A program made the position numbers and the translations under genes. 64,000 nt of DNA from a bacterium. GTDB taxonomy: Bacteria; Bacteroidota; Ignavibacteria; UBA10030. The notes beneath the pieces are model-generated. The model made no database searches and had not been told where the DNA came from. It worked only from the letters and a program-made list of their open reading frames with translations. The stretch lies in assembly GCA_043803945.1 (NCBI GenBank), contig JAZDJN010000010.1:1-64000 (forward strand). Direction: 5' to 3'. This document shows positions 1 through 64,000 of this stretch, piece after piece (position 1 is the stretch's first letter; each line of letters opens with the position of its first letter).

Positions 1-36
1 CTGTCGCAGCCTCCTTACTTTTCTGTCTGATACCAT
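1..36 (-). CDS. istA: IS21-family transposase IstA, N-terminal 12 codons (partial)
   Basis: MVSDRKVRRLRQ resembles the 'MVTDQQVRRL' start of IS21 transposases; AGGAG upstream; runs off the window edge. Confidence 0.6.
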   Translation of the reverse strand, partial: MVSDRKVRRLRQ

Positions 37-140
37 TCGACCTGACTCCTGATTGTGGTCAAATAGTATACTGCCTTTTCAGGCTGCGAGGTGGGTAATT
101 CTAATTGTCGCCAAGGAGTATCTCTAAATGTCGTCAATCA
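1..140 (-). mobile_element. Left end of an IS21-family insertion sequence (element continues out of the window)
   Basis: Minus strand begins 5'-TGATTGACGACATTTAGAGATAC-N5-GGCGACAATTAGAATTAC: TG terminus plus two imperfect 18-bp repeats at 118-135 and 95-112 (23-bp period), typical of IS21 ends. It is followed by TATACT, an AGGAG and an IstA-like start. Confidence 0.7.
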
Positions 141-275
141 GGCTAACTGATGATATCGTTCAAGCACCTCTTTTCCGATTTCATCATTAGCTGCTCGTTC
201 AAACGCCTCTCCAAGTTCAATCTGCTCCTGCTCTGAAAGCATCCGCTCACTCATTGGAAAAAGAATGTCATTCTC
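138..275 (-). pseudogene. C-terminal remnant of a hemerythrin-domain protein
   Basis: Manual translation ENDILFPMSERMLSEQEQIELGEAFERAANDEIGKEVLERYHQLA* matches the hemerythrin 'KEnxILFP' helix. An in-frame TAA lies directly upstream and the stop codon is supplied by the IS21 terminus. Confidence 0.6.
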
Positions 276-328
276 TTATTTGTGGTGATAGATAAATGCG
301 CATTCTCTTACCGAGTGATACCACCTCA

Positions 329-1186
329 TTAATCGTTCGGTCCATACTCCTGAACCTGGCCCCGTTGGTGTTGATATAACGGCGAATCGATATTGGAGAA
401 GCGGCGTAAATATTCTTCACCTGAGATGCTGTTTCTCCAATGGCCAGTGAGCATTGCAAGCCCGGTAATAGCAATGAATACACCGGCTGTTAGTAAGCCG
501 AAAATCCAAGAAGGAACCGGTTTCTCACCCTGTTTTGTCCGAAGCTCCAGTGTGTTTTTCACCAGGCAGACTTCTATGCAACTGTAACACGCCGTGCACT
601 CATCACTCCACACTCGGTTGACTGCATGGATTTTAATATTTGTCGGACACATCTTCGTACACAATTGACAATCCGTGCATGTCTCTTTCCGTCGTGTGAT
701 CTTTAAGGGGCTGAAGAAACTGAACACTCCAAGTAATGCACCATAGGGACAAAGATACCGACACCAGAAATTTTTAATGACGACCGACAGCAAGATAAGA
801 ATGAGTATCGTCCATAATGCAAATGAACTGATTTCGGCAAAGAACAGATACATCTTGACATCTGCCATTTTATTGTATGGACTATAAAGGAATGCTGCTA
901 AACTCGGGAGATCCATTGGCCAGATCGAGAATGTGAAAAAGAACAACAGGAGATATTTCAGCGATCGCAACGGGTAATCAAGCCACCGGTTGACAATGAG
1001 GTTTTTCTTGAAGAGTTTTTGACCGAACATCCAGAGCGACTCGCTCAAGGTGCCCACCGGACAAAGCCAGCTGCAGAATGCTTTCTTCAAGAAGAATCCG
1101 GTTGCCAGAATCGCAATAAAAATGAATATAGTGTAAAAAAAATCATCGTAATGAACGATACTCAGGTTTGCGCATCTCCTGAGCAA
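329..1186 (-). CDS. Membrane 4Fe-4S binding protein (NapH/MauN-like), apparently 5'-truncated
   Basis: FCSWLCPVG and WCRYLCPYG motifs plus two CxxCxxCxxxC clusters and transmembrane helices. The annotated TTG start lies inside the Rrf2 gene and the usual N-terminal segment seems absent. Confidence 0.75.
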   Translation of the reverse strand: MLRRCANLSIVHYDDFFYTIFIFIAILATGFFLKKAFCSWLCPVGTLSESLWMFGQKLFKKNLIVNRWLDYPLRSLKYLLLFFFTFSIWPMDLPSLAAFLYSPYNKMADVKMYLFFAEISSFALWTILILILLSVVIKNFWCRYLCPYGALLGVFSFFSPLKITRRKETCTDCQLCTKMCPTNIKIHAVNRVWSDECTACYSCIEVCLVKNTLELRTKQGEKPVPSWIFGLLTAGVFIAITGLAMLTGHWRNSISGEEYLRRFSNIDSPLYQHQRGQVQEYGPND

Positions 1187-1580
1187 CTTCTGCGATATTC
1201 TTATTCACAAGCATTTTATAAATTGATTCACGAATCGCTCCCCAATGTTCGTGGACAGCGCATGGATTCTTTCCTCCACAGTCAGGAAAACCCACCACGC
1301 ACTTAGTAGAAAAATCTATACCATCAATAGCCTCAACGATGTGAAAGAGTGTTATATCTTTCGCCGCCATTCCAAGTGCAAATCCCCCAGTGGGACCTTT
1401 TAAGGATGAGAGTAAACCCTTACGTGCAAGGTCCTGTAAAATTTTTCCGAGAAAATGATACGGGATCCCAAGTTTCTCAGTCATCTCTTTGATTGAGGTC
1501 ATCTGCCCTTCTGGTTTCAGGGCAAGATAGGACACTGCTTGAAGCGCATATTCACATTGTCTGCTAAAAAGGATACTCAT
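1143..1580 (-). CDS. Rrf2 family transcriptional regulator
   Basis: YALQAV...YHFLGKILQDL...SLKGPTGGF winged-helix signature and C-terminal Cys cluster (CVVGFPDCGGKNPCAVH). Confidence 0.93.
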   Translation of the reverse strand: MSILFSRQCEYALQAVSYLALKPEGQMTSIKEMTEKLGIPYHFLGKILQDLARKGLLSSLKGPTGGFALGMAAKDITLFHIVEAIDGIDFSTKCVVGFPDCGGKNPCAVHEHWGAIRESIYKMLVNKNIAEVAQEMRKPEYRSLR

Positions 1581-1604
1581 CTCATTTCCAGATATCTTTG
1601 TCTT

Positions 1605-1633
1605 AAATTACAATATCGACCTCCATTTGTCAA
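1605..1633 (-). promoter_or_regulatory. sigma70-type promoter of the Rrf2 gene
   Basis: TTGACA-17 bp-TAATTT on the minus strand, about 25 bp before the ATG. Confidence 0.6.
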
Positions 1634-1939
1634 GAAAAATATTCTCCCAATTTCTTCATTCTGGAGAAAGAATCGAAAAGCTCTTTGCATGGATAGGAAA
1701 CTTCAACCTCACTCTCTCCAAAAATTTGAAATCGGCAAATAAAGTCAATAAATACCGTATGAATTCAATGGCGATAATGCAATTCCAAAGGAGAACTCTG
1801 GCATAGGCATTGCCTTTTACCCAATACTAAAGGGATCCCATTTTATCGGTTTTTAGACTTTTTTTTGTACACTTGGTTGGGATGGTGAATCACCCATTCC
1901 CTGTATCTTCTATTATTCTTACATTCTTGAGGAGTTCAT

Positions 1940-3058
1940 ATGGCAAAATATAAAATTGCATGGTTACCCGGCGACGGAATCGGCATCGAGGTACTCGCCG
2001 CGACAAAGATTGTATTGGATAAAATCGGATTAGATGCTGAATACACCCACGGCGATATCGGCTGGGATTTCTGGTGCAAGGAGGGCGACGCTTTCCCGCA
2101 GCGAACAATCGATTTGTTGAAGAATGTCGATGCAGCACTCTTTGGAGCGATCACATCGAAACCCGTGAAAGCTGCTCAATCTGAGTTGATCCCGGAGCTG
2201 CAATCGAAGGGGCTCACCTATCGCTCACCAATCGTCCGAATGCGGCAGCTCTTCGATCTCTATAATTGTCTCCGGCCATGCAAAGCATATCCGGGCAATC
2301 CTCTGAACTTCAAGGAAGGAATTGACCTTGTTGTGTTCCGCGAGAATACAGAAGATCTCTATGCCGGAGTCGAGTTTGCCCCGGTCCCTCAGGAACTCAT
2401 CGATACATTGACCAGGCTCGCCAAACCTTTTGCCCATTTCGCCAAGGTGGCTCCCGATCAGTTCGCTATCTCATGCAAGATAAACACAAAAGCAGGATCA
2501 CTCCGGATCGTCCGCTCTGCATTTGAGTTCGCACGCAAGTTCAGTCGTAAGAAGGTGACAGTCGTGCATAAGGCAAATGTCGTTCGTGCTACCGACGGGC
2601 TCTTTCTTGAAGCGGCAAAAGAAGTCGCCAAGGAGTATCCCGAAATCAAAATGGACGATGCCAACATTGACGCAATGACCATGTGGCTGCTGAAGAATCC
2701 TTTCAACTACGATGTGCTCGTGGCACCGAATTTGTACGGAGATATTATTTCCGACCTCTGTGCACAGATGGTCGGCGGTCTTGGATTCGGATGTTCCGGG
2801 AACATTGGAGAGAAGCTTGCGGTGTTCGAACCGACCCATGGTTCAGCTCCGAAATATTACGGCATGAACAAGTGCAATCCTCTCGCCACCATCCTTGCGG
2901 CCAAGATGATGTTAGATTGGCTGGGGGAGACTGACAAAGGTGTAGCACTCGAAAAAGCAGTGGCCGAGGTAATCAAAGAAGGAATAGTTCGAACGTATGA
3001 CATGGGCGGATCGAACTCCACGACAGAAATGGCAGTGGAAGTAACTCAGAAACTGTAA
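1940..3058 (+). CDS. Isocitrate/isopropylmalate dehydrogenase family, homoisocitrate-dehydrogenase-like
   Basis: LPGDGIGIEV, FRENTEDLY, HKANV, PNLYGDIISD and FEPTHGSAP motifs; specificity segment YRSPIVRMR. Confidence 0.9.
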   Translation: MAKYKIAWLPGDGIGIEVLAATKIVLDKIGLDAEYTHGDIGWDFWCKEGDAFPQRTIDLLKNVDAALFGAITSKPVKAAQSELIPELQSKGLTYRSPIVRMRQLFDLYNCLRPCKAYPGNPLNFKEGIDLVVFRENTEDLYAGVEFAPVPQELIDTLTRLAKPFAHFAKVAPDQFAISCKINTKAGSLRIVRSAFEFARKFSRKKVTVVHKANVVRATDGLFLEAAKEVAKEYPEIKMDDANIDAMTMWLLKNPFNYDVLVAPNLYGDIISDLCAQMVGGLGFGCSGNIGEKLAVFEPTHGSAPKYYGMNKCNPLATILAAKMMLDWLGETDKGVALEKAVAEVIKEGIVRTYDMGGSNSTTEMAVEVTQKL

Positions 3059-3105
3059 GAGTACGAGAATTGAAGATGAGGCTGACCATAAAGTATTTTC
3101 TGGTG

Positions 3106-3254
3106 CGAAGGCGTCCCCGCCAGACTGCATGGCGCCTGTCTGCCAAAGCGGCAGCGCAGGCAGTGGTTGGCTCGCCAAGCATATTAGTTTCGCTCTTTCC
3201 CTCGGCGACCTGCCCGGTATGACTGATCCTATTGAGCAGACGGAGACGCCTTCG
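3106..3254. repeat. Palindromic intergenic element with nested hairpins (REP/MITE-like)
   Basis: 14-bp inverted repeat with one mismatch (CGAAGGCGTCCCCG at 3106, CGGAGACGCCTTCG at 3241) enclosing CAGAC..GTCTG and CTGCC-AAAGC-GGCAG hairpins. Confidence 0.5.
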
Positions 3255-3313
3255 GGTTAGCGTTATATTTTCTTATTAGTCATCCTCCAACGTATAGCTC
3301 TCACTGACAACCT

Positions 3314-4219
3314 ATGAACAACATCATTATTCATGAAGTTGGCCTGCGCGATGGTTTGCAGATGGAAAAGCAGACCGTACCAACCGAACAAAAAATCAAA
3401 TGGGCGGATGCTCTGATATCGGCAGGAGTTGATATTCTCCAGCTCGGATCGTTCGTTCACCCGACGAAGATGCCGCAGATGGCGGACACTGACGAGCTCT
3501 TCAAATACTTCACACAGCAAGGGCGCAAACCGGAACGGGTCACTCTCTCAGGCCTTGTGCTGAATGAAAAAGGACTCGAACGCGGCGAAGCATGCGGCGT
3601 TGAGATGTATTGCATGGGTGTTTCGGCGAGTGAAACCCACAGCCAGAAAAATACCGGCATGTCGACTGCAGAAGCAACGCAACGGATTATTACAGCGGCA
3701 AAGGCGGCACTCTCTGCCGGCAAGCGAGTACAGGTTTCTGTCCAATCGGCTTTTGGCTGCGGATTCGAGGGTGCCATTCCTCACGAACGAGTACTTGGCA
3801 TCATCAGAAATTATCTCGATGTGGGATTGAAGAATATCAGCCTTGCCGACTCCGCAGGTCACGCCCATCCGGAGCAAGTCACGAAATTATTTGCTGCAAT
3901 CTTTTCCCTCGATCCCGCGATCGAAGCGACCTGCCATTTCCATAACACCTATGGATTAGGAATGGCGAACTGCTACGCTGCGATGGATATTGGTGTGAAG
4001 TACTTTGAAACTTCTCTGGCGGGATTAGGAGGATGTCCATTCACGAAAGTAGCCGCTGGTAATGTCTGCACTGAGGATTTCGTCAACGCTCTTCATCGAA
4101 CAGGCAGGAGAAGAGATATCGATCTTTCAAAGCTGATCCTGACCGCGCAAGACCTTGGTGCATTTTTTCAGCGTGATATGCCGGGCCTTGTCCATAAAAC
4201 AGGCGGATTAGGGTACTAA
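3314..4219 (+). CDS. HMG-CoA lyase family (DRE-TIM) acyl-CoA lyase
   Basis: EVGLRDGLQ, LADSAG, HFHNTYGLG and GLGGCPF...GNVCTED motifs. Confidence 0.92.
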   Translation: MNNIIIHEVGLRDGLQMEKQTVPTEQKIKWADALISAGVDILQLGSFVHPTKMPQMADTDELFKYFTQQGRKPERVTLSGLVLNEKGLERGEACGVEMYCMGVSASETHSQKNTGMSTAEATQRIITAAKAALSAGKRVQVSVQSAFGCGFEGAIPHERVLGIIRNYLDVGLKNISLADSAGHAHPEQVTKLFAAIFSLDPAIEATCHFHNTYGLGMANCYAAMDIGVKYFETSLAGLGGCPFTKVAAGNVCTEDFVNALHRTGRRRDIDLSKLILTAQDLGAFFQRDMPGLVHKTGGLGY

Positions 4220-4237
4220 TGTTTTTTCTTATCTATT

Positions 4238-4329
4238 GAGCCACAGAGGCACTGAGCACACAGAGAAGAAATTTCTAAAGACTAATTTCACTATTATGCT
4301 CTGCGTTCTCTTTGTCTCAGTGTCAACTC
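4238..4329. repeat. Imperfect inverted repeat of the CACAGAG type (REP-like)
   Basis: CACAGAGGCACTGAGCACACAGAG pairs imperfectly with CTCTGCGTTCTCTTTGTCTCAGTG around an AT-rich spacer. Confidence 0.5.
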
Positions 4330-4396
4330 CAATGTATGCTGAGCTATAAAATTTTTCATTTTTAGCTTTTAATTTTTAATTGACCATAGGTATCAT

Positions 4397-5590
4397 ATGA
4401 AGCTCTTAGAAGGTATTCGTGTTCTTGACCTGACCAATGTGTTGTCGGGTCCATTTGCAACGTTGCATCTGGCGCTGGCCGGAGCAGAGGTTATCAAGAT
4501 CGAAAATCCCACCGACGGCGATCTTGCCAGGAAACTTGGCTGCGTACCGAAGTACAATCAGATGCTGATGGGGACCAGTTTTCTTGCACAGAATGCAAAC
4601 AAGAAATCTCTCACCTTGAATCTTAAAGCCCCGGAGGGGAAAGAAATTTTCAAGAAACTCGTGAAGACAGCAGATGTCGTGGTTGAAAATTTCCGGCCTG
4701 ATGTCATGACTCGCCTTGGTCTCTCCTATAAAGTTCTTAGCGAGATCAATCCAAAGATCATCTATTGTGCAATTTCAGGATTTGGCCAAACAGGTCCGGA
4801 TGCACTCAAACCTGCCTACGATCAAATTATTCAAGGATTAAGCGGAGAGATGGCAATCAACGGCGATGAGCGATTAAGTCCGCTGCGAGCCGGTTTCCCG
4901 GTGTGCGATACGGTTGGCGGATTAAATGCCGCATTTGCCATTATGGGCGCTCTCTACTATCGGCAGAAAACCGGAGAGGGGCAGTTTATCGATGTCGCAC
5001 TCCTCGATTCCATCATGCCGCTGATGGGCTGGGTCGTCGCAAATCTGATGATTGGCGGCCAGCAGCCGGTGCTGATGGGGAACGATAACTTTACGGCAGC
5101 TCCTTCGGGTGTCTTCAGGACGAAGGATGGATTCATCAACATCGCAGCGAATAAGCAGGATCAGTGGGAATCTGTCGCCGATGTGCTCGGTGTTCCGGAA
5201 TTGAAAACCGATCCGCGCTTCCAGGAACGCGACACGAGGAAAAAGAACCGGAAAGAACTGACACCGCTCCTCGAAGCAACCCTCACCCAGAAAGAGACAG
5301 CAATTTGGGTCGACGAACTGAATACGAAAGATGTGCCAGCCGGCGCTATCCTCTCCCTTAACGCTGCAGTCACACAAGAGCAGGTGAAACACCGGCATGC
5401 CTTCGGTAAAGTGACTGTCGATGGTATCGGGGATCTCGAGCTTTTCAATATGACTGCAAAATTTTCCAAGACACCCGGTGTTGTGGAGGCACCGCCCCCC
5501 AAGCTCAGTCAGCACACCAAAGAAGTATTGACAGGACTGGGATATTCGGAAGAAGAAATTACGAAGTTTAAGGAAGCAAAAATCATTTAA
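4397..5590 (+). CDS. Class III CoA-transferase (CaiB/BaiF family)
   Basis: LEGIRVLDLT..GP, GAEVIKIE, NANKKSLTLNLK, ADVVVENFRP and ISGFGQTGP...AYD motifs. Confidence 0.95.
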   Translation: MKLLEGIRVLDLTNVLSGPFATLHLALAGAEVIKIENPTDGDLARKLGCVPKYNQMLMGTSFLAQNANKKSLTLNLKAPEGKEIFKKLVKTADVVVENFRPDVMTRLGLSYKVLSEINPKIIYCAISGFGQTGPDALKPAYDQIIQGLSGEMAINGDERLSPLRAGFPVCDTVGGLNAAFAIMGALYYRQKTGEGQFIDVALLDSIMPLMGWVVANLMIGGQQPVLMGNDNFTAAPSGVFRTKDGFINIAANKQDQWESVADVLGVPELKTDPRFQERDTRKKNRKELTPLLEATLTQKETAIWVDELNTKDVPAGAILSLNAAVTQEQVKHRHAFGKVTVDGIGDLELFNMTAKFSKTPGVVEAPPPKLSQHTKEVLTGLGYSEEEITKFKEAKII

Positions 5591-5605
5591 CGAAAGGAGA
5601 TTCCA

Positions 5606-6904
5606 ATGGGAATGACTGTTGTTGAGAAAATTCTTGCTCGTGCATCAGGCTTGCCATCGGTGAAAGCAGGCGATGTTGTCGAGCTGAAAGTCGATCTCGC
5701 AATGTCACATGAAAATGCCGCACTCGTGATCAGCCAATTTGACGAGATTTATAAAGGTACGGATCTGCCTGCAGTAATTTGGGACACTTCAAGAATCAGT
5801 ATCATTTTTGATCATCGTGTCCCGGCCGAATCACCGAAAACTGCATCGAATCAAAAAAAGATTCGAGACTATGTCGGTGCACAGGGCATCGCGAAGTTTC
5901 ATGACATTCGCGGCGATGTTGGCGGCATCTGTCATCAGATCCTTCCGGAGAATGGATATGTGAGGCCGGGCTTTGTCGTGGTCGGAACCGATTCACATAC
6001 AACAAGCCATGGTGCTCTTGGTGCATTCGCGTTTGGTATTGGAGCAACCGAAATGGCAAGTGTCTGGGCGCTTGGCAGCGTGATGAATGTCGAAGTGCCG
6101 GCAACCATTAAAGTTGTTGTCAAAGGAACGTTTAAAAAATTTGTCGGGCCCAAAGATTTGATCCTCCACCTCGTCGGTACGCTCACGGCGGAAGGAGCGA
6201 ATTTTAAAGTCATCGAATTCCACGGCCCCGCCATCAAGAAAATGTCGACATCCGGTCGTCTCGTCATCTGTAATATGACGGTTGAAGCAGGAGCCACCTC
6301 CGGCATCGTGCCCGCTGATGAAGAGACAGTACGGTATCTCAAGAAGGAAGCAGGCGTGAAAGCAAAGCTGACATTGGTTAAACCTGATAAAGATGCCGGC
6401 TATGAACAGGTGATAACCATTGATGTTTCAAAACTCACGCCTCAGATTGCATGCCCTCATACAGTGGACAATGTGAAGCCGATCAAGGAAGTTGTCGATA
6501 CAAAGATCAACCAGATCGTTATCGGATCCTGCACGAATGGCCGACTGGATGACCTTGAAATAGCTGCGAAAATATTGAGGGGAAAAAAAGTTGCAAAAGG
6601 AACGCGCATGCTTGTCTTCCCGGCATCAGGCCGTATTTATAATAAAGCCCTGGCAAAAGGGTATATCGGCGAGTTTATGAAAGCCGGTGCCGTGGTAATG
6701 AATCCCGGCTGCGGACCGTGTCTTGGAGTTCATGAGGGTGCTTTGGGTGACGGCGAGGTTGCTCTCTCCACCACCAATAGAAACTTCAAAGGCCGCATGG
6801 GTAATCCGAATTCCGAAGTGTACCTCTGCTCTCCTGCTGTTGCAGCGGCATCGGCGATTACAGGAGTTATTACAGATCCAACGAAGATGAAAGGAGGAAA
6901 GTAA
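5606..6904 (+). CDS. 3-isopropylmalate dehydratase / homoaconitase large subunit
   Basis: DHRVP, GICHQ, GTDSHT, GSCTNGR, NPGCGPCLG (three 4Fe-4S cysteines) and STTNRNFKGRMG. Confidence 0.93.
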   Translation: MGMTVVEKILARASGLPSVKAGDVVELKVDLAMSHENAALVISQFDEIYKGTDLPAVIWDTSRISIIFDHRVPAESPKTASNQKKIRDYVGAQGIAKFHDIRGDVGGICHQILPENGYVRPGFVVVGTDSHTTSHGALGAFAFGIGATEMASVWALGSVMNVEVPATIKVVVKGTFKKFVGPKDLILHLVGTLTAEGANFKVIEFHGPAIKKMSTSGRLVICNMTVEAGATSGIVPADEETVRYLKKEAGVKAKLTLVKPDKDAGYEQVITIDVSKLTPQIACPHTVDNVKPIKEVVDTKINQIVIGSCTNGRLDDLEIAAKILRGKKVAKGTRMLVFPASGRIYNKALAKGYIGEFMKAGAVVMNPGCGPCLGVHEGALGDGEVALSTTNRNFKGRMGNPNSEVYLCSPAVAAASAITGVITDPTKMKGGK

Positions 6905-6908
6905 GAGT

Positions 6909-7415
6909 ATGGCAAAGGTCGTCTATAAACTTGGCGCTGATATCTCCACCGATATCATTTATCCCGGCCGGTATATGGCTACAGTGCTTCCGACGGAAAC
7001 TCCACAATTCGCATTTGTCGACATCAAAGAATTGAACGAGAAGCTGAAAGCTAAACAAATTCCGCCTGGCAGTGTAATCGTTGCCGGAAAGAATTTCGGC
7101 TGCGGATCTTCACGCGAGCAGGCAGTCTCTGCTCTGAAAGGGTATGAGCTGATTATTGTCGCTCCGAACTTCGCGCGGATCTTTTTACAGAACGGCATCA
7201 ACCTCGGGCTCCGGACAGTCTCGTGCCCCGGTATCGAAGCGAATGAAGGGGATGAACTTGACGTGACGGAGACTGAAGTAATCAATAAGACATCCGGTAA
7301 GACCTTCCACATCGAGCCGCTGCCGAAAGCCCGGCAGGCAATTGTGGAAGCCGGCGGATTGATTGCTTACACACGGAAGCGAGTGATTGAAAAAGCTGGC
7401 AAAGCCGCTTCGTAG
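6909..7415 (+). CDS. 3-isopropylmalate dehydratase / homoaconitase small subunit
   Basis: DISTDIIYPGRY, AGKNFGCGSSREQA and FARIFLQNGINLGL motifs. Confidence 0.93.
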   Translation: MAKVVYKLGADISTDIIYPGRYMATVLPTETPQFAFVDIKELNEKLKAKQIPPGSVIVAGKNFGCGSSREQAVSALKGYELIIVAPNFARIFLQNGINLGLRTVSCPGIEANEGDELDVTETEVINKTSGKTFHIEPLPKARQAIVEAGGLIAYTRKRVIEKAGKAAS

Positions 7416-7437
7416 TCCATAACTTCATTAACTAAAC

Positions 7438-7475
7438 AACCCCTTCCCGGAGATTCGTGGAGGGGTTTGCTTATT
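7438..7475 (+). terminator. Probable intrinsic terminator after the organic-acid cluster
   Basis: AACCCCTTCC...GGAGGGGTT stem followed by T-rich bases. A second hairpin (ATCCCGAC/GTCAGGAT, 7495-7519) lies between the convergent genes. Confidence 0.5.
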
Positions 7476-7536
7476 CGTGGTTGAGAATAAACAGATCCCG
7501 ACTTAAGAAATGTCAGGATGACTGCATAAGACGCAG

Positions 7537-7850
7537 TCATTTCACTAGCATCATTGCTTTGCGGGCGATTTGTTTAGTACCGGAGTTCTCGGTTGTTGTG
7601 AGCACATAGATGTACGCCCCACTGGCATAGCGCGAGGCATCGAACGTCTCCTTGAAATACCCTGCCGCCTTCTCCGCATCCACCAGCGTTGTTACCTGCT
7701 GACCAAGCATGTTGAAGATTCTCAGATTGATGTGTGCTTCTTTCGGCAACTGATACGCAATGGTCGTTGACGGGTTGAACGGATTCGGATAGTTCTGGAA
7801 CAGCTCAAACGTCTCCGGCGGCGAGACCTTTATCGCAATCTCCTTCTCCC
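7537..7850 (-). repeat. Copy 1 of a ~310-bp near-identical T9SS-CTD coding segment (copy 2 at 12607-12920)
   Basis: Long identical runs such as TCTCCGCATCCACCAGCGTTGTTACCTGCTGACCAAGCATGTTGAAGATTCTCAGATTGATGTGTGCTTCTTTCG occur in both copies. Confidence 0.95.
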
Positions 7851-8172
7851 ATCGGTTGCCATCTTTCGAGGTGATGACAAACTTCAGCTTTGTGTCGCTC
7901 CCCACCGGCGCTGAGTTGTCCAGAGAGAAACTGAACGTGACGGGCAGCTCCTGCTTTCCTTTTAGCAGCGCTAAAACTTGTTTCTGTTGTGTATAGCTTA
8001 CCCAGGCTGGCACATCGACCACCTCGATCGATATCGCTGTGAGTGCTTCGGAAGAGGAGTTGCTGATTGTTAACTCGATAGTATTCCCTTTCGAGGCAAA
8101 GGGGATGGTATAGATCTGCTGTGCGGTGGTGACGGTTGCCAGCAGAAGCAAGAGCAAAAGTGTTTTAGGCAT
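7537..8172 (-). CDS. Small secreted protein: one Ig-like domain plus T9SS type A C-terminal sorting domain (cassette A, gene 3)
   Basis: Signal peptide MPKTLLLLLLLATVTTA|Q with AGGAG upstream; C-terminus FELFQNYPNPFNPSTTI...SGAYIYVL...KAMMLVK. Confidence 0.88.
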   Translation of the reverse strand: MPKTLLLLLLLATVTTAQQIYTIPFASKGNTIELTISNSSSEALTAISIEVVDVPAWVSYTQQKQVLALLKGKQELPVTFSFSLDNSAPVGSDTKLKFVITSKDGNRWEKEIAIKVSPPETFELFQNYPNPFNPSTTIAYQLPKEAHINLRIFNMLGQQVTTLVDAEKAAGYFKETFDASRYASGAYIYVLTTTENSGTKQIARKAMMLVK

Positions 8173-8214
8173 GTCGTTTTCTCCCTTGACTATCATCATT
8201 CTCTGAGCTGAGTT

Positions 8215-9546
8215 CTACTTCACCTTGTTTGCAGAGGGTAGTTGTCGTAGTACATAGTCTATAACGGGTATCAAAATGTCATATCCCTCTTTTGTGAGAA
8301 AGCGTTTCGGATTGGCGGGGGTCTTCTTATACTCTGTCAGCAGTTTCTCTTTCACCTGTGTCAGTTCTTTGGCACAATTCACCGAGTCGTTCCGGACGAG
8401 GTGTTTTTTTGCATTCTCCAATCCGTTATCCAGTTCATTCACAAAGTTCTTGTCACCCAGCGGGCCATTGGCAGCGCAGCGATGTTTGGCGGCGATGAGG
8501 GTATCTAGCAGAACGCTTACCTTAAGTTGAAGTATCGGGAAGGTGAGAATATTGGATGTATCGCTGCCGGTGACAACGGCAACTTGAGCCGTTCCTGCAA
8601 CAGCAACATCAGCGGCAAGGATGGTGGCCTGCAAGACACTATCGGAAATGCATATTGTTGTCCGTGCCGATTGGTTCCATATGATCGTGGAGCGACTCGA
8701 AAAGTTCTTTCCATTGACAGTAAGAGTAAACGCTCCATTGTTCGAAAGCCAATATAAAGGATTCAAAGAATTGATGCTTGGCACCATATCTTTCGGTAGC
8801 TCGATAATAAGCTGTTCGACATCTTTCTTCAACAACTCAAAAGCCTTCCCGGAGATGTTTGTGACACTGTCGCTCCGGAGTTCAGTAAGAGCACTGGTCA
8901 GGCTTGATCGTGCAGCGATGTAATCTTGAGATTGGATTTGTTGACCTAAGTCCGTGAAGAGATTGATATATTTATCAGCGATGGACTGAGTATATATCCA
9001 ATTCATTTTTCGCATAACGGCAACATCCTGGATGAGACTTCTTGCCGAGACGAGTTTCCTAAAACTATTTGGTGCATTCGGATCGCTGTGGAAAATAAAT
9101 TCGAAGGTGATAGTGCTGTCTTTTTCTATCGGAATTGTATTTAGCTCGTAATCTATAGCTCTCTCTGAGAAATCGGTGTATACACCGATGCAAAGATGAA
9201 AAGTATCTCTCTTAGCACCATATAAATGAATCAAGAACTTTCCTTCATTCTCAAGTGAATAGAAGTAGTATGCAAACTCCATCCAATAATCTGGCTCAAC
9301 GGCTGGATCTACACTTCCATAACTTTGAAAAGAAGCATATGAGGCATTAGGAATCTCGTCATAACGTTTCCATTTGGTTGAATCGGGCTCGCCTCGCGGG
9401 TCTGCTCCACACCTGTTTCCAATAGAATCAGTAAATACAAAACTAACTGACGTAGAGGTGGTGGCACCCATAAGTACTTGATTCTGAGCTGTTGCACAAG
9501 ATAAGAGAATAGTAATTTGAACAAACAGCAGGATGATGTTTCGCAT
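8215..9546 (-). CDS. Secreted protein with IPT/TIG-like domain and FIMAH-like helical modules (cassette A, gene 2; putative partner/immunity)
   Basis: Signal peptide; PSINSLNP...FTLTVNGKNF IPT-like segment; C-terminus LDTLIAAKH...LENAKKHL...LTKEGYDIL aligns with the C-terminus of 13424..14797. Confidence 0.7.
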   Translation of the reverse strand: MRNIILLFVQITILLSCATAQNQVLMGATTSTSVSFVFTDSIGNRCGADPRGEPDSTKWKRYDEIPNASYASFQSYGSVDPAVEPDYWMEFAYYFYSLENEGKFLIHLYGAKRDTFHLCIGVYTDFSERAIDYELNTIPIEKDSTITFEFIFHSDPNAPNSFRKLVSARSLIQDVAVMRKMNWIYTQSIADKYINLFTDLGQQIQSQDYIAARSSLTSALTELRSDSVTNISGKAFELLKKDVEQLIIELPKDMVPSINSLNPLYWLSNNGAFTLTVNGKNFSSRSTIIWNQSARTTICISDSVLQATILAADVAVAGTAQVAVVTGSDTSNILTFPILQLKVSVLLDTLIAAKHRCAANGPLGDKNFVNELDNGLENAKKHLVRNDSVNCAKELTQVKEKLLTEYKKTPANPKRFLTKEGYDILIPVIDYVLRQLPSANKVK

Positions 9547-9563
9547 TGTTCACCTCTATTTTT

Positions 9564-12410
9564 TCAATTTCCTTTTGTAATAATTTGTACATAAGAATAA
9601 AATATATTTCGATACTGACTTAATGTGCTACTTTCTGTATATGAAGGATCTATAATTCTATATTCTCCGCTTGTGGTTTTTGAAGTTACGATAACCCAAT
9701 GGCTACGATCGGATTTTTCATTCCATACTGATACTATGACTGGCCCTTTTATCAATGCTTGGTCTAATTTTGAGTGTGACGTAGATGGCGTATTTTTTGT
9801 ATAGCCATCTAATGTATTCGGTACAATCACGATGCCCCTACTTGATTTTCTAAAATAATCTTTCATACGCCACCAAAGAAGAGCAGCATAATCAAAACAT
9901 TTATTTTCAGGAGCTTTAAAAATGATATTCAATTCTCTGGGATTTGTGTTAAATCCAAGTGCATTCAACACCATTGCCACACAAGTCAATGCACACCCTT
10001 TAGAACCAATAGTAGTGCCCTTGGAATATCCTAGCGTATCAATATTCCAAGATGTGTCTGTTTGTCGAAAATATTTTGCCAGGCTATTCGGATTGTTCAC
10101 TAGAACGGCTCCTTGCGCTAAAATGTTTTCCCCTCCTGAAACCATTACGCCTATACCCACAGGCCATAGCGGAGGGACAGTTCCATCGGCAACAAATTTT
10201 ATTTTTCCCGCACTAATATTTTGAAATGGAACGCCCGAGAATGTCTTTCCACTTCCTCCATCACCGTTGGTCAGGTTTCCATATTCCTGGTCGTCGGGTA
10301 ATATTCCAATGGCGAATGTTTCAATTTTACTGGGTGTTATAGTTTTCTTCTTTTGATATGCAGAAACACTAAGTGTGGAGGATTCACTCGTTTGTATTTC
10401 TTGAGGATTCCAACGAACAGATAAAGAATCAAATTTATTGTTTTGTATCACCACACTGCCGCTCGGCACGGGGCAGTCATTCATCAGCAGACGCTGCTGG
10501 ATAGCTTGGGCAAGGCGCATGGCACGCGAGCTGCTTTGTGCTGCTTGCTTCGATAAGCCTTTTCCTCCTGTCTGATGTTTCACGGCTATCCCTGCTTCAC
10601 CGCCTCCCGCTATCGCCTCAACCACAATCCCTACGCTTATCGAATCCACACTGAGTGTGTCGGCGGCTATAAAATATACCGGTTGTGTGACAGAGTACAA
10701 CTCCGTCCCCTCTGTCATCCCTGCCATACCATTTCCCCGTAGCTTGCCATACTCGCTATTCGTTATCAGCCATACATTGAACAGTTGATCGGCTGCATAT
10801 TCCTCTAACGTCCCGCCATCCTTTAGTTTTTTGAACGATAACCTCGTTGTATCACCGGGGGAGAGTCTGGATCGCTCAAAATCTATTCGAGCACATTCCA
10901 CCTTCTTTATTACTGTTACCCTCGCAATCCCATACTCAATTTCTTGCTCCCCTGAACCGTCACCCTTCACTACCGCAATGTAAATACACACTTCGACACT
11001 ATCGGGCATCGGTATCTCTTCCTCTGCCTGAAACCAGACCTGTGGTGAAAAACCCGTGATCCTATCTCCCGTTGAAGAACCATCCATTGCAGTCAAATGA
11101 CCGGCGTCATAATTTTTCGCTATAGCAAACATAATCATGCAATCTTGCGGAACTGGAACAATTTCACCTCCCGGTAACCTTTGCTTCACATCAAGAAGTG
11201 ATCGCTCACCGAATGTTATCTTGCCTGGATCCACGGTGATTGCCAAAGTATTGGGGACGATAGAGACGCTCATCGTGTCTGGAAGGATTTCTGCACTCGA
11301 TGAGCTGACACAGATCGTGACCTCTTCCCCGCCTCCCATTGGCTCCCTGCCCGTTGCTTCTAATAGAACTCTTGCACTTCCCTCGATCGATGGCTCAATA
11401 TTTTCAAGTACGTTTCCCCCTCCCTGGTGTGTGGCAGAGTATAACCCCACCAGGTCGCCGCCCTGAATCACCTCAAATCTATACTTCTCACCCGGTGGCA
11501 GTGCAACAGGATCACCGTCAAGATACGCTTGAGCCATGATCTGTTCGCTCTCTCCATGCACTATCAACATTGGTTCCATGGTGAGTTTGAGTTTAGGCTT
11601 TGGAAACACCGGCGGTACAATTTGAAATTGATTTATCGCAACCAGACTGTTAATCTCAGCAGAAACAACAACCGTAGCACTCGAACCGGCGCCTATACTA
11701 TCCACCGCAATAAATTTTACTCCACTGATATCACCCAATAATTTCGATACTGTATAGCCAAGAGGAGATCCGGTATCGGAATAGAATTGTCCGTACTCTC
11801 GTCCATCGATAATCGTCAACGTGACGGGGTCATGTGCCACATCGAATGGAATACCCGAACATCCCACGGCAGGATATACCGAAAAGGAATTTTCTCCCGA
11901 AGGTGAAATAGTCGTCCTTCCAATATCCAGCCCGACCCGATAGATAGACGGCAATGTATATCCATCCAGTCGCACGATCGACATAGGAGGACTACCCCAA
12001 CCATAGTATGGAGGAATAGTAACCGTTGTATCATGGTCGGAACTGCCCGGAGCAATTACTTTGACATTGACAACCGCCGAGGTTGGCCAGCCGTAGTGGA
12101 AAATACGTAACTCATAATCTCCGTTAGAGGTGTATGACACCTCATAAACACGATACGTATCTCCAGATCCAACTTCTGTATATGCTCCGCTACAATCGCA
12201 AAATGCCCAAAAGCCTATAGGTGTGCCAGCCGAGAATTCCAAACGCACAGTGAGAACGTTGGTAGTCGTGGTGGTCATGATAGCCGCGGCTGCCTGAGGC
12301 TTCGGGCTCAGGATAACCTTTTCGCGAATCTTCACCTGGGTAGTAAGCTGGGATAGGAACGTTAAAATGGAAAGCGTTACTAGAAAGAGAATCAAGTAGA
12401 TGTTCTTCAT
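9564..12410 (-). CDS. Large secreted multi-module protein with C-terminal C39-like (papain-fold) peptidase (cassette A, gene 1)
   Basis: Signal peptide; about five repeated beta-rich modules; tip YFRQTD..W...IGSKGCALTCVAMVL...SHWVIVT...IIDP (Gln/Cys/His/Asp pattern of Peptidase_C39-like domains). Confidence 0.8.
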   Translation of the reverse strand: MKNIYLILFLVTLSILTFLSQLTTQVKIREKVILSPKPQAAAAIMTTTTTNVLTVRLEFSAGTPIGFWAFCDCSGAYTEVGSGDTYRVYEVSYTSNGDYELRIFHYGWPTSAVVNVKVIAPGSSDHDTTVTIPPYYGWGSPPMSIVRLDGYTLPSIYRVGLDIGRTTISPSGENSFSVYPAVGCSGIPFDVAHDPVTLTIIDGREYGQFYSDTGSPLGYTVSKLLGDISGVKFIAVDSIGAGSSATVVVSAEINSLVAINQFQIVPPVFPKPKLKLTMEPMLIVHGESEQIMAQAYLDGDPVALPPGEKYRFEVIQGGDLVGLYSATHQGGGNVLENIEPSIEGSARVLLEATGREPMGGGEEVTICVSSSSAEILPDTMSVSIVPNTLAITVDPGKITFGERSLLDVKQRLPGGEIVPVPQDCMIMFAIAKNYDAGHLTAMDGSSTGDRITGFSPQVWFQAEEEIPMPDSVEVCIYIAVVKGDGSGEQEIEYGIARVTVIKKVECARIDFERSRLSPGDTTRLSFKKLKDGGTLEEYAADQLFNVWLITNSEYGKLRGNGMAGMTEGTELYSVTQPVYFIAADTLSVDSISVGIVVEAIAGGGEAGIAVKHQTGGKGLSKQAAQSSSRAMRLAQAIQQRLLMNDCPVPSGSVVIQNNKFDSLSVRWNPQEIQTSESSTLSVSAYQKKKTITPSKIETFAIGILPDDQEYGNLTNGDGGSGKTFSGVPFQNISAGKIKFVADGTVPPLWPVGIGVMVSGGENILAQGAVLVNNPNSLAKYFRQTDTSWNIDTLGYSKGTTIGSKGCALTCVAMVLNALGFNTNPRELNIIFKAPENKCFDYAALLWWRMKDYFRKSSRGIVIVPNTLDGYTKNTPSTSHSKLDQALIKGPVIVSVWNEKSDRSHWVIVTSKTTSGEYRIIDPSYTESSTLSQYRNIFYSYVQIITKGN

Positions 12411-12498
12411 GCGAGACCTCCCGAAGGTCTACGGTGATGAGTGGATGGGTTAAACGTTACGGTGCAAGTATACCTTTTTTTTTTACGATAAACGCAAG
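12403..12498 (-). promoter_or_regulatory. Cassette A leader: TTGCGT-19 bp (A10 tract)-TATACT promoter and hairpin covering the SD; duplicated at 17278-17373
   Basis: -35 at 12492-12497, -10 at 12467-12472, T10 at 12475-12484; AGACCT-TCGGG-AGGTCT hairpin (12414-12430) contains GGAGGT just before the ATG. Confidence 0.7.
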
Positions 12499-12606
12499 AG
12501 ATGGAATAATTAATTTTCGATTGCAGGTAAAACGAAATCGATCCCGGCTTTCGCTGAGACCATCTACCATTTTCCCCTCCACAAATTCACACAATAAAAA
12601 ATTCAG

Positions 12607-13410
12607 TCATTTCACCAGCATCATCGCCTTGCGGGCAATTTGTTTGGAGCCGGAGTTCTCAGTTGTTGTGAGAACATACACATACGCCCCGCTTGCATAG
12701 TGCGAAGCATCGAACGTCTCCTTGAAATATCCCGCCAGCCTCTCCGCATCCACCAGCGTTGTTACCTGCTGACCAAGCATGTTGAAGATTCTCAGATTGA
12801 TGTGTGCTTCTTTCGACAACTGATACGCAATGGTCGTTGACGGGTTGAACGGATTCGGATAGTTCTGGAACAACTCAAATGTCTCCGGCGGCGAGACTTT
12901 AATTGCAATCTCTTTCTCCCATTGACTCCCTTCGTTTGTTGTGATGGTGAATTTCAGTTTCGTTTCACTCGCTACCGCTGCCGACTTATCGACAGCGAAT
13001 ATTACTGAAACCGATAATTCTTGATGCGGTTTGAGCAAAGCAAGTGTTTGAGATATCGAAGAGCATTTCACCCATTCCGGGTGTTCCGTCATTCGTACTT
13101 CGATGTTTGACATTGCATCCCTGGTTTCATTGACAACCGTTAACTCTATGGTGTTGTCCGATGATCCAAATGGAACCGTATGGACGACAGCTTTTACATT
13201 TTCTGCTGGTTTGGTATTACCTTCAGACAGTTTTTCAGTTCCTTCCCGGGTCATCTCGATTTCAGTTCTCGGGCATCGTCTCTGCTGTTGCCATTGATCA
13301 AAGAATTCTTTCGTTAATATTCGTTTGGGAGCGGAGCCGCCTTGAACGACAGGCTGCTGGCTGTAAGCAAATTGCATTATGAGGAACAATCCGATGATAA
13401 AATTTCGCAT
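12607..13410 (-). CDS. Small secreted protein: Ig-like domain plus T9SS type A sorting domain (cassette B, gene 3)
   Basis: Signal peptide AYS|QQ; paralog of 7537..8172 (PF.S..NTIELT..N; WEKEIAIKVSPPETFELFQNYPNPFNP). Confidence 0.88.
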   Translation of the reverse strand: MRNFIIGLFLIMQFAYSQQPVVQGGSAPKRILTKEFFDQWQQQRRCPRTEIEMTREGTEKLSEGNTKPAENVKAVVHTVPFGSSDNTIELTVVNETRDAMSNIEVRMTEHPEWVKCSSISQTLALLKPHQELSVSVIFAVDKSAAVASETKLKFTITTNEGSQWEKEIAIKVSPPETFELFQNYPNPFNPSTTIAYQLSKEAHINLRIFNMLGQQVTTLVDAERLAGYFKETFDASHYASGAYVYVLTTTENSGSKQIARKAMMLVK

Positions 13411-13423
13411 ACGATATTCCTCC

Positions 13424-14797
13424 CTACAGTTTTGAGATAAGATACTCGGCGTTGTATTTCAACAGGGCGTATGCTTCAGAGGTGATCTGGTTTTCTTGTT
13501 TGTTCAGAGCTTCGACCTCATTCACAAATGCTTCGAGAATATTTCTTGCTGTCTTTGTATTCCCCTTCTGTAGTTGTTGTCTGGCATTCTCGAGTTTTTG
13601 ATCGAGGCTTGTCGTGATTCCCTTGTTTAGAATCCAATCAAGCTCAATAGCCTGGTGTTTATAAGTAATGAGAGTATCAATCCAGTTAATCGGTATAAAT
13701 TGACTAGATGGATCTACGGGGCCGATAGTTTTCCCCTTCACAGAATTATCATAAATATCTTTTGTACTAATTGGACCATTGTTACCTTGTACAAAGAATA
13801 ATTGAATACCTGGTAAGGCATTTGTTGTGAATGAAAAACTAGAGTCAACATCTGATTGTGCCATCAGGTTTTCCCCATCCAGATCTTCCCAAATCAACAA
13901 TGGCTTCTTCTCCGATAAAATAAATTCCCACTTATCCCTCCCTGTCACATTGAATATATTATTCGTTCCTCTTACGAGCACAAAATTCTCAATTCTCTGT
14001 ATACTCTCGGAAGAGTTAATTAGTCTATAGGAAAATTGAAAAGAATCTTCATACTTCGACACTTTTGATCTGATTGTAACAATTACTTTGTTTTTTGGCA
14101 GTGCGGTAATTTGCGGTGGTACACATCTAGAATACAATTGACCATTCCAACAATATGTAACTGCTACCGTGCTGTCCGAATATAAATTTTCTTGCAACCG
14201 TCCTTGTATTTCTTTTATACCGTCTCCATCCTTGTCGACTATTTCTAAATCGTCGCTAAATGATGCTATCTCTGAATGCCCTTCTGAGTCAAAGGAATTG
14301 AGCAGTTGTCCTACCTGGCCATCCCATCCAGCAATCCAAATATATCTATTTCCCCCTCGTATCCCTTCTTCCCAATAGCAGACAAGCTCTACCTTACCAT
14401 CTCGATTGATATCTGAAACAGTAACATAACCTGCTGTTGCAACATCGAAGCTGTTGATCAATGTATCAAGATGCCAAATGATTTGATTATCCTTAAAGAT
14501 TCCAAAAAATCCCCGTGGATAGCCATCATTCTCCTGAGGTTTCGCCTCTGCTGTAAAAAGATAACAATGATTCAAAGTTCCAAAGGGATTTTCAATAGAG
14601 TATTGAGAGACCCGGTTTCTTCCAATTGCACTATCTACGTTAATCAGATCTGTCACTCTATATTTTTCATCGCCATAAATTGAATTAATGGCTCTGTTTA
14701 TTCTCTCATAATCATTTTGTAACACACCTGGATTCATTTGTGCAATCGCAAGCACAGGGAAAATAATGAGAAAAAGCATAGTTGTTGATTTATTCAT
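13424..14797 (-). CDS. Secreted protein with Ca-binding-like loops and FIMAH-like C-terminal helical module (cassette B, gene 2; putative partner/immunity)
   Basis: Signal peptide AIA|Q; DINRDGKVE and DKDGDGIKE loops; C-terminus IDTLITYKH...SLDQKLENARQQL...LEAFVNEVEA...ITSEAYALL. Confidence 0.7.
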   Translation of the reverse strand: MNKSTTMLFLIIFPVLAIAQMNPGVLQNDYERINRAINSIYGDEKYRVTDLINVDSAIGRNRVSQYSIENPFGTLNHCYLFTAEAKPQENDGYPRGFFGIFKDNQIIWHLDTLINSFDVATAGYVTVSDINRDGKVELVCYWEEGIRGGNRYIWIAGWDGQVGQLLNSFDSEGHSEIASFSDDLEIVDKDGDGIKEIQGRLQENLYSDSTVAVTYCWNGQLYSRCVPPQITALPKNKVIVTIRSKVSKYEDSFQFSYRLINSSESIQRIENFVLVRGTNNIFNVTGRDKWEFILSEKKPLLIWEDLDGENLMAQSDVDSSFSFTTNALPGIQLFFVQGNNGPISTKDIYDNSVKGKTIGPVDPSSQFIPINWIDTLITYKHQAIELDWILNKGITTSLDQKLENARQQLQKGNTKTARNILEAFVNEVEALNKQENQITSEAYALLKYNAEYLISKL

Positions 14798-14807
14798 AAG
14801 AACCTCA

Positions 14808-17285
14808 TTATTGGTTTTGTGGTAGATAATGTAACACTTTTCTCATTACTCCATTTCGATACCACTCATTTGGATTCCATTTATAATAAACGATAAATCT
14901 AAAGCTTGTTTCAAAACCTGCAGGCCAATCACCGGTTTCTTCAAGAGCGTAGCCTAAATATCTTTCCAATAGGGACTTCTGATATTTTAATGAAAGCTCC
15001 ATAATTGCAGTCGTAACATTTAGCTCTTCAGGGAGATGTTGTCGATCACTTGGATACCTGCGTGCCAAAGCTGTAGTATAGAGCATCTGAAGCAATCCAT
15101 ATGAACTAGCTATGCGCGTTTGAGCTTTGACATTTTTCAAGCCACCCTTCCATTTATCCCGTAGAAACACAACAATTCTTTCATTCGCTTTAGAAATGGC
15201 TATAGATGAATTATACGTTTCGAGGAACTCATTGAGATACTCTCTATATTTATTTGTCAAAGTACTATAAGGAGAAAAGTTCATAGAGCCATCGGTATTA
15301 CGTATTCCATATAATCGGTGAGATTCATCGTTAATATCATTCACTAATTGTGAATGATCGTAGACCATATCCCAGACTGTTTTATTTGGATATGGATACT
15401 CTATCGTACGAACATTTTGATGTTGTGGTATGGGAGGATCATTTACGGGGCTTTCTCTAACAAAAAACGGATTTGTCACCATAGCAATAACACCGGGCCA
15501 AAATTGAACAGTATATGGTTCATATCGATAAGATGGATTGAATCGGTTACCGTGATGATCTGCTTCCTGCTCCATCTGTCCCTTTATAAAGTGCGGTGGT
15601 ACACCATATTTTCCACCATACGAAATACAAATTGAATCGATGTCTATCTCATTATTGAATACATCTCTTGACAATTGATATGTTGGATTTTGCCCTGGCG
15701 TGAGTAACCTGGTTGGCTTCGTGACCTTAATTGATATGCTCGTTGTCAAGTTTTGATAAATTGCTGTCAGCTTCACCCTGAAAGTTTTATCTTTCTCCCA
15801 ATATCGTCCAACAAGCCTTATCAAGCCATTAGGCAAGCCTGCTCCCTCTGGCTTTTTTTTCTCCCAATACACCCCGAGTTTTTCATCTCCTTCTACTTTC
15901 TGTACGGCACTGTTACTCCACACTCCTTCAGATGAAATGCCTTCGGCAGGTAAAATAGGATTAGATGTCTCTTCTATCTCTAACTTATCACCTCTTAATA
16001 CTGTATAGTAATACTTCGTCTCACCAAGAAGAATTTCATTCTCCTTGTTCCCCTTCACCAATACACCTCTTCCCGTTTTATTCCAATCCCAATCATCAAC
16101 GATTTGAACAATAATCCGTGCCGTGCTGTCAAGCGATCCGCCCCCGGATGCAACAACAAGCCTGAGCTCGTTCCTTACCTGCCGGAACGGCCTCCCCCAA
16201 AGATCTGTGCCATAACTATTCCCGAGCGTATCCTGAATCACAGCAATACCGCGACCTTCGATGATTCTGATATCCATCGGCTCTTCTGCATCCTCCGTAC
16301 CGCTCACAGGATCGATAAACATTCGAATCGTATCTCCATACGTAACCTCGTTCTTTTCGAACCGGACCGTATAGGCGGGCGGTGCAATCCAGGCATACAC
16401 CGCTGCGTCCAGAAAATCGGCGTCAATCCAATCTTCATACTCTATATACCACATCAACCACCGTGAGTCCCACTCATAACGCGGATAGGTCTGCTGCCCA
16501 AGAAGGCTGGGTGCACCGGATATCATGGGCAGCCGAAATGTGTCTCCTGGTACGATTTCCCCCAGGTTCACCGGGAAGTTCTGCAGCGCTGCATCCATGA
16601 GCAGCGAGTCATTCTTCGAGCGAAACAACAGTCTATCGCCACTGTAGCTATTGGGAAGATATCGGGCAACGAGTGCTCCACTGAGCGGCGCAACAAAGGG
16701 GCGTTCCTGTTTCGGTGGGCCAGCATCCGAGCGGAGATCCACTGCTGTGCTTATATCGGAGTAAAGCCGAAGCGAGAAGCTGAACTTGTTGGATGATTCT
16801 CTAAACCGTACACTATAATACCCCCATTCCGATTTCAGACCGAGTGTGCCGTAAGTACCCGACGCTTCCGATTCACTGTTGATATAGTTTCCATTTTCAC
16901 TTAAGAACTCGACGCTCAAGGAAAGATTGTCGCCCGGCAGAAATGAGCCTGCTTCATGTTCTTTACCAAAGAAGCCCCCTTCCAGTACATTACCCTGGAA
17001 GACTACATTGCCGATCGGGAGTGCAGTAATTCTTATGTTCGGCGTCAAACAAGACCAGCTATAAAATGTGGGACGCAGCGTAACACGACCTCCCATCGTA
17101 AAACGAAAGTATGTATATCCGGTCGAAGGCGGGATATCCCAGGTACTGGTGATTGTAGATGGTGTGAGAGATTGTGAGGATTGTGTGTTCGACTGAATCG
17201 AGATCTTTTCTTTGATTGTTACCTGAGCGTAAAGACAACACGCAAAGAGAATGATCATGGAACCGAGAATCGGCAGCTTCTTCAT
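14808..17285 (-). CDS. Large secreted protein with C-terminal lysozyme / lytic-transglycosylase-like domain (cassette B, gene 1)
   Basis: Signal peptide LYA|QVTIKEKI (compare LTT|QVKIREKV in cassette A); tip KYGVPPHFIKGQMEQEA...YRYEP...ASSYGLLQML resembles SLT motifs I and II with a large insert. Confidence 0.65.
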   Translation of the reverse strand: MKKLPILGSMIILFACCLYAQVTIKEKISIQSNTQSSQSLTPSTITSTWDIPPSTGYTYFRFTMGGRVTLRPTFYSWSCLTPNIRITALPIGNVVFQGNVLEGGFFGKEHEAGSFLPGDNLSLSVEFLSENGNYINSESEASGTYGTLGLKSEWGYYSVRFRESSNKFSFSLRLYSDISTAVDLRSDAGPPKQERPFVAPLSGALVARYLPNSYSGDRLLFRSKNDSLLMDAALQNFPVNLGEIVPGDTFRLPMISGAPSLLGQQTYPRYEWDSRWLMWYIEYEDWIDADFLDAAVYAWIAPPAYTVRFEKNEVTYGDTIRMFIDPVSGTEDAEEPMDIRIIEGRGIAVIQDTLGNSYGTDLWGRPFRQVRNELRLVVASGGGSLDSTARIIVQIVDDWDWNKTGRGVLVKGNKENEILLGETKYYYTVLRGDKLEIEETSNPILPAEGISSEGVWSNSAVQKVEGDEKLGVYWEKKKPEGAGLPNGLIRLVGRYWEKDKTFRVKLTAIYQNLTTSISIKVTKPTRLLTPGQNPTYQLSRDVFNNEIDIDSICISYGGKYGVPPHFIKGQMEQEADHHGNRFNPSYRYEPYTVQFWPGVIAMVTNPFFVRESPVNDPPIPQHQNVRTIEYPYPNKTVWDMVYDHSQLVNDINDESHRLYGIRNTDGSMNFSPYSTLTNKYREYLNEFLETYNSSIAISKANERIVVFLRDKWKGGLKNVKAQTRIASSYGLLQMLYTTALARRYPSDRQHLPEELNVTTAIMELSLKYQKSLLERYLGYALEETGDWPAGFETSFRFIVYYKWNPNEWYRNGVMRKVLHYLPQNQ

Positions 17286-17373
17286 GCGAGACCTCCCGAA
17301 GGTCTACGGTGATTGATGGATGGGTTTAAGCCTTACGGTGCAAGTATACCTTTTTTTTTACGATAAACGCAAG
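17278..17373 (-). promoter_or_regulatory. Cassette B leader: TTGCGT-18 bp (A9 tract)-TATACT promoter and the same SD hairpin
   Basis: -35 at 17367-17372, -10 at 17343-17348, T9 at 17351-17359, hairpin 17289-17305; near-identical to 12403-12498. Confidence 0.7.
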
Positions 17374-17535
17374 GGTTGGGAAGAGTAAATTTTAACTGCG
17401 ATTGAAATGAAATACACTCTTGATGTCTACAGGGACCGGTTTTATCCCATTTAGAGTTTTCCCACCCAACGATAGAATATCGCAAAAAGGGGTCTACTAT
17501 TTCCTGTCTTTCCGCTACCTCTTTTGATCGATTCC

Positions 17536-17567
17536 AAAAAAAAGTCCCGACTCTCGCCGGGACTTTT
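17536..17567 (-). terminator. Intrinsic terminator ending the ribosomal supercluster / engB transcript
   Basis: AAAAGTCCCG-loop-CGGGACTTTT stem with a U8 tail on the minus strand. Confidence 0.8.
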
Positions 17568-17605
17568 ACTCTCTAACGTCTCACTTCTTACATCTTACCT
17601 CACAT

Positions 17606-18235
17606 TCACACCGCTTCTTTTTTTTCCGTCCGGGGTTTAACGAGATGCGCCTCAATCAATTTGAGGAGATCATTCCGTCCTTCGCCGGTCATAATGGAGA
17701 ACGGGACGATGCCGTGGCAGCATCCATTGCAAATCTGGCTATTGAACCGTTCCTTGTATCCCTCCATCTGCTTCATCAGCTTGCTCTGCGGAAGCTTGTC
17801 GGCCTTGGTGAGGACCAGGAGGTAAGGAATTTCGTAGTACTCCAGCCAATCCATCATCATTAAATCGAGCGGAGTCGGCTCCTGCCGTGAATCGATGAGC
17901 TGCATCGCAAGGGCGATCGGCCCCCCCCGTTTGAGAAAATCCTCAATCAGCTTTTTCCATCCGGCACGCATCTGTTCAGGAACCTTGGCATAACCATAGC
18001 CCGGCAAATCAACAAAGTAAAACCCATTGTTGATGATATAGTAGTTGATCTCGCGTGTTTTTCCGGGAGTGGAACTGGAACGTGCAAGGCTCTTCCGGTT
18101 GCACACCTTGTTGAGCAATGAGGATTTGCCAACATTCGAGCGACCAATAAAGAGTACTTCACGGAGTTCGTTTTTGGGAAGCTGGCGTAAATCTGCTACG
18201 CCCTGCAGAAATTCAGCAGAATTTATTTTTAGCAT
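17606..18235 (-). CDS. engB: Ribosome biogenesis GTPase YihA/YsxC
   Basis: GRSNVGKSSL, PGKT, DLPGYGY and TKADK motifs. Confidence 0.96.
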   Translation of the reverse strand: MLKINSAEFLQGVADLRQLPKNELREVLFIGRSNVGKSSLLNKVCNRKSLARSSSTPGKTREINYYIINNGFYFVDLPGYGYAKVPEQMRAGWKKLIEDFLKRGGPIALAMQLIDSRQEPTPLDLMMMDWLEYYEIPYLLVLTKADKLPQSKLMKQMEGYKERFNSQICNGCCHGIVPFSIMTGEGRNDLLKLIEAHLVKPRTEKKEAV

Positions 18236-18300
18236 ATGATTCGACCTCTCGTCTGGGAAACAATTCTAATCCTTCACTTCGACCTCAATAGCACGATGAA

Positions 18301-18882
18301 TTACTCAGTTTCCTTCTTCGGTTCGGTTTCCTGCGTTTCAGATGCCGGAGACTCGCTTGCGGCTGGTTCCGTCGCGGGAGCCGCATGCTCCTTTTTCTCT
18401 GCTTCAACGGATTTCGACTTCTGTTTCTTCGGTGTCTTCTTTGCTGTTTTTGCTGACTTTGCTGCTGTTTTCGATGCCGCTTTCTCTTGTCCGGTATTAA
18501 AATCAACCAATTCAAGAACTGCCACCTGGGCGCCATCGCCGAGCCGCTGGCCCAGCTTCACGACCCGTGTGTACCCGCCGGCACGTTCTGCTACCTTCGG
18601 GGCAATTTCATCGAACAGCATCGACACGGCATCGCGAGCACGAAGAAACGCAAAGACCTCCCGGCGCGCATGGATATCCTTCGGTTTCCCTTCGGATTCT
18701 TTTTTCACTGCCCGTTTTGCACGGGTGATCAGTTTCTCCACCACCATCCGCGCTTCTTTCGCCTTGGCGGTTGTCGTGTGAATCTTCTTATGGCGGATCA
18801 CCGCCACACTGAGTGCAGAGAGTGTCGCTTTACGATGACTGTGCGTTCGTTTGAGTTTTCGTCCTGCTCGGTAATGACGCAT
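18301..18882 (-). CDS. rplQ: 50S ribosomal protein L17 with long C-terminal tail
   Basis: MRH...KLKRTHSHRKA, TTTAKAKE, GGYTRVVK. Confidence 0.97.
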   Translation of the reverse strand: MRHYRAGRKLKRTHSHRKATLSALSVAVIRHKKIHTTTAKAKEARMVVEKLITRAKRAVKKESEGKPKDIHARREVFAFLRARDAVSMLFDEIAPKVAERAGGYTRVVKLGQRLGDGAQVAVLELVDFNTGQEKAASKTAAKSAKTAKKTPKKQKSKSVEAEKKEHAAPATEPAASESPASETQETEPKKETE

Positions 18883-18902
18883 ACTTTAATCCTTTTCAAT
18901 CC

Positions 18903-19892
18903 CTATTCGTTACCATCATTCAAATACTTTTCGACATCCATACCGAATGTCAAACCAAATTGATCAACAATTTCCGTCAGTTCGGCAAGTGATTTACGGC
19001 CGAAGTTCCGGAATTTCAACAACTCGCCTTCATCCCGTCGAACGAGATCGGCGAGGGTTTTGATGTTTGCCGACCGGAGGCAATTATGCGAGCGCACAGA
19101 GAGTTCGAGTTCATCGACCGGTGTTTTGAGTACCTTCCGGATCCGCGCAGACTCCGCTTCCTGTTCGCTTTCAACTTTCTCCGCTTCCGGCTCCATATCG
19201 AAATTGATGAAAAGCTGGATGTGATCGCGCAGAATCTTACCGGCGTGTGTCAACGCTTCCTGCGGAAGAATCGAGCCGTCGGTCTCAATTTCGATGGTTA
19301 ATTTCTCGAAATCGGTCTGGCCGCCTACGCGTGTCGGTTCGATAAAATAATGCACGTTGCGGATCGGCGTGAAGATCGAGTCGATCGAAATCGTTCCCAG
19401 CGGCTGGTCGCTCGTTTTGTTTTCATCGGCAGACATATATCCTTTTCCCCTGCCGAGCCGGAATTCGATTTCGATGTTCGCATCCTTGTTCAGCGTCGCC
19501 AGGTGAAGCTCCGGGTTAAGAACTTCAATTTCCGCCGATGCGCTCTGGAGATCCCTTGCAACAAACTTACCGGGTCCCTTTAAGGGCACCACAACCTTGG
19601 TTGCCTTTTTGTTGATCGGCCGGATCCTGACCTGTTTCAAATTTAGAATGAGATCCGCGACATCCTCTACAACTCCCTTGATGGTGGAAAATTCATGTTG
19701 AATTCCCTCCACACGGATCGCAGTAATCGCGGTTCCATGGAGTGAGGACAGGAGTACACGACGGAAGGAGTTGCCTAAGGTGACGCCGAATCCCTTCTCG
19801 AGCGGTTGAAGAATAAACCGGCCGGAGGTGTTCGTATAGGTTGATTCATCCAGTTCGATCTTTTCAGGCATTTGTACTAATGTATTGCTCAT
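18903..19892 (-). CDS. rpoA: RNA polymerase alpha subunit
   Basis: PLEKGFGVTLGNSFRRVLLSS, LSVRSHNCL, NFGRKSL. Confidence 0.98.
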   Translation of the reverse strand: MSNTLVQMPEKIELDESTYTNTSGRFILQPLEKGFGVTLGNSFRRVLLSSLHGTAITAIRVEGIQHEFSTIKGVVEDVADLILNLKQVRIRPINKKATKVVVPLKGPGKFVARDLQSASAEIEVLNPELHLATLNKDANIEIEFRLGRGKGYMSADENKTSDQPLGTISIDSIFTPIRNVHYFIEPTRVGGQTDFEKLTIEIETDGSILPQEALTHAGKILRDHIQLFINFDMEPEAEKVESEQEAESARIRKVLKTPVDELELSVRSHNCLRSANIKTLADLVRRDEGELLKFRNFGRKSLAELTEIVDQFGLTFGMDVEKYLNDGNE

Positions 19893-19992
19893 AGATGTTT
19901 TCCCCTTTTTCTTTCCGGGGCTAGAACCTCAGGAGTATGCTTCGCATCGAGCCCGAAGTAGGTGATTGAAAATAAACTGTCTAGGAAAACAA

Positions 19993-20622
19993 TTACTTCG
20001 AATACAACTCAACGATCAACTGCTCGTTGGCATTCAACGGCACATCAGCCCGTTCCGGAATAATCAGGAACGTACCGCAGAGCGTCGCTTTATCCAGGCT
20101 CAACCAGGAATGCATTGCTGTATCCTTCACTCTCTTCATGGAGGAGTGAATCAGTTCAAGCTTCTTACTCTTATCCCGAACCTGAATGAGGTCGCCGGGG
20201 CTGAGTAGAAACGACGGAATGTCGACAATCTTGTTGTTGACAAAAAAATGTCGGTGTATAACCAACTGCCGGGCAGATTTGCGTGAGGGCGCAAGGCCTA
20301 ACCGATAAACGACATTATCGAGGCGCCGCTCGAGCAGCTTGACCAGGTTTTCACCCGTTCTGCCGGCTTGTTTGATCGCGCGTTCGAAGTAATTGTGGAA
20401 TTGTGTTTCCACAATGCCATACTGTCGTTTCACCTTTTGTTTCTCGCGAAGCTGTACGCCGTACTCAGATATCTTCTGGCGCCGGCTCTGCCCATGCTGT
20501 CCCGGAGGATAGTTCCGTTTTTCCAACGGACATTTTTCTGAATAGCACTTCGTTCCTTTCAGGAACAGCTTCTGCTTCTCTCGTCTGCACAATCTGCAGT
20601 TGGCATCAATGTATCTTGCCAT
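19993..20622 (-). CDS. rpsD: 30S ribosomal protein S4
   Basis: MARY...[30 protein letters not shown]. Confidence 0.98.
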
Positions 20623-20715
20623 AGTTCTCCTATTGAATTTTCTATTTCCGATTGCCTGCGACCGACGGACTTCTTGCCCGATTCTTCGACGTCAATCGGC
20701 AATCGGCAATTGCTC

Positions 20716-21114
20716 TTACACTCTTCGTCGTTTCGGCGGACGGCAGCCGTTGTGAGGAATCGGAGTAATATCGCGAATGACAGAAATCTCCAATCCTGAT
20801 GTTTGCAATGATCGAACCGCTGCTTCGCGTCCGGCTCCCGGTCCTTTAATGAATACTTCTACGCGGCGAAGCCCAAGATCGTACGCCTCTTTGGCCGCTG
20901 CCTCTGCAGAAACCTGAGCGGCGAACGGCGTGTTTTTCCGTGAACCTTTGAAGCCATTACGTCCCGCGGAAGACCATGAGATCACATTGCCGTAGGTATC
21001 CGTCAAGGTTACCTGAACATTGTTAAAGGTCGCTTTGACGAACGCTTTTCCGTTCGCGTCGACATGGACTTTCTTCTTCTTTTTCGTTACGGGAGCAGAT
21101 GATTGCTTTGCCAA
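20716..21114 (-). CDS. rpsK: 30S ribosomal protein S11
   Basis: [32 protein letters not shown]. Confidence 0.98.
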
Positions 21115-21162
21115 GTACTGTTCTCCTTCCGAAGGTGATCCTTCGGGTTGAATAAATAAGTA

Positions 21163-21546
21163 TTACTTCTTCTCGATTGCCTTCTTCTTACCGGCAACGG
21201 TCTTTCTCTTGCCCTTGCGTGTACGGGAGTTCGTCCGGGTGCGCTGCCCTCGAACCGGAAGCCCTTTACGATGGCGTAAGCCGCGATAGCAGCCGATGTC
21301 CATCAATCGCTTCAGGTTCATCTGGGTTTCACTGCGCATCGCACCTTCGACCTTGTAGTCGGCCTGGATGACTGAGCGGATATTGGATACCTCTTCATCC
21401 GTCAATTCACCAATCCGTTTTGCCGGATTCACTCCAGCTTTTGCGAGTATTTCAAGCGCTGTCGATCGGCCGATCCCGAAGATATAGGTCAACCCGATAT
21501 CCGAGCGTTTGTTTTTTGGAAGATCAACTCCAGCTATACGAGCCAC
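21163..21546 (-). CDS. rpsM: 30S ribosomal protein S13
   Basis: [26 protein letters not shown]. Confidence 0.98.
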
Positions 21547-21573
21547 GTACTCTCTTCTCCTAGGTTTACGTTA

Positions 21574-21687
21574 TTATCCTTGCCGCTGCTTATGCTTCGG
21601 ATTCTTACAGATCACCTGAACCACGCCCTTGCGACGGATGATTTTACATTTATCACAAATCTTTTTCACTGACGATCGAACTTTCAT
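21574..21687 (-). CDS. rpmJ: 50S ribosomal protein L36 (not in ORF track)
   Basis: Manual translation [37 protein letters not shown]. Confidence 0.97.
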
Positions 21688-21719
21688 TACTCACCTCTCA
21701 CTCTCGTTATTGCACCAAC

Positions 21720-21938
21720 TCACTTGTACCGGTATGTGATTCGTCCCTTTGATAAATCGTACGGCGACATCTCTACAGTCACCTTATCGCCAACAAGGAT
21801 CTTGATGAAATGCATTCTCATCTTGCCTGAGATATGCGCCAGGATCTCGTGACCATTATCAAGCTTCACGCGAAACGTTGCGTTGGGCAGCGTTTCCGTT
21901 ATGACTCCATCAACTTTTATCGGACCTTGTTTCGCCAT
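21720..21938 (-). CDS. infA: Translation initiation factor IF-1
   Basis: [31 protein letters not shown]. Confidence 0.98.
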
Positions 21939-21952
21939 TCAGTGCTCGTGCA

Positions 21953-22711
21953 CTACTCAGTTAGGATTTCTGCTTTGCCGTTGACGATTGCTATCGTGTG
22001 CTCAAAATGAGCTGATGGCTGACCATCCGTGGTCCTTACCGTCCAGCCATCGGAATCAATCTTTACTTTCCACGTCCCATAGTTAACCATGGGCTCAATG
22101 GCCAATGTCATCCCCTCCTGCAGCTTACCTCCTGTGCCCGACCTGCCATAATTCGGGACAGCGGGTTCCTCGTGTAACTCGACGCCGACACCGTGTCCAA
22201 CGAGATCCCGAACAACCGAAAAGCCGTGGCTCTCGATGTGGGTCTGGATCGCAGAGGAGATATCGTGAATCCGATTCCCTGCGACAGCCTGATCGATGCC
22301 AAGGTAAAGCGATTCTTCGGTTGCCTTCAGGAGTTTCTTTTTCTCGCTGGAGACTTCTCCGATTTGAAAAGAATGCGCTCCATCGCCATACCATCCCTCT
22401 TTCTTCACACCCACATCGATCGAGAGTATTTCTCCCTCCTTCAATTCACGCTTCGAAGGGATTCCATGAACAACAACATCGTCAACCGATGTGCAGAGAG
22501 TCGCCGGATAAAGATTATCCTGTGAACGTCCATACCCTTTGAATGCAGGCTCTGCTCCGCAAGACCGAATATACTCTTCCGCGATCCGATCAAGTTCGAG
22601 GGTTGTGACACCCGGTTTAGCATACGCTCCTATGAGTTTGAGCACTTCAGCAACAATCTTACTGCTGACTCTCATCAGCTCAATTTCGCGTTTCGTCTTG
22701 ATCCGAATCAT
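21953..22711 (-). CDS. map: Type I methionine aminopeptidase
   Basis: VVHGIP, SIDVG, GHGVG..LHEEP, AIEPM, SAHFEHT. Confidence 0.97.
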   Translation of the reverse strand: MIRIKTKREIELMRVSSKIVAEVLKLIGAYAKPGVTTLELDRIAEEYIRSCGAEPAFKGYGRSQDNLYPATLCTSVDDVVVHGIPSKRELKEGEILSIDVGVKKEGWYGDGAHSFQIGEVSSEKKKLLKATEESLYLGIDQAVAGNRIHDISSAIQTHIESHGFSVVRDLVGHGVGVELHEEPAVPNYGRSGTGGKLQEGMTLAIEPMVNYGTWKVKIDSDGWTVRTTDGQPSAHFEHTIAIVNGKAEILTE

Positions 22712-22727
22712 CGAGAACCGGAGAGTA

Positions 22728-24068
22728 TTAGCTCCTGCGACCTTTCATCTTACCGCTCTTCATAAAGCCGTCATAATGTCGCATCAGGAGATGCGATTCG
22801 ACCTGCTGAAGAGTATCGAGCACGACGCCAACTGCAATTAATAAGCTGGTTCCGCCAAAGAACTGTGCAAAATTCCCCGACACATTACCGATATGGATCA
22901 TGACGGTCGGGAGAATTGCTATGATTGCCAGGAAGACCGATCCGGGCAACGTAATTTTTGTCAAAATGTTATCAATAAAGTCTGATGTGTGACTGCCTGG
23001 ACGGATACCGGGAATGAATCCACCCTGCTTCTTCATATTATCAGCAACGTCTTTTGGATTGAAGGCGATCGCCGTATAGAAATAGGTGAAGAAGATAATC
23101 ATCAACGCATAGAGGATCGAATAGGTCCATGAATCATAATGAAACCATCCAGCCAGGTTGACGAAGAATTCAGATTCTGGGAACAAGCCGATGACAATAC
23201 CGGGAATAAACATGATTGCCTGGGCAAAAATAAGCGGCATAACACCGGCTGTGTTGACACGCAGCGGAATGTACTGGGTGACACCACCATACACTTTTCG
23301 ACCGATCACTCTCTTTGCATATTGCACCGGAATACGCCGCGTTCCCTGAGTAACGAGAATCACACCTGCCACGATAAATCCAAGAACCACCCAAACTACC
23401 ATCTCAATAATGAGGTTCTTACCGCTCATGACCAATTGAATCTCATCAAAGAGTGCCGCCGGGAATCGTGCGATGATGCCGATGAAGATGATAAGTGAGA
23501 TTCCGTTTCCGATCCCTCGTTCCGTAATTTGTTCACCCAGCCACATCATGAACATCGTACCAGCAGTCAGCACGATGATGGTGCTTGCATAGTAGAGTGC
23601 TCCAGCGTGAGGTACGATCGGAACGACTGAGCCGCCGACTTCTGCTGTGACATCCTGCAAACTGATTGCAACACCAATCGCCTGCAATGCTGCTATCAGC
23701 ACCGTTCCATAACGGGTGTATTGAGTAATTTTTTTCCGACCATCCTCGCCTTCCTTCTGAAGTTTCTGGAAGTATGGGAAAACAGCGCCCAGCAACTGGA
23801 TGACGATTGAGGAACTGATGTAGGGCATAATGCCAAGTGCAAAGATGGCAGCATTGGCAAGGGCACCACCGACGAATGTATCGTAGAGTCCAAAGAGACC
23901 GCCTTCGAGCCTCTTTGATGTTAACGCAACGATTGCTCCATCCACACCCGGAAGTGTGATATGGGCACCGATACGACAGACGATCAGGATAGCCGCAGTA
24001 AAGAGCAACCGTTCACGCAGTTCCTGAATTCTAATGATATTTCCAAAGGTCTCAGTTAATTTACTCAT
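22728..24068 (-). CDS. secY: Preprotein translocase SecY
   Basis: ALGIMPYISSSI, GIGNGISL, GVMPLIFA, FIPGIRPG, GGTSLLI. Confidence 0.98.
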   Translation of the reverse strand: MSKLTETFGNIIRIQELRERLLFTAAILIVCRIGAHITLPGVDGAIVALTSKRLEGGLFGLYDTFVGGALANAAIFALGIMPYISSSIVIQLLGAVFPYFQKLQKEGEDGRKKITQYTRYGTVLIAALQAIGVAISLQDVTAEVGGSVVPIVPHAGALYYASTIIVLTAGTMFMMWLGEQITERGIGNGISLIIFIGIIARFPAALFDEIQLVMSGKNLIIEMVVWVVLGFIVAGVILVTQGTRRIPVQYAKRVIGRKVYGGVTQYIPLRVNTAGVMPLIFAQAIMFIPGIVIGLFPESEFFVNLAGWFHYDSWTYSILYALMIIFFTYFYTAIAFNPKDVADNMKKQGGFIPGIRPGSHTSDFIDNILTKITLPGSVFLAIIAILPTVMIHIGNVSGNFAQFFGGTSLLIAVGVVLDTLQQVESHLLMRHYDGFMKSGKMKGRRS

Positions 24069-24550
24069 TTCTTCGCTTGCTCTTTTGTGAGTACGGTGAC
24101 TTTCCCACCGGCTGCTTCAATCTTGGTGACAGCCGACTTGCTGAATGCATGAGCGGTCACTTCCAACTTCGTGTTCAACTCTCCAGTACCCAGTACCTTG
24201 ACCGGTTCATGTTTTTTCGTGATCAAACCGACTTTATACATCACATCGGGGTTGACGATTCCGTCTTCAAACTTCTTTGCCGCGGCTCGCGTTTCAAGAT
24301 TCTCAACATTGACAACCTGCACGTCGACTGCGTTTCTGCTCTTGAAGCCAAACTTCGGCACACGCCGTGAAAGCGGCATCTGCCCGCCTTCGAACCAGAG
24401 TTTAAACTTATGACCAGATCGGGATTTGGCTCCCTTATGACCCTTGGTTGCTGTTCCACCGTGACCCGAACCCTGTCCGCGTCCGATTCTTTTCACTTTT
24501 CTTCTCGACCCTTTTGCGGGGGTGAGATTACTTAAAATATCTTTTCCCAT
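24065..24550 (-). CDS. rplO: 50S ribosomal protein L15
   Basis: RIGRGQGSG, FEGGQMPL, KVLGTG. Confidence 0.97.
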   Translation of the reverse strand: MGKDILSNLTPAKGSRRKVKRIGRGQGSGHGGTATKGHKGAKSRSGHKFKLWFEGGQMPLSRRVPKFGFKSRNAVDVQVVNVENLETRAAAKKFEDGIVNPDVMYKVGLITKKHEPVKVLGTGELNTKLEVTAHAFSKSAVTKIEAAGGKVTVLTKEQAKK

Positions 24551-24600
24551 TCTAGAAATCCCCTACGTCCGGTTTGTTGACGACCGGAAATCAATTGAAC

Positions 24601-24792
24601 TTATTTTAATTCTTCGACACGAACCAGATGACGAACAGCATTAATCATTCCGCGAATTTGCGGCGAATCATTCTTCACCACGAAGTAGTGTGGCCTGCCA
24701 AGTCCCAATGCTTTGATGGTCCGTTTGGCATTCTCTAGTTCATCGATGATGCTGCGTATCTGTGTGATCTTTATTTTCTTTATCTCTGTCAT
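24601..24792 (-). CDS. rpmD: 50S ribosomal protein L30
   Basis: KITQIRS...ALGL...PQIRGMI; position in the spc operon. Confidence 0.94.
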   Translation of the reverse strand: MTEIKKIKITQIRSIIDELENAKRTIKALGLGRPHYFVVKNDSPQIRGMINAVRHLVRVEELK

Positions 24793-24803
24793 GCTTCAAC
24801 TCA

Positions 24804-25310
24804 TTATTGTTGCTGGAACAATTCCGAAAGTGTTATACCGCGGCGTTCTGCCATCATGTGCGGATCAGTAAGCATCGTTAATGCTTTCATGGTCGCCTTC
24901 ACCACGTTGTGTGGATTGGAAGATCCCATCTGTTTCGTTAGAACGTCTTTCACACCGGCCGATTCAAGAACGGCTCGCACTCCGCCGCCAGCGATCAACC
25001 CGGTGCCGGGCGACGCGGGTTTGAGAAGGACTCGACCAGCTCCGAATTTCCCGATCACTTCATGGGGAATCGTTCCCCGAAGCACCGGGACTTTAACGAC
25101 ATTCTTTTTTGCATCGTCGACACCTTTGGCGATGGCATCGGCAACTTCGTTTGCTTTTCCAAGGCCGATTCCGACGTGACCGTTACCGTCTCCGACGACA
25201 ACAATCGCATTGAAACTGAACCGACGGCCACCCTTCACCACTTTAGCGACGCGGTTGATGTGAACCAATCGTTCCTTGAGCTCCAGCTCTCCTGCTTTAA
25301 TCTTAGACAT
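24804..25310 (-). CDS. rpsE: 30S ribosomal protein S5
   Basis: [25 protein letters not shown]. Confidence 0.98.
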
Positions 25311-25339
25311 TGAACTCTTCGACGTTTAAGTGAAAGTTA

Positions 25340-25708
25340 TTAGAATTTCAAACCGGCTTCACGGGCGCCATCGGCAACTGCCTTGACCCGACCGTGATAC
25401 AGATATCCATTCCGATCGTAGACCGCCTGCGTGATGTTCTTCTCAAGCGCGAGTTTTCCCGCTGCCTTGCCGATGACCTTGCATCGCTCGATCTTGGATT
25501 TTGTGGATTTCAGTTCTTCCTGAAGTTCCTTTGTCCGGCTCGATGTGGAGACGAGTGTTTTCCCCACCGTGTCATCAATGAGCTGGGCATAAATGTGCTT
25601 CGCACTGCGATAAATTGTTAATCGTGGACGTTCCGGTGTACCGGAAATTTTCTTCCGGATACTAACTTTTTTCTTCTTCCAGCGACCGATCGTATTTTTC
25701 TGTATCAT
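25340..25708 (-). CDS. rplR: 50S ribosomal protein L18
   Basis: RPRL...[26 protein letters not shown]. Confidence 0.97.
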
Positions 25709-25758
25709 AGATTACTTTCCTTACTTCACCGCGAATGGTTTTTCACGTACGTCACGCG

Positions 25759-26307
25759 TTACTTTGCTCCCGTTGCTGCTGCTTTACCGGCTTTCCGACG
25801 GATGTACTCACCTTCGTACTTGATGCCTTTGCCTTTGTACGGTTCGGGCGGACGGAAGGAACGGATTTTCGCTGCAACAAGACCGATCAGTTGTTTGTCG
25901 ATCCCTGATATGAGAATGCTCGTTTGTGTTGGTGTTTCCAATTTTATTCCTTCGGGTGCGCCGAAGAGAATCGGGTGGGAGTACCCAATCTGGAGGTGCA
26001 ACTTAGACCCCTTCATTTCCGCACGGTATCCAACGCCGACGATTTCGAGTTTCCGGGAATATCCCTGCGACACTCCAATTACCATGTTTTGAATCAATGC
26101 GCGCCAGAGGCCATGGAGAGCACGGAATTTTTTCTCATCGGAGTGGCGAAGGACCTGCATTTCACTTTCCTTCACTTCAACCGAGATATTGGGATGCAAC
26201 TGTGCGGAGAGCTCGCCTTTTGGACCTTTAACCACCAGCGATCCATCCTTTGCTGAAATATTAATGCCCTTCAGAATCTGAATGGGCTTTCGACCAATTC
26301 GTGACAC
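25759..26307 (-). CDS. rplF: 50S ribosomal protein L6
   Basis: GTG start (SRIGRKP); GVGYRA, RPPEPYKGKG. Confidence 0.97.
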   Translation of the reverse strand: MSRIGRKPIQILKGINISAKDGSLVVKGPKGELSAQLHPNISVEVKESEMQVLRHSDEKKFRALHGLWRALIQNMVIGVSQGYSRKLEIVGVGYRAEMKGSKLHLQIGYSHPILFGAPEGIKLETPTQTSILISGIDKQLIGLVAAKIRSFRPPEPYKGKGIKYEGEYIRRKAGKAAATGAK

Positions 26308-26337
26308 GTTCTTGTCTCCTAGAATCAAATCAATGAA

Positions 26338-26733
26338 TTACCACACGTAGGCGAGCACTTCGCCACCGACATGGAGCTTTCGCGCCTGAACGCCGGTCAT
26401 GACACCTTTGGATGTGGAAATAATGGCAACACCGAGACCGCCAAGTACACGGGGCAGCTCTTCCGACTGATGATACAATCGAAGTCCGGGCCGGCTCACG
26501 CGCCGCATGCCGGTAATCACCGACTTCCCCTGGTTGTACTTCAATTGAATGCGCAGAATACCCTGCTTTCCATCCTCCAACATTGCAATGCTGGTTATGT
26601 ACTTTTGATCGAGCAAAATCTGAGCGATTGCCTTTTTCAGTTTTGACGCCGGAATATCAACACGTTTGTGTTTTGCCTTCGCAGCGTTTCGAACACGAGT
26701 TAAAAAATCCGCAATGGGATCTGTAATCGACAT
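26338..26733 (-). CDS. rpsH: 30S ribosomal protein S8
   Basis: [30 protein letters not shown]. Confidence 0.98.
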
Positions 26734-26772
26734 TACTTCACTTCTCCTAATAAATGAGATCGAACGTACAAC

Positions 26773-26958
26773 TCACCAACTAGCTTTTCGAACACCTGGA
26801 ATCTTTCCGTCAAGAGCAAGATTACGCAGGCAGATCCGGCAGACTCCGAACTTGCGGTAGTAAGCCCGGGGCCTTCCACAAATGTTGCACCGATTATGTT
26901 GACGCACTTTATACTTAGGCGTTCTCTTCGCCTTCACTCGCATTGCTAAGCGTGCCAA
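26773..26958 (-). CDS. rpsN: 30S ribosomal protein S14, zinc-binding type
   Basis: RCNICGRPR...CRICLR...PGVRKASW; 61 aa. Confidence 0.97.
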
Positions 26959-26981
26959 AGTAATCCCTTTTCGTTAATGTG

Positions 26982-27662
26982 TTAAACTGCTGTTGATGTT
27001 TGAACGACTTCCTGTCGCCTCACAAACGGCATTCCGAGCGCTTTCAATAACTCATATGCTTCCTGGTCTGTCAGCGCCGTTGTTACAAACGTAACATCCA
27101 TTCCCGTAATCTTTGTTACTTTATCGACGTCGATTTCCGCAAAGATAATCTGTTCTTTGATGCCAAGCGTGTAATTCCCATGTCCGTCGAAGGACTTATC
27201 GGAGACACCGCGGAAGTCACGCACTCTCGGCAGGGCAAGATTAATGAGACGATCTACAAACTCGTACATCTTCGCCCGACGGAGTGTAACCCGGCAGCCG
27301 ATGGCCAACCCTTCACGCAATTTAAAATTCGAAATTGCTTTCTTTGATTTTGTGATGGCAACCTTTTGCCCGGTGATCGCTTCAAGTTCCTTCACTGCCA
27401 CATCGAGCAGTTTGGGATCCTGCGTTGCGTCTCCAACACCGATGTTCACCGAAACCTTTTCGAGTTTCGGTACCTGCATGACACTCTCATACTCGAACCG
27501 TTTCATCAGGGCCGGTACAATGACGGTGCGATATTGTGTGAAGAGACGGGGCGCAACACCGCGTTCCTGAACACCGGCGACCTGTTTTTTCGATGAAGCT
27601 TCCGCACCACCTTTTTCGACTTTTCCGCCTTTTGCTTTCTTGACTTCCTTTTCTTTCGCCAT
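26982..27662 (-). CDS. rplE: 50S ribosomal protein L5 with N-terminal extension
   Basis: [28 protein letters not shown]. Confidence 0.97.
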
Positions 27663-27673
27663 GAACTAATTCC

Positions 27674-27997
27674 TTAGAACATCTCGTTACAATTTTTGCA
27701 GATACGAACTGTTTTCCGTTTACTTGTGGTGACATCCTTCACATGCGCGTGACCAATCCGGGTTGCCTTGCTGCACTTCGGGCAGATCACCATCACGTTG
27801 GAAACACTGATTGGAGCTTCCTTCTGCATAATGCCACCCTGGGGACTTTTTTGCGATGGACGGGTGTGCCGTTTCACCATATTCACATTCTCGACGATCA
27901 CCCGATTATTGACGGGAAACACCTTGAGCACTTTACCCTGTTTGCCACGCGAGTTTCCGGCAATCACAATGACGATATCATTTTTATGTACGTGCAT
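27674..27997 (-). CDS. rplX: 50S ribosomal protein L24
   Basis: KOW motif VIVIAG..GKQGKVL; EAPISVSNV. Confidence 0.96.
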   Translation of the reverse strand: MHVHKNDIVIVIAGNSRGKQGKVLKVFPVNNRVIVENVNMVKRHTRPSQKSPQGGIMQKEAPISVSNVMVICPKCSKATRIGHAHVKDVTTSKRKTVRICKNCNEMF

Positions 27998-28014
27998 AGT
28001 CTAATCCTTCTTGC

Positions 28015-28383
28015 TTAAAGCACTTCAGGCGCCAATGAAACGATCTTCATGTACTGCTTCTCACGGAGTTCCCGTGCAACGGGTCCGAAGATTCGCGTGC
28101 CGCGTGGTTCTCCCTGAGGATTGAGAAGAACGACGGCATTTTCATCGAATCGGATATAGGAGCCATCCTTCCGGCCCACTTCTTTTTTCGTTCGCACGAC
28201 AACGGCGCGAGAGACATCTCCCTTTTTTACCGGTGCTCCGGGGATGGCGCTCTTCACAGCAACCACAACAAGATCTCCAAGCGAGGCGTATCGTTTATCG
28301 TGCCCGCCAAGGACGCGAATACACCGAACTTTTTTTGCACCTGAATTATCTGCAACGACCAGATTCGTTTCTTCCTGAATCAT
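28015..28383 (-). CDS. rplN: 50S ribosomal protein L14
   Basis: [27 protein letters not shown]. Confidence 0.98.
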
Positions 28384-28407
28384 CGGAAGCTCCTCTTCTT
28401 CACAACG

Positions 28408-28689
28408 TTATTTTGCTTTTTCAACTATCTCAACCAACCGCCACCGTTTCAGCTTACTGATCGGCCGAGTCTCCATTACTTTCACCGTGTCACCCATAGA
28501 CGCTTCGTTCTTCTCATCATGCGCCATGAGTTTGCTGGTCGCACGGTAATACTTCTTGTACAGTGGATGCGATACTTTTCGCTCCAGAGCAACAACGATA
28601 CTCTTATTCATTTTTTGACTGACGACTTTCCCGATACGAACTTTTCGTCGGTGTCGTTGTGGTTGTTGAGCGGTTGGTTCCGTAGTCAT
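28408..28689 (-). CDS. rpsQ: 30S ribosomal protein S17
   Basis: [23 protein letters not shown]. Confidence 0.97.
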
Positions 28690-28692
28690 CCG

Positions 28693-28941
28693 TTACACCT
28701 TTTTTGCTTGATCTGATTCTGCCGGCGTTTCTGTGGATTGCTGCTTCTTCGCTTTCAGTTGCCGAGCGCGCAGCACTGTCTGCATCCGTGCAATGTCCCT
28801 GCGGAGCAGGCGCAGTTTCATGGGGTTCTCGAGTTGATTCAGAACCTTTTGGAACCGGAGGTTCGCCAGGCTTTCTTCTTCTTCTTGAATTCTCTTGACC
28901 AGTTCAGAGTCAGTGAGATCTCGTAATTCAAATGCTTTCAT
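28693..28941 (-). CDS. rpmC: 50S ribosomal protein L29
   Basis: MKAFELR...NLRFQ...RRDIAR. Confidence 0.95.
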   Translation of the reverse strand: MKAFELRDLTDSELVKRIQEEEESLANLRFQKVLNQLENPMKLRLLRRDIARMQTVLRARQLKAKKQQSTETPAESDQAKKV

Positions 28942-28965
28942 GATTTCAATTTCTCCTTACACGCT

Positions 28966-29388
28966 TCAATGCGCTTCGTAATCGAGGCGTGTGACAAGCT
29001 TTGTCTTGATCGGCAGCTTATGAGCTGCGAGCGTACATGCTTCCTGTGCCACTGTCTTGGAAATGCCTCCCAATTCGAAGAGGATCCTTCCAGGCTTAAT
29101 GACAGCGACCCAGAACTCCGGTGTTCCCTTTCCGCTTCCCATACGAGTTTCAGCGGGTTTCTTCGACACCGGTTTATCGGGGAAGATGCGAATCCACACT
29201 TTTCCTTCGCGTTTCATCATACGCGTTACAGCAACGCGGCATGATTCGATCTGACGCTGGGTAATCCAACCGGGTTCCATTGCCTTCAAACCAAAGTCCC
29301 CAAAGGCAATTGTTGCACCGCGGGTTGCTTTTCCCCGCATACGGCCTCGTTGTGCTTTTCTAAATTTTACTCGTTTCGGCATTAACAT
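28966..29388 (-). CDS. rplP: 50S ribosomal protein L16
   Basis: [25 protein letters not shown]. Confidence 0.98.
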
Positions 29389-29406
29389 AGAATACTCTCT
29401 CCTCGC

Positions 29407-30045
29407 TTACCGGCCTACTGGTCCAAGAATTTCTCCGCGGCAGATCCACACCTTCACACCGATGGCACCATAAATTGTACGTGCAGTCGATGTTGCATAA
29501 TCGATGTCCGCACGAATGGTGTGCAGAGGAATGCGGCCCTCTTTGTATTGCTCACTGCGCGCAATTTCTGCCCCGCCGAGCCTGCCAGCACACATCACCC
29601 TGATTCCTTCAGCTCCCATCCGCATCGCAGCAGTAATCGATTGTTTCATTGCACGGCGGAAGGAAATTCTCCCTTCGAGTTGACCGGCAATAGCGTCTGC
29701 AACAAGGAAGGCATCAAGTTCTGGTCTTTTAATTTCGTGAATCAAAATCTTCACTTCTTTTGAGGTGACTTTCTTCAATTCTTCCTCAAGCTGGGCGATC
29801 TCTTTTCCGCTCTTGCCGATCACAATCCCAGGACGGGATGTATGAATCGTGATCACGGCGCGCTTTGGTGTCCGCTCAATCTGAATTCGGGATATCCCTG
29901 CCTTTTTCAAACGGCTACGGATGTAACTCCGCACCATCAAATCTTCCTGCAGTTTTACGGAAAACCCTTTCTCGTCAAACCAATTTGAATCCCAGGTTTT
30001 TGTTACGCCGAGACGAAATCCGACTGGATGAGTTTTCTGACCCAA
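29407..30045 (-). CDS. rpsC: 30S ribosomal protein S3
   Basis: [30 protein letters not shown]. Confidence 0.98.
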
Positions 30046-30059
30046 AAGATCCTCCTCGT

Positions 30060-30527
30060 TCAGTGTTCTTTAACTTCTTGTTGTGGTTGTTGTTTAGATT
30101 TTTCCACTGATTTCTTTTTCTCTTCACCGGATGGTGCTGCTTTGACCGCTTTCTTCTTCTCCGCTCGTTTTGCGACGACGATTGTCAGATGATGGGAACG
30201 TTTTCTCACCCGGAACGCCCGACCCATCGGTGCGGGAAGCACTCGTTTCATGGAGGCACCGGCATCGACAAATGCCGTCTTCACAATCAACTGGGTGAGA
30301 TCGAGCCGACCGCCTTCATCTTTATTCTGGATATTCGACACGGCAGACCGAAGGACTTTCTCTGCCGTCTTGGCTGCATGTTTTGGAGAAAAGTGTAGGA
30401 TAGTTAATGCCTCATCAACTTTGCGACCACGAATGAGGTCGACGACCAGCATCATCTTTCTCGGTGATGTTCCTATAAATTTATTAATCGCTCGTGCTTC
30501 CATATCTCTTTCCTTTAATTCCGCCAT
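30060..30527 (-). CDS. rplV: 50S ribosomal protein L22
   Basis: SPRK...[17 protein letters not shown]. Confidence 0.96.
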
Positions 30528-30558
30528 TGCTGATCGGTGGAATTAATCTTCAATTCTA

Positions 30559-30846
30559 TTATGCAGGAGAAGTTGATTTTTCTGATTTCACTCCCGGATG
30601 CGCCCGGAAGATCCGCGTTGGTGCAAATTCACCAAGCTTATGGCCCACCATCGCTTCCTGCACATAGACAGGAATAAATTTATTGCCATTATGGACAGCA
30701 AAGGTATGTCCCACAAATTCTGGGATCACCGTGCACGAACGCGCCCAAGTCTTAATGACCTTTTTCTGATTGGACTTGTTGAGAACTTCAACTTTTTTCA
30801 ACAACTTTTGATCGATGTAGGGACCTTTTTTAAGCGAACGACTCAT
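30559..30846 (-). CDS. rpsS: 30S ribosomal protein S19
   Basis: [22 protein letters not shown]. Confidence 0.98.
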
Positions 30847-30878
30847 GTGCCTTATCTCGTGATCGTTTGATCAATTAG

Positions 30879-31712
30879 TTATTTACGTCGCTTGACAATT
30901 AATCTATTCGAAGAATTCTTTCTCTTTCGCGTCTTTAATCCTTTTGCATACTTGCCCCACGGTGATTCCGGATGTTGGCCACCGCCACCGCTCTTTGAAC
31001 GGCCTTCACCACCACCCATCGGATGATCCACGGGATTCATCGCCATACCGCGTGATTGCGGGCGGATCCCCAGCCAGCGAGACCGGCCGGCTTTTCCCAG
31101 ACTGATATTTTCATGATCACCGTTACTCACCACACCAATGGTCGCATGGCAGAGAACCGGGACTTTTCGGACCTCACCAGAGGGAAGCTTAAGCGTTGCC
31201 AATAGCCCTTCCTTCGCCATGAGTTGAAGGGAATTACCGGCACTCCGTCCCAGCTGTCCACCTTTTTGTGGGATGAGTTCGACATTGTGAACAAACGTAC
31301 CAACCGGAATCTCTACGATCGGAAGTGAATTTCCCACAGTGACCTCAGCACCCTTGCCGGACATCACTTTCTGTCCGATTTTCAATCCTTCAGGCGAAAC
31401 GATATATCGTTTCTCGCCGTCAATGTATTGAAGCAGGGCGATCCGTGCCGACCTGTTGGGATCGTATTCGATTGCTATGACTGTAGCTTCAACTCCATAG
31501 CGATTGCGTTTGAAATCAACGAGGCGGTACATCCGTTTATGTCCACCCCCCCGGTGACGCGAGGTCACCCGGCCAAGGTTATTCCTTCCTCCGGATTTCT
31601 TTAAGGGCGCCAGAAGCGATTTCTCCGGAGTCTTTTTTGTCACTTCCTCAAACGTCGACACTGAATAGAATCGCGTTGAGGGGGTCATTGGTCGTAATTT
31701 TCTAATTGCCAT
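30879..31712 (-). CDS. rplB: 50S ribosomal protein L2
   Basis: [30 protein letters not shown]. Confidence 0.98.
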
Positions 31713-31735
31713 ACAATTCCTGCCGTACCGTCAGA

Positions 31736-32026
31736 TCAAACGTTTTCAAAGTAATCTATTTTATCGCCTTCTTTCAACGTGACGATTGCTTTTTTCCAGG
31801 TATTGGTGTGCCCTTCAAATCGTCCTCGGCGAGTCAACTGCGTTTTGCGCTTTCCTTTGACGACGATGGTTCGAACACCGATCACCGTCACCTTGAATTT
31901 CTTTTCAACTGCCTTTGCAATCTCGATCTTGTTGGCACCCTCTTCAACTTCAAAAGCATAGTGCCGTTGATCCTGCATTGCAGTAATTTTTTCTGTTACG
32001 ATCGGTCGTTTGAGAATTCCTGTCAT
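31736..32026 (-). CDS. rplW: 50S ribosomal protein L23
   Basis: PIVTEK, ANKIEI, WKKAIVTL. Confidence 0.97.
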   Translation of the reverse strand: MTGILKRPIVTEKITAMQDQRHYAFEVEEGANKIEIAKAVEKKFKVTVIGVRTIVVKGKRKTQLTRRGRFEGHTNTWKKAIVTLKEGDKIDYFENV

Positions 32027-32036
32027 GACACTTCAC

Positions 32037-32666
32037 CTAGTTCGTCAACGATTTCTGCAGAACTTCGACGGCACTCTTTTGAATCAGGAGCACCTGGTTA
32101 TTTAAAATATCGAATGTTGACGCCTTCGCCGCTTCTTGGATATTCAGTGCAGTAATATTCCTTCCGGACTTATACAATATTCCATCCGCCGTATTGGTAA
32201 GGAATAATATTTTTTTCTTACTCAGCGAGAGTGCCTTCAAGACTGCAGCCATTTCTTTCGATCGCGGAGCTTGGAAGGAAAAATCTTCCACAACCACGAT
32301 CGAATTGTCTTTTGCCTTGTAGCTCAACGCTGATTTACGTGCGAGGCTTCTCACTTTCGCAGGAAGCTTCACTACATAATCATGCGGGCGAGGTCCGAAG
32401 ATCGATCCGCCACCGACCCATAACGGTGAACGACTTGTCCCTGCACGGGCACGGCCTGTTTTCTTTTGTTTGTACGGTTTCTTCCCACCGCCGCGGACTT
32501 CGCTGCGGGTTTTGACTTTGTGGGTTCCCTGCCGCTTGTTCGCCTGAATCGAACGCACTGCCTGATAGATCGCATGATCGTTCGGTGTGATCTCAAAGAT
32601 CTCGGGCGCGAGGGTGATCTTTTCACCGCTCTTTGTTCCGTCTATTTTATATACTTCCAATTCCAT
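32037..32666 (-). CDS. rplD: 50S ribosomal protein L4
   Basis: RQGTHKVKTRSEVRGGGKKP, GRARAG, FGPRP. Confidence 0.97.
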   Translation of the reverse strand: MELEVYKIDGTKSGEKITLAPEIFEITPNDHAIYQAVRSIQANKRQGTHKVKTRSEVRGGGKKPYKQKKTGRARAGTSRSPLWVGGGSIFGPRPHDYVVKLPAKVRSLARKSALSYKAKDNSIVVVEDFSFQAPRSKEMAAVLKALSLSKKKILFLTNTADGILYKSGRNITALNIQEAAKASTFDILNNQVLLIQKSAVEVLQKSLTN

Positions 32667-32688
32667 GGATTTTCCTGAGAACTCCCGA

Positions 32689-33315
32689 TTAGCGTTGTTT
32701 CACAATTTCTACATAACTATTAATCGCACCAGGGATGGATCCCTTCACGATGAGAATATTAGATTCGAGAATAACCTTGAGAACCTGTAAATTTTTCACG
32801 GTCACCTGGTCGTTTCCCATCCGTCCTCCCATTCGTGTTCCCTTGAAGACGCGTGAGGGATACGAACTCGAACCGATCGATCCGGGAGCACGTACTCGAT
32901 CGGATTGTCCGTGCGTCGTCATACCGACACCACCGAAGTGATGCCGTTTCACGACACCTTGAAAACCACGACCTTTCGAACGTCCGGTAACGTCGACGAT
33001 ATCGCCCTGATGGAAGATATCGACTTTCACTTCGTTTCCGAGTTGGAAGCTTGTTCCATTGGTCGTTCGAAATTCCCGCAACAGGCGCATCGGTTTTGAT
33101 GCGGCTTTTGCGAAATGTCCTTTTGTGGGTTTATTCACAAGCCGTTCTTTGATTTCGTCGAATCCAAGCTGGACTGCATCATATCCATCTATAACTTTGG
33201 TTTTCACCTGCGTCACAAAGCATGGACCGGCTTCGATTACAGTGCAGGGGATCATCTGCCCGTTCTCATCAAAGATGCTTGTCATGCCAATCTTTTTACC
33301 TAGAATGCTGCTCAC
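32689..33315 (-). CDS. rplC: 50S ribosomal protein L3
   Basis: [29 protein letters not shown]. Confidence 0.98.
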
Positions 33316-33407
33316 AGTTCTACTCCTGAGTCACTTCCTTGCTGACTCACTAGTGGTGTTCGAACAAGGATTATAACATCATGGTACATTTGTTCAGTCG
33401 TCAATCA

Positions 33408-33716
33408 CTAGACTTTTATTTCTACATCGACTCCAGCGGGTAACTCCAGCTTCATTAGCGAATCAACTGTTTTGCTAGTGGAGTTCAGAATATCAATAAG
33501 TCTTTTATGCGAACGTGTTTCGAATTGTTCGCGCGACTTCTTATCGACGTGCGGAGAACGATTCACTACATAGAGCGACCGTTTTGTAGGCAACGGAATT
33601 GGTCCAGACACGACCGCGCCCGTTGATTTCACTGTCTTGATGATCTTCTCTGCTGATTTATCAATCAGATTGTGATCGTACGACTTCAGCTTAATGCGTA
33701 TTTTTTGACCAGCCAA
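33408..33716 (-). CDS. rpsJ: 30S ribosomal protein S10
   Basis: [31 protein letters not shown]. Confidence 0.98.
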
Positions 33717-33747
33717 TGAACACTCCTAGCTGATAAGAGTCCGAATG

Positions 33748-33783
33748 AAAAACAATGGGTTCTGGCATTTCCGCCAGAACCCA
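33748..33783 (-). terminator. Intrinsic terminator/attenuator between tuf and rpsJ
   Basis: Perfect 11-bp stem TGGGTTCTGGC/GCCAGAACCCA followed by TTGTTTTT on the minus strand. Confidence 0.75.
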
Positions 33784-33791
33784 GTTAATTA

Positions 33792-35003
33792 TTACTCAAG
33801 AATCTTTGTCACAACACCAGCACCAACCGTGCGTCCGCCTTCGCGGATAGCAAATCGAAGTCCCTCCTCCATAGCAATTTCAGAGATGAGTTCGATATTG
33901 ATAGCATCAAGGTTGTCGCCGGGCATCACCATCTCAACGCCACCGGGGAGTGTTGCTACGCCGGTTACGTCGGTGGTGCGGAAATAGAATTGAGGGCGAT
34001 AGCCATTCAGGAATGGCGTATGACGTCCGCCTTCTTCTTTTTTCAAGACGTACACTTGAGCGGTAAATTTCTTGTGCGGCGTGATGGAACCGGGCTTCGA
34101 GATAACCATCCCGCGCTCCAATTCTGTTTTTTCTACACCGCGCAGCAATAAACCGGCATTATCACCTGCGGTCACCTCATCGAGTTCCTTCCGGAACATC
34201 TCGGCACCAGTGATCACTGTCTTTTTATGCAATCCGAGACCGACAACTTCAACTTCATCGCCAACTTTTGCCTTCCCGCGTTCGACACGGCCAGTACCGA
34301 CAGTACCACGGCCTGTAATAGAGAAGACATCTTCCACGGGCATTAGGAACGGTTTATCGACACTCCGCGCGGGCAGGGGAATATAGGAATCAACGGCACC
34401 CATAAGATCCATAATGCATTGAAATGCCGGATCATCAGTCTTCACATCCGGGTGAAGCGCTGCTTCCATTGCCTTTAAGGCGGAGCCGCGGATAATGGGA
34501 ATCTCGTCGCCGGGGAAATTGTATTTCTTGAGCAGATCCCGTACTTCGAGTTCAACGAGATCGAGCAGTTCCGGATCATCAACAGCATCAACCTTGTTTA
34601 AGAAAACAACAACCCTTGGAACGTTCACTTGATAGGCAAGAAGAATATGCTCACGTGTTTGCGGCATAGGACCATCTGTCGCAGCAACGACAAGGATCGC
34701 TCCGTCCATCTGGGCTGCACCGGTGATCATATTCTTAATATAATCTGCGTGGCCCGGGCAGTCGACGTGTGCATAGTGCCGCTTCTCTGTTGCATATTCG
34801 ACGTGCGCAGTATTAATCGTAATACCACGAGCCTTTTCCTCTGGGGCATTATCGATCGAATCAAATGTTCGAATAGCGGACAAGCCCTTCTTTGCCAACA
34901 CCATGGTGATCGCTGCAGTCAATGTAGTCTTGCCATGGTCAACGTGACCAATAGTGCCGACGTTTACGTGCGGTTTACTACGATCAAATTTTTCCTTTGC
35001 CAT
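33792..35003 (-). CDS. tuf: Elongation factor Tu
   Basis: [30 protein letters not shown]. Confidence 0.99.
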
Positions 35004-35054
35004 TGGAATGATCTCCTTTCGTTGTGTCAGAAGTCTGGATTAAAATTACACTCT

Positions 35055-37159
35055 CTATGATGATACTCTGCTAATGCCTTTTACTTTTTCGATAATCTCA
35101 TCAGATACTGATTTGGGTGCCTGTTCGTAATGAGAAAATTGCATCGTGTATAATGCACGCCCCTGGGTCATTGACCGCATGGTTGTTGCATACCCGAACA
35201 TTTCAGAAAGCGGCACCATAGCCTTTACGACCTGCGCATCTTTCCGAGTGTTCATTCCTTCAATTTTTCCGCGCCGGGAGCTTAAATCCCCTAAAATGTC
35301 TCCCAAATACTCCTCGGGGGTAACACCACTTCAACTGCCATAATTGGTTCGAGAATGATCGGGCCTGCTTTCGATGCAGCTTCTTTGAACGCCATCGAGC
35401 CAGCTATCTTAAATGCCATTTCCGAGGAATCAACCGCGTGGAATGAGCCATCGTAGAGCTTAACTTTAACGTCTTCCACCGGATACCCAGCGAGGACACC
35501 GTTACGCATCGCTTCAAAGATACCATCCTCGACCGGCTTAATATATTCGCGGGGAATGGAACCGCCTATGATGGCATTTTCAAATTCGAATCCCTTGCCT
35601 TTTTCATTCGGTTCAAGCTCAATCTCAACATGACCATACTGGCCACGGCCGCCGCTTTGCCGGATAAACTTACCCTCTGCAGCCACTTTACGTGTGATTG
35701 TCTCCTTGTAGGCCACCTGCGGTTTGCCCACATTCGCTTCGACCCTAAACTCTCGTTTCATGCGATCAACAATAATCTCAAGATGTAATTCTCCCATACC
35801 ACTGATGATCGTTTGACCGGTTTCTTCATTCGAGGAAACACGGAAAGTCGGATCCTCTTCTGCAAGTTTCTGTAGCGCCTCACCAAGCTTTTCCTGGTCC
35901 GCCTTGGTTCTCGGCTCAATTGCCACATCGATGACAGGATCGGGAAAAATCATCCGTTCAAGAATAATTGGATCATCCTCATTGGTAAGTGTATCACCTG
36001 TGCGAGTATTTTTCAGTCCGATAGCTGCGACGATATCACCAGCATACACTTCGGCAACTTCCTCACGATGGTTTGCATGCATGCGGAGGATACGGGCAAT
36101 TCTTTCTTTCTTATCAGAAATGACATTATAAACGTAGGAGCCAGACTTCAACGTGCCAGCATAAATCCTAAAATAGGTAAGCCGTCCGACAAATGGATCA
36201 GTCATAATTTTGAATGCAAGTGCGGTAAAATGTTCATCATCCTTTACCAGCCTCTTCACGTCATCACTTCGGTGCGGATGATGGCCATGAACCTCGCCAC
36301 CATTAATATCGATGGGCGATGGAAGAAAATCGATGACTGCATCGAGCAAATTCTGAACACCCTTATTCTTAAATGAAGAACCGCACAAAACAGGGATAAT
36401 GCTCACCTTCAATGTTGCACGGCGGAGAACGGCTCGAATTTCATTCGCCGAGATCTCTTTGCCTTCGAGATATTTCTCGAGGAGTGAATCATCTTCGTCG
36501 GCAACAGCCTCGAGCATTTTAATTCTAAACTCATTTGCTTTTGGCTTCAACTTCTCCGGAATTTCTATGTCGTCCCAAGATGTTCCTTGCGTACCTTCGT
36601 GATACATGCGAGCTTTCATCGTAATCAAATCGATGATCCCCGCAAACATTTCTCCCTCGCCAACCGGCAAGTGGATCGGTACAGCATTCGTGCTGAGCCG
36701 TTGTTTCATCATATCGATGACACTCAGAAAATCAGCACCCGCACGATCCATTTTATTGACAAACGCAATTCTCGGGACACCATATTTATCAGCCTGCCGC
36801 CATACTGTTTCCGATTGCGGCTCTACACCGCCTACCGAGCAGAACAATGCAACCGCTCCATCAAGTACCCGTAGCGAGCGTTCGACTTCAATTGTAAAAT
36901 CAACATGGCCAGGAGTGTCGATAATGTTGATACTATGGTCTGCCCAAAAACAGGTAGTTGCAGCACTTGTGATGGTGATGCCGCGTTCCTTTTCCTGTTC
37001 CATCCAATCCATCGTTGCAGCGCCATCATGAACTTCACCCATCCGATGCAACACACCCGTATAGAACAGTATTCGTTCTGTCGTAGTGGTCTTACCAGCA
37101 TCGATGTGAGCCATGATGCCGATATTTCTTATTCTATCTAAAGGGTATTCACGTGGCAT
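35055..37159 (-). pseudogene. fusA: Elongation factor G, interrupted by a frameshift near 35325 (true lesion or assembly error)
   Basis: [15 protein letters not shown]...EPIMAVEVV in one frame; [18 protein letters not shown]...VPLSEMFGY continues in another frame to the stop at 35055. Confidence 0.9.
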
Positions 37160-37241
37160 AACATTTTCAAGAGCGGATCTGAGGGGAAACAAATTCGCTC
37201 ACATTAGAAAAACACGAATAATTCAAGTACAGTTTTTTTTA

Positions 37242-37709
37242 TTACCACTTAAAATGTGCAAAAGCTTTATTTGCTTCTGCCATTCGATGGACATCATCTT
37301 TTTTCTTGATTGATCCACCCTCACCCGATGCAGCCGACATCAATTCAGATGCGAGTTTTCGAGCCATCGATGTATCCGAGCGTTCGTTGGCGTAGTTAAT
37401 TAGCCAGCGGATTGCAAGAGCGGTTCGCCGCTCGGGGCGAACTTCTGTGGGAACTTGATAGGTAGCACCACCAACTCTACGCGCCCGAACCTCAATGAGA
37501 GGCGAGGCATTATTTACGGCCTTTTTAAAGACGTCAATTGCCTTCGTCTTTGTGCGCTCTTCAATAATATTGAATGCGCCATAAAGAATACCTCTGGCAA
37601 CGTGTTTTTTTCCCTTTTTCAAGAGGGAATTAATAAACCGAGAAACCAAAATATCCTGGAATATCGGATCGGGTGAAGCTAATCTTTTTGTTGATCTTTT
37701 CTTTCTCAT
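37242..37709 (-). CDS. rpsG: 30S ribosomal protein S7
   Basis: RRVGGATYQVP, HRMAEANKAFAHF. Confidence 0.98.
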   Translation of the reverse strand: MRKKRSTKRLASPDPIFQDILVSRFINSLLKKGKKHVARGILYGAFNIIEERTKTKAIDVFKKAVNNASPLIEVRARRVGGATYQVPTEVRPERRTALAIRWLINYANERSDTSMARKLASELMSAASGEGGSIKKKDDVHRMAEANKAFAHFKW

Positions 37710-37721
37710 CAGCGTTTCTGT

Positions 37722-38096
37722 CTACTGCTTTGGCTTTTTGGCTCCATATTTAGAACGACCTTGTTTGCGATCCTGGACACCCTGAGTATCTAGGGATCCT
37801 CGAATAATGTGATATCTGACACCAGGGAGATCTTTTACTCTTCCACCGCGTACCAGAACAATGGAATGCTCCTGTAAATTATGCCCTTCTCCCGGAATGT
37901 AGGCAGTAACTTCAATACCATTCTGGAGTCTGACACGAGCCACCTTCCGAAGAGCCGAATTCGGCTTTTTCGGTGTTGTGGTATAAACCCTTGTACAAAC
38001 CCCTCTTTTTTGAGGATTTGATTGAAGCGCAGGAGATTTACTCTTCCAGGAAACCTTCTCTCTGCCATTCCGAACTAACTGATTAATTGTGGGCAA
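37722..38096 (-). CDS. rpsL: 30S ribosomal protein S12
   Basis: [28 protein letters not shown]. Confidence 0.99.
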
Positions 38097-38146
38097 TTCT
38101 CGTAATCCTCGAATTTGACTGGTAGATCTGAGAAAAAAAGTTTATA

Positions 38147-38175
38147 AATATAACAACATCAAAACAAAATGTCAA
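38147..38175 (-). promoter_or_regulatory. sigma70-type promoter of the str operon
   Basis: TTGACA-17 bp-TATATT with an extended -10 TG. Confidence 0.75.
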
Positions 38176-38189
38176 TACATATAGAATAT

Positions 38190-41100
38190 TTATGTAGTAA
38201 TTTTTGACTTTCGTTTCCTCTCCTTAGATTGAACCAATTCAACCACTTCTTCGATGATCTCAAGGGGTTCCGGTGCCGGTGCAACAGCTTCCCTCGAGGA
38301 CACAAAGATTTCTTTGAACTTTTTCTGACCTGTGCCTGCAGGAATGAGGTGCCCCATGATCACATTCTCCTTCAAACCGAGGAGATGATCGACCTTCCCT
38401 TCGATCGCTGCATCCGTAAGCACCTTCGTCGTTTCCTGGAAGGAGGCAGCTGAGATGAAACTATCCGTAGTTAAAGATGCCTGGGTAATACCGAGAAGAA
38501 TCGGTTCAGAAGTTGCCGGAATGGTATCGCGAGCTTCAGCAACTTTCTTTGTTTTCTTCTTCAAGTCGGTGTTGATTTCACGGAGATTTTTCTTGGCAAC
38601 AATTGCACCGTTTTTCAACTTGGAGTCACCCTTACTCACAACGCAGACTTTTCCGGAAAGATTCTGATTATCATCATGTAAGCGGGATTTATCAATATTA
38701 TCACCCTCGAGATACTTAGTGTCGCCAGCATCAACGATTCGCTCTTTCTGCATCATTTGGCGTACGATAACCTCGATATGCTTGTCGTTGATTTTTACAC
38801 CCTGCATACGATACACTTCCTGAATCTCGTTCACGAGGTATTCCTGCACAGAAGTTGTACCCTTAATCCGAAGAATGTCATGGGGATCAATAGAACCGGC
38901 AGAAAGACGTTCACCTGCTCTAATTGTATCATTGTCCTGGACAAGAATGTGCTTTCCGAGAGGAACGAGATAGGTACGACGATCCTTTCCATCATGACTC
39001 TGAACGAACACCTCTCGTGCTCCGCGCTTCGGTTGACCGATAGTAACGACGCCGTCAATTTCCGTGATAATGGCTGGATCGTTCGGATGACGTGCTTCAA
39101 ACAATTCTGTTACGCGTGGCAGACCTCCGGTAATATCACGGGTCTTGCCGATATCACGTGGAATCTTCACTAGAACTGCACCAGCGTGAATCTCCTCTCC
39201 ATCATCAACAATCAAGTGCGCCCGGGTAGGCATCGGGTAGGAAGCAACCTTCTGCCCTTTGGCATTGAGAATAGTTAGCGTAGGGATGAGACTCTTCTCA
39301 CGACTGTCGATGACCACCTTCTGAATGTGACCTGTTTGCTCATCCGGTTCTTCGCGAAAGGTGACATTTTCTTTCAGGTCGACATATTTTACTGTTCCAG
39401 GATGTTCCGAGACTATCACAGCATTGTACGGATCCCACTCATAAATCATCTCACTCCTGTGAACCTTGCCTCCATCCTTTACAGCGAGAACCGCACCATA
39501 AGGAACATCATATTTAGTCAGGACACGATTATCATCATCAATAATATTAATAACACCACTACGACCAGAAACGATGAGGTGTTTTCCGGCCTCACCCACC
39601 GTTTCAATAAATTTGATGCCATCATATCTGACACTGCCTTCGAACTTCGATGCAATTTGTGATTGCGAGGCGATTAAACTTGCCGTACCGCCGGTATGAA
39701 AGGTTCGGAGGGTCAACTGCGTCCCGGGTTCACCAATGGACTGAGCGGCGATAACACCGACGGCAGTGCCAGGTTCTACTATTTTTGCGGTGGTCAAATC
39801 ACGTCCATAGCATTTTGCACAGATCCCACGGCGTGCATCGCATGTCAGTGCTGATCGAATTTCCACGATCTCGATAGACGTCTCGGAAATGCTTTGAGCC
39901 TTATCCTCGTCTATTATCTCTCCTGCCTTCACGATCACCGTACCATTGAGCGGATCTGTGACATCATGGACAGAGACTCGCCCAAGAATACGTTCGGATA
40001 ACGGCTCTTTGACATCCTCTCCTTCTTTCAGCGCAGATGTTGGTACACCGCGAATCGTACCACAATCCTCTTCGCAAATAATACCATCCTGAGCAACGTC
40101 AATAAGACGACGAGTGAGGTAACCAGCATCAGCTGTTTTCAACGCAGTGTCAGCAAGACCTTTCCGTGCTCCGTGAGTTGAGATGAAGTATTCCAGAATC
40201 GAAAGTCCTTCACGGAAATTCGCGACGATAGGATTCTCAATTAACTCCCCCGTTGCTCCAGAGAGGCTCTTCTGCGGTTTCGCCATCAGGCCACGCATCC
40301 CAGCGAGCTGGCGAACCTGTTCCTTCGAACCACGCGCGCCAGAATCAACCATCATGTAGAGCGAGTTGAATCCTTCACGGGAGTGTTGTAACGAGTCGAA
40401 CAGTTTCTCTGCAATTTTGCTTGTTGCCCTTGTCCAGATATCGATCACTTTATTATAGCGTTCACCATTGGTGATGAAGCCGCGATAGTACTGACTCTCA
40501 ACGTTCTCAACATCCTTTTGAGCCTTGGCAACCATCTCGTATTTCTCTTTGGGGATGATAACGTCGCCAATGGAAACCGACAATCCACCACGCGTAGCAT
40601 ATTGGAATCCGAGTGTCTTCAATTTATCCAGGAATTGAGCCGTTACCAAGTTACCGCATCGTCTGAACACTGTCGCGACAATTTGAACGAGCCTCTTTTT
40701 ATTGAGCAATTCGTTGATGAAGGGAACGTCGCTTGGGAGAATACGATTGAAGATGACGCGACCGGTTGTAGTTTCAACCAGTTTGTTGTCAATGCGCACT
40801 TTAATCTTCGCATGCAGAGCGAGCTTATCCTGATCGTAGGCGATAATAACCTCTTCAGGTGACGAGAAAATCATGCCTTCGCCAAGATCATTGTTTTTTG
40901 ACTTGGTCAGATAATAACAGCCAAGAACCTGATCTTGTGTAGGAGTAACAATTGGCGCGCCACTGGCAGGCGAAAGAATATTGTGGCTCGAGAGCATCAG
41001 AATGCGAGCCTCAAGCTGCGCCTCATACGACAACGGCACGTGTACCGCCATCTGGTCACCGTCAAAGTCGGCATTGAACGCCGAGCATACCATCGGATGA

Positions 41101-42482
41101 ATCCGAATCGCCTTTCCCTCCACGAGCACCGGCTGGAATGCCTGGATACCCAACCTGTGCAAGGTCGGGGCACGATTCAGCATGACCGGATGACCATCGA
41201 TGATATGATCGAGAATATCCCAAACTTCAGGACCTTTCTTATCAACCATCTTTTTAGCACTCTTGACGGTTTTCACGAGGCCGCGCTCAATGAGTTTTCT
41301 TATGATCTGCGGTTTGAACAACTCGACAGCCATATCCTTCGGCAATCCGCATTCATGAAGTTTGAGTTCCGGACCAACAACGATAACGGAACGGCCGGAA
41401 TAATCGACACGTTTTCCAAGAAGATTTTGACGGAATCTTCCCTGCTTGCCTTTCAACATGTCGGAGAGCGACTTGAGTGCCCGGTTATTGTCGCTGCGAA
41501 CAGCATTTACGCGTCTCGAGTTATCGAGCAACGAGTCGACCGCTTCCTGAAGCATACGTTTCTCATTCCGAAGAATGACTTCTGGAGCCTTGATTTCAAT
41601 AAGTCTCTTCAATCGATTATTCCGGATGATAACCCGGCGATAGAGATCGTTCAAGTCGGAAGTCGCAAACCTTCCACCCTCCAAGGGAACGAGCGGGCGA
41701 AGCTCTGGGGGAATCACTGGAATGACATCAAGCACCATCCACTCGGGGCGATTTTTCGTGCTCTCCTCACTCTTCCGGAATGACTCGAGTATCCGTAACC
41801 TTTTCAATGCTTCATTCTTTTTCTGGACCGATGTTTCCGTCTTGACATCGATGCGGAGGCGGGTCGTAGTTTCCTCAACATTCACTCTCCGCAGGAGATC
41901 CTTAATTGCATCGCCGCCCATCTTCGCAATAAACTTTTTCGGATCGTTATCTTCTAAATCGAAGTTGCTCTCGGGCAATGAGGAGAGAATTTCCAGATAC
42001 TGATCTTCGGTGATCAGATCCTGCTTCTGCAGACCTGTGGTACCTGGACTGATAACGACATACGACTCGTAATAAATGATCTTTTCCAGTTCCTTACTTG
42101 TTAGTCCAAGCACATGACCGATCTTCGTCGGGAGGGAACGGAAGTACCAGATATGGACAACGGGAACCGCGAGCGCAATGTGTCCCATCCGCTCGCGCCT
42201 GACACTTTTCTGCGTCACTTCAACGCCGCAACGGTCACATGTAATCCCTTTATACCGGATTCTTTTATACTTTCCACAATGACATTCCCAATCTCTCACA
42301 GGGCCAAAGATCTTTTCACAGAACAGTCCATCCTTCTCCGGCCGGAAGGAACGATAGTTAATCGTCTCCGGTTTCGTGACCTCTCCATGCGAACGGGCGA
42401 GGATCATATCGGGAGAAGCGAGACCGATCGTGATCTTGGAAAATGTTTTTCGTGGTGTTGCTTCGTGTGTTGTAAAAGGCAT
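38190..42482 (-). CDS. rpoC: RNA polymerase beta' subunit
   Basis: Zinc finger CHCGKYK...[26 protein letters not shown]. Confidence 0.99.
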
Positions 42483-42565
42483 TGCCTACCTCCACATTAA
42501 AAATAATATTCTACAGCTCATACCAGTGGTTTCAGGATTCAAAGAAAAGCGAACGAGCCGCTTTC

Positions 42566-45500
42566 TCACTCGATTTTTATCTCGAGCCCGAGACCTTGTA
42601 ACTCACGGACAAGCACATTGAATGATTCCGGCACATTCGGTTCAGGGAGATTCTCGCCTTTGACGATCGCTTCGTAAACCTTCGCACGGCCAAGCACGTC
42701 ATCGGATTTCACGGTGAGTATTTCCTGGAGCACATTCGCAGCCCCGTAGCCCTCAAGTGCCCACACTTCCATCTCGCCGAACCGTTGCCCGCCAAATTGC
42801 GCTTTACCACCCAATGGCTGCTGGGTAATCAACGAGTATGGTCCGATTGAACGGGCATGAATCTTATCATCCACTAAGTGAGAGAGTTTCATCATATAAA
42901 TAAATCCGATTGACACTTCCTGGTCGAATGGTTCGCCTGTCCGGCCATCGATTAATTGCGACTTTGATGTCTCGCTAAGGCCTGCTTTCAGTAGTTGCGC
43001 CTGAACATCTTCCCAGGTTGCTCCATCAAAAATTGGTGAGGCGTATTTTTCACCTAATTTGAATCCGGCCCAGCCAAGAGCAACTTCAAAGAGCTGGCCG
43101 AGATTCATACGGGACGGAACACCAAGAGGATTGAGCACAAGGTCCACCGATGTGCCATCGGGAAGGAAAGGCATATCCTCCACCGGAACAACCGTGGAAA
43201 CAACACCCTTGTTACCATGGCGGCCTGCCATCTTATCTCCCACGGAGAGCTTGCGCTTCTTTGCAACATACACTTTTGCCAGTTGAACGATCCCGGGCGC
43301 CAATTCATCGCCGAGCTGGATCTTGTTCTTCTCGTGACGATAGAGTTCTTCGATTTCACTCAGCTTCTGACGATAGTTCTCAAATATCTTGACCACCATA
43401 TTATTCTTCCGGCGATCATCGATCCAGTCCTGGTTGAAATCGAGTTTATCAATTGTCTCCAGTGTGGCAAAGGTATCCTCCTTCAGCACAGTACTGCTCC
43501 GGAACACCATGTTGCCATCGAGATCGCGGATACCGATCGATTTCTCGCCTATGAGGAGTTGATCAAGTTTCTTCCCGAGCTTTTCCTGGAGATCTTTAAT
43601 ATCCTTCCGACGTAAACGTTCAAGCCCTTCAAGTTTCTTCTTATCCTCTTTTTTGCTCTCGGTGTCTTTCTTCTTTCGGCTGAACAGCTTGGTTGAAATG
43701 ACGATCCCCTTCATTCCTGGAGGAGCTTTCAGGGATGCATCTTTCACATCGCCGGCTTTCTCTCCGAAGATTGCTTTGAGCAGTTTCTCTTCCGGTGTTG
43801 GATCCGTTTCCCCTTTTGGTGTGATCTTGCCAATGAGGATGTCTCCTTCATTCACTTCGGCCCCAACGCGGATGATTCCATTTTCATCAAGGTCTTTCGT
43901 AGCCTCTTCGCTGACATTGGGAATTTCCCGTGTCAGCTCCTCTTCACCCCGTTTCGTATCACGGACCTGAAGCTCGAACTCTTCGATATGAATTGAAGTA
44001 AAAACATCCTCGGACACAACGCGTTCACTGACGATGATAGCATCCTCAAAGTTGTACCCTCGCCATGGCATAAATGCAACGAGTACGTTCCGACCCAGTG
44101 CAAGCTCACCTTGATCCGTTGCGCACCCATCCACGAGCACATCGCCCCGTTTGAACTTATCACCGGCATTGACAACGGGTTTTTGGTTGATGCATGTATC
44201 CTGGTTCGTACGGAAAAATTTTGTCAGTTTATATTCAACACGTCGCTTATCATCGAAGCTGATAATCGCTTCGGTACTATTCTCATCGATATCATATTGT
44301 ACGACAATACTATCGCCGGATACAGATTCGACTGCGCCATTCCGTTCTGCAACGATGATCGTGCGGGAATCACGAGCGAGTTTTTCCTCGAGACCGGTAC
44401 CGACGATCGGAGCTACCGGGGTGAGGAGTGGTACGGCCTGGCGTTGCATGTTCGATCCCATTAGAGCACGGTTTGCATCATCATGCTCGAGGAAGGGAAT
44501 TAACGCTGCGGCGGCACTCACAATCTGGTTGGGAGCAACATCCATGAAATGAATTTTATCGGGATCGGAAAGCGGATAATCGCTCTGGAACCGGGATTTG
44601 ATTTTCTCTTCACGGAACTTACCCTTGTCATCGATCGGTGCATTCGCCTGTGCGATGACAACTTCATCCTCTTTCTCGGCAGTCAGGAACTCGATCTCCT
44701 CAAGGACTTTTCCGCCCTTGACACGCCGGTATGGCGTTTCAATGAATCCAAAATCATTGATGCGTGCATGAATACAGAGTGACGAGATCAGACCGATGTT
44801 TGGACCTTCGGGAGTTTCAATGGGGCATAACCGGCCATAATGTGTGTAATGAACGTCACGAACCTCGAAGCCGGCGCGCTCACGCGTCAACCCGCCCGGT
44901 CCAAGCGCAGAGACACGACGTTTATGCGTCATCTCGGCAAGCGGATTCGTCTGATCCATGAACTGTGATAATTGGTTTGTTCCAAAAAACGCATTGATTA
45001 CACTCGTGATCGTCCGGGCATTCACCAGATCCTGCGGTGTGATTGTTTCGGCATCACGCAGGTTCATTCGCTCACGGATGGTTCTGGTCATGCGGGAGAG
45101 GCCGACATTAAATTGCTGGCCAAGTTGTTCACCGACAGTTCGCACGCGGCGATTCCCGAGGTGATCGATGTCGTCGATGGAGCGTTTACCCTGCTGCAGT
45201 TCGATGAGGTACTTCACAATGGCAACGATGTCATCGCGGGTCAGGGTTGTGACATCTTCTTTGATGCTAAGGTTGAGCTTTGCATTCATCCTGTGACGTC
45301 CAACATCGCCCAGATCGTACCGTTTTGGATTGAAGAAGAGGCGATCGATAAGATTCTTTGCTGTATCGAGATCGGGAGCCTCGCCGGAGCGCAATTGTGA
45401 ATAGATTGTTTCGAGCGCGTCCTCCTCGGAACGAGCGGCATCACGGAGGATTGTATTGGCAATGACCGAACTCTCTTCGGTTGCTTCTTTCTTCAGAAAT

Positions 45501-46351
45501 CGGATCTTTTTAATATCCGATTTCTTGATTTGCTTGAGATGCTCCTCGGCAAGCTTTGCATCTTTATTGATAAAAATTTCACCGGTTTTTTTATCGAACA
45601 CATCACTGCAGATTGTGCGACCGACATACTCTTTTAAATTTGCTTTATGCGCATCGACCTCTTCCACCAGATCGAACAAGTCGAGGATTTCATCATCGGA
45701 CGAATATCCCAGTGCACGAAGCAAAGTGGTCACGGGGAATTTCTTCTTTCGGTCGATATAGGCATACATCACATTATTGATATCGGTGGAGAACTCCACC
45801 CACGAACCGCGGAATGGGATAATGCGAGCGGAAAACATGAGTGTGCCATTCGGATGCACTGATTCTCCAAAAAATACACCCGGTGACCGATGCAGCTGGC
45901 TTACCACAACTCGTTCGGCACCATTGATGATAAACGTGCCGCGCGATGTCATGTACGGAAGGTTTCCTAGATATACTTCCTGTTCTATGGTATCGGTAAA
46001 CTCATCGCTTCCCTCTTTCTTTGAAGAGAGGCGGAGTTTTGCCTTGAGAGGAACAGAGTACGTTAATCCCCGTTCCTGACATTCCACGACGGAGTACTTT
46101 GGCTTCTCAACATAGTACTCGGCAAATTCCAGGAGAAAATTTTCACGCGCATCGGTAATCGGAAAATTCATCTCGAAGACTTGCTGCAGCCCGTGTTTTT
46201 TCCTTCGATGGGGAGTAATTTCTGCTTGAAGAAATTTATTATACGAATCGACCTGAATGTTGAGCAGATCTGGTGTTTCGATGACGGAAGGAATCCTTCC
46301 GAAAGAAATCCTTCCATTATAACCATTGGATTGGTTTTTCAAGTCAACCAC
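42566..46351 (-). CDS. rpoB: RNA polymerase beta subunit
   Basis: [44 protein letters not shown]. Confidence 0.99.
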
Positions 46352-46447
46352 TCCTTACTTAATAGTGAAATCTCGATCCTCGCCGATCCCCTGCGAGAGT
46401 TTCTTAAGCGATGGTACTTCTGCTTGGTATCTCTCTAAAGAAGGCTC

Positions 46448-46492
46448 AAGCCGATGACATCCTTCCCCTTTTTCAGGGAGGAACCATCGGCT
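46448..46492 (-). promoter_or_regulatory. Long hairpin in the rplL-rpoB spacer (possible attenuator or processing site)
   Basis: AAGCCGATG/CATCGGCTT outer stem and TCCTTCCCT/AGGGAGGA inner stem. Confidence 0.4.
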
Positions 46493-46568
46493 TTGCCTTA
46501 CAACTGCTGTCTGGATTGACCGTTTTTTATCATGAACGCAATTGATCATGAAAACAGACAATCGTGAA

Positions 46569-46946
46569 CTACTTCAACTCGACGGTAGCACCTGCTTCTT
46601 CGAGTTCCTTTTTCAGCTTCTCAGCTTCCTCTTTGTTCAGCGATTCCTTGACAACCTTGGGAGCACCGTCAACGAGATCTTTTGCTTCTTTGAGACCGAG
46701 GCCGGTTGCTGCGCGAACAACTTTGATTACGTTGATCTTCTGGGCGCCAGTGCTCTTCAGTTCGACATTAAACTCCGTCTTCTCTTCAACTATGGCAGGA
46801 GCGGCAGCGGCGGGCAGTGCACCGGCCATCATCATCGGGGATGCTGCAGTGACGCCAAACTTCTCTTCGAGGGCCTTCTTGAGCTCTGATGCTTCGAGCA
46901 GCGTTAACTTTTCAATTTTTTCAACAAGTTCTTGTACGACTGACAT
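46569..46946 (-). CDS. rplL: 50S ribosomal protein L7/L12
   Basis: [26 protein letters not shown]. Confidence 0.98.
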
Positions 46947-46991
46947 GAGAATTCTCCTTAATAAATGTTTTCAACAATCTGTGTTCAATGA

Positions 46992-47513
46992 TCACGCCGC
47001 TTTTTTCTGGGCAATCTGATCGACGACGCTGACAAGATCGCGCATGACGGCATTGAGTGCACCAACGATTCCAGAAGCAGGTGCTTGTAGCGTTCCTACA
47101 ATCCCGGCCATAAGATCGGTGCGTGTCGGTAGTTTCGAAAGTTGATCGAGTTGGGAGCCATCGAAGACTTGTTTTTCGAGGACAGCGGCTTTTAATGTCA
47201 ACTTGCCTGTTTTCTCGTTAAACTTCTTGATCACTCGTGCAGGGGCAACCGCATCTTCAAATGCGAAAGCGATTCCTGTTGGACCGACCAACTTCTCGTA
47301 AACGCGATCATATCCTGTAACCTGTTCCAGCGCTTTGCGAGCCAGCGTATTCTTCACAACCCGGTATTCAATGCCAGACTTTCTGAATTCCCGCCGCAGC
47401 TCGGTTTCTTGGGCAACGGTCATCTTCGAAAAATCGGCAAAATACAGGGCAGATGCCTGCAAAACTTTCTCAACAAGTTCAGCGACTATCGCCTCTTTTT
47501 CTTGTCGGTTCAT
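46992..47513 (-). CDS. rplJ: 50S ribosomal protein L10
   Basis: VVKNTLA, GPTGIAF, LSKLP; position before rplL. Confidence 0.96.
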   Translation of the reverse strand: MNRQEKEAIVAELVEKVLQASALYFADFSKMTVAQETELRREFRKSGIEYRVVKNTLARKALEQVTGYDRVYEKLVGPTGIAFAFEDAVAPARVIKKFNEKTGKLTLKAAVLEKQVFDGSQLDQLSKLPTRTDLMAGIVGTLQAPASGIVGALNAVMRDLVSVVDQIAQKKAA

Positions 47514-47538
47514 TGTAATCCTTTTAATTAGGGTATGT

Positions 47539-47579
47539 GAATCCTGATGAGAAGCCCTCTTCGAGAGGCATCAGAATTC
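47539..47579 (-). promoter_or_regulatory. Putative L10 leader (autoregulatory RNA)
   Basis: CTGATG/CATCAG stem with an asymmetric bulge and a CTCT-CGA-AGAG apical hairpin directly upstream of rplJ. Confidence 0.4.
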
Positions 47580-47629
47580 CCATCGTGTAATGTATCAGTG
47601 AGTGCGTAATTTCATTGTAGAGCGATGTC

Positions 47630-48328
47630 CTACTGATGGACAGCGACCTCTGTCCGATCGATGTGAACACCAGGGCCCATCGTTGTCGAGATAGCAATGC
47701 TCTTGATATAGGTACCTTTCGCCGTTGCCGGTTTCATCCGAACGACCGTACTCAGGAATGACTGGATATTTTCGACCAGTTTTTCCTTTTCAAAATTTGC
47801 TTTGCCGATCGTTGCATGAACGATTCCCGCTTTGTCGACACGGAATTCAATCTTTCCTGCTTTTACTTCTTTCACGGCTTTGCCGATTTCCGGCGTGACT
47901 GTTCCGCTTTTTGGATTTGGCATCAACCCGCGGGGCCCGAGAATTTTTCCGAGCTTTCCCAATTCGCCCATTACATCAGGTGTCGCGATGATAACATCGA
48001 CATCCGCCCAACCATGCTGAATTTTCTCAAGATATTCCTGGAATCCGACATAATCGGCACCGGCAGCTTTTGCCTCTTCGTCTTTCGGAGGCTTTGCGAT
48101 CGCCAGAACTCTTACTTCTTTGCCTATCCCATGCGGCAAAGAAACAGTCCCGCGAATTGCCTGATCGGCTTTTTTTGGATCAACACCCAATCGTACGGCG
48201 ATATCAACAGCTTCGGAAAATTTTGCGGTTGCGGTTTCTTTTACTTTTTGTACGGCATCAGCAATTGTATACTCTTTTTTCTGTACTATTGCAGCCGTCT
48301 TTTTGTATCGTTTGCTTCGTTGTCTCAT
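47630..48328 (-). CDS. rplA: 50S ribosomal protein L1
   Basis: LGVDP, RGTVSLPHG, LGPRGLMPNPKSGTV. Confidence 0.98.
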   Translation of the reverse strand: MRQRSKRYKKTAAIVQKKEYTIADAVQKVKETATAKFSEAVDIAVRLGVDPKKADQAIRGTVSLPHGIGKEVRVLAIAKPPKDEEAKAAGADYVGFQEYLEKIQHGWADVDVIIATPDVMGELGKLGKILGPRGLMPNPKSGTVTPEIGKAVKEVKAGKIEFRVDKAGIVHATIGKANFEKEKLVENIQSFLSTVVRMKPATAKGTYIKSIAISTTMGPGVHIDRTEVAVHQ

Positions 48329-48367
48329 AGTCTTACAACTCACTCTAATAAAATGTGGAACAGTCGT

Positions 48368-48793
48368 TTACTCTTCAACGGTAATACCCATGCTGCGCGC
48401 AGTACCGGCAACCATACTCATCGCGGTCTCGATCGTCGCGGCATTGAGGTCTGGCATTTTGAGTTCAGCAATCTCACGGACTTGCTTGCTCGTTACCCTC
48501 CCCACTTTATTTCGATTCGGTTCACCGGAACCTTTTTCCAACTTTGCTGCCTTCAGCAACAGTGTCGCCGCTGGAGGGGTCTTGGTAATGAAGGTGAATG
48601 ATTTGTCGCTGAAGACTGTGATGACCACAGGGATAATTAATCCCATCTGATCTTTGGTCCTCGCGTTGAACTGTTTGCAGAACTCCATGATGTTCACGCC
48701 CTTTTGACCGAGAGCGGGACCAACAGGAGGAGCAGGATTTGCCTGACCGGCAGGGATCTGAAGCTTGATGAAGCCGGTAATTTTTTTTGCCAT
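48368..48793 (-). CDS. rplK: 50S ribosomal protein L11
   Basis: [20 protein letters not shown]. Confidence 0.98.
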
Positions 48794-48826
48794 ACACTTT
48801 ATCCTTCACCTAACTCAACGAGATAA

Positions 48827-49360
48827 TTACTTTTCTAATTCAACTTGTGTAAAATCCAATTCGATAGGAGTTTTCCGGCCGAAAATACTCACCATCACTT
48901 TCACTTTCATCTTTTCGCCATTGACTTCTTGAACAAAGCCGGAGAAATTATTGAACGGGCCGTCGACCACCTTCACGGGATCGCCCATGCGAAATGGAAT
49001 TTCAACCAGTTCCATCTCACCCTTCGCTTCAAGCTTGCCAACAAGCCGACGCACCTCTTCAGGATGCAATGGCGAGGGATTATTCTTATCAGGAACGAAT
49101 CCGAGAACCGAAGGAGCTTCGAGGATAAGATGCGTTGTCTCTCTGTCGAGAATCGCTTCCACGAGAACGTAACCAGGGAAGAAGTTCTTCACCTTGGCTT
49201 TTTTCTTACCATCTTTTACTTCGATCACTTTCTCGGAAGGAATCAACACATTGGAAATTTTCTCAACCAAATTTGTCCGAGCGATTTCCGAATCAAGATA
49301 GGTCTTAACTTTTGCTTCGTGACCCGAGTATGTGCGGACGACGTACCAGCGTTTGTTCAA
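48827..49360 (-). CDS. nusG: Transcription factor NusG
   Basis: WYVVRTYSGHE, FPGYVLV, KOW DGPF, IFGRKTP. Confidence 0.98.
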   Translation of the reverse strand: MNKRWYVVRTYSGHEAKVKTYLDSEIARTNLVEKISNVLIPSEKVIEVKDGKKKAKVKNFFPGYVLVEAILDRETTHLILEAPSVLGFVPDKNNPSPLHPEEVRRLVGKLEAKGEMELVEIPFRMGDPVKVVDGPFNNFSGFVQEVNGEKMKVKVMVSIFGRKTPIELDFTQVELEK

Positions 49361-49384
49361 CTGAGACTCTCTGATTAGTGATGA

Positions 49385-49579
49385 CTACGCAAGATATTCA
49401 AATACCGCCTGCAGAATTCCACCGACGATCCTATCCACACCCCATGCAAAAAACGCAATAAAGAGGGAAACGACAATAACCACTTTTGTCGATTCAGCAA
49501 GTTCTTCACGCGTCGGCCACGTGACTTTCCCCATCTCTTTTACTACATCATTGAAGAAGTTGATTATCTTTTCTTTCAT
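49385..49579 (-). CDS. secE: Preprotein translocase SecE
   Basis: EMGKVTWP plus one transmembrane helix; lies between tRNA-Trp and nusG. Confidence 0.96.
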   Translation of the reverse strand: MKEKIINFFNDVVKEMGKVTWPTREELAESTKVVIVVSLFIAFFAWGVDRIVGGILQAVFEYLA

Positions 49580-49633
49580 GGTCTTCTCTAGGGTCTCACA
49601 CCCTGTTGGTTATTGATGCCTACTATTGAGCAG

Positions 49634-49706
49634 CACGTCAGGAGGGACTCGAACCCCCAACCTGCGGTTTTGGAGACCGCTGCTCTACCAATTGAGCCAC
49701 TGACGT
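49634..49706 (-). tRNA. tRNA-Trp(CCA)
   Basis: ACGTCAG...GCGGT-CT-CCA-AA-ACCGC...GGTTCGAGTCC...CTGACGTG cloverleaf. Confidence 0.96.
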
Positions 49707-49773
49707 ATTGGAATAATACCTTTTGGCGGGCGATGATCCCCCGCGTAGGTTCCTCAGCCTTGGCGGTGAGGAT

Positions 49774-49923
49774 TTACTTAGTCTCCTTGTGTGGAGTACG
49801 CTTGTTACACCATGGGCAAAACTTTTTGTACTCGACACGTCCGGTCTGCTTCTTTTTATTCTTCGTCGTGCTATAGTTGCGACGTTTACAGGATGAGCAT
49901 TCAAGGGTAATGATATCTCTCAC
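49774..49923 (-). CDS. rpmG: 50S ribosomal protein L33, zinc-binding type (not in ORF track)
   Basis: GTG start; [49 protein letters not shown]. Confidence 0.97.
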
Positions 49924-49959
49924 GGCTTATCTCTCCAACATAATTGTATTTTTCTCTCG

Positions 49960-50032
<73 letters not shown>

Positions 50033-50048
50033 AACAGTTGACTCATCG

Positions 50049-50124
50049 TGGAGCGGGAGACGGGACTCGAACCCGCGACCAACAGCTTGGAAGGCTGTGA
50101 CTCTACCAACTGAGTTACTCCCGC
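50049..50124 (-). tRNA. tRNA-Gly(TCC)
   Basis: GCGGGAG...ACAGC-CT-TCC-AA-GCTGT...GGTTCGAGTCC...CTCCCGCTCCA (CCA encoded). Confidence 0.97.
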
Positions 50125-50282
50125 AGAGTGCAAAATCAAGCTATTCCAATACTTATCGTCACATCATCAGGTTGAAAAACGTTTGGTTTTGAGTGTCCCT
50201 GGTTACAATTGGGTAACATTTACGATCTGTTTACACATTCTACCATTCATTTAGGGCGCATTATCGTAGTTTCAAGAGTATA

Positions 50283-50311
50283 AATATAAGATTCACAAAA
50301 TTAAATGTCAA
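50283..50311 (-). promoter_or_regulatory. sigma70-type promoter of the tRNA-rpmG-secE-nusG operon
   Basis: TTGACA-17 bp-TATATT with AT-rich upstream sequence. Confidence 0.7.
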
Positions 50312-52188
50312 CTACTTTATTTCAAAGAACAATAATAAGGTATGAACAGATACAAATATCTACTAATCTTAAAACAACTTTTCAAATATTACGGTGCATT
50401 AGCTTCCTTGACCTTTCCTTCCGGGCAGGCCCTTCGGCTAGATTTTTCCCTTTTGCGTTCGATCTCCAGACCTTTACCTTCTTTGCCTCCTTCGCATGAA
50501 GGGTATCATCTGGACTGCCACCAGCCAACCACTCGTCTAATTTCGGTGGTTCCGCATCAGTAGGCTGATTGCTAAACTAACTGGATCGACGGATAATGCT
50601 CTGTCGAGTCAGAGTCGCGTGCCACAACAGCGGCACAGCAGGCTACCTTTCAGCCCGCTGCGATTAGTGTCAGCAGCAACGCAGTTGAAGCACACTGGGT
50701 TCCCGCACGCGTCGCAGCCACGCTGCCGAGCGAGGATTGCCAACCTAACGTCCATTCCGCCTCGGTTGTTCCTGCTTGGAGCACTCTCAAGGGAGAAAAG
50801 ATCATAATGTACATCATACAGAAGAACGGCTAAGGAATAAACTCTATCTTGACATTATCTACGAATATACTGAAGGGAGAGAATCGGGAAGTTTAATTGT
50901 CGTTGAAGGGAAATAATAGTTGACGTTAATCATGCTGCTCCTTATAAGGTGTTGAATAGAGTCGACTACTTTAAACAATTACAAAGGTCTGCTGAAACTC
51001 AGAATACTCAATTCGAATTGGAAGTCATAGAAAAGCCACTTCACGATAATTCCGCAAAGAGGAAGAACACGCTGGAGAGGATTGCACCTTGCCAGCCCCA
51101 TCAAATCTATCCAAGGATGCAATTGGCAAGTATGGGATGCGCACACACAGCAGTGAAACATCTCATGGTACGATCTTCGGATCGGCATATAGCGCCTTAT
51201 TCTGCTCCAACTTCAAGTTGCGGGTTCAACTCGGGGCTAGAGAAAAAACGGGCCAATTCTTTCCAGATTAGGCCTTTCTCATAACGCTTGTCCGAGAATT
51301 TTTGTTGTGGATGGGAATGTCATTGATACGATCGAAAAAAAATATCTGAAGAACTTATGCTCTATCCTTACACTTATTGATCTAAGATAAACATGGCAAA
51401 CATTATCACTTTTTCCCGACAACAATAGAAAATGGGAGATTACGATCCCATTGTGTGTTGTTGCGTGAGGGATGCTGGTTCGAACGTGTTTCACGATAGG
51501 GAGATGATTGGTAAGTGATTACTTCGTTTCATAGAGACGAACTCCATTCCACAAGCGGCAACTCTTGAGTCTTAAGAAATTTCGAATTTCTTATACATTT
51601 CACAGGTCTGTTGAAGACCGGGATTTCTTGGGGGTCTAATACTTTGAGAGATAGGGATATTCACCCTATTTATAGAATACCCTTTCTCAAGTATCTAGCG
51701 AATTGACCTTCTCCACTTCGTGGGAAATCGGGAATATTGTGTGAGCCTCTTTTCTTCGAAAGATTGGTACTGAAGAATTATCTCGGGAGGTTTCCGAGAC
51801 GAGATGATACTGATGATCTGTTTCTGGGAAACACTTTTCCACTCCCCTCTCCCAACGATCATCATCACCACACTGCACTACTACTCCCTATTAATATCGA
51901 CAGTTAGAGAGCGTAGCTTCCCTCCCGTATACCTATCTCTTTCTTCCTTCTCTTACACTACATTGAATTGATCCCGTAGCGGAAAACTCCATATTAATTT
52001 AGATGCTAGGATATTCTCAATTGAGAATCAATCCCCAAACTACCATACTTTTCTCTCTCCCCGTCTTCCACTCTTCTCTGCTCATACTCTCATACTCTCT
52101 CACAAGGCGTCTCGCCGAGCATTCGATGTATGTATTTTCCAACACTTGACTCTTCACCCGCCAGACGGTGTTTACTCCCCACACCTCT

Positions 52189-53382
52189 TTAGGCGTTGGC
52201 CCTAAGCCCACCAAACCGTTTCAATTTCCCTCGCACAGTGGCTAAGAGCATCTCCTCTGAAAATGGTTTCGTAATATAATCATCCACCCCAAGCTCTTTT
52301 CCGGTTTTAATTAAAACGGAATCTGTCAGACCACTTAAGAATACAAATGGAACAGAACGGTATTTATCCAGCTCCATAATTTTTTGATAGAAACTGAAAC
52401 CACCCATTGTTGATGTTTCAAGATTTATGTCAGAAATAATCATATCGGCTGATTCTGTTTTCAAATATTTGAAGGCATCGTCGGATGTTAGAAATGGTTT
52501 GACTTCATAGCCTTGCTCGCGGAGGAGACCAGATACAATACTGAGTATCTGTTCGTCATCATCAATGAGGGCTAGTTTTGCTTTATTTTTCTGGAAACGA
52601 ACATCACGCAGAAGCTCCATCTGAATCCGATCATATTCTTCCTCAGTGATCTCATACTCTTTCCGTGTTTTTGAAAGAATCGAGGGATCCTTCGATACTT
52701 CCGTAGTGTTGAGGACTCTTTTCAATACTGCAAGACATGCCCGACATCGAATATCACTCTCTAGTTTGCGATGATGGTCCTGACTGATTCGGTATTGACT
52801 TTGAAGCTCTTTAACAATTGCATATTGTTGCGGTGTCGGTTTTCCGTGGCACCACAAGCGCGTCAGAACTTGTTGATACTCTCGAATCTCCGTTTCCGTG
52901 GGTGGTGTGACAACCGGAGATTTCTCAATCTGCTTCGTTTGTTGAGAGGGCAACGGAGGAACAGACGGGATGCTCAATCCAGTCTGCTTACTCGGAGTGG
53001 AATTTATCACCTTTCTTCCTCCATCAGATGCGATCTGAGGCGGAACAGGAGGTAATGAAGTTTTTAGAGTCGCTTGCACTTTCTGGAAATATGGTACGGG
53101 GGATGTAGCTTTCTTCCGAAGCTCTTCATCGCGGCGTCGTGCCGCTTCAACAACTGCTAAACGAGATCGTTCATTCGCAAGGTGTTTCTCATGCTCCGAT
53201 CGCAGGTGCTCAATTCTTTCTTCATATGCAAGAATATAGAAATTATGAGGATCGAGCTCTTTTGCCTGGATGACTTCACGGATCGCTTGGTCAATTTCAG
53301 CAGCTCTGAGTAACACATCAACTCGTTTCAGTATCTCACTCACCTGTTTTTTTATATCGTCTCGAATTGTCAAGCCAGACAT
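52189..53382 (-). CDS. Response regulator with C-terminal receiver and unrecognised N-terminal region
   Basis: C-terminal LIDDD...IISDINL...FLSG...YITKPF; N-terminal helices, coiled coil and Pro-rich linker; GGAGG before the ATG at 53382. Confidence 0.85.
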   Translation of the reverse strand: MSGLTIRDDIKKQVSEILKRVDVLLRAAEIDQAIREVIQAKELDPHNFYILAYEERIEHLRSEHEKHLANERSRLAVVEAARRRDEELRKKATSPVPYFQKVQATLKTSLPPVPPQIASDGGRKVINSTPSKQTGLSIPSVPPLPSQQTKQIEKSPVVTPPTETEIREYQQVLTRLWCHGKPTPQQYAIVKELQSQYRISQDHHRKLESDIRCRACLAVLKRVLNTTEVSKDPSILSKTRKEYEITEEEYDRIQMELLRDVRFQKNKAKLALIDDDEQILSIVSGLLREQGYEVKPFLTSDDAFKYLKTESADMIISDINLETSTMGGFSFYQKIMELDKYRSVPFVFLSGLTDSVLIKTGKELGVDDYITKPFSEEMLLATVRGKLKRFGGLRANA

Positions 53383-53430
53383 ATGCAATTCCTCCAATTC
53401 CTGGGTGAAGGCAAAACGAACACATCATCA

Positions 53431-54540
53431 TTATTGTTCAATTCCATGAGATGTGTTTTGAAAAGTAATAACGATTTCGGTACCCTCTCCGATCTCACTA
53501 ATAATTGTTAGTTTCCCCCCATTGATCTCAGCAATACGCTGAGCAATAATTAATCCAAGCCCCATACCTTGTTGTTCATAGTGCTCTCGTTCAAATTGCA
53601 TGAATGCACCGATGAAATTTATCTGGGCTTTAGACATCCCTCGACCCAAATCCTTTATCCTTAAAATTCTACTCTCTCCTTCACTATGGGTAGAGAGAGT
53701 GATGGGTTGGCCCGACTTCGAAAATTTTGCAGCATTATCCAGTAATTCTTCAATCAATATCTGAAGATCATCTATTCTTATCTGACCGTTGATCTCCTCG
53801 AGCTGCAGGATAAGATCATTCTCTCGATGCATTGACATCATTTTATGCTCGGCAACACTCTTTATCGCTTCTATTAAAGCTATAGTATTCCTCGGCAACT
53901 GTTTTAATGATCGAGGATCCTGGGTTTTTCTCAATTCTAATTGAGTGTATAACCAGAACTTTTCTAATGTGGCTTTAATGCGATTAGAAGATTTAAAGAT
54001 AAAATCGCCATATTCAGTTAGCTCCTCTATTGTGAGGTGTGCTGCGTCGTCTTTTAAAAGTTGCGCAAAACCAAGTAAACCTGTTAACGGAGTGCGTAGT
54101 TCGTGCGGCAGCGCCCGGCTGATATTTGCCCGTAATGCTCTCACCTGCTTCGTGGAATACTCGTCATACTGCTGTTTCAGTGAGAGACGGCTTTCGACTG
54201 CTTTGAGCAGTTCCTCTTCAGTAAAAGGTTTCGTCAAATAATCGCTTGCACCCAGTACCATCCCTTTGCGAATATCTTCCTTTTGATGTTTTCCTGTCAG
54301 GAAGATAAAAGGAATAATCGCAGTAGATTCCTCTGAATGCAATTGTTCAAGCGTGGTATAGCCATCGATGCCAGGCATTTGAACATCACAGATAATCAAA
54401 TCAGGCTGATTCCTTTTTGCGCATTCTACACCACGGTAACCATTCTCTGCTTCTACCACATGGTAGTTATTTAATTGCAGTAGTAATTTTGTGGCTAACC
54501 GTAAATCGTCGTCGTCGTCAATAAGAAGTATCGTTTTCAT
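53431..54540 (-). CDS. Hybrid kinase REC-HisKA-HATPase
   Basis: LIDDD/DVQMP/KPF receiver; PHELRTPL H-box; ELLDNAAKF, DLGRG and GMGLGL boxes. Confidence 0.93.
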   Translation of the reverse strand: MKTILLIDDDDDLRLATKLLLQLNNYHVVEAENGYRGVECAKRNQPDLIICDVQMPGIDGYTTLEQLHSEESTAIIPFIFLTGKHQKEDIRKGMVLGASDYLTKPFTEEELLKAVESRLSLKQQYDEYSTKQVRALRANISRALPHELRTPLTGLLGFAQLLKDDAAHLTIEELTEYGDFIFKSSNRIKATLEKFWLYTQLELRKTQDPRSLKQLPRNTIALIEAIKSVAEHKMMSMHRENDLILQLEEINGQIRIDDLQILIEELLDNAAKFSKSGQPITLSTHSEGESRILRIKDLGRGMSKAQINFIGAFMQFEREHYEQQGMGLGLIIAQRIAEINGGKLTIISEIGEGTEIVITFQNTSHGIEQ

Positions 54541-54549
54541 AGGTCGATA

Positions 54550-55176
54550 TCATCGCTCTCTGTTGGCTTCAATTAATATCGTTAATGCCTCAAGAACAAC
54601 CCGGTCGATGGACTGCACTGTCTCATTTATCTTGGGATCATTCAGAATCAAAGGATTTGTTTTCATCGATTGTAGGAGAAATCGTGCCGCTGCGAGAGGG
54701 TTCCCTATCCGATCGGCAACCGTGCATGCCAACTCCATTCGGGCATTCCTTCGTACCTGCTCGGCAAGTTCGCTCTGAATGTGAAGAAACCGCATTCCTG
54801 CTCTGATCCGTGCAAAAAGCTCCTCATACGAAAATGGTTTTACGATATAATCATCTGCTCCTGAATCTATTCCAAAGATTTTATCGTCTGTTGTATCGCA
54901 GCCGGAAATCATAATAATATACCGATGCTTGTGCTCCGGAGTGGATTTTATCCAATGAGAAAGATCGGTCCCGGTTCGGATTGGAATCTGCTTATCAATA
55001 ATCAGCAGGTCTGGGTCATACTCGCTGACGATCTCCTCAAACAGTATCGCGTTGCTCGTACTCTGCACATTGTATCCTTCTTTCTCAAGAATCGCAACGA
55101 AGGGATTCAGAAAGTCAACGTCATCGTCAATGACCAGTATCTTTGTTTTCTTATTCTCCACATTCATCTCTTTCAT
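54550..55176 (-). CDS. Receiver plus degenerate DHp domain (no His, no ATPase domain)
   Basis: Intact receiver (IDDD, IIDKQIP, ISG, VKPF); TVADRIGNPL at the H-box position. Confidence 0.8.
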   Translation of the reverse strand: MKEMNVENKKTKILVIDDDVDFLNPFVAILEKEGYNVQSTSNAILFEEIVSEYDPDLLIIDKQIPIRTGTDLSHWIKSTPEHKHRYIIMISGCDTTDDKIFGIDSGADDYIVKPFSYEELFARIRAGMRFLHIQSELAEQVRRNARMELACTVADRIGNPLAAARFLLQSMKTNPLILNDPKINETVQSIDRVVLEALTILIEANRER

Positions 55177-55193
55177 ATACTATGATCGTCTAT

Positions 55194-55880
55194 TCACAAA
55201 TTTAATACTGAGTACGTGATAGGACCCTGTAGCGAATTCTGATGAGAGGCCGGGCGAATATAATTAAGTTTTCTTATAACATCCGCGATACGATGTGCCC
55301 CTTGTTGAATCATTCCTAATAATTTCTGACGTTCTTCACTGCCAACCTCTCGACGAACCATAACTTCAACAGCGAGGTTGACAATCGCCAGGGGATTATT
55401 TATCTCGTGATGGACGGTATGAATAAGCGTTTCAATCGCTTCAAGTTGAATCTCTGTGCGCTGCAATTCTTTATCACTTTTTCGTTGGCAGCTCTTCTCC
55501 ATCACAAACTGCAACTCTCGTTCGAGAACAGATTTTTTCAGCAATTCTATTTTATTCACAAAATTATCAGCTCCCATCCTTAGGAAATTCTGCACAACGC
55601 GGTAATCTTCGATGGAAGACATACACAGAATTGCTACATCAGCATCCAATTCCCGTATTTTCCCTACCAATTCCGCACCATTGATGCCTGGCAGATGGAA
55701 ATCGAGTATGATAGCGTCATACCGAATGCCGTTGAGCAGCATCTCTTCTCCCTCTTCAGCAGTTTCGAATGAATCGACGAGCCTTACATTCGGCAGAACG
55801 TTTTTTATTCTGACAGTCAATGCCGCTCGGAACGCTGGATCATCCTCGATGACAAGAATTCTTAATAGTTCGTTACGCAT
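55194..55880 (-). CDS. Receiver plus HisKA (DHp) domain without ATPase domain
   Basis: IEDD, ILDFHLP, MSS, VNK receiver; TVHHEINNPLA H-box; ends shortly after the DHp helices. Confidence 0.85.
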   Translation of the reverse strand: MRNELLRILVIEDDPAFRAALTVRIKNVLPNVRLVDSFETAEEGEEMLLNGIRYDAIILDFHLPGINGAELVGKIRELDADVAILCMSSIEDYRVVQNFLRMGADNFVNKIELLKKSVLERELQFVMEKSCQRKSDKELQRTEIQLEAIETLIHTVHHEINNPLAIVNLAVEVMVRREVGSEERQKLLGMIQQGAHRIADVIRKLNYIRPASHQNSLQGPITYSVLNL

Positions 55881-56189
55881 GAGTAATTACCCTTTTCCGA
55901 CGATCCTGAAACTTTGGTTTATTCTATTACCGCTACAGGTAGGATGCCAGCATATCTCTCCACCCAAGCACGAATAGCCGTTGAAAACATTGATTATTAA
56001 TTGATTTTAAAAGGAAAAACCTTTGTGTGTGCATTAAAGCATTATTCTAAAATGTAAATTCTACATTGAGGAAGTGTCGCAGATCGAGAGGTGTTAGTTT
56101 CACTTTACCGGAATAAACGTAATCACTCAGTATGCTATTTGCGATTTTTTTATGAAAGATATTCAATTGATGAATCACCGTTATCTTCT

Positions 56190-56249
56190 GACTCATCCCC
56201 CCATCCCCCTTCTCTATTCTTAGAGAAGGGGGAGAAAGGGGGTTGAGTC
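56190..56249. repeat. Palindromic REP-like element
   Basis: GACTCA-TCCCCCC-ATCCCCCTTCTCT-loop-AGAGAAGGGGGA-GAAAGGGGG-TTGAGTC. Confidence 0.6.
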
Positions 56250-56416
56250 CGAAAAACGGCTTTTCAATCATCCCAATAGTTATTACGTAAACAACTGAAA
56301 AGTACGCTGAGCAGTTACGAATAAACAATGACTTTCGTTGAGTGAATTCCATTACGTCCCTTAATAATCGAGACGAAGTTGCGCCGACTTTCTATCTGCT
56401 CCAAATCGCTTACTGG

Positions 56417-59400
56417 TTATCCATTGTCGAGCACGTTGCGTATCGCGCGGAGAACTACATTTGGATTATATGGTTTCTGTATGAATCCTTTCACCCCTTC
56501 TTTCAATATCTGTTCCTTCATCCCGGGTTCAATAAATCCGCTGGCGAGAATCATAGGAAGACCGGGATTCAACGCCTTCAGCTTTCGATACAGTTCATCA
56601 CCGCTAAACTTCGGCAATCCAAGATCGGAGATCACCAACGCAATTTCTTTCTGATGTCGCTGATATGCGCCCAATCCTTCCTCACCATCCCCCGCTGTCA
56701 ACACCGTGTACCCTTCCGATGCGAGAATTACTTTCACTAGTTCTCTCAGCAACTCTTCATCTTCGACCACGAGGATGGTCTCGCTGCCGCCGGGAATTTC
56801 CTCAGTCGTACGTTCTTGCACCTGTGTGAGCTCCAGTGTCTTGTATGGCACGGGAAAGCAACATTGGAATGTCGTTCCTTTGCCGAGATCACTCTTGACG
56901 GAGACAAATCCGTTATGGCTCTCCATGATCCCAAAGACTAACGAGAGACCCAATCCGGTTCCCTTGCCGCGCTCTTTTGTTGTAAAGAATGGCTCAAAGA
57001 TGCGGCGCTGCGTCTCTTCGTCTATTCCCGTACCGGAATCAGCCACGCTGAGAACAACGTATTCCTGGTCGGTGGCTCTTGGATATTTGTCACGCAATGC
57101 CTCGCCCGATTCGGTATGTGTGGAGATCGTGAGCGTTCCACCGCTCGGCATGGCATCGCGCGCGTTCACACAAAGATTCAGCAAAACCTGATGGACTTGT
57201 GTTGCATCCGCTTCAATCAACGGTGAGTCGTTCTCAAGTTGAAGATCAATAGTAATCGTCCTGGGAAATGTTTCGTGGAGGAGTTTGATAACCTCGTTGA
57301 CAACATTATTGAGTGTGACGGACTCGATGAGTACATCAGTCTTTCTCGCGAAGGTAAGCATTTGTTTCACCAGATTGGCTCCCCTCATGGCTGCCTTCCT
57401 TATGGCTTCGACATTCTGTTGAATGGTTGAACAATCAGCAGGAAGTCGTTCAAGTAATGCCGCATGACCGATGATGATGCCGAGGATGTTGTTGAAATCG
57501 TGTGCAATACCGCTGGCAAGTGTCCCCAGGCTTTCAAGTTTCTGGGCTTGCTGGAGCTGCGCCTCCAGGTATTTCTTTTGGTTTTCATTCACTTTTCGCT
57601 CAGTGATATCGCGCAGAGTGCCTATAATTTTTTTCGGATGCCCTTGAGCATCGAACTGGATCTTCGATGAAATAGAACATGGGATCTGTGAATCATCGCG
57701 GTTTTTGAGCGTGATCTCAAAATCCGTAACTCTGCCGCGTTCCTGCAAAACCGCCAGGAGAGCTTCCCGCTCGCCGGGATTTGAATAAAAATCGTACATC
57801 GACTTTCCAAAGAGATCATTCCTATGATACTGTCCTTTCGACATGACCTCAATGGAAGGACTGACTTCGAGGATCGTTCCATCAATAGCTGCCTCGTAGA
57901 ACACATCCTGCACATTTTCAAAGATGCCCCGATATTTTTCTTCGCTCTTCCTCAGCGCTTCCTCAACCCGCTTGCGCTCGGTTACGTCATGGATAACGCC
58001 AAGTATATATTTACCATCCTGGAGTTCGATGATCTCGCCGGATATCAGAGTATCCCGGATCTCGCCTGACTTGACGCGAAACTTCACCTCCAGGTTACGC
58101 ACGCGTCCGTCACGCATCAGGATGTTAATATACTGGTCGCGTGCCGCCGGGTCAGCCCAGAATTGCAATTCGTTTGTTCTCTTTCCAATAATTTCATCCT
58201 GAGTATAGCCAGTTGCCTCATACAATTTTTCGTTTACCTCGACAAGCCGTCCTTCAGCTAGCGAAGTCAATACGATGATATCCGGGCTGCTTCGAAACGC
58301 CTTAGCAAATTTCTCCTCGGATATATGCAGCGCCTCCTCTGCGCGCTTGCTCGCCTGTTCGGCGAGCTTGCGTTCGGTGATGTCAATAATTACACCTTTC
58401 AGTTGAACAATTTTATCGTCTTCAACAACCGGAACCACATTGGTTTGAATCCATTTAATCGTCCCATCGGTTAGAATTAACCGTACTTCAAGACTGAAAG
58501 ATTTTCTATTCTTGAATAGGTGTGCATGATTTTCGTCGAGAATATGAACATCCTCCGGATGAATTTTACTTCTGAAATACTCGAAGGATGGTTCAATTTC
58601 AAAGGGCTGTAATCCAAGAATGTTATAATAATTGTTGGACCATCTGTTCTCCTGAGTAACCATGTCCCATTCCCAACTACCCATTTTGCCAATGCGTTGT
58701 GCCTCGTTCAAGCGCACATCGCTCTCACGTAACGCTTCTACCGCTTCTTGTCGTTTTTTTTCCGTTTCGATTGTTTCTAATGCAAACGAAATATCGTTTA
58801 TTACTTCATCCAGCAATTCAATTTCTTCCTGATCAAAGAAAAGCGATGTGGGTGCGTAAAGACTGAAAGCGCCGATGACTTTTCCAAACAATTTTATCGG
58901 TAATGCAATCGAAGAACGATAGCCGCGCTTTAGTGCTTCATCTTTCCAGGGCGCCATCTTTGGGTCATTCTCTATGTCATTGCATACATAATGATTTCCT
59001 TCGCGGATTGCGGCACCTGTTGATCCTCGTCCTTCGGGCGTATCGCAGACAGAAATCTTTTTGATCTTGGAAAGATAACCATCCTCAATTCCTGCAAAAG
59101 TGAACGTGTTCACAAGTTTAGTTTCTTCATCAACTAATCCAATCCACGACATCTGGAATTTCCCATGCTCGACTGCAATACGACATGCTTCTTGGAAGAG
59201 TCTCTCTTTGTCTCGAACCCTGACAATCGCTTGATTAATCTGACTGATAACTGCATAGATACGACTCGCCTTGAGGATTTTTTCCTCCGCCCGCTTGCGC
59301 TCGGTGATGTCACGTATGAAAACTGTCACTCCAACAATTTCTTCATGTTGATAGATCGGATTCCAACTGAACTCATAATAAATATCGGAATCTGGTTGAT

Positions 59401-60193
59401 GTTGTGTTTCCGAAAATGCTTCTCCGTGTAACGCACGATCTATGCTTTGTTTTGCCAGTGCTCGAAACTCCGGCAATTGCATGCAATCAAGCAGATTCAT
59501 TCCGATGTTGATATCAGCGTTCCATACTCGTTTCATTTCCTCCCGATGCTTTTCATTAAATATGGTATAGCAGTAATTTATATCCAGGGAGAAGATTATG
59601 ATATCGCTTGCGCTATTGATCAAAGCGGTAAGCAATGCGTATTGGGATTCTAATACTTGTTCTGCGCGTTTCTGCTTTGCAAGTTCTGCATCGAGCTTTA
59701 TAATCGTCTGCTCCGATTGAAGCATTTTGTCTTCCAACTTGCGGATCAAGGCTTCATTATACACCTGGTAGAATGTTGCATCTTCTTCTATCGATGGCGG
59801 AATCGCTGGTGTCCTGGGTATCTTTTTCTCCTTAAGGACTTCTTGCACGGTGGCAACGAGCTCTGAATGCTCTATCGGCTTTATCATAAACCTCGTTGCT
59901 CCAAGGCTCATCGCAAAATCCTCGTCTTCTTGTCTTGTGTAAGTCGCGGTGAAGAAGATAAACGGAATCTTGCGCAATCGCTCGTCCTTCATCCATTCGC
60001 GGCAAAGAGCGAAACCGTCCATTTTCGGCATCAGAATGTCGGAGACGATAATATCCGGCGGATTTTCCCGCGCGCACACCAACGCCTCCACACCATTGGC
60101 AGCTTCCACAACGTTGAATCCGCTCTTCTCAAAAATGGTAGCGAGGAGATACAGATTTTGCTTATTGTCGTCAACAATCAATATGTTTATCAT
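56417..60193 (-). CDS. Cytoplasmic hybrid sensor kinase REC-PAS-GAF-PAS-PAS-PAS-HisKA-HATPase-REC
   Basis: Receivers at both ends; DITERK PAS linkers; GAF (SSIALPI..GKVIG); IAHDFNNIL H-box; NARDAM and GTGLGL boxes. Confidence 0.95.
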   Translation of the reverse strand: MINILIVDDNKQNLYLLATIFEKSGFNVVEAANGVEALVCARENPPDIIVSDILMPKMDGFALCREWMKDERLRKIPFIFFTATYTRQEDEDFAMSLGATRFMIKPIEHSELVATVQEVLKEKKIPRTPAIPPSIEEDATFYQVYNEALIRKLEDKMLQSEQTIIKLDAELAKQKRAEQVLESQYALLTALINSASDIIIFSLDINYCYTIFNEKHREEMKRVWNADINIGMNLLDCMQLPEFRALAKQSIDRALHGEAFSETQHQPDSDIYYEFSWNPIYQHEEIVGVTVFIRDITERKRAEEKILKASRIYAVISQINQAIVRVRDKERLFQEACRIAVEHGKFQMSWIGLVDEETKLVNTFTFAGIEDGYLSKIKKISVCDTPEGRGSTGAAIREGNHYVCNDIENDPKMAPWKDEALKRGYRSSIALPIKLFGKVIGAFSLYAPTSLFFDQEEIELLDEVINDISFALETIETEKKRQEAVEALRESDVRLNEAQRIGKMGSWEWDMVTQENRWSNNYYNILGLQPFEIEPSFEYFRSKIHPEDVHILDENHAHLFKNRKSFSLEVRLILTDGTIKWIQTNVVPVVEDDKIVQLKGVIIDITERKLAEQASKRAEEALHISEEKFAKAFRSSPDIIVLTSLAEGRLVEVNEKLYEATGYTQDEIIGKRTNELQFWADPAARDQYINILMRDGRVRNLEVKFRVKSGEIRDTLISGEIIELQDGKYILGVIHDVTERKRVEEALRKSEEKYRGIFENVQDVFYEAAIDGTILEVSPSIEVMSKGQYHRNDLFGKSMYDFYSNPGEREALLAVLQERGRVTDFEITLKNRDDSQIPCSISSKIQFDAQGHPKKIIGTLRDITERKVNENQKKYLEAQLQQAQKLESLGTLASGIAHDFNNILGIIIGHAALLERLPADCSTIQQNVEAIRKAAMRGANLVKQMLTFARKTDVLIESVTLNNVVNEVIKLLHETFPRTITIDLQLENDSPLIEADATQVHQVLLNLCVNARDAMPSGGTLTISTHTESGEALRDKYPRATDQEYVVLSVADSGTGIDEETQRRIFEPFFTTKERGKGTGLGLSLVFGIMESHNGFVSVKSDLGKGTTFQCCFPVPYKTLELTQVQERTTEEIPGGSETILVVEDEELLRELVKVILASEGYTVLTAGDGEEGLGAYQRHQKEIALVISDLGLPKFSGDELYRKLKALNPGLPMILASGFIEPGMKEQILKEGVKGFIQKPYNPNVVLRAIRNVLDNG
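58720..59288 (-). repeat. GAF-coding segment duplicated at about 63349-63917
   Basis: Shared runs such as TTTTATCGGTAATGCAATCGAAGAACGATA and ATCTGACTGATAACTGCATA; protein segments almost identical. Confidence 0.9.
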
Positions 60194-60335
60194 CCTTATC
60201 CTCGCAATTTGAATGTGGTCATAGAAAGCTGGAGCAAAAGCTTCAGAACGAAGTCATGAAGTCCGGCGAATTCTAGATGTATTTTTGTGTCTTCGGATTT
60301 CTTTGAGGCAAAATAAAAGGATTCCTTCCGAGTTT

Positions 60336-60698
60336 CTACCTCAAATATTTCTTGATATCTGTAATGAACGTTTCCGGATTTATCGGTTTTTCGATGTAGC
60401 CGGTGCAGCCTTCAGCAAGTCCACGCTCTCGATCCCCGGCCATTGCATAGGAAGTTACGGCTATGATGGGAACGTTGTCTAACGCCCTGTTCTTTCGTAA
60501 CTCCGCGGCAACGGTATACCCATCCACGCCGGGCAATTGTATATCGAGCAAAATCAGAGCCGGTTCGATCTGGCTGGCAAGTTCGATTCCCCGCATTCCA
60601 TCCACTGCCGAAACGACTTTGAAACCATTGCTTTCCAGAATGTACGTGACAAGATATCGATTTTGTTCGTTGTCTTCGATAAGAAGTATTTTCTTCAT
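60336..60698 (-). CDS. Single-domain response regulator (DivK-like)
   Basis: IEDNEQN, LLDIQLP, AVTSYAM, YIEKPI. Confidence 0.93.
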   Translation of the reverse strand: MKKILLIEDNEQNRYLVTYILESNGFKVVSAVDGMRGIELASQIEPALILLDIQLPGVDGYTVAAELRKNRALDNVPIIAVTSYAMAGDRERGLAEGCTGYIEKPINPETFITDIKKYLR

Positions 60699-63600
60699 TT
60701 TATCTCCTTTGCTAAGGGCAATGTGAACGTAAAGGTGCTTCCCATGCCATACTCGCTTTCCACGGTGATTGTCCCACCCAAAAGTTCTAATAAGTTTTTG
60801 CAGATGGAAAGTCCTAAGCCCGTCCCTTCGTAGCTTCGAGTCAGACCGGTTTCCATCTGCTGGAACGGCTGGAACAATTTATCTATGTTTTCCGCGCGAA
60901 TGCCGATTCCTGTGTCGCGCACGCTCGTTTCGATCCAACCGTCACGTCCCCGGCAAGTGATATGGATTTCTCCCCGCTCAGTGAACTTGATCGCGTTATT
61001 GATCAGGTTGATGAGAATCTGTTCCACCCGGCGCTGATCGCTGACGATCACTCCGACATCCAATCCAATCTCCATTCTGAGCGAGATACCTTTTTTTTCA
61101 GCGGCGGGCAGCGACGTCTCCACGACGGTTAAGAATATCATTCGAAGATCAAACGGTTTCTTGCTGATCTGAAGTTGTCCGGCTTCAATTTTGGAAATGT
61201 CGAGCACGTCATTAATCAGTTCAAGCAAATGGTGTGCGCTTCCGCTGACCATCGTAAGCTGTTTCGATTGCTCTTCGTTCAACGGTCCCGCCATTCTCTG
61301 GAGAAGGACACTGGAGAATCCGATAATGGAGTTGAGCGGCGTGCGCAATTCGTGTGACATAGCAGCAAGAAACTCCGACTTTATACGGTCGGCATCCTGC
61401 GCATTCTCCATTGCAAGTGTGAGTTCTCTCGTCCGCTCGGCCACGCGCTGTTCGAGCTCTGCATTGAGCCGCTTGAGTCCTTCCTCAGCCTGCTTGCGCT
61501 CGGTGATCACATCAAACACAGCGATAAAATATTCTTTTTGATTACTGTATACAGCGATTGAAAACCACATATCGAGTGTAGGCAAATAACTTTCAAATCG
61601 TTCCGGCTTACCTGTTAAAGCAACTCTACCGTAAAGCTCTAACAATTCCGGGTTAGATTCTTTTATACCGGGAATTACTTCTGAAACTTTTTTTCCGGTA
61701 ACATTTATTAATCCTGTTAGTTCTTCAAATTTGTGGTTGACATCAAGGTAAACAAAATCTTGTGGATGTCCGTCTTCGAATAACATTTTGCAATAGGCAA
61801 AACCTTCCAGCATGTTCTCGAACAGTGAATGGTATTTTTCTTCACTTTCACGAATTGCTTCTTCTGCTTTTTTACGTTCGGTGACATCTTGAAGAACTCC
61901 AAGACTTCCGATAATTTTTCCTTCCTGGTCTTTGATCTGAGACGCGGTATCATTTATCCAACGAATTTCACCGTTTCGTGTCTTAATCTTATAATCAGCA
62001 AGCCAATGTGAACGTTTACCTTCCCTTACTAATTGTCCTGCTTCTTCGATAGTTAATCCCGCACATTCCTCCAACATTATTACTTCCTGTCGAAGTTCCT
62101 TCCATAGCGATGGAATGAATTCTTCGACAGAATACCCTGTGTAATTGATGATATCTTCTCCAATAAAATTATAGAAATCTTCATGATAATATCGAATATA
62201 GGGAACTGCTTTAGCTTGTATAAGAGCCTGCCGGTATTGTTTGTGGGTCTCATCTAAAACTTCTTCCGCCCGCTTGCGCTCGGTGATATCGCGTGCCATT
62301 GCAAAGATCAGCTTTTCATCAACCAATGGATAGGAGCTCCAGGATATCCATTTGTAAGAGCCATCTTTGCAAAGATAACGGTTATCAAAGGTCATGACTG
62401 TTTTACCTTCGGAAAGACCACTTGCAGCGTTTATAGTCGGTTCACGGTCATCAGGATGAACAAACTCAATGTATGGCTTCGACTTGAGTTCTTCATTTTT
62501 CCAGCCAAGAGTCTTTTCCCACGCAGGATTGAGCTGTTTGAAGTACCCGTCAAAACCAGAAATGCTCAGCATATCGATCGAAAGGTTGAACATACGGTCG
62601 CGGTCCATCTCTATCTTCCTACGCTCGGTGATGACTTCTGAGAAGAGAATAATTCCGCTGATTTCATTATTGTGTTCGTACCACGGACGAATTTCCCAGC
62701 GAACCCAGTCTAACTTTCCACTCATACGCGGGAAGGGATCTGCATCAGCTCTTTCCGTTTCTCCCGCCAGACAACGCTTGTGGATTTCTTTCCATCGTTC
62801 GGGAATCTCCGGGAAGATTTCGTAATGAGAACGGCCGACTACGTCCTGTTCGCCTAAGTCATAGTCGATGAGGTAGCGGCGGCTTGCAACAATATACTTC
62901 ATCTCGCTATCAAACATGGCAATAGCTGCCGGTGAATGCTCAACAAAAAGTCTAAGCACAGCCTCGTTTCTTTGAATCGTTTCTTCCGCGCGCTTACGCT
63001 CGGTGATGTCAATGAACGTTGCCAGAAAGTTGTCATCTATTGTGATACCGGAAATAATGATTTCACGAACATTGCCATCCCGACAGGTAACATGATATTC
63101 TTCAGATTCGATATCCGTGCCCGTTTCCGCAGCGCGTTGGACGGCTGACTCCCAATTTTGGACAACCCATTGCCTGTATTGTACTTCGGGATAGGCATTC
63201 GTCCACCATTCGGCGAGGGTTGGAACATCATCATTCGTATAACCGAAAACTTTTATAAACCGCTCGTTTCTGAAAGTAATCACTCCGTCTTTGTTCACAT
63301 AGCAAAGAGGTAATGGTGTACTTTCCAGGAGCTTCCGAAACTTCCCTTCGCTTTCACGTAGCGCTTCTACCGCTTGTTGCCGTTTCTTTTCCGTTTCGAT
63401 TGTTTCAAGTGCAAACGAAATATCGTTGGTTACTTCATCCAACAATTTAATTTCTTCCTGATCGAAGAAATGCGGTGTATGTGCGTAAATACTAAAAGCA
63501 CCAATTACTTTTCCAAAGAGTTTTATCGGTAATGCAATCGAAGAACGATACCCCCGCTTTAATGCTTCATCTTTCCATGGTGCCATACGCTGGTCGTTTT

Positions 63601-64000
63601 CAATATCTTCGCATACAAAATGTTTTCCTTCTCTTATTGCTGTTCCTGTTGGTCCGCGTCCTTCAGGAACATCGCTAATGGAAATCTTCCTAATCTTTGT
63701 GAGATAACCATCTTCAACTCCAGCGAACGTTACGGGGTAAACATATTTTGTCCCTTCATCAACTAAACCGAGCCATGCCATCTGGAATTTTCCGTATTCA
63801 ATAGCTATTCGGCAAGTTTCCTCGAAAAGTTTATCTCTATCGCGTATTCGAACAATCGCTTGGTTGATCTGACTGATAACTGCATACACACGATTGGCTT
63901 TAAGGATTTTTTCTTCGGCTTGATTGAGTTCGATTACACGTTGTTCCAGATCGGCGGCGTAGCGCTGAGTGGATTCGTACAGCCGAGCATTCTCGATTGC
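60695..64000 (-). CDS. Multi-GAF/PAS sensor histidine kinase (5' end outside the window)
   Basis: Frame is open to the window edge (AIENARLY...); GAF, five PAS, MSHELRTPLN H-box, NNAIKFT and GTGLGL boxes. Confidence 0.94.
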   Translation of the reverse strand, partial: AIENARLYESTQRYAADLEQRVIELNQAEEKILKANRVYAVISQINQAIVRIRDRDKLFEETCRIAIEYGKFQMAWLGLVDEGTKYVYPVTFAGVEDGYLTKIRKISISDVPEGRGPTGTAIREGKHFVCEDIENDQRMAPWKDEALKRGYRSSIALPIKLFGKVIGAFSIYAHTPHFFDQEEIKLLDEVTNDISFALETIETEKKRQQAVEALRESEGKFRKLLESTPLPLCYVNKDGVITFRNERFIKVFGYTNDDVPTLAEWWTNAYPEVQYRQWVVQNWESAVQRAAETGTDIESEEYHVTCRDGNVREIIISGITIDDNFLATFIDITERKRAEETIQRNEAVLRLFVEHSPAAIAMFDSEMKYIVASRRYLIDYDLGEQDVVGRSHYEIFPEIPERWKEIHKRCLAGETERADADPFPRMSGKLDWVRWEIRPWYEHNNEISGIILFSEVITERRKIEMDRDRMFNLSIDMLSISGFDGYFKQLNPAWEKTLGWKNEELKSKPYIEFVHPDDREPTINAASGLSEGKTVMTFDNRYLCKDGSYKWISWSSYPLVDEKLIFAMARDITERKRAEEVLDETHKQYRQALIQAKAVPYIRYYHEDFYNFIGEDIINYTGYSVEEFIPSLWKELRQEVIMLEECAGLTIEEAGQLVREGKRSHWLADYKIKTRNGEIRWINDTASQIKDQEGKIIGSLGVLQDVTERKKAEEAIRESEEKYHSLFENMLEGFAYCKMLFEDGHPQDFVYLDVNHKFEELTGLINVTGKKVSEVIPGIKESNPELLELYGRVALTGKPERFESYLPTLDMWFSIAVYSNQKEYFIAVFDVITERKQAEEGLKRLNAELEQRVAERTRELTLAMENAQDADRIKSEFLAAMSHELRTPLNSIIGFSSVLLQRMAGPLNEEQSKQLTMVSGSAHHLLELINDVLDISKIEAGQLQISKKPFDLRMIFLTVVETSLPAAEKKGISLRMEIGLDVGVIVSDQRRVEQILINLINNAIKFTERGEIHITCRGRDGWIETSVRDTGIGIRAENIDKLFQPFQQMETGLTRSYEGTGLGLSICKNLLELLGGTITVESEYGMGSTFTFTLPLAKEIK

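Follow-up and report, generated by a model that had tools for sequence, protein, structure and literature searches.

To our knowledge, a class III CoA-transferase and an HMGL-family lyase have been characterised together only in Chloroflexus, in its (R)-citramalate system, and no synthase-free route for shortening a 2-oxoacid was found in the literature searched. In the window (the whole 64,000-nt stretch of Ignavibacteria DNA analysed here), five co-oriented ORFs at 1940-7415, all on the + strand, coincide exactly with those of the earlier note, which had read them as a 2-oxoacid elongation-type module with a CoA-transferase and an acyl-CoA lyase in place of the synthase. The gene families bear out this composition, and no LeuA/CimA-type synthase was found within the five-gene cluster in profile searches of its ORFs. 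The five genes (B, L, T, C and D) probably constitute one metabolic module with the transferase and the lyase in the synthase place, whatever its substrate or direction. As a more specific and tentative reading, to which we assign a probability of roughly 0.4, we propose that the module shortens 2-oxoadipate to 2-oxoglutarate and acetyl-CoA, a backward elongation in which the thioester is kept.

Layout and gene families of the operon

The operon and its flanking elements are as follows.

1143..1580, - strand: Rrf2-family regulator, divergent from the operon (PF02082, E 2e-29; TIGR00738)
1581..1939, + strand: upstream spacer of 359 nt, presumed promoter region
1940..3058, + strand: B, NADP-type beta-decarboxylating dehydrogenase of the IDH/HICDH/IPMDH family (372 aa; PF00180 Iso_dh, E 1.6e-86)
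3059..3313, no strand: B-L spacer with a dispersed short repeat, pieces of which occur elsewhere in the genome
3314..4219, + strand: L, HMG-CoA-lyase-family acyl-CoA lyase (301 aa; PF00682 HMGL-like, E 3.1e-42)
4397..5590, + strand: T, class III (CaiB/Frc/SUGCT-type) CoA-transferase (397 aa; PF02515 CoA_transf_3, E 2e-119, full length)
5606..6904, + strand: C, archaeal-type LeuC/HacA large subunit, aconitase-family hydro-lyase (432 aa; PF00330)
6909..7415, + strand: D, archaeal-type LeuD/HacB small subunit (168 aa; TIGR02087)

L exceeds the cut-off of NF004283, an HMG-CoA lyase subfamily model (261.7 bits, cut-off 246), its top solved relatives are HMG-CoA lyases (6nds at 196 bits, 1ydo, and human 2cw6), and its EVGxRDGLQ, HxH and GLGGCP motifs are kept in alignments with the solved lyases and invariant in 8 orthologs. 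For T, the top NCBIfam model is succinate--glutarate CoA-transferase (295 bits, cut-off 750), and among solved structures human succinate--hydroxymethylglutarate CoA-transferase (9br6, 256 bits) scores highest; the closest characterised relatives of T use C5 dicarboxylates with succinyl-CoA. C scores above cut-off on both TIGR02086 (520.7, cut-off 410) and TIGR01343 (519, cut-off 386) and below it on HacA_Meth (489 vs 550) and LEU2 (460 vs 611), and D exceeds the cut-off of the LeuD/DmdB model TIGR02087 (125.9, cut-off 109).

The Rrf2-family protein (TIGR00738, 105 bits, cut-off 73) is a possible regulator of the operon. Three of 7 related genomes (L015, L016, and L017) have homologs of it (60-71% identity) next to the operon, as do further Ignavibacteria-type loci; in other phyla, the regulators at the operon are ArsR, LysR or sigma-54 rather than Rrf2. 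The upstream spacer matched no Rfam family at E <= 1, and promoter-like or terminator-like matches in it were no more than shuffled sequence gives. Pieces of the B-L spacer repeat (30-116 nt, 74-95% identity) are scattered over at least 15 further contigs of the genome, and the B-L spacers of orthologous operons are mostly 9-130 nt long; the repeat is outside the pathway.

Conservation of the cluster and its paralogy to leu and TCA genes

The earlier note had set a lack of joint conservation as a possible refutation, and the five genes were found to stay together across phyla. Loci with the order B-L-T-C-D and 55-90% identity are found in Ignavibacteria, Acidobacteriota, Chloroflexota and Verrucomicrobiota, among others, the complete set in the same order being present at 54 of 80 genome loci (at least 8 phylum labels) and 31 of 80 metagenome loci. 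No alternative gene order was seen in any of these 160 loci, and the rest of them are partial mostly because the contig stops inside the cluster. Since the same order recurs across genome and metagenome loci, the clustering of the five genes is not by chance. Among 40 relatives, seven carry L orthologs (62-75% identity); six of these have the full B-L-T-C-D series, and the contig of the seventh ends inside T. At 8 of 140 loci, L and T are fused as a single reading frame of 697-701 aa, and both domains were confirmed by Pfam in one such fusion (L051). Where the L-T pair is isolated, C-D orthologs (63-78% identity) were found elsewhere in the genome (5/5 genomes), and B adjoins the separate C-D in two of the five, those where the fetched stretch reached far enough.

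The possibility that these are the sole leuBCD of the genome was likewise not borne out. The genome, which is 100% complete, has a second LeuA-like gene besides a bacterial-type leuA-leuC-leuD-leuB operon, which lies on contig C111 and whose products share 46-56% identity with their E. coli counterparts; HMGL-like genes other than L are confined to two long ORFs (519 and 547 aa) on that contig. Citrate synthase and the aconitase AcnA are encoded elsewhere in the genome, and its own IDH is 71% identical to E. coli Icd. B-L-T-C-D is a dedicated, paralogous extra set.

Signatures of the dehydrogenase and the small subunit

B reaches no equivalog cut-off (AksF2 336 vs 540, IDH 291 vs 510, leuB 202 vs 353); its top NCBIfam model is AksF2, the methanogen homoisocitrate dehydrogenase, and its top solved relatives are Thermus HICDH (3asj, 231 bits) and NAD-IDH (6ltf, 228 bits), with solved IPMDHs scoring lower (144-185 bits). 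The HGSAPK[YH]xG..K.NP motif is present in 56/56 orthologs and is that of the E. coli NADP-IDH (Icd); NAD enzymes carry HGSAPDI instead, and E. coli LeuB, the genome's own LeuB and its NAD-type paralog read HGSAPDIA. This NADP-type motif favours the backward (reductive) direction, and the backward-elongation option of the earlier note thereby gains support at the level of sequence motifs. The substrate-loop segment YRSPIVRMR (residues 94-102, kept in 54/56 orthologs) retains the IDH Arg-Ser and adds an invariant Arg100, whereas E. coli LeuB reads R-G-A-L-L-P-L-R at this position, its Leu-Leu aligning with Ile98-Val99 of B. Val99 aligns with Arg85 of Thermus HICDH, which we take to be the residue recognising the distal carboxylate, and Asn115 of Icd is replaced by Ile in all B orthologs. 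The Icd N115L mutant (solved entry 1grp) is nearly inactive.

Two motif arguments for a homocitrate-type substrate did not survive comparison. The SPIV segment had been likened to fungal HICDH, but the 60-residue stretch around it matched IDHs and archaeal IPMDHs best, and the sole solved fungal HICDH (3ty3) is absent from its 23 matches at E <= 1. The PGRY of D had been considered homoaconitase-like, but it is identical to that of the P. horikoshii small subunit 1v7l, and M. jannaschii HacB has PGPY. The YPGRYMAT loop is nearly invariant (57/59 orthologs), and its R-Y-M-A-T is without the Arg of the homoaconitase HacB (P-Y-L-R-T), R26V variants of which turn promiscuous. Among solved structures, D scores highest against the small subunit of the M. 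jannaschii IPM/citramalate isomerase (3vba, 119 bits), ahead of HacB (2pkp, 101 bits).

Genomic neighbours and the proposed pathway

A lysine 6-transaminase or lysine-6-dehydrogenase-like gene lies directly upstream of the operon in 3 loci, a rare adjacency (3/160 loci, 0/80 among metagenome loci). In L022, the co-oriented genes directly upstream encode an aldehyde dehydrogenase and an L-lysine 6-transaminase (TIGR03251, 650 bits, cut-off 521). The gene in L074 and L090 is of the Sacchrp_dh family, and the top solved relative of its product is 3abi (108 bits; next two 34 and 28), described as P. horikoshii L-lysine 6-dehydrogenase in the available part of PMC10413350. This rare gene (at least 49% identity) was found in 5 of 32 operon-holding genomes vs 2 of 315 without the operon, an enrichment that overstates independence because the operon holders counted are partly kin. 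Lysine 6-transaminase, encoded on contig C54 of the window's genome (684 bits), does not track the operon in Ignavibacteriales (7/8 holders vs 30/33 non-holders) or in one Acidobacteriota class (14/22 vs 60/115, the latter count including G336, a genome flagged as unpublished), and is present in 5/15 other holders. Just one glutaryl-CoA dehydrogenase model matched, and none of the three acyl-CoA dehydrogenases of the genome reaches it. The lysine-gene adjacency and the lysine-6-dehydrogenase-like enrichment point to 2-oxoadipate as the substrate; the 2-oxoadipate/homocitrate option gains some support from these neighbours and this co-occurrence and loses the SPIV and PGRY arguments. The likeness of B to homoisocitrate dehydrogenases, its Arg-Ser and Arg100, and the C5-dicarboxylate relatives of T also speak for this option; Val99 of B opposite the HICDH Arg85, and Ile98-Val99 opposite the Leu-Leu of LeuB, speak against it.

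VorB-type oxidoreductases accept small uncharged 2-oxoacids. The commonest conserved neighbour of the operon is a three-subunit 2-oxoacid:ferredoxin oxidoreductase of this type (17/160 loci, two arrangements), named 3-methyl-2-oxobutanoate dehydrogenase VorB by NCBI (NF005507, 549 bits, cut-off 399). In Ignavibacterium album, the VorB type is annotated as a 2-oxoisovalerate oxidoreductase distinct from the two-subunit 2-oxoglutarate enzyme (PMC3362086, available part). The D loop and the VorB-type neighbour point to uncharged substrates. Further neighbours in the 80 loci are peptidases, an amino-acid permease, histidine ammonia-lyase, and redox regulators, and no threonine, methionine, isoleucine or propionate genes were found among them.

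We infer each reaction, direction and substrate of the module from gene families and context. B would use NADPH to reductively carboxylate a 2-oxoacid to a 3-substituted malate, which C/D would isomerise to the 2-substituted malate; T would place this on CoA, the donor acyl-CoA probably being succinyl-CoA, and L would split the ester, releasing acetyl-CoA together with a 2-oxoacid that has one carbon fewer than the initial one. The likeliest series would run from 2-oxoadipate through homoisocitrate, homocitrate and homocitryl-CoA to 2-oxoglutarate.

The same backward route could act on other substrates. In a citramalate series, which we consider doubtful, 2-oxobutyrate (from threonine/methionine, or from propionyl-CoA via the neighbouring oxidoreductase), CO2 and NADPH would give 3-methylmalate, then (R)-citramalate and citramalyl-CoA, and finally pyruvate and acetyl-CoA. 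The likeness of D to the IPM/citramalate isomerase subunit, its loop without Arg, Ile98-Val99 of B opposite the Leu-Leu of LeuB, the Chloroflexus precedent and the adjoining VorB-type oxidoreductase would all fit, but a dedicated B/C/D set is harder to explain in a host that also possesses LeuCD and LeuB, enzymes that serve the citramalate route elsewhere. Moreover, the corresponding amino acid and propionate genes are missing near the 80 loci, the invariant Ser96 and Arg100 of the B loop would not be expected with a methyl substituent, and the lysine links are left unexplained. The last point also weighs against a leucine series, in which 2-oxoisocaproate, CO2 and NADPH would pass through 3-isopropylmalate, 2-isopropylmalate and its CoA ester to acetyl-CoA and 2-oxoisovalerate, the neighbouring oxidoreductase then converting the latter to isobutyryl-CoA. 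The VorB family assignment of that neighbour, the hydrophobic Ile-Val of B and the Arg-free D loop agree with this series, as does the separate VOR of I. album, said in the available part of PMC3362086 to serve amino-acid fermentation or synthesis. In the 33 relatives that do not carry the operon, no canonical HMG-CoA lyase was found, and hence no classical route of leucine degradation is evident. Nevertheless, we hold the leucine series improbable, as the family names of VorB-like oxidoreductases are rarely tested, B/C/D would be redundant with the host LeuBCD, and B is much nearer HICDH/IDH than solved IPMDHs. In peptide-fermenting anaerobes, broad-specificity shortening of 2-oxoadipate, 2-oxoisocaproate, 2-oxobutyrate, and further 2-oxoacids could supply extra acetyl-CoA and act as an NADPH sink. 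Such a module would accommodate the mixed signals (an HICDH-like B, a small uncharged Ala in the D loop), the promiscuity of the HacB R26V variants and neighbours that vary by lineage (VorB-type oxidoreductase, lysine genes, peptidases, permease). It is very unlikely, since B and D loop segments that are nearly invariant across phyla at 55-90% overall identity are better fitted by a single defined substrate.

Two further readings change the direction or the branch of metabolism. It is highly improbable that B is an NADP isocitrate dehydrogenase, C/D an aconitase, and T/L a pair splitting citrate via citryl-CoA to acetyl-CoA and oxaloacetate, so that a reductive TCA arm would cleave citrate without ATP. 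No analogue is structurally closer to HMG-CoA than citryl-CoA, T and L are nearest to the human succinate--HMG CoA-transferase and HMG-CoA lyases, and B has an insertion in common with E. coli Icd as well as the Arg-Ser pair and the NADP motif; however, the replacement of Icd Asn115 by Ile, given the near inactivity of N115L, and the genome's own citrate synthase, AcnA and Icd-like IDH argue against it. Forward operation, which we regard as unlikely, would have L join acetyl-CoA and a 2-oxoacid to an alkylmalyl-CoA, T hand the CoA to another acid, C/D isomerise, and B oxidatively decarboxylate to a longer 2-oxoacid and NADPH, saving the energy that LeuA-, CimA- and homocitrate-synthase-type enzymes lose by hydrolysis. 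Every step could in principle be reversed, the gene set parallels that of biosynthetic elongation pathways, and I. album, reportedly without branched-chain amino-acid and lysine synthesis genes, has a VOR by which 2-oxoacids could be formed through carboxylation (PMC3362086, available part). On the other hand, leuA/leuBCD and another LeuA-like gene are already present in the genome, the biosynthetic LeuB of this genome and of E. coli has the NAD-type motif whereas B is NADP-type throughout its orthologs, the neighbours are catabolic or redox regulators and none is biosynthetic, and the Rfam search of the upstream spacer gave no amino-acid leader or riboswitch.

If the shortening of 2-oxoadipate is the true function, the module would be the last stage of lysine breakdown via lysine 6-transaminase/lysine 6-dehydrogenase and 2-aminoadipate, in which a keto acid would be shortened without loss of the energy-rich CoA bond.

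The five-gene operon, its setting and its distribution

The operon consists of five co-oriented genes, referred to here as B, L, T, C and D. The cut-off of an equivalog-level NCBIfam model was reached by none of the five products (0/5), and in a protein-cluster look-up all of them were singletons without names.

Features of the window
329-1580, - strand: NapH-like polyferredoxin membrane protein and Rrf2-family regulator, upstream of the operon
1940-7415, + strand, first gene (B): 372 aa, isocitrate/isopropylmalate dehydrogenase family
within 1940-7415, + strand (L): 301 aa, HMG-CoA lyase subfamily, score above the NCBIfam cut-off
within 1940-7415, + strand (T): 397 aa, full-length class III CoA-transferase
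within 1940-7415, + strand (C): 432 aa, archaeal-type LeuC/HacA subfamily
within 1940-7415, + strand (D): 168 aa, archaeal-type LeuD/HacB subfamily
7537-17285, - strand: probable type IX secretion cargo or surface proteins (Por_Secre_tail, FIMAH, choice-of-anchor Z repeat)
17606-49400 and 52189-64000, - strand: ribosomal protein, SecY, RpoA, EF-Tu, EF-G, RpoC and RpoB region, then response regulators and large PAS/GAF histidine kinases

The gaps between T and C (15 nt) and between C and D (4 nt) are short; the B-L and L-T spacers, of 255 nt and 177 nt, exceed those of most relatives. Within the B-L spacer (3059-3313) there is a G+C-rich short repeat, pieces of which (30-116 nt, 74-95% identity) are scattered over at least 15 further contigs and which folds slightly better than its shuffles (z = -2.0). 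Its features suggest a small dispersed element, REP- or MITE-like, that has inserted within the operon. No riboswitch or leader was found 5' of the operon, and promoter and terminator scans of its upstream region gave matches at chance level. The divergent NapH-like/Rrf2 pair recurs at two loci elsewhere (L026 and L028), and the secretion-cargo region includes a 948-aa protein with a C-terminal C39-like peptidase domain and an 825-aa protein without a family match at E 1e-15.

Among 40 genomes related at the level of family and order, 7 have an ortholog of L with 62-75% identity, and six of these seven carry the five genes in the same order, the contig of the seventh stopping inside T. A scan with one genome per species gave at least 585 matching stretches and a metagenome scan at least 561, which places the operon in hundreds of uncultured species; the best 80 of each were examined. 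Among the best 80 genome loci the labels comprise Ignavibacteria/Bacteroidota, Acidobacteriota, Chloroflexota, Verrucomicrobiota and Calditrichota, and further Aminicenantes, Zixibacteria, Fischerbacteria and some Proteobacteria and Clostridia. The earlier note had proposed synteny in other anaerobes as a check, and the five genes are indeed kept together across phyla: the order B-L-T-C-D is complete in 54/80 genome loci (26 partial, mostly at contig ends) and in 31/80 metagenome loci (49 partial), with no metagenome locus in any other order. The five genes are thus conserved as a unit.

L and T are fused into a single reading frame of 697-701 aa in 8 of the 140 loci that have both, and Pfam detected both domains in one such protein (L051). 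Where an isolated L-T pair had long flanks (five genomes), C-D orthologs were present elsewhere in the genome in every case, and B adjoins the remote C-D in the two cases where the fetched stretch extended far enough. Candidate further fusions are B-L, in frame without a stop at locus L065, and C-D at locus L087. Within one Acidobacteriota class an L ortholog occurs in 22 of 137 genomes. In a Chloroflexota class sample, which is the same sample around the genome of locus L056 (labelled Chloroflexia) and around an Anaerolineales-labelled genome, only the centre genome holds the operon (1/151 and 1/201). This patchy distribution, together with 55-90% identity across phyla, suggests that the operon spread by horizontal transfer.

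The genome of the window (5.54 Mb, 118 contigs, 100% complete) has its own leucine genes. Its contig C111 carries a bacterial-type operon in the order LeuA-like gene, leuA, leuC, leuD, leuB, the last four products sharing 46-56% identity with their E. coli counterparts. Between these host proteins and B, C and D the identity is only 33-36%, and the identity to E. coli LeuB is 33% for B and 49% for the C111 paralog. Citrate synthase, an AcnA-type aconitase, an additional NAD-type dehydrogenase paralog and an isocitrate dehydrogenase (IDH) that shares 71% identity with E. coli Icd are also encoded. The earlier note had allowed that the operon might hold the only leuBCD of the genome; the separate C111 set removes this objection and with it the view of the operon as a leucine pathway minus its first enzyme. 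Given the host's own leu operon, citrate synthase, AcnA and IDH, the operon is neither a truncated leucine pathway nor a needed TCA branch.

Signatures of the five proteins

L scored 145 bits against PF00682 (cut-off 29) and 261.7 bits against NF004283 (cut-off 246). Aligned to 6nds, 1ydo, 2ftp and human 2cw6, it keeps the RD of EVGxRDGLQ, HxH, the Cys of GLGGCP, and GN, the catalytic and metal motifs of HMG-CoA lyases, and these are invariant in eight orthologs. L resembles the solved HMG-CoA lyases moderately (144-196 bits), with the human enzyme (2cw6, 160 bits) among the closest solved relatives and sharing the catalytic motifs. T matches PF02515 with 399 bits over its residues 4-374 (profile positions 1-366 of 366) and stays below the succinate--glutarate CoA-transferase equivalog NF052585 (294.7 bits, cut-off 750); its closest solved relative is the human succinate--hydroxymethylglutarate CoA-transferase SUGCT (9br6, 256 bits). 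Human SUGCT and HMG-CoA lyase have no link to LeuCD- or IDH-type enzymes, unlike L and T here. Since HMG has no alpha-carboxylate on its hydroxyl carbon, aconitase-family chemistry would make it an implausible substrate for C/D or B, and the setting of L within the operon suggests that its substrate is a 2-substituted malyl-CoA, not HMG-CoA.

A comparable pair is reported from Chloroflexus aurantiacus, in which Sct is said to be a succinyl-CoA:(R)-citramalate CoA-transferase and Ccl an (R)-citramalyl-CoA lyase. There too, as reported by Friedmann et al. (2006/2007), a class III CoA-transferase adjoins an HMG-CoA-lyase-family lyase of ~300 aa, and a 2-substituted malate is activated and cleaved to acetyl-CoA and a 2-oxoacid. 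The likeness is one of description, and the Chloroflexus pair is not known to come with a LeuCD-type isomerase or an IDH-family dehydrogenase of its own, whereas L-T here is always accompanied by B, C and D.

C and D match the broader subfamily models TIGR02086, TIGR01343 and TIGR02087. They fall short of the HacA/HacB equivalogs NF040615, NF040625 and NF040604 (C 489, cut-off 550; D 112.9 and 103.7, cut-off 230) and of the LeuC/LeuD equivalogs TIGR02083 and TIGR02084 (C 460, cut-off 611; D 110, cut-off 246). The small-subunit loop reads R-Y-M-A-T in D, R-Y-L-V-Y in LeuD, P-Y-L-R-T in HacB (2pkp) and R-Y-N-L-T in the P. horikoshii protein. D thus shares the Thr with HacB and lacks its Arg (Y-M-A-T vs Y-L-R-T), which in the HacB loop reportedly recognises the distal carboxylate (Jeyakanthan et al. 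2010). The small subunit of the M. jannaschii isopropylmalate/citramalate isomerase is a nearer relative of D than HacB is.

The best-scoring models of B are homoisocitrate dehydrogenase (HICDH) equivalogs, although their cut-offs are not reached (AksF2, NF040626, 336 vs 540; AksF, NF040619, 296 vs 500); the LeuB equivalog TIGR00169 gave 202.5 (cut-off 353.2). Thermus HICDH is the best solved relative (231 bits), and its Arg85 (3asj) aligns with Val99 of B, which has an Arg at the next position, 100. Of the E. coli Icd residues Ser113 and Asn115, which contact the gamma-carboxylate, the former is kept (S96) and the latter is Ile (I98); Lys344-Tyr345, the NADP residues, are kept, and B scores below the IDH equivalog cut-offs. 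The replacement of Asn115 makes isocitrate an unlikely substrate. In the segment of the IDH substrate loop, B keeps Arg-Ser and adds the invariant Arg100, where E. coli LeuB is hydrophobic throughout. The cofactor motif of B, HGSAPK[YH]xG..K.NP, is as in E. coli Icd, with the Lys form in 56/56 B orthologs; HGSAPDIA stands there instead in LeuB of E. coli and of this genome and in the NAD-type paralog, and the Asp-Ile form is also present in Thermus HICDH. Because the biosynthetic relatives (LeuB, Thermus HICDH) are NAD-type, the apparent switch of B to NADP(H) would fit the reductive direction, that is, a reductive carboxylase role like that of IDH in the reductive TCA cycle.

Neighbouring genes, candidate substrates and direction

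Evidence on the substrate comes partly from genes beside the operon. At locus L022 the genes directly 5' of B, on the same strand, encode a lysine 6-transaminase (650 bits, cut-off 521) and an aldehyde dehydrogenase. At two Anaerolineales-type loci (L074 and L090) a saccharopine-dehydrogenase-family gene lies 5' of the operon, with 3abi as best solved relative (108 bits; the next two, 34 and 28). PMC10413350 identifies 3abi as the L-lysine 6-dehydrogenase of P. horikoshii, and 4rl6 and 4ina as probably carboxyspermidine dehydrogenases; the gene at L074 and L090 is predicted to be lysine-6-dehydrogenase-like. Two unrelated enzymes, each making 2-aminoadipate semialdehyde from lysine, would thus have come to lie beside the operon in different phyla. 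The lysine-6-dehydrogenase-like gene is rare (1/200 other genomes of the Chloroflexota class sample, 2/137 of the Acidobacteriota class) and occurs in 5/32 operon holders tested (G200, G201, G202, G205 and G358) against 2/315 non-holders, a count weakened by the kinship of the holders. These genes, the closeness of B to Thermus HICDH and AksF2, and its Arg-Ser and Arg100 were counted as evidence for a tricarboxylate substrate and for lysine. A lysine 6-transaminase is also encoded in the window's genome, on a different contig (G000:C54:142920-144212), and above-cut-off matches to this family (TIGR03251) were found in 37/41 genomes of the order and 0/14 well-known control genomes. Being near-universal in Ignavibacteriales and common in the Acidobacteriota class (72/137 genomes) with or without the operon, the transaminase gave no useful signal of covariation. 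The genome's three acyl-CoA dehydrogenases reached no glutaryl-CoA dehydrogenase cut-off among models of types other than the classical enzyme.

Among conserved neighbours the commonest is an oxidoreductase of three subunits, the alpha subunit scoring 549 bits with the VorB model (cut-off 399). This enzyme adjoins the operon in 9/80 genome and 8/80 metagenome loci, some of which may share organisms, in two arrangements, and its ortholog in the window's genome (72-82% identity) is on contig C61, away from the operon. PMC3362086 lists an I. album enzyme of this type under the annotation VOR, distinct from the 2-oxoglutarate enzyme with two subunits. The VorB-type neighbour, the loop and likeness of D, Val99 of B and the missing transaminase covariation were counted as evidence for an uncharged substrate. 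Other neighbours vary (e.g., peptidases, an amino-acid permease, amidases, histidine-degradation genes), as do the regulators (Rrf2, ArsR, ArsR-rhodanese, LysR and sigma-54 types); they look catabolic and redox-linked, not biosynthetic, and the operon may be controlled by redox state or iron-sulfur status.

Several further neighbours were recorded. ArsR is directly adjacent at 8 loci and ArsR-rhodanese fusions at 4 (together L034, L049, L087, L091, L056, L069, L073, L095, L099, L195, L197 and L201); OsmC lies downstream of the operon at three loci (L079, L152, L207), hemerythrin at two (L039, L051) and Usp at one (L046). A conserved protein of 190-214 aa is encoded directly 5' of B at five loci, with the VorB-type oxidoreductase 5' of it in four of them (not L207). 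Pfam gave no match to it in L079, L152 and L207 at E 0.01 or in L055 at 1e-12. A distant four-gene variant, with no dehydrogenase beside it, joins an HMGL-family lyase, LeuC-like and LeuD-like genes and a class III CoA-transferase.

Features at other loci
L055:1842-2417, same strand as B: 190-214 aa protein
L079:5099-5716, same strand as B: 190-214 aa protein
L152:2881-3465, same strand as B: 190-214 aa protein
L162:4740-5318, same strand as B: 190-214 aa protein
L207:266-907, same strand as B: 190-214 aa protein
L218:7182-11061, - strand: four-gene variant, Chloroflexota-class-sample genome, 40-44% identical to L, C and D
L220:7397-11338, + strand: four-gene variant, second Chloroflexota-class-sample genome, 40-44% identical to L, C and D
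L219:8400-10498, - strand: CoA-transferase and HMGL-family lyase, 34-37% identical to T and L, beside a Liv-type ABC transporter

The L218 variant adjoins an Opp/Dpp peptide-type ABC transporter, and the L219 pair lies 17 kb from a four-gene variant in the same genome. These modules indicate that lyase and transferase units join aconitase-family isomerases in more than one way.

Going by the sequences, it is probable that the five enzymes form a 2-oxoacid elongation module that keeps the thioester, whatever its substrate and direction. The full statement, in which the module would run backward from 2-oxoadipate to 2-oxoglutarate and acetyl-CoA, is the favoured and still tentative reading, with a probability of about 0.4. 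In general form the backward route would be 2-oxoacid(n+1) + CO2 + NADPH + acyl-CoA -> 2-oxoacid(n) + acetyl-CoA + acid. With a lyase and a CoA-transferase in place of the hydrolysing synthase, cleavage would be possible without ATP, and this chemistry supports the backward direction. A dedicated B/C/D set is most easily explained if the host LeuBCD cannot take the substrate, which argues for 2-oxoadipate, and the lysine genes beside the operon lie on the same side. The citramalate series ranks next; the Chloroflexus pair is its nearest described likeness, and the lysine genes speak for 2-oxoadipate. Forward, energy-saving synthesis follows, for which the same thioester-keeping chemistry would serve and against which the NADP(H)-type motif of B would stand. 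An isopropylmalate series is less probable again, the missing Arg in the loop of D being set against the host's separate leu operon, and a promiscuous module is placed below it. Least likely is citrate: replacement of the TCA enzymes has the IDH-like cofactor motif of B in its favour and is demoted to a minor rival by the host's citrate synthase, AcnA and Icd-like IDH and by the absence of Asn115 from B.

Relation to known pathways and biological meaning

In the upper alpha-aminoadipate and coenzyme B elongation pathways, which use homocitrate synthase, HacAB or LysTU, and HICDH or AksF, lie the best solved relative of B (Thermus HICDH) and its best NCBIfam model (AksF2), and C and D belong to the same archaeal-type HacA/LeuC and HacB/LeuD subfamilies; here, unlike in those pathways, the synthase is replaced by a CoA-transferase and a lyase. 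Compared with the alpha-aminoadipate pathway, B has an NADP-type motif (Asp-Ile in Thermus HICDH), D lacks the HacB Arg, and the proposed direction is the reverse. The LeuABCD and CimA-LeuCD-LeuB pathways share the three reaction types (condensation or cleavage, isomerisation and beta-decarboxylating dehydrogenation), but their synthase step is an irreversible hydrolysis, whereas the thioester would be kept in the operon route. To our knowledge, every 2-oxoacid elongation pathway described so far (leucine, citramalate-isoleucine, aminoadipate-lysine and coenzyme B) begins with a thioester-hydrolysing synthase and is therefore confined to one direction; if a CoA-transferase and a lyase replaced the synthase, the route would be reversible and energy-saving. 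Our literature search, with most subscription journals outside its coverage, returned no paper on this gene set or on homocitryl-CoA.

Citrate cleavage in the reductive TCA cycle comprises NADP-dependent reductive carboxylation by an IDH-family enzyme, isomerisation of the aconitase type, activation of the tertiary hydroxy acid as a CoA ester and lyase cleavage to acetyl-CoA and a 2-oxoacid. The proposed logic of the operon is the same (as with citryl-CoA synthetase/lyase or ATP-citrate lyase), with CoA transfer instead of ATP and a lyase of the HMGL family, not of the citrate-synthase/CitE type. It is conceivable, though we think it improbable, that the operon and the VorB-type 2-oxoacid:ferredoxin oxidoreductase that adjoins it in 17/160 loci form an ATP-free counterpart of this reductive arm, a new CO2-incorporating and thioester-conserving route. 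An acyl-CoA would be carboxylated twice, with reduced ferredoxin and then NADPH, and the product would be isomerised, re-loaded with CoA by transfer and split into acetyl-CoA and a central 2-oxoacid. If this were true, many uncultured anaerobes would assimilate or rearrange short acids such as propionate, glutarate or isovalerate by it.

The operon enzymes are small, soluble and easily assayed. Run backward, they would use up NADPH and CO2, supply one more acetyl-CoA and hence ATP, and return a central 2-oxoacid, which in a peptide-fermenting anaerobe would combine an electron sink with extra acetyl-CoA. If the substrate is 2-oxoadipate, the operon would be a hitherto undescribed final stage of lysine catabolism, one that bypasses glutaryl-CoA. 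Given its wide occurrence, carbon-flow models of soils and sediments would be mislabelling these genes as leucine synthesis and HMG-CoA lyase.

Follow-up and report, generated by a model that had tools for sequence, protein, structure and literature searches.

What is the function of two adjacent sets of three genes that encode exported proteins and resemble each other at their ends but not in their middles? They lie on the minus strand of the window (the whole 64,000-nucleotide stretch of bacterial DNA analysed here) as two tandem three-gene operons, cassette A (12410-7537) and cassette B (17285-12607), each best read as one transcription unit. The six ORFs have the positions, strand and common gene order given in an earlier note on this DNA. 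The cassettes are framed by the following elements:

17286..17373, minus strand: promoter and 5'UTR of cassette B, 93% identical to 12411-12500
12411..12500, minus strand: promoter and 5'UTR of cassette A, copy of the cassette B leader
7534..7833, no strand assigned: 300-nt direct DNA repeat, CTD coding sequence and stop, 91% identical to 12604-12903

The 300-nt repeat corresponds to the near-identical T9SS CTD that the note had placed at the 3' ends. The leader, described there as about 95 bp long, is indeed a repeat (12403-12500 versus 17278-17373, 93% identity over 97 nt) and a genome search finds just two copies of it in the 5.54-Mb genome; however, since it is located upstream of the ATG, it is a promoter/5'UTR and not a sequence coding for signal peptides. 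In cassette B, a -35/-10-like pair can be read in it by eye, and the GGAGG ribosome-binding site lies in a hairpin; a promoter consensus scan of the leader gave nothing above chance.

Between these ends, the middles of A1 and B1 are unrelated, as claimed previously (best BLASTP E only 0.24). Similarity between A2 and B2 is confined to the helical FIMAH part (E 6e-5), in agreement with the description of gene 2 as a cassette-specific N-terminal region followed by a shared helical C-terminus. A3 and B3 share 72% identity over 192 aa. All six proteins look Sec-exported, as the note had it: each of them begins with a basic N-terminal stretch, continues with a hydrophobic core and has a small-x-small site with Gln behind it. 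The GC content of the cassettes (0.38-0.45) is lower than that of their flanks (0.50). Both cassettes adjoin a ribosomal-protein/rpoA cluster.

Gene 1 comprises the following parts:

14808..17285, minus strand: B1, gene 1 of cassette B, ORF of 825 aa
17190..17225, minus strand: mature N-terminal tail of B1, QVTIKEKISIQS, followed by a Ser/Thr/Gln-rich linker
14811..15698, minus strand: lysozyme-like/lytic-transglycosylase-like catalytic domain of B1 (residues ~530-825), from the AF2 fold
9564..12410, minus strand: A1, gene 1 of cassette A, ORF of 948 aa
12303-12338, minus strand: N-terminal tail of A1, from the tail motif
9645..10073, minus strand: C39-like papain-fold peptidase domain of A1 (residues 780-922), PF13529

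A1 consists of a signal peptide, the tail, a long beta-rich middle and a C39-like peptidase tip. B1, which is single copy in the genome and has no Pfam or NCBIfam match, consists of a signal peptide, the tail, a beta-rich middle, an Ig-like domain and an SLT/lysozyme-like tip. The similar mature N-termini noticed earlier share the motif Q-[VI]-x-I-[KR]-[ED]-x-[VIL]-x-I. This motif is specific to the cassette: it is limited to A1 and B1 among the 18163 stop-to-stop ORFs of the genome and is kept on 52 distinct gene-1 proteins. Behind this same tail stand at least four types of tip. Furthermore, residues 195-510 of the A1 middle match gene-1 proteins bearing other tips, and an A1-like N-terminal region is fused to an SLT tip at one locus and to an M74 tip at another. 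Judging from these sequences, gene 1 has a trait of polymorphic toxins: a conserved N-terminal carrier with alternative, unrelated C-terminal tips.

The tip of cassette A is, as first proposed, a C39-like cysteine peptidase, whose activity is predicted. It matches PF13529 with 28.3 bits (cut-off 24, E 2.9e-6), and GCA..AM, H[WY] and DP, hence the Cys, His and Asp, are invariant in 10/10 C39 tips. At the profile level, the A1-type tip also weakly matches CdiA-CT/StbD/DUF4150 C39 toxins (E 0.0016-0.0075), the match to these toxin chains spanning only ~46 residues around the His/Asp region. The SLT/lysozyme-like nature proposed for the tip of cassette B holds for the fold but not for the sequence. 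In VIA, whose stated background is Z 7-8, its AF2 model (pLDDT 78) matches MltC (Z 9.6, rmsd 2.7, 123 aligned), MltF (9.6), 5o2n (9.0) and, lower, MltE (8.6), Tse3 (4luq_A, Z 8.0, rmsd 5.1, 155 residues aligned) and Slt70 (7.7), values of 8.6-9.6 being only moderately higher than background. Pfam assigns no family to B1, 1 of 14 tip homologues touches the SLT/GH23 family PF01464 (E 0.1) and a PDB sequence profile of the tip retrieves nothing relevant. All 14 aligned SLT-like tips have an invariant Glu (Glu574 in B1, then a small residue) and a AQTRIASSYGLLQM block; we take this Glu and the SSYGLLQ block that accompanies it to be SLT motifs. The model supports a lytic-transglycosylase/lysozyme fold with a conserved catalytic Glu for this tip. 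The tips of homologs are not invariant, a point raised by the earlier note: besides SLT-like and C39-like tips, other cassettes carry MepA/M74-like (MepA/LAS-type), HExxH and undefined types, with catalytic residues kept in 17/17 M74 and 7/7 HExxH tips. The tips surveyed included no nuclease, deaminase or ADP-ribosyltransferase.

Gene 2 is organized as follows:

13424..14797, minus strand: B2, gene 2 of cassette B, ORF of 457 aa, Pfam FIMAH
8215..9546, minus strand: A2, gene 2 of cassette A, ORF of 443 aa, Pfam TIG, NF058597 (E 5e-21)
9022-9486, minus strand: cassette-specific N-domain of A2, from the N-domain family alignment
8797-9108, minus strand: first FIMAH of A2, from the cassette-derived FIMAH HMM
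8533-8784, minus strand: TIG/CoaZ Ig domain of A2, Pfam TIG
8218-8538, minus strand: second FIMAH of A2, from the cassette-derived FIMAH HMM

B2 carries, after its signal peptide, an FG-GAP/VCBS-like beta domain (residues 21-232), an Ig-like domain (235-361) and a FIMAH four-helix bundle (365-457). Its AF2 model has a pLDDT of 84 and these domains are supported by VIA and ESM Atlas. The B2 bundle scores 43.7 bits against Pfam FIMAH (PF22888, cut-off 24.8); A2 stays below this cut-off (21.8 bits) and is matched by the cassette-derived FIMAH HMM, which matches 79 of 86 gene-2 proteins. The N-domain of B2 falls in ESM Atlas (0.91, 152 shared features) near a cluster with PF16743 (PliI, periplasmic lysozyme inhibitors) on 20% of its members, which is a lead only, and Pfam gives no match to PF16743 on this domain. 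Elsewhere, gene 2 often encodes 650-1300 aa, with added fn3/Ig/HEAT modules. Since a size of up to ~1300 aa is unusual for an immunity protein, this suggests that gene 2 has a structural role too.

Gene 3 encodes small proteins ending in a CTD:

7537..8199, minus strand: A3, gene 3 of cassette A, 220 aa, TIGR04183 40.7 bits (cut-off 23)
7819-8121, minus strand: Ig domain of A3
7540-7818, minus strand: type-A T9SS CTD of A3
12607..13410, minus strand: B3, gene 3 of cassette B, 267 aa, TIGR04183 36 bits (cut-off 23), PF18962
12889-13191, minus strand: Ig domain of B3, from the alignment
12610-12888, minus strand: type-A T9SS CTD of B3, from the alignment

Both proteins have a signal peptide, followed in B3 by a ~50-aa insert ahead of the Ig domain, and both match PF18962 (A3 42.5 bits, B3 38.4 bits, cut-off 27). 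As they combine an Ig domain with a type-A CTD, gene 3 is itself T9SS cargo. SprA is encoded in the genome, as are 157 ORFs with a CTD; among its roughly 150 CTD-bearing paralogues, the next-best ones are 45-57% identical to A3/B3, over the CTD only. No CTD was detected on A1, A2, B1 and B2, either with Pfam and NCBIfam at E up to 0.1 or with our own CTD HMM. Since the CTD is carried by gene 3 and not by genes 1 and 2, gene 3 would connect the complex with the T9SS or the cell surface, an export role that we put forward tentatively, as possible rather than probable.

The three genes co-occur widely in other genomes, a point on which the earlier note had made its interpretation depend. A search anchored on SLT tips gave 83 SLT-tip genes at 77 public loci. 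A B2-like gene lies directly downstream in 73 (contig end in 8, no such gene found in 2) and gene 3 comes next in 49/83 (contig end in 26, none found in 8). In the gene-3-anchored set, a FIMAH gene is located directly upstream of gene 3 in 31/40 loci. Ignavibacteria-like bacteria thus share this cassette, in versions with many enzyme/partner pairs. Gene 3 is absent from 8 of the 57 assessable SLT cassettes, and four loci with C39 or M74 tips lack it within 2.5-3 kb of downstream sequence. Since cassettes without gene 3 exist, it is not obligatory. At the two assessable, non-decayed loci without gene 3, the tail of gene 1 is absent too.

The distribution of the cassette is patchy and its copy number variable: gene 3 was found in 46/121 genomes of the same order (1-11 copies each) and in 25/301 genomes of the phylum sample, related genomes not being independent samples. 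These data bear on a housekeeping function, the cassettes being autolysins and regulators for cell-wall remodelling during growth, division or insertion of envelope machines. Lytic transglycosylases and MepA-type endopeptidases are indeed ordinary murein enzymes, the closest folds are those of MltC, MltF and Slt70, and the window cassettes are neighbours of the ribosomal-protein/rpoA cluster. However, the cassette was not found in the other 75 genomes searched in the order and its copy number varies from 1 to 11; together with the hypervariable tips, the GC content below that of the flanks and the inclusion of a dedicated T9SS-cargo gene, this makes such a function very improbable.

Tip type and gene-2 N-domain change together, which bears out the suggestion that tip and partner swap as pairs. 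Among 86 unique cassettes, SLT tips are paired with the full B2 N-domain (42/42), C39 tips with the A2 N-domain (6/6) and an HExxH-type tip cluster with one gene-2 cluster (7/7); M74 tips are paired with the short S2 type in 11/15 cases and with other types in 4, never with the A2 or B2 type. Distance matrices of 40 cassettes correlate with r 0.77 for tip versus gene-2 N-domain, 0.56 for FIMAH versus gene-3 Ig and 0.29 for tip versus gene-3 Ig. The pairing and the tip/gene-2 correlation may partly result from the inheritance of DNA neighbours as one recombination block. One genome (G040) carries 7 gene-1, 8 gene-2 and 8 gene-3 paralogues, i.e. at least seven cassettes, some of them in tandem. 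Their gene-1 products are 87-97% identical in the N-terminal part and 18-55% in the tip, their gene-2 products 22-41% in the N-terminal part and 74-100% in the C-terminal part, and their gene-3 products 91-98%. The variable block consists of the gene-1 tip and the gene-2 N-domain, between flanks that are 87-100% identical. At another locus (L155), a single gene 1 and a single gene 3 are accompanied by five diverged gene-2 paralogues, an array that resembles, by analogy, a poly-immunity array; gene 2 is also in tandem at three further loci. Two other traits of polymorphic toxins can thus be recognized at the level of predicted proteins: a downstream gene that co-varies with the tip (co-variation, not protection) and, elsewhere than in the window's genome, putative extra immunity genes and cassette arrays.

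The size and modularity of gene 2 can also be viewed differently. Instead of an inhibitor, gene 2 might be one subunit, structural or for targeting, of a cellulosome-like multi-protein surface assembly, gene 3 acting as anchor, FIMAH as docking part and the gene-2 N-domain holding the tip without blocking it. The 650-1300 aa proteins with extra Ig/fn3/HEAT modules would fit such an assembly, as would the correlated FIMAH and gene-3 Ig distances and the presence of FIMAH in a multi-domain glycosidase too, the top VIA match being the GH92 enzyme 7nsn_B (Z 14.3). However, tip-specific pairing, a hypervariable block and a multi-copy gene-2 array are more typical of immunity genes, and we consider that such an assembly is improbable.

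A role in feeding or predation, instead of competition among kin, deserves more weight, although we still find it rather unlikely. Lytic enzymes, surface-displayed or released, would digest dead cells or the walls of other bacteria (e.g. monoderm), gene 2 being an in-trans inhibitor or chaperone during periplasmic transit and gene 3 a surface anchor. Staphostatins and propeptides similarly keep enzymes harmless in transit. The tips are extracytoplasmic hydrolases, none of those seen being of the nuclease, deaminase or ADP-ribosyltransferase type. Moreover, genes 1 and 2 have long spacers of the Ig/fn3 type, as is usual in surface enzymes, T9SS cargo abounds in the genome (157 CTD ORFs), no orphan gene 2 was found in it and no outer-membrane import module is recognizable. 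However, one genome holds at least seven same-fold pairs whose tips are only 18-55% identical beside near-identical carriers; such divergence is more in line with diversifying specificity than with enzymes acting on one common substrate. The five gene-2 paralogues behind one gene 1 and the patchy distribution also speak against feeding.

Co-occurrence, tip variety and joint tip/gene-2 swapping agree with a polymorphic effector that has its cognate partner, so that the interpretation of the earlier note is partly supported. [quoted passage not shown] This proposal builds on the observed architecture, its conservation, modular swapping, enzyme folds and catalytic residues; toxicity of the tips and their inhibition by gene 2 would follow from it. 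Gene 1 would be a Sec-exported carrier in which the 12-residue tail, on a flexible linker, precedes Ig-like spacers that vary and a hydrolase tip that can be exchanged. Gene 2 would be a Sec-exported partner whose tip-type-specific N-domain most likely binds and blocks the tip in the periplasm, thereby conferring immunity or self-protection, and whose FIMAH bundle belongs to the conserved portion of the cassette. Gene 3 may join the complex to the T9SS or surface, possibly with the FIMAH bundle or the gene-1 tail as contact. The conserved flanks (the leader with the 5' end of gene 1, and gene 3 with the 3' end of gene 2) would let recombination swap the tip/partner block. Enzymes related to the tips are known interbacterial toxins (Tse3 by fold; CdiA-CT and StbD weakly by profile), which counts in favour of the toxin proposal. 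Against it, a released hydrolase alone cannot cross the outer membrane of a target, no import module was recognized, the window's genome lacks an orphan gene 2, gene 2 is unusually large for an immunity protein, and known C39 toxins, like their immunity proteins, work in the cytoplasm, while A2 has a signal peptide. A literature search found no description of this three-gene cassette, which, if our proposal is right, would be an undescribed bacterial weapon-and-antidote system with swappable effector/partner pairs.

Several known systems share some of these properties. Gene 3 passes the TIGR04183/PF18962 thresholds like ordinary type-A CTD cargo of the T9SS; however, its CTD is carried by an enzyme-less Ig domain of ~100 aa and the adjoining enzyme gene has none. 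T6SS pairs (Tse3-Tsi3, Tse1-Tsi1, Tae/Tge) associate muramidase or amidase effectors with periplasmic immunity proteins encoded next to them, and the B1 tip aligns with Tse3. However, T6SS effectors are injected and lack a Sec signal, the cassette has no T6SS marker, and these pairs have no counterpart of the carrier, the FIMAH domain or gene 3. Colicin M-Cmi and pesticin-Pim combine an N-terminal TonB box, a middle receptor part, a C-terminal cell-wall enzyme and a periplasmic immunity protein; peptidoglycan-targeting bacteriocins have no signal peptide and leave the cell through its lysis. Gene 1 likewise has an N-terminal short strand, a middle and a C-terminal enzyme, but the cassette adds a third gene with a CTD, and its tail is likened to a TonB box by its place in the layout. 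In T7SS LXG toxins, small separate Lap adaptor proteins bind the conserved N-terminus and make the toxin export-competent. By analogy, gene 3 might play the same role, although the secretion system and the folds differ.

The C39 toxins Cpe1 (T6SS/CDI) and StbD-CT cleave GyrB/ParE in the cytoplasm and have cytoplasmic immunity proteins, according to published work (PMC12136450; bioRxiv 10.64898/2026.05.07.723447). They resemble cassette A in having a C39/papain-like Cys-His-Asp peptidase as exchangeable C-terminal tip and an adjacent partner or immunity gene, but differ in that A1 and A2 are both predicted to be Sec-exported. Both tip folds had been said to attack peptidoglycan. This holds for SLT-like and M74-like tips; since the established C39 tips, as reported there, cleave GyrB/ParE, it is unproven for cassette A.

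TANFOR polymorphic toxins of Bacteroidetes have a Sec signal, a conserved N-terminus, an exchangeable C-terminal toxin and a downstream cognate immunity gene; they lack a CTD, genes with a T9SS CTD are enriched nearby and export by the T9SS is only hypothesised (PMC7073777). No TANFOR domain was detected on A1 or B1 (0 NCBIfam and 0 relevant Pfam matches at E up to 0.1). The cassettes differ from TANFOR loci in several respects: their conserved element is an N-terminal tail of ~12 residues, their tips are envelope hydrolases whereas TANFOR toxins are reported to be mainly nucleases and the like (PMC7073777), their partner has both a signal peptide and a FIMAH bundle, and a small gene dedicated to their CTD protein forms part of a fixed operon of three genes. 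Both nevertheless share a Sec signal, a swappable tip, a downstream partner, a toxin devoid of CTD and a nearby CTD gene, and TANFOR toxins are the closest analogue of the cassette.

Six ORFs in the window, all on the minus strand, form two tandem three-gene units, A and B. Gene 1 of each unit encodes a carrier, predicted to be exported, with a hydrolase "tip"; gene 2 encodes a partner bearing a FIMAH domain; and gene 3 encodes a T9SS cargo made of an Ig domain and a C-terminal domain (CTD):

9564-12410, minus strand: A1, gene 1 of unit A (948 aa)
8215-9546, minus strand: A2, gene 2 of unit A (443 aa)
7537-8199, minus strand: A3, gene 3 of unit A (220 aa)
14808-17285, minus strand: B1, gene 1 of unit B (825 aa)
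13424-14797, minus strand: B2, gene 2 of unit B (457 aa)
12607-13410, minus strand: B3, gene 3 of unit B (267 aa)

The units are flanked by a leuC/leuD-like pair on one side and by engB and a ribosomal-protein/rpoA cluster on the other. A 300-nt repeat (91% identity) lies at the gene-3 3' ends of both units, and A3 and B3 are 72% identical. Conversely, A1 and B1 have no significant similarity to each other (E 0.24) and the match between A2 and B2 is confined to their helical part (E 6e-5). A1, A2, B1 and B2 are each single-copy in this genome, whose T9SS inventory comprises 157 CTD ORFs and the SprA translocon gene. The cassette genes (7537-17285) have a GC content lower than the flanks (~0.50) and, for most of them, lower than the genome (0.465), with values of 0.379 for B2, 0.435 for A2 and 0.442 for B1. 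This is compatible with horizontal acquisition. Concerning the synteny of the insertion site, the small-subunit gene located at 6909-7415 was found in one of five relatives, where its neighbourhood is different.

Both units start with a common non-coding leader of 97 nt that ends at the ATG of gene 1 (12403-12500 and 17278-17373, 93% identity) and has only these two copies in the 5.54-Mb assembly. By eye, the leader includes a -35/-10-like pair and a hairpin holding a GGAGG ribosome-binding site. A generic sigma-70 scan was not above the shuffled expectation (21 sites versus 20.3), nor was a terminator scan (6 versus 7.9), and Rfam gave nothing at E <= 1 over positions 7000-18000. The hairpin (17 nt, perfect 6-bp stem) surrounds the GGAGG 7 nt before the start codons of A1 and B1, and its exact 17-mer exists nowhere else in the genome; this hairpin may serve to control translation. 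Furthermore, a CACCGTA-like heptamer, often present twice, lies between the promoter-like site and the gene-1 start codon in several genomes; CACCGTA is not enriched genome-wide (483 observed versus ~676 expected). These elements are located as follows (L-numbers designate loci from other genomes):

12411-12440 and 17286-17315, minus strand: hairpin around the ribosome-binding site, directly upstream of the A1 and B1 ATG
12440-12470 and 17315-17345: CACCGTA-like heptamer in the gene-1 5'UTRs, also found in L015, L016 and L017

All six proteins begin with a basic N-terminus followed by a hydrophobic core and a small-x-small site that precedes a Gln, and these N-termini are read as predicted signal-peptidase-I signal peptides. 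Bacteroidetes substrates of signal peptidase I tend to start with Gln, a tendency known as the pyroglutamate "Q-rule". The predicted mature N-terminus is Gln in six out of six cassette proteins, which fits this rule. In gene 1, it opens a strand-like "tail" of about 12 residues for which 52 distinct proteins give the motif Q-[VI]-x-I-[KR]-[ED]-x-[VIL]-x-I-x-P; in this set, Q1 alone is invariant and I4 nearly so. Behind the tail comes a low-complexity linker, and gene-1 sequences diverge beyond it. Since only A1 and B1 carry the tail in the genome of the window, its partner is more likely another part of the cassette than a general machine. Among loci devoid of gene 3, the tail is missing from the two that are assessable and not decayed (L100 and L104), a very small sample; a decayed locus (L078) has kept it. 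The strict regular expression overlooks many variant tails and mis-called starts (35 of 86), so that the comparison of tail with gene-3 presence is indicative only. Tail counts are also affected by the simple ATG-first rule used to call ORFs in the fetched loci, which mis-set some starts and split genes.

In gene 3, an Ig domain of about 100 aa comes right after the signal peptide and is followed by a type-A CTD that exceeds both curated thresholds. At E <= 1e-10, this Ig domain matches 284 proteins in a set of 1.84 billion representatives; the best 150 of the 284 are nearly all small single-Ig proteins and include no gene-2/gene-3 fusion. An insert of about 50 aa (residues ~19-73, window 13192-13356), rich in Gln, Glu and Arg and absent from A3 and most gene-3 proteins, separates the signal peptide of B3 from its Ig domain. 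Some other gene-3 proteins carry N-terminal extensions (294-385 aa in L041, L146 and L160). Two further loci, L169 (with M28 and C1 peptidase genes as neighbours) and L173 (with a CTP synthase gene among its neighbours), harbor gene-3-like Ig and CTD genes, and neither gene 1 nor gene 2 is recognisable there; the copies of gene 3 seem to be orphaned or re-used. Taken as a whole, the cassette is an operon-like unit with its own leader, predicted-exported proteins and a dedicated T9SS cargo gene.

The tips of gene 1 belong to several types. A1 has a C39-like peptidase (PF13529, 28.3 bits for a cut-off of 24, residues 780-922) whose Cys (GCA..AM), His and Asp (DP) do not vary among the ten related tips; the profile of A1-type tips matches PDB chains of C39 toxins weakly (E 0.0016-0.0075 over ~46 residues). 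B1 has no match in Pfam or NCBIfam, and a profile of 14 B1-related tips had no significant match among Pfam families or PDB sequences. The AlphaFold2 model of its residues 414-825 (pLDDT 78) has an Ig-like domain and, after it, a helical domain. Foldseek against the PDB returned only Ig-domain matches for this model, none at E <= 0.001. VIA-align, which is independent of Foldseek, placed lytic transglycosylases at the top (MltC 4c5f: Z 9.6, rmsd 2.7, 123 aligned, 20% identity; MltF: Z 9.6; 5o2n: Z 9.0; MltE: Z 8.6) and, further down, the T6SS muramidase Tse3 (Z 8.0), Slt70 (Z 7.7) and g-type lysozyme; since Z 7-8 is common background, this ranking is moderate evidence. B1-type tips also possess an invariant Glu (residue 574 of B1) that precedes a small residue, and an invariant SSYGLLQ-type block, which together we take to be an SLT signature. 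The assignment of the B1 tip to a lytic-transglycosylase fold is strengthened by these residues.

Tips from other loci include M74 metallopeptidases of the MepA/LAS type (PF03411, E 1.3e-5 to 1.4e-5 in L022 and L027, weaker in L023 and L028), in which the H..HR.G...D block and a terminal His are invariant (17 of 17). Another family has an invariant HExxH motif and no relative in Pfam or, by sequence profile, in the PDB, and at least two further tip clusters have no match at all. Two apparent tip clusters were in fact gene 2 in a second copy. Carrier and tip are swapped independently: N-terminal regions of the A1 type stand before an SLT tip in L016 and before an M74 tip in L023.

Gene 2 is also modular. 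The AlphaFold2 model of B2 (pLDDT 84) has four parts:

Part 1: N-terminal helix
Part 2, residues 21-232: FG-GAP/VCBS-like beta-rich domain
Part 3, residues 235-361: Ig-like sandwich
Part 4: four-helix bundle corresponding to Pfam FIMAH (43.7 bits versus 24.8)

A2 consists of its own N-domain, a FIMAH, a TIG/"choice-of-anchor Z" Ig domain (residues 255-338, window 8533-8784; NCBIfam "choice-of-anchor Z repeating domain" NF058597, E 5e-21) and a second FIMAH. Related genomes encode giant proteins (2800-3800 aa) in which the NF058597 domain is found again. PDB profile searches with B2 and with the N-domain of A2 had no significant match. In the ESM Atlas, the B2 N-domain falls with VCBS/FG-GAP-like clusters and, as a lead only, with a cluster in which 20% of the members carry the PliI lysozyme-inhibitor family. 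B2 has 237 relatives at E <= 1e-5, and all the names given to the best 120 of them are "hypothetical protein", except for one automatic label. Elsewhere in the genome of the window, an ORF of about 1500 aa (G000:C87:141737-146263, plus strand) weakly matches the HMM of the B2 N-domain (E 5.4e-8) and probably encodes a generic repeat protein of the FG-GAP/VCBS type.

The number of gene-2 copies varies. In three loci, a single SLT gene is followed by two full copies. Locus L155 (G040:C1:1204100-1213600), from a relative rich in cassettes (G040), contains a single gene 1 (667 aa, with a variant tail and an HExxH close to its C-terminus), then five tandem gene-2 paralogues (285-310 aa, N-domains 27-74% identical) and one gene 3. 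Besides, L011, L033 and L068 have an ORF of 232-241 aa between gene 1 and a full gene 2. It covers only the first half of a B2-type N-domain and is either a partial duplication or a gene that has been split. Long gene-2 ORFs of G040 were considered as gene-2/gene-3 fusions, which proved wrong, gene 3 being separate there.

The cassette recurs in related bacteria. Among 41 related genomes, matches were found to A1 in 14, to B1 in five, to A2 in 19 and to B2 in 18. In the 20 loci fetched from ten of these genomes, the order gene 1, gene 2, gene 3 is recurrent and at least one gene 3 is present in 14 loci; two of the six others stop at a contig edge. Loci L017, L024, L025 and L028, with C39 or M74 tips, have no gene 3 within 2.5-3 kb downstream. 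A scan of public genomes with the B1-tip alignment gave 77 loci, nearly all labelled Ignavibacteriota, Ignavibacteriales, Melioribacteraceae, Kapabacteria, Kryptoniota or unclassified "Bacteroidota"; a few bear other labels (Calditrichaceae, Gracilimonas, Chitinophagaceae, Rhodocyclaceae, Chloroflexota) and four distant ones belong to Thermoanaerobaculia/Acidobacteriota. According to HMMs built from the cassette parts, these loci contain 83 SLT-tip genes. A full B2-like gene lies within 600 nt downstream of 73 of them (contig end for eight, not found for two), and gene 3 comes next for 49 (contig end for 26, not found for eight).

The gene-3 Ig domain occurs in 46 of 121 genomes of the order, with 1-11 copies each, and in 25 of 301 genomes of a phylum-wide sample, mostly in the class of the window itself. 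Hence, the distribution of the cassette is multi-copy and patchy. Starting from gene 3, 31 of 40 loci have a FIMAH-bearing gene directly upstream, one more has an A2-type N-domain without FIMAH match, three have large gene pairs with the gene-1 tail and no FIMAH match, and two look like orphan gene 3 copies.

Pairing of tips with partners was analyzed on 86 unique complete cassettes, 79 of which carry FIMAH, using HMM-based typing of gene-2 N-domains. A simple clustering of gene-2 N-termini was dropped, the types being merged through the common FIMAH and short-type (S2) parts. SLT tips are associated with a full B2-type N-domain in 42 cassettes out of 42, C39 tips with an A2-type N-domain in six out of six and the HExxH cluster with a single gene-2 cluster in seven out of seven. 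M74 tips go with a short type equal to the B2 middle domain in 11 out of 15 cassettes and with other types in four, never with the A2 or B2 N-domain types.

The near-complete genome G040 has at least seven SLT cassettes. Their first ~450 aa of gene 1 are 87-97% identical and the tips 18-55%; in gene 2, the first ~450 aa are 22-41% identical and the remainder 74-100%; gene 3 is 91-98% identical. Therefore, the 3' end of gene 1 and the 5' part of gene 2 constitute one contiguous hypervariable block between conserved flanks. The window has the same layout in miniature, with a common leader and tail, unrelated middles and a common FIMAH and gene 3. Across 40 SLT cassettes, tip distances correlate with those of the gene-2 N-domain (r 0.77), of the gene-3 Ig (r 0.29) and of FIMAH (r 0.24), and FIMAH distances with those of the gene-3 Ig (r 0.56); because the pairs are DNA neighbours and related genomes are not independent, these values indicate a block structure and not proven protein co-evolution. 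By sequence, the tips are catalytically intact, their pairing with partners is strict and the variable block is of a recombination style.

Gene 1 would encode an exported toxin or lytic effector, whose tip is probably bound and blocked in the periplasm by the N-domain of gene 2. The main rival explanation is that the products are feeding or predatory surface enzymes accompanied by a safety inhibitor acting in trans. The large size and multi-domain organization of gene 2 and the absence of a recognisable import module speak for such enzymes, but diversification within the same fold inside one genome and the gene-2 array of L155 speak against them, and we consider this explanation rather improbable. 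Under the toxin-immunity reading, gene 3 might link the CTD-less proteins to the T9SS or to the cell surface, with the tail or FIMAH as a possible point of contact, a role that we propose tentatively. It could capture the gene-1 tail (for instance through beta-strand addition), the gene-2 FIMAH bundle or both, and then take the toxin-immunity complex through the T9SS onto the cell surface. That gene 3 carries a CTD-less toxin-immunity complex in this way, as a first example of a trans-acting T9SS export signal, is in our opinion unlikely. If true, such a signal would equip Ignavibacteria with an antibacterial arsenal that is delivered by T9SS and can be swapped by recombination.

The prevailing view is that each T9SS cargo requires a C-terminal domain of its own. 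A role of T9SS in bacterial antagonism is so far a hypothesis only (PMC7073777). The cassette is compact, widespread and sharply defined, and associates CTD-less enzymes with a dedicated CTD-bearing mini-protein; this pairing makes both points directly testable. Moreover, the matched hydrolase/partner pairs, which take in diverged SLT-like, C39, LAS and HExxH tips without family assignment, can be used for studies of enzyme-inhibitor specificity. The cassette also accounts for many "hypothetical proteins" of Ignavibacteriota genomes.

Among the C39 toxins established in CDI and T6SS, Cpe1 and StbD-CT cleave GyrB/ParE in the cytoplasm, where their immunity proteins also reside (PMC12136450; bioRxiv 10.64898/2026.05.07.723447). 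The predicted signal peptide of A2 points to neutralisation outside the cytoplasm. T9SS is listed among the delivery hallmarks of polymorphic toxins in a comparative-genomics paper (PMC12419801). No description of the three-gene cassette, of the tail or of the FIMAH-bearing partner was found in open-access papers and preprints. The closest published analogue found is the TANFOR class of Bacteroidetes toxins, which, according to PMC7073777, possess a signal peptide, carry no CTD themselves and have an enrichment of CTD genes nearby, their export by T9SS being only hypothesised. Gene 1 of the cassette differs from these toxins in having no TANFOR domain. We place the cassette in a class of its own among polymorphic toxin-immunity systems, and in no named family.
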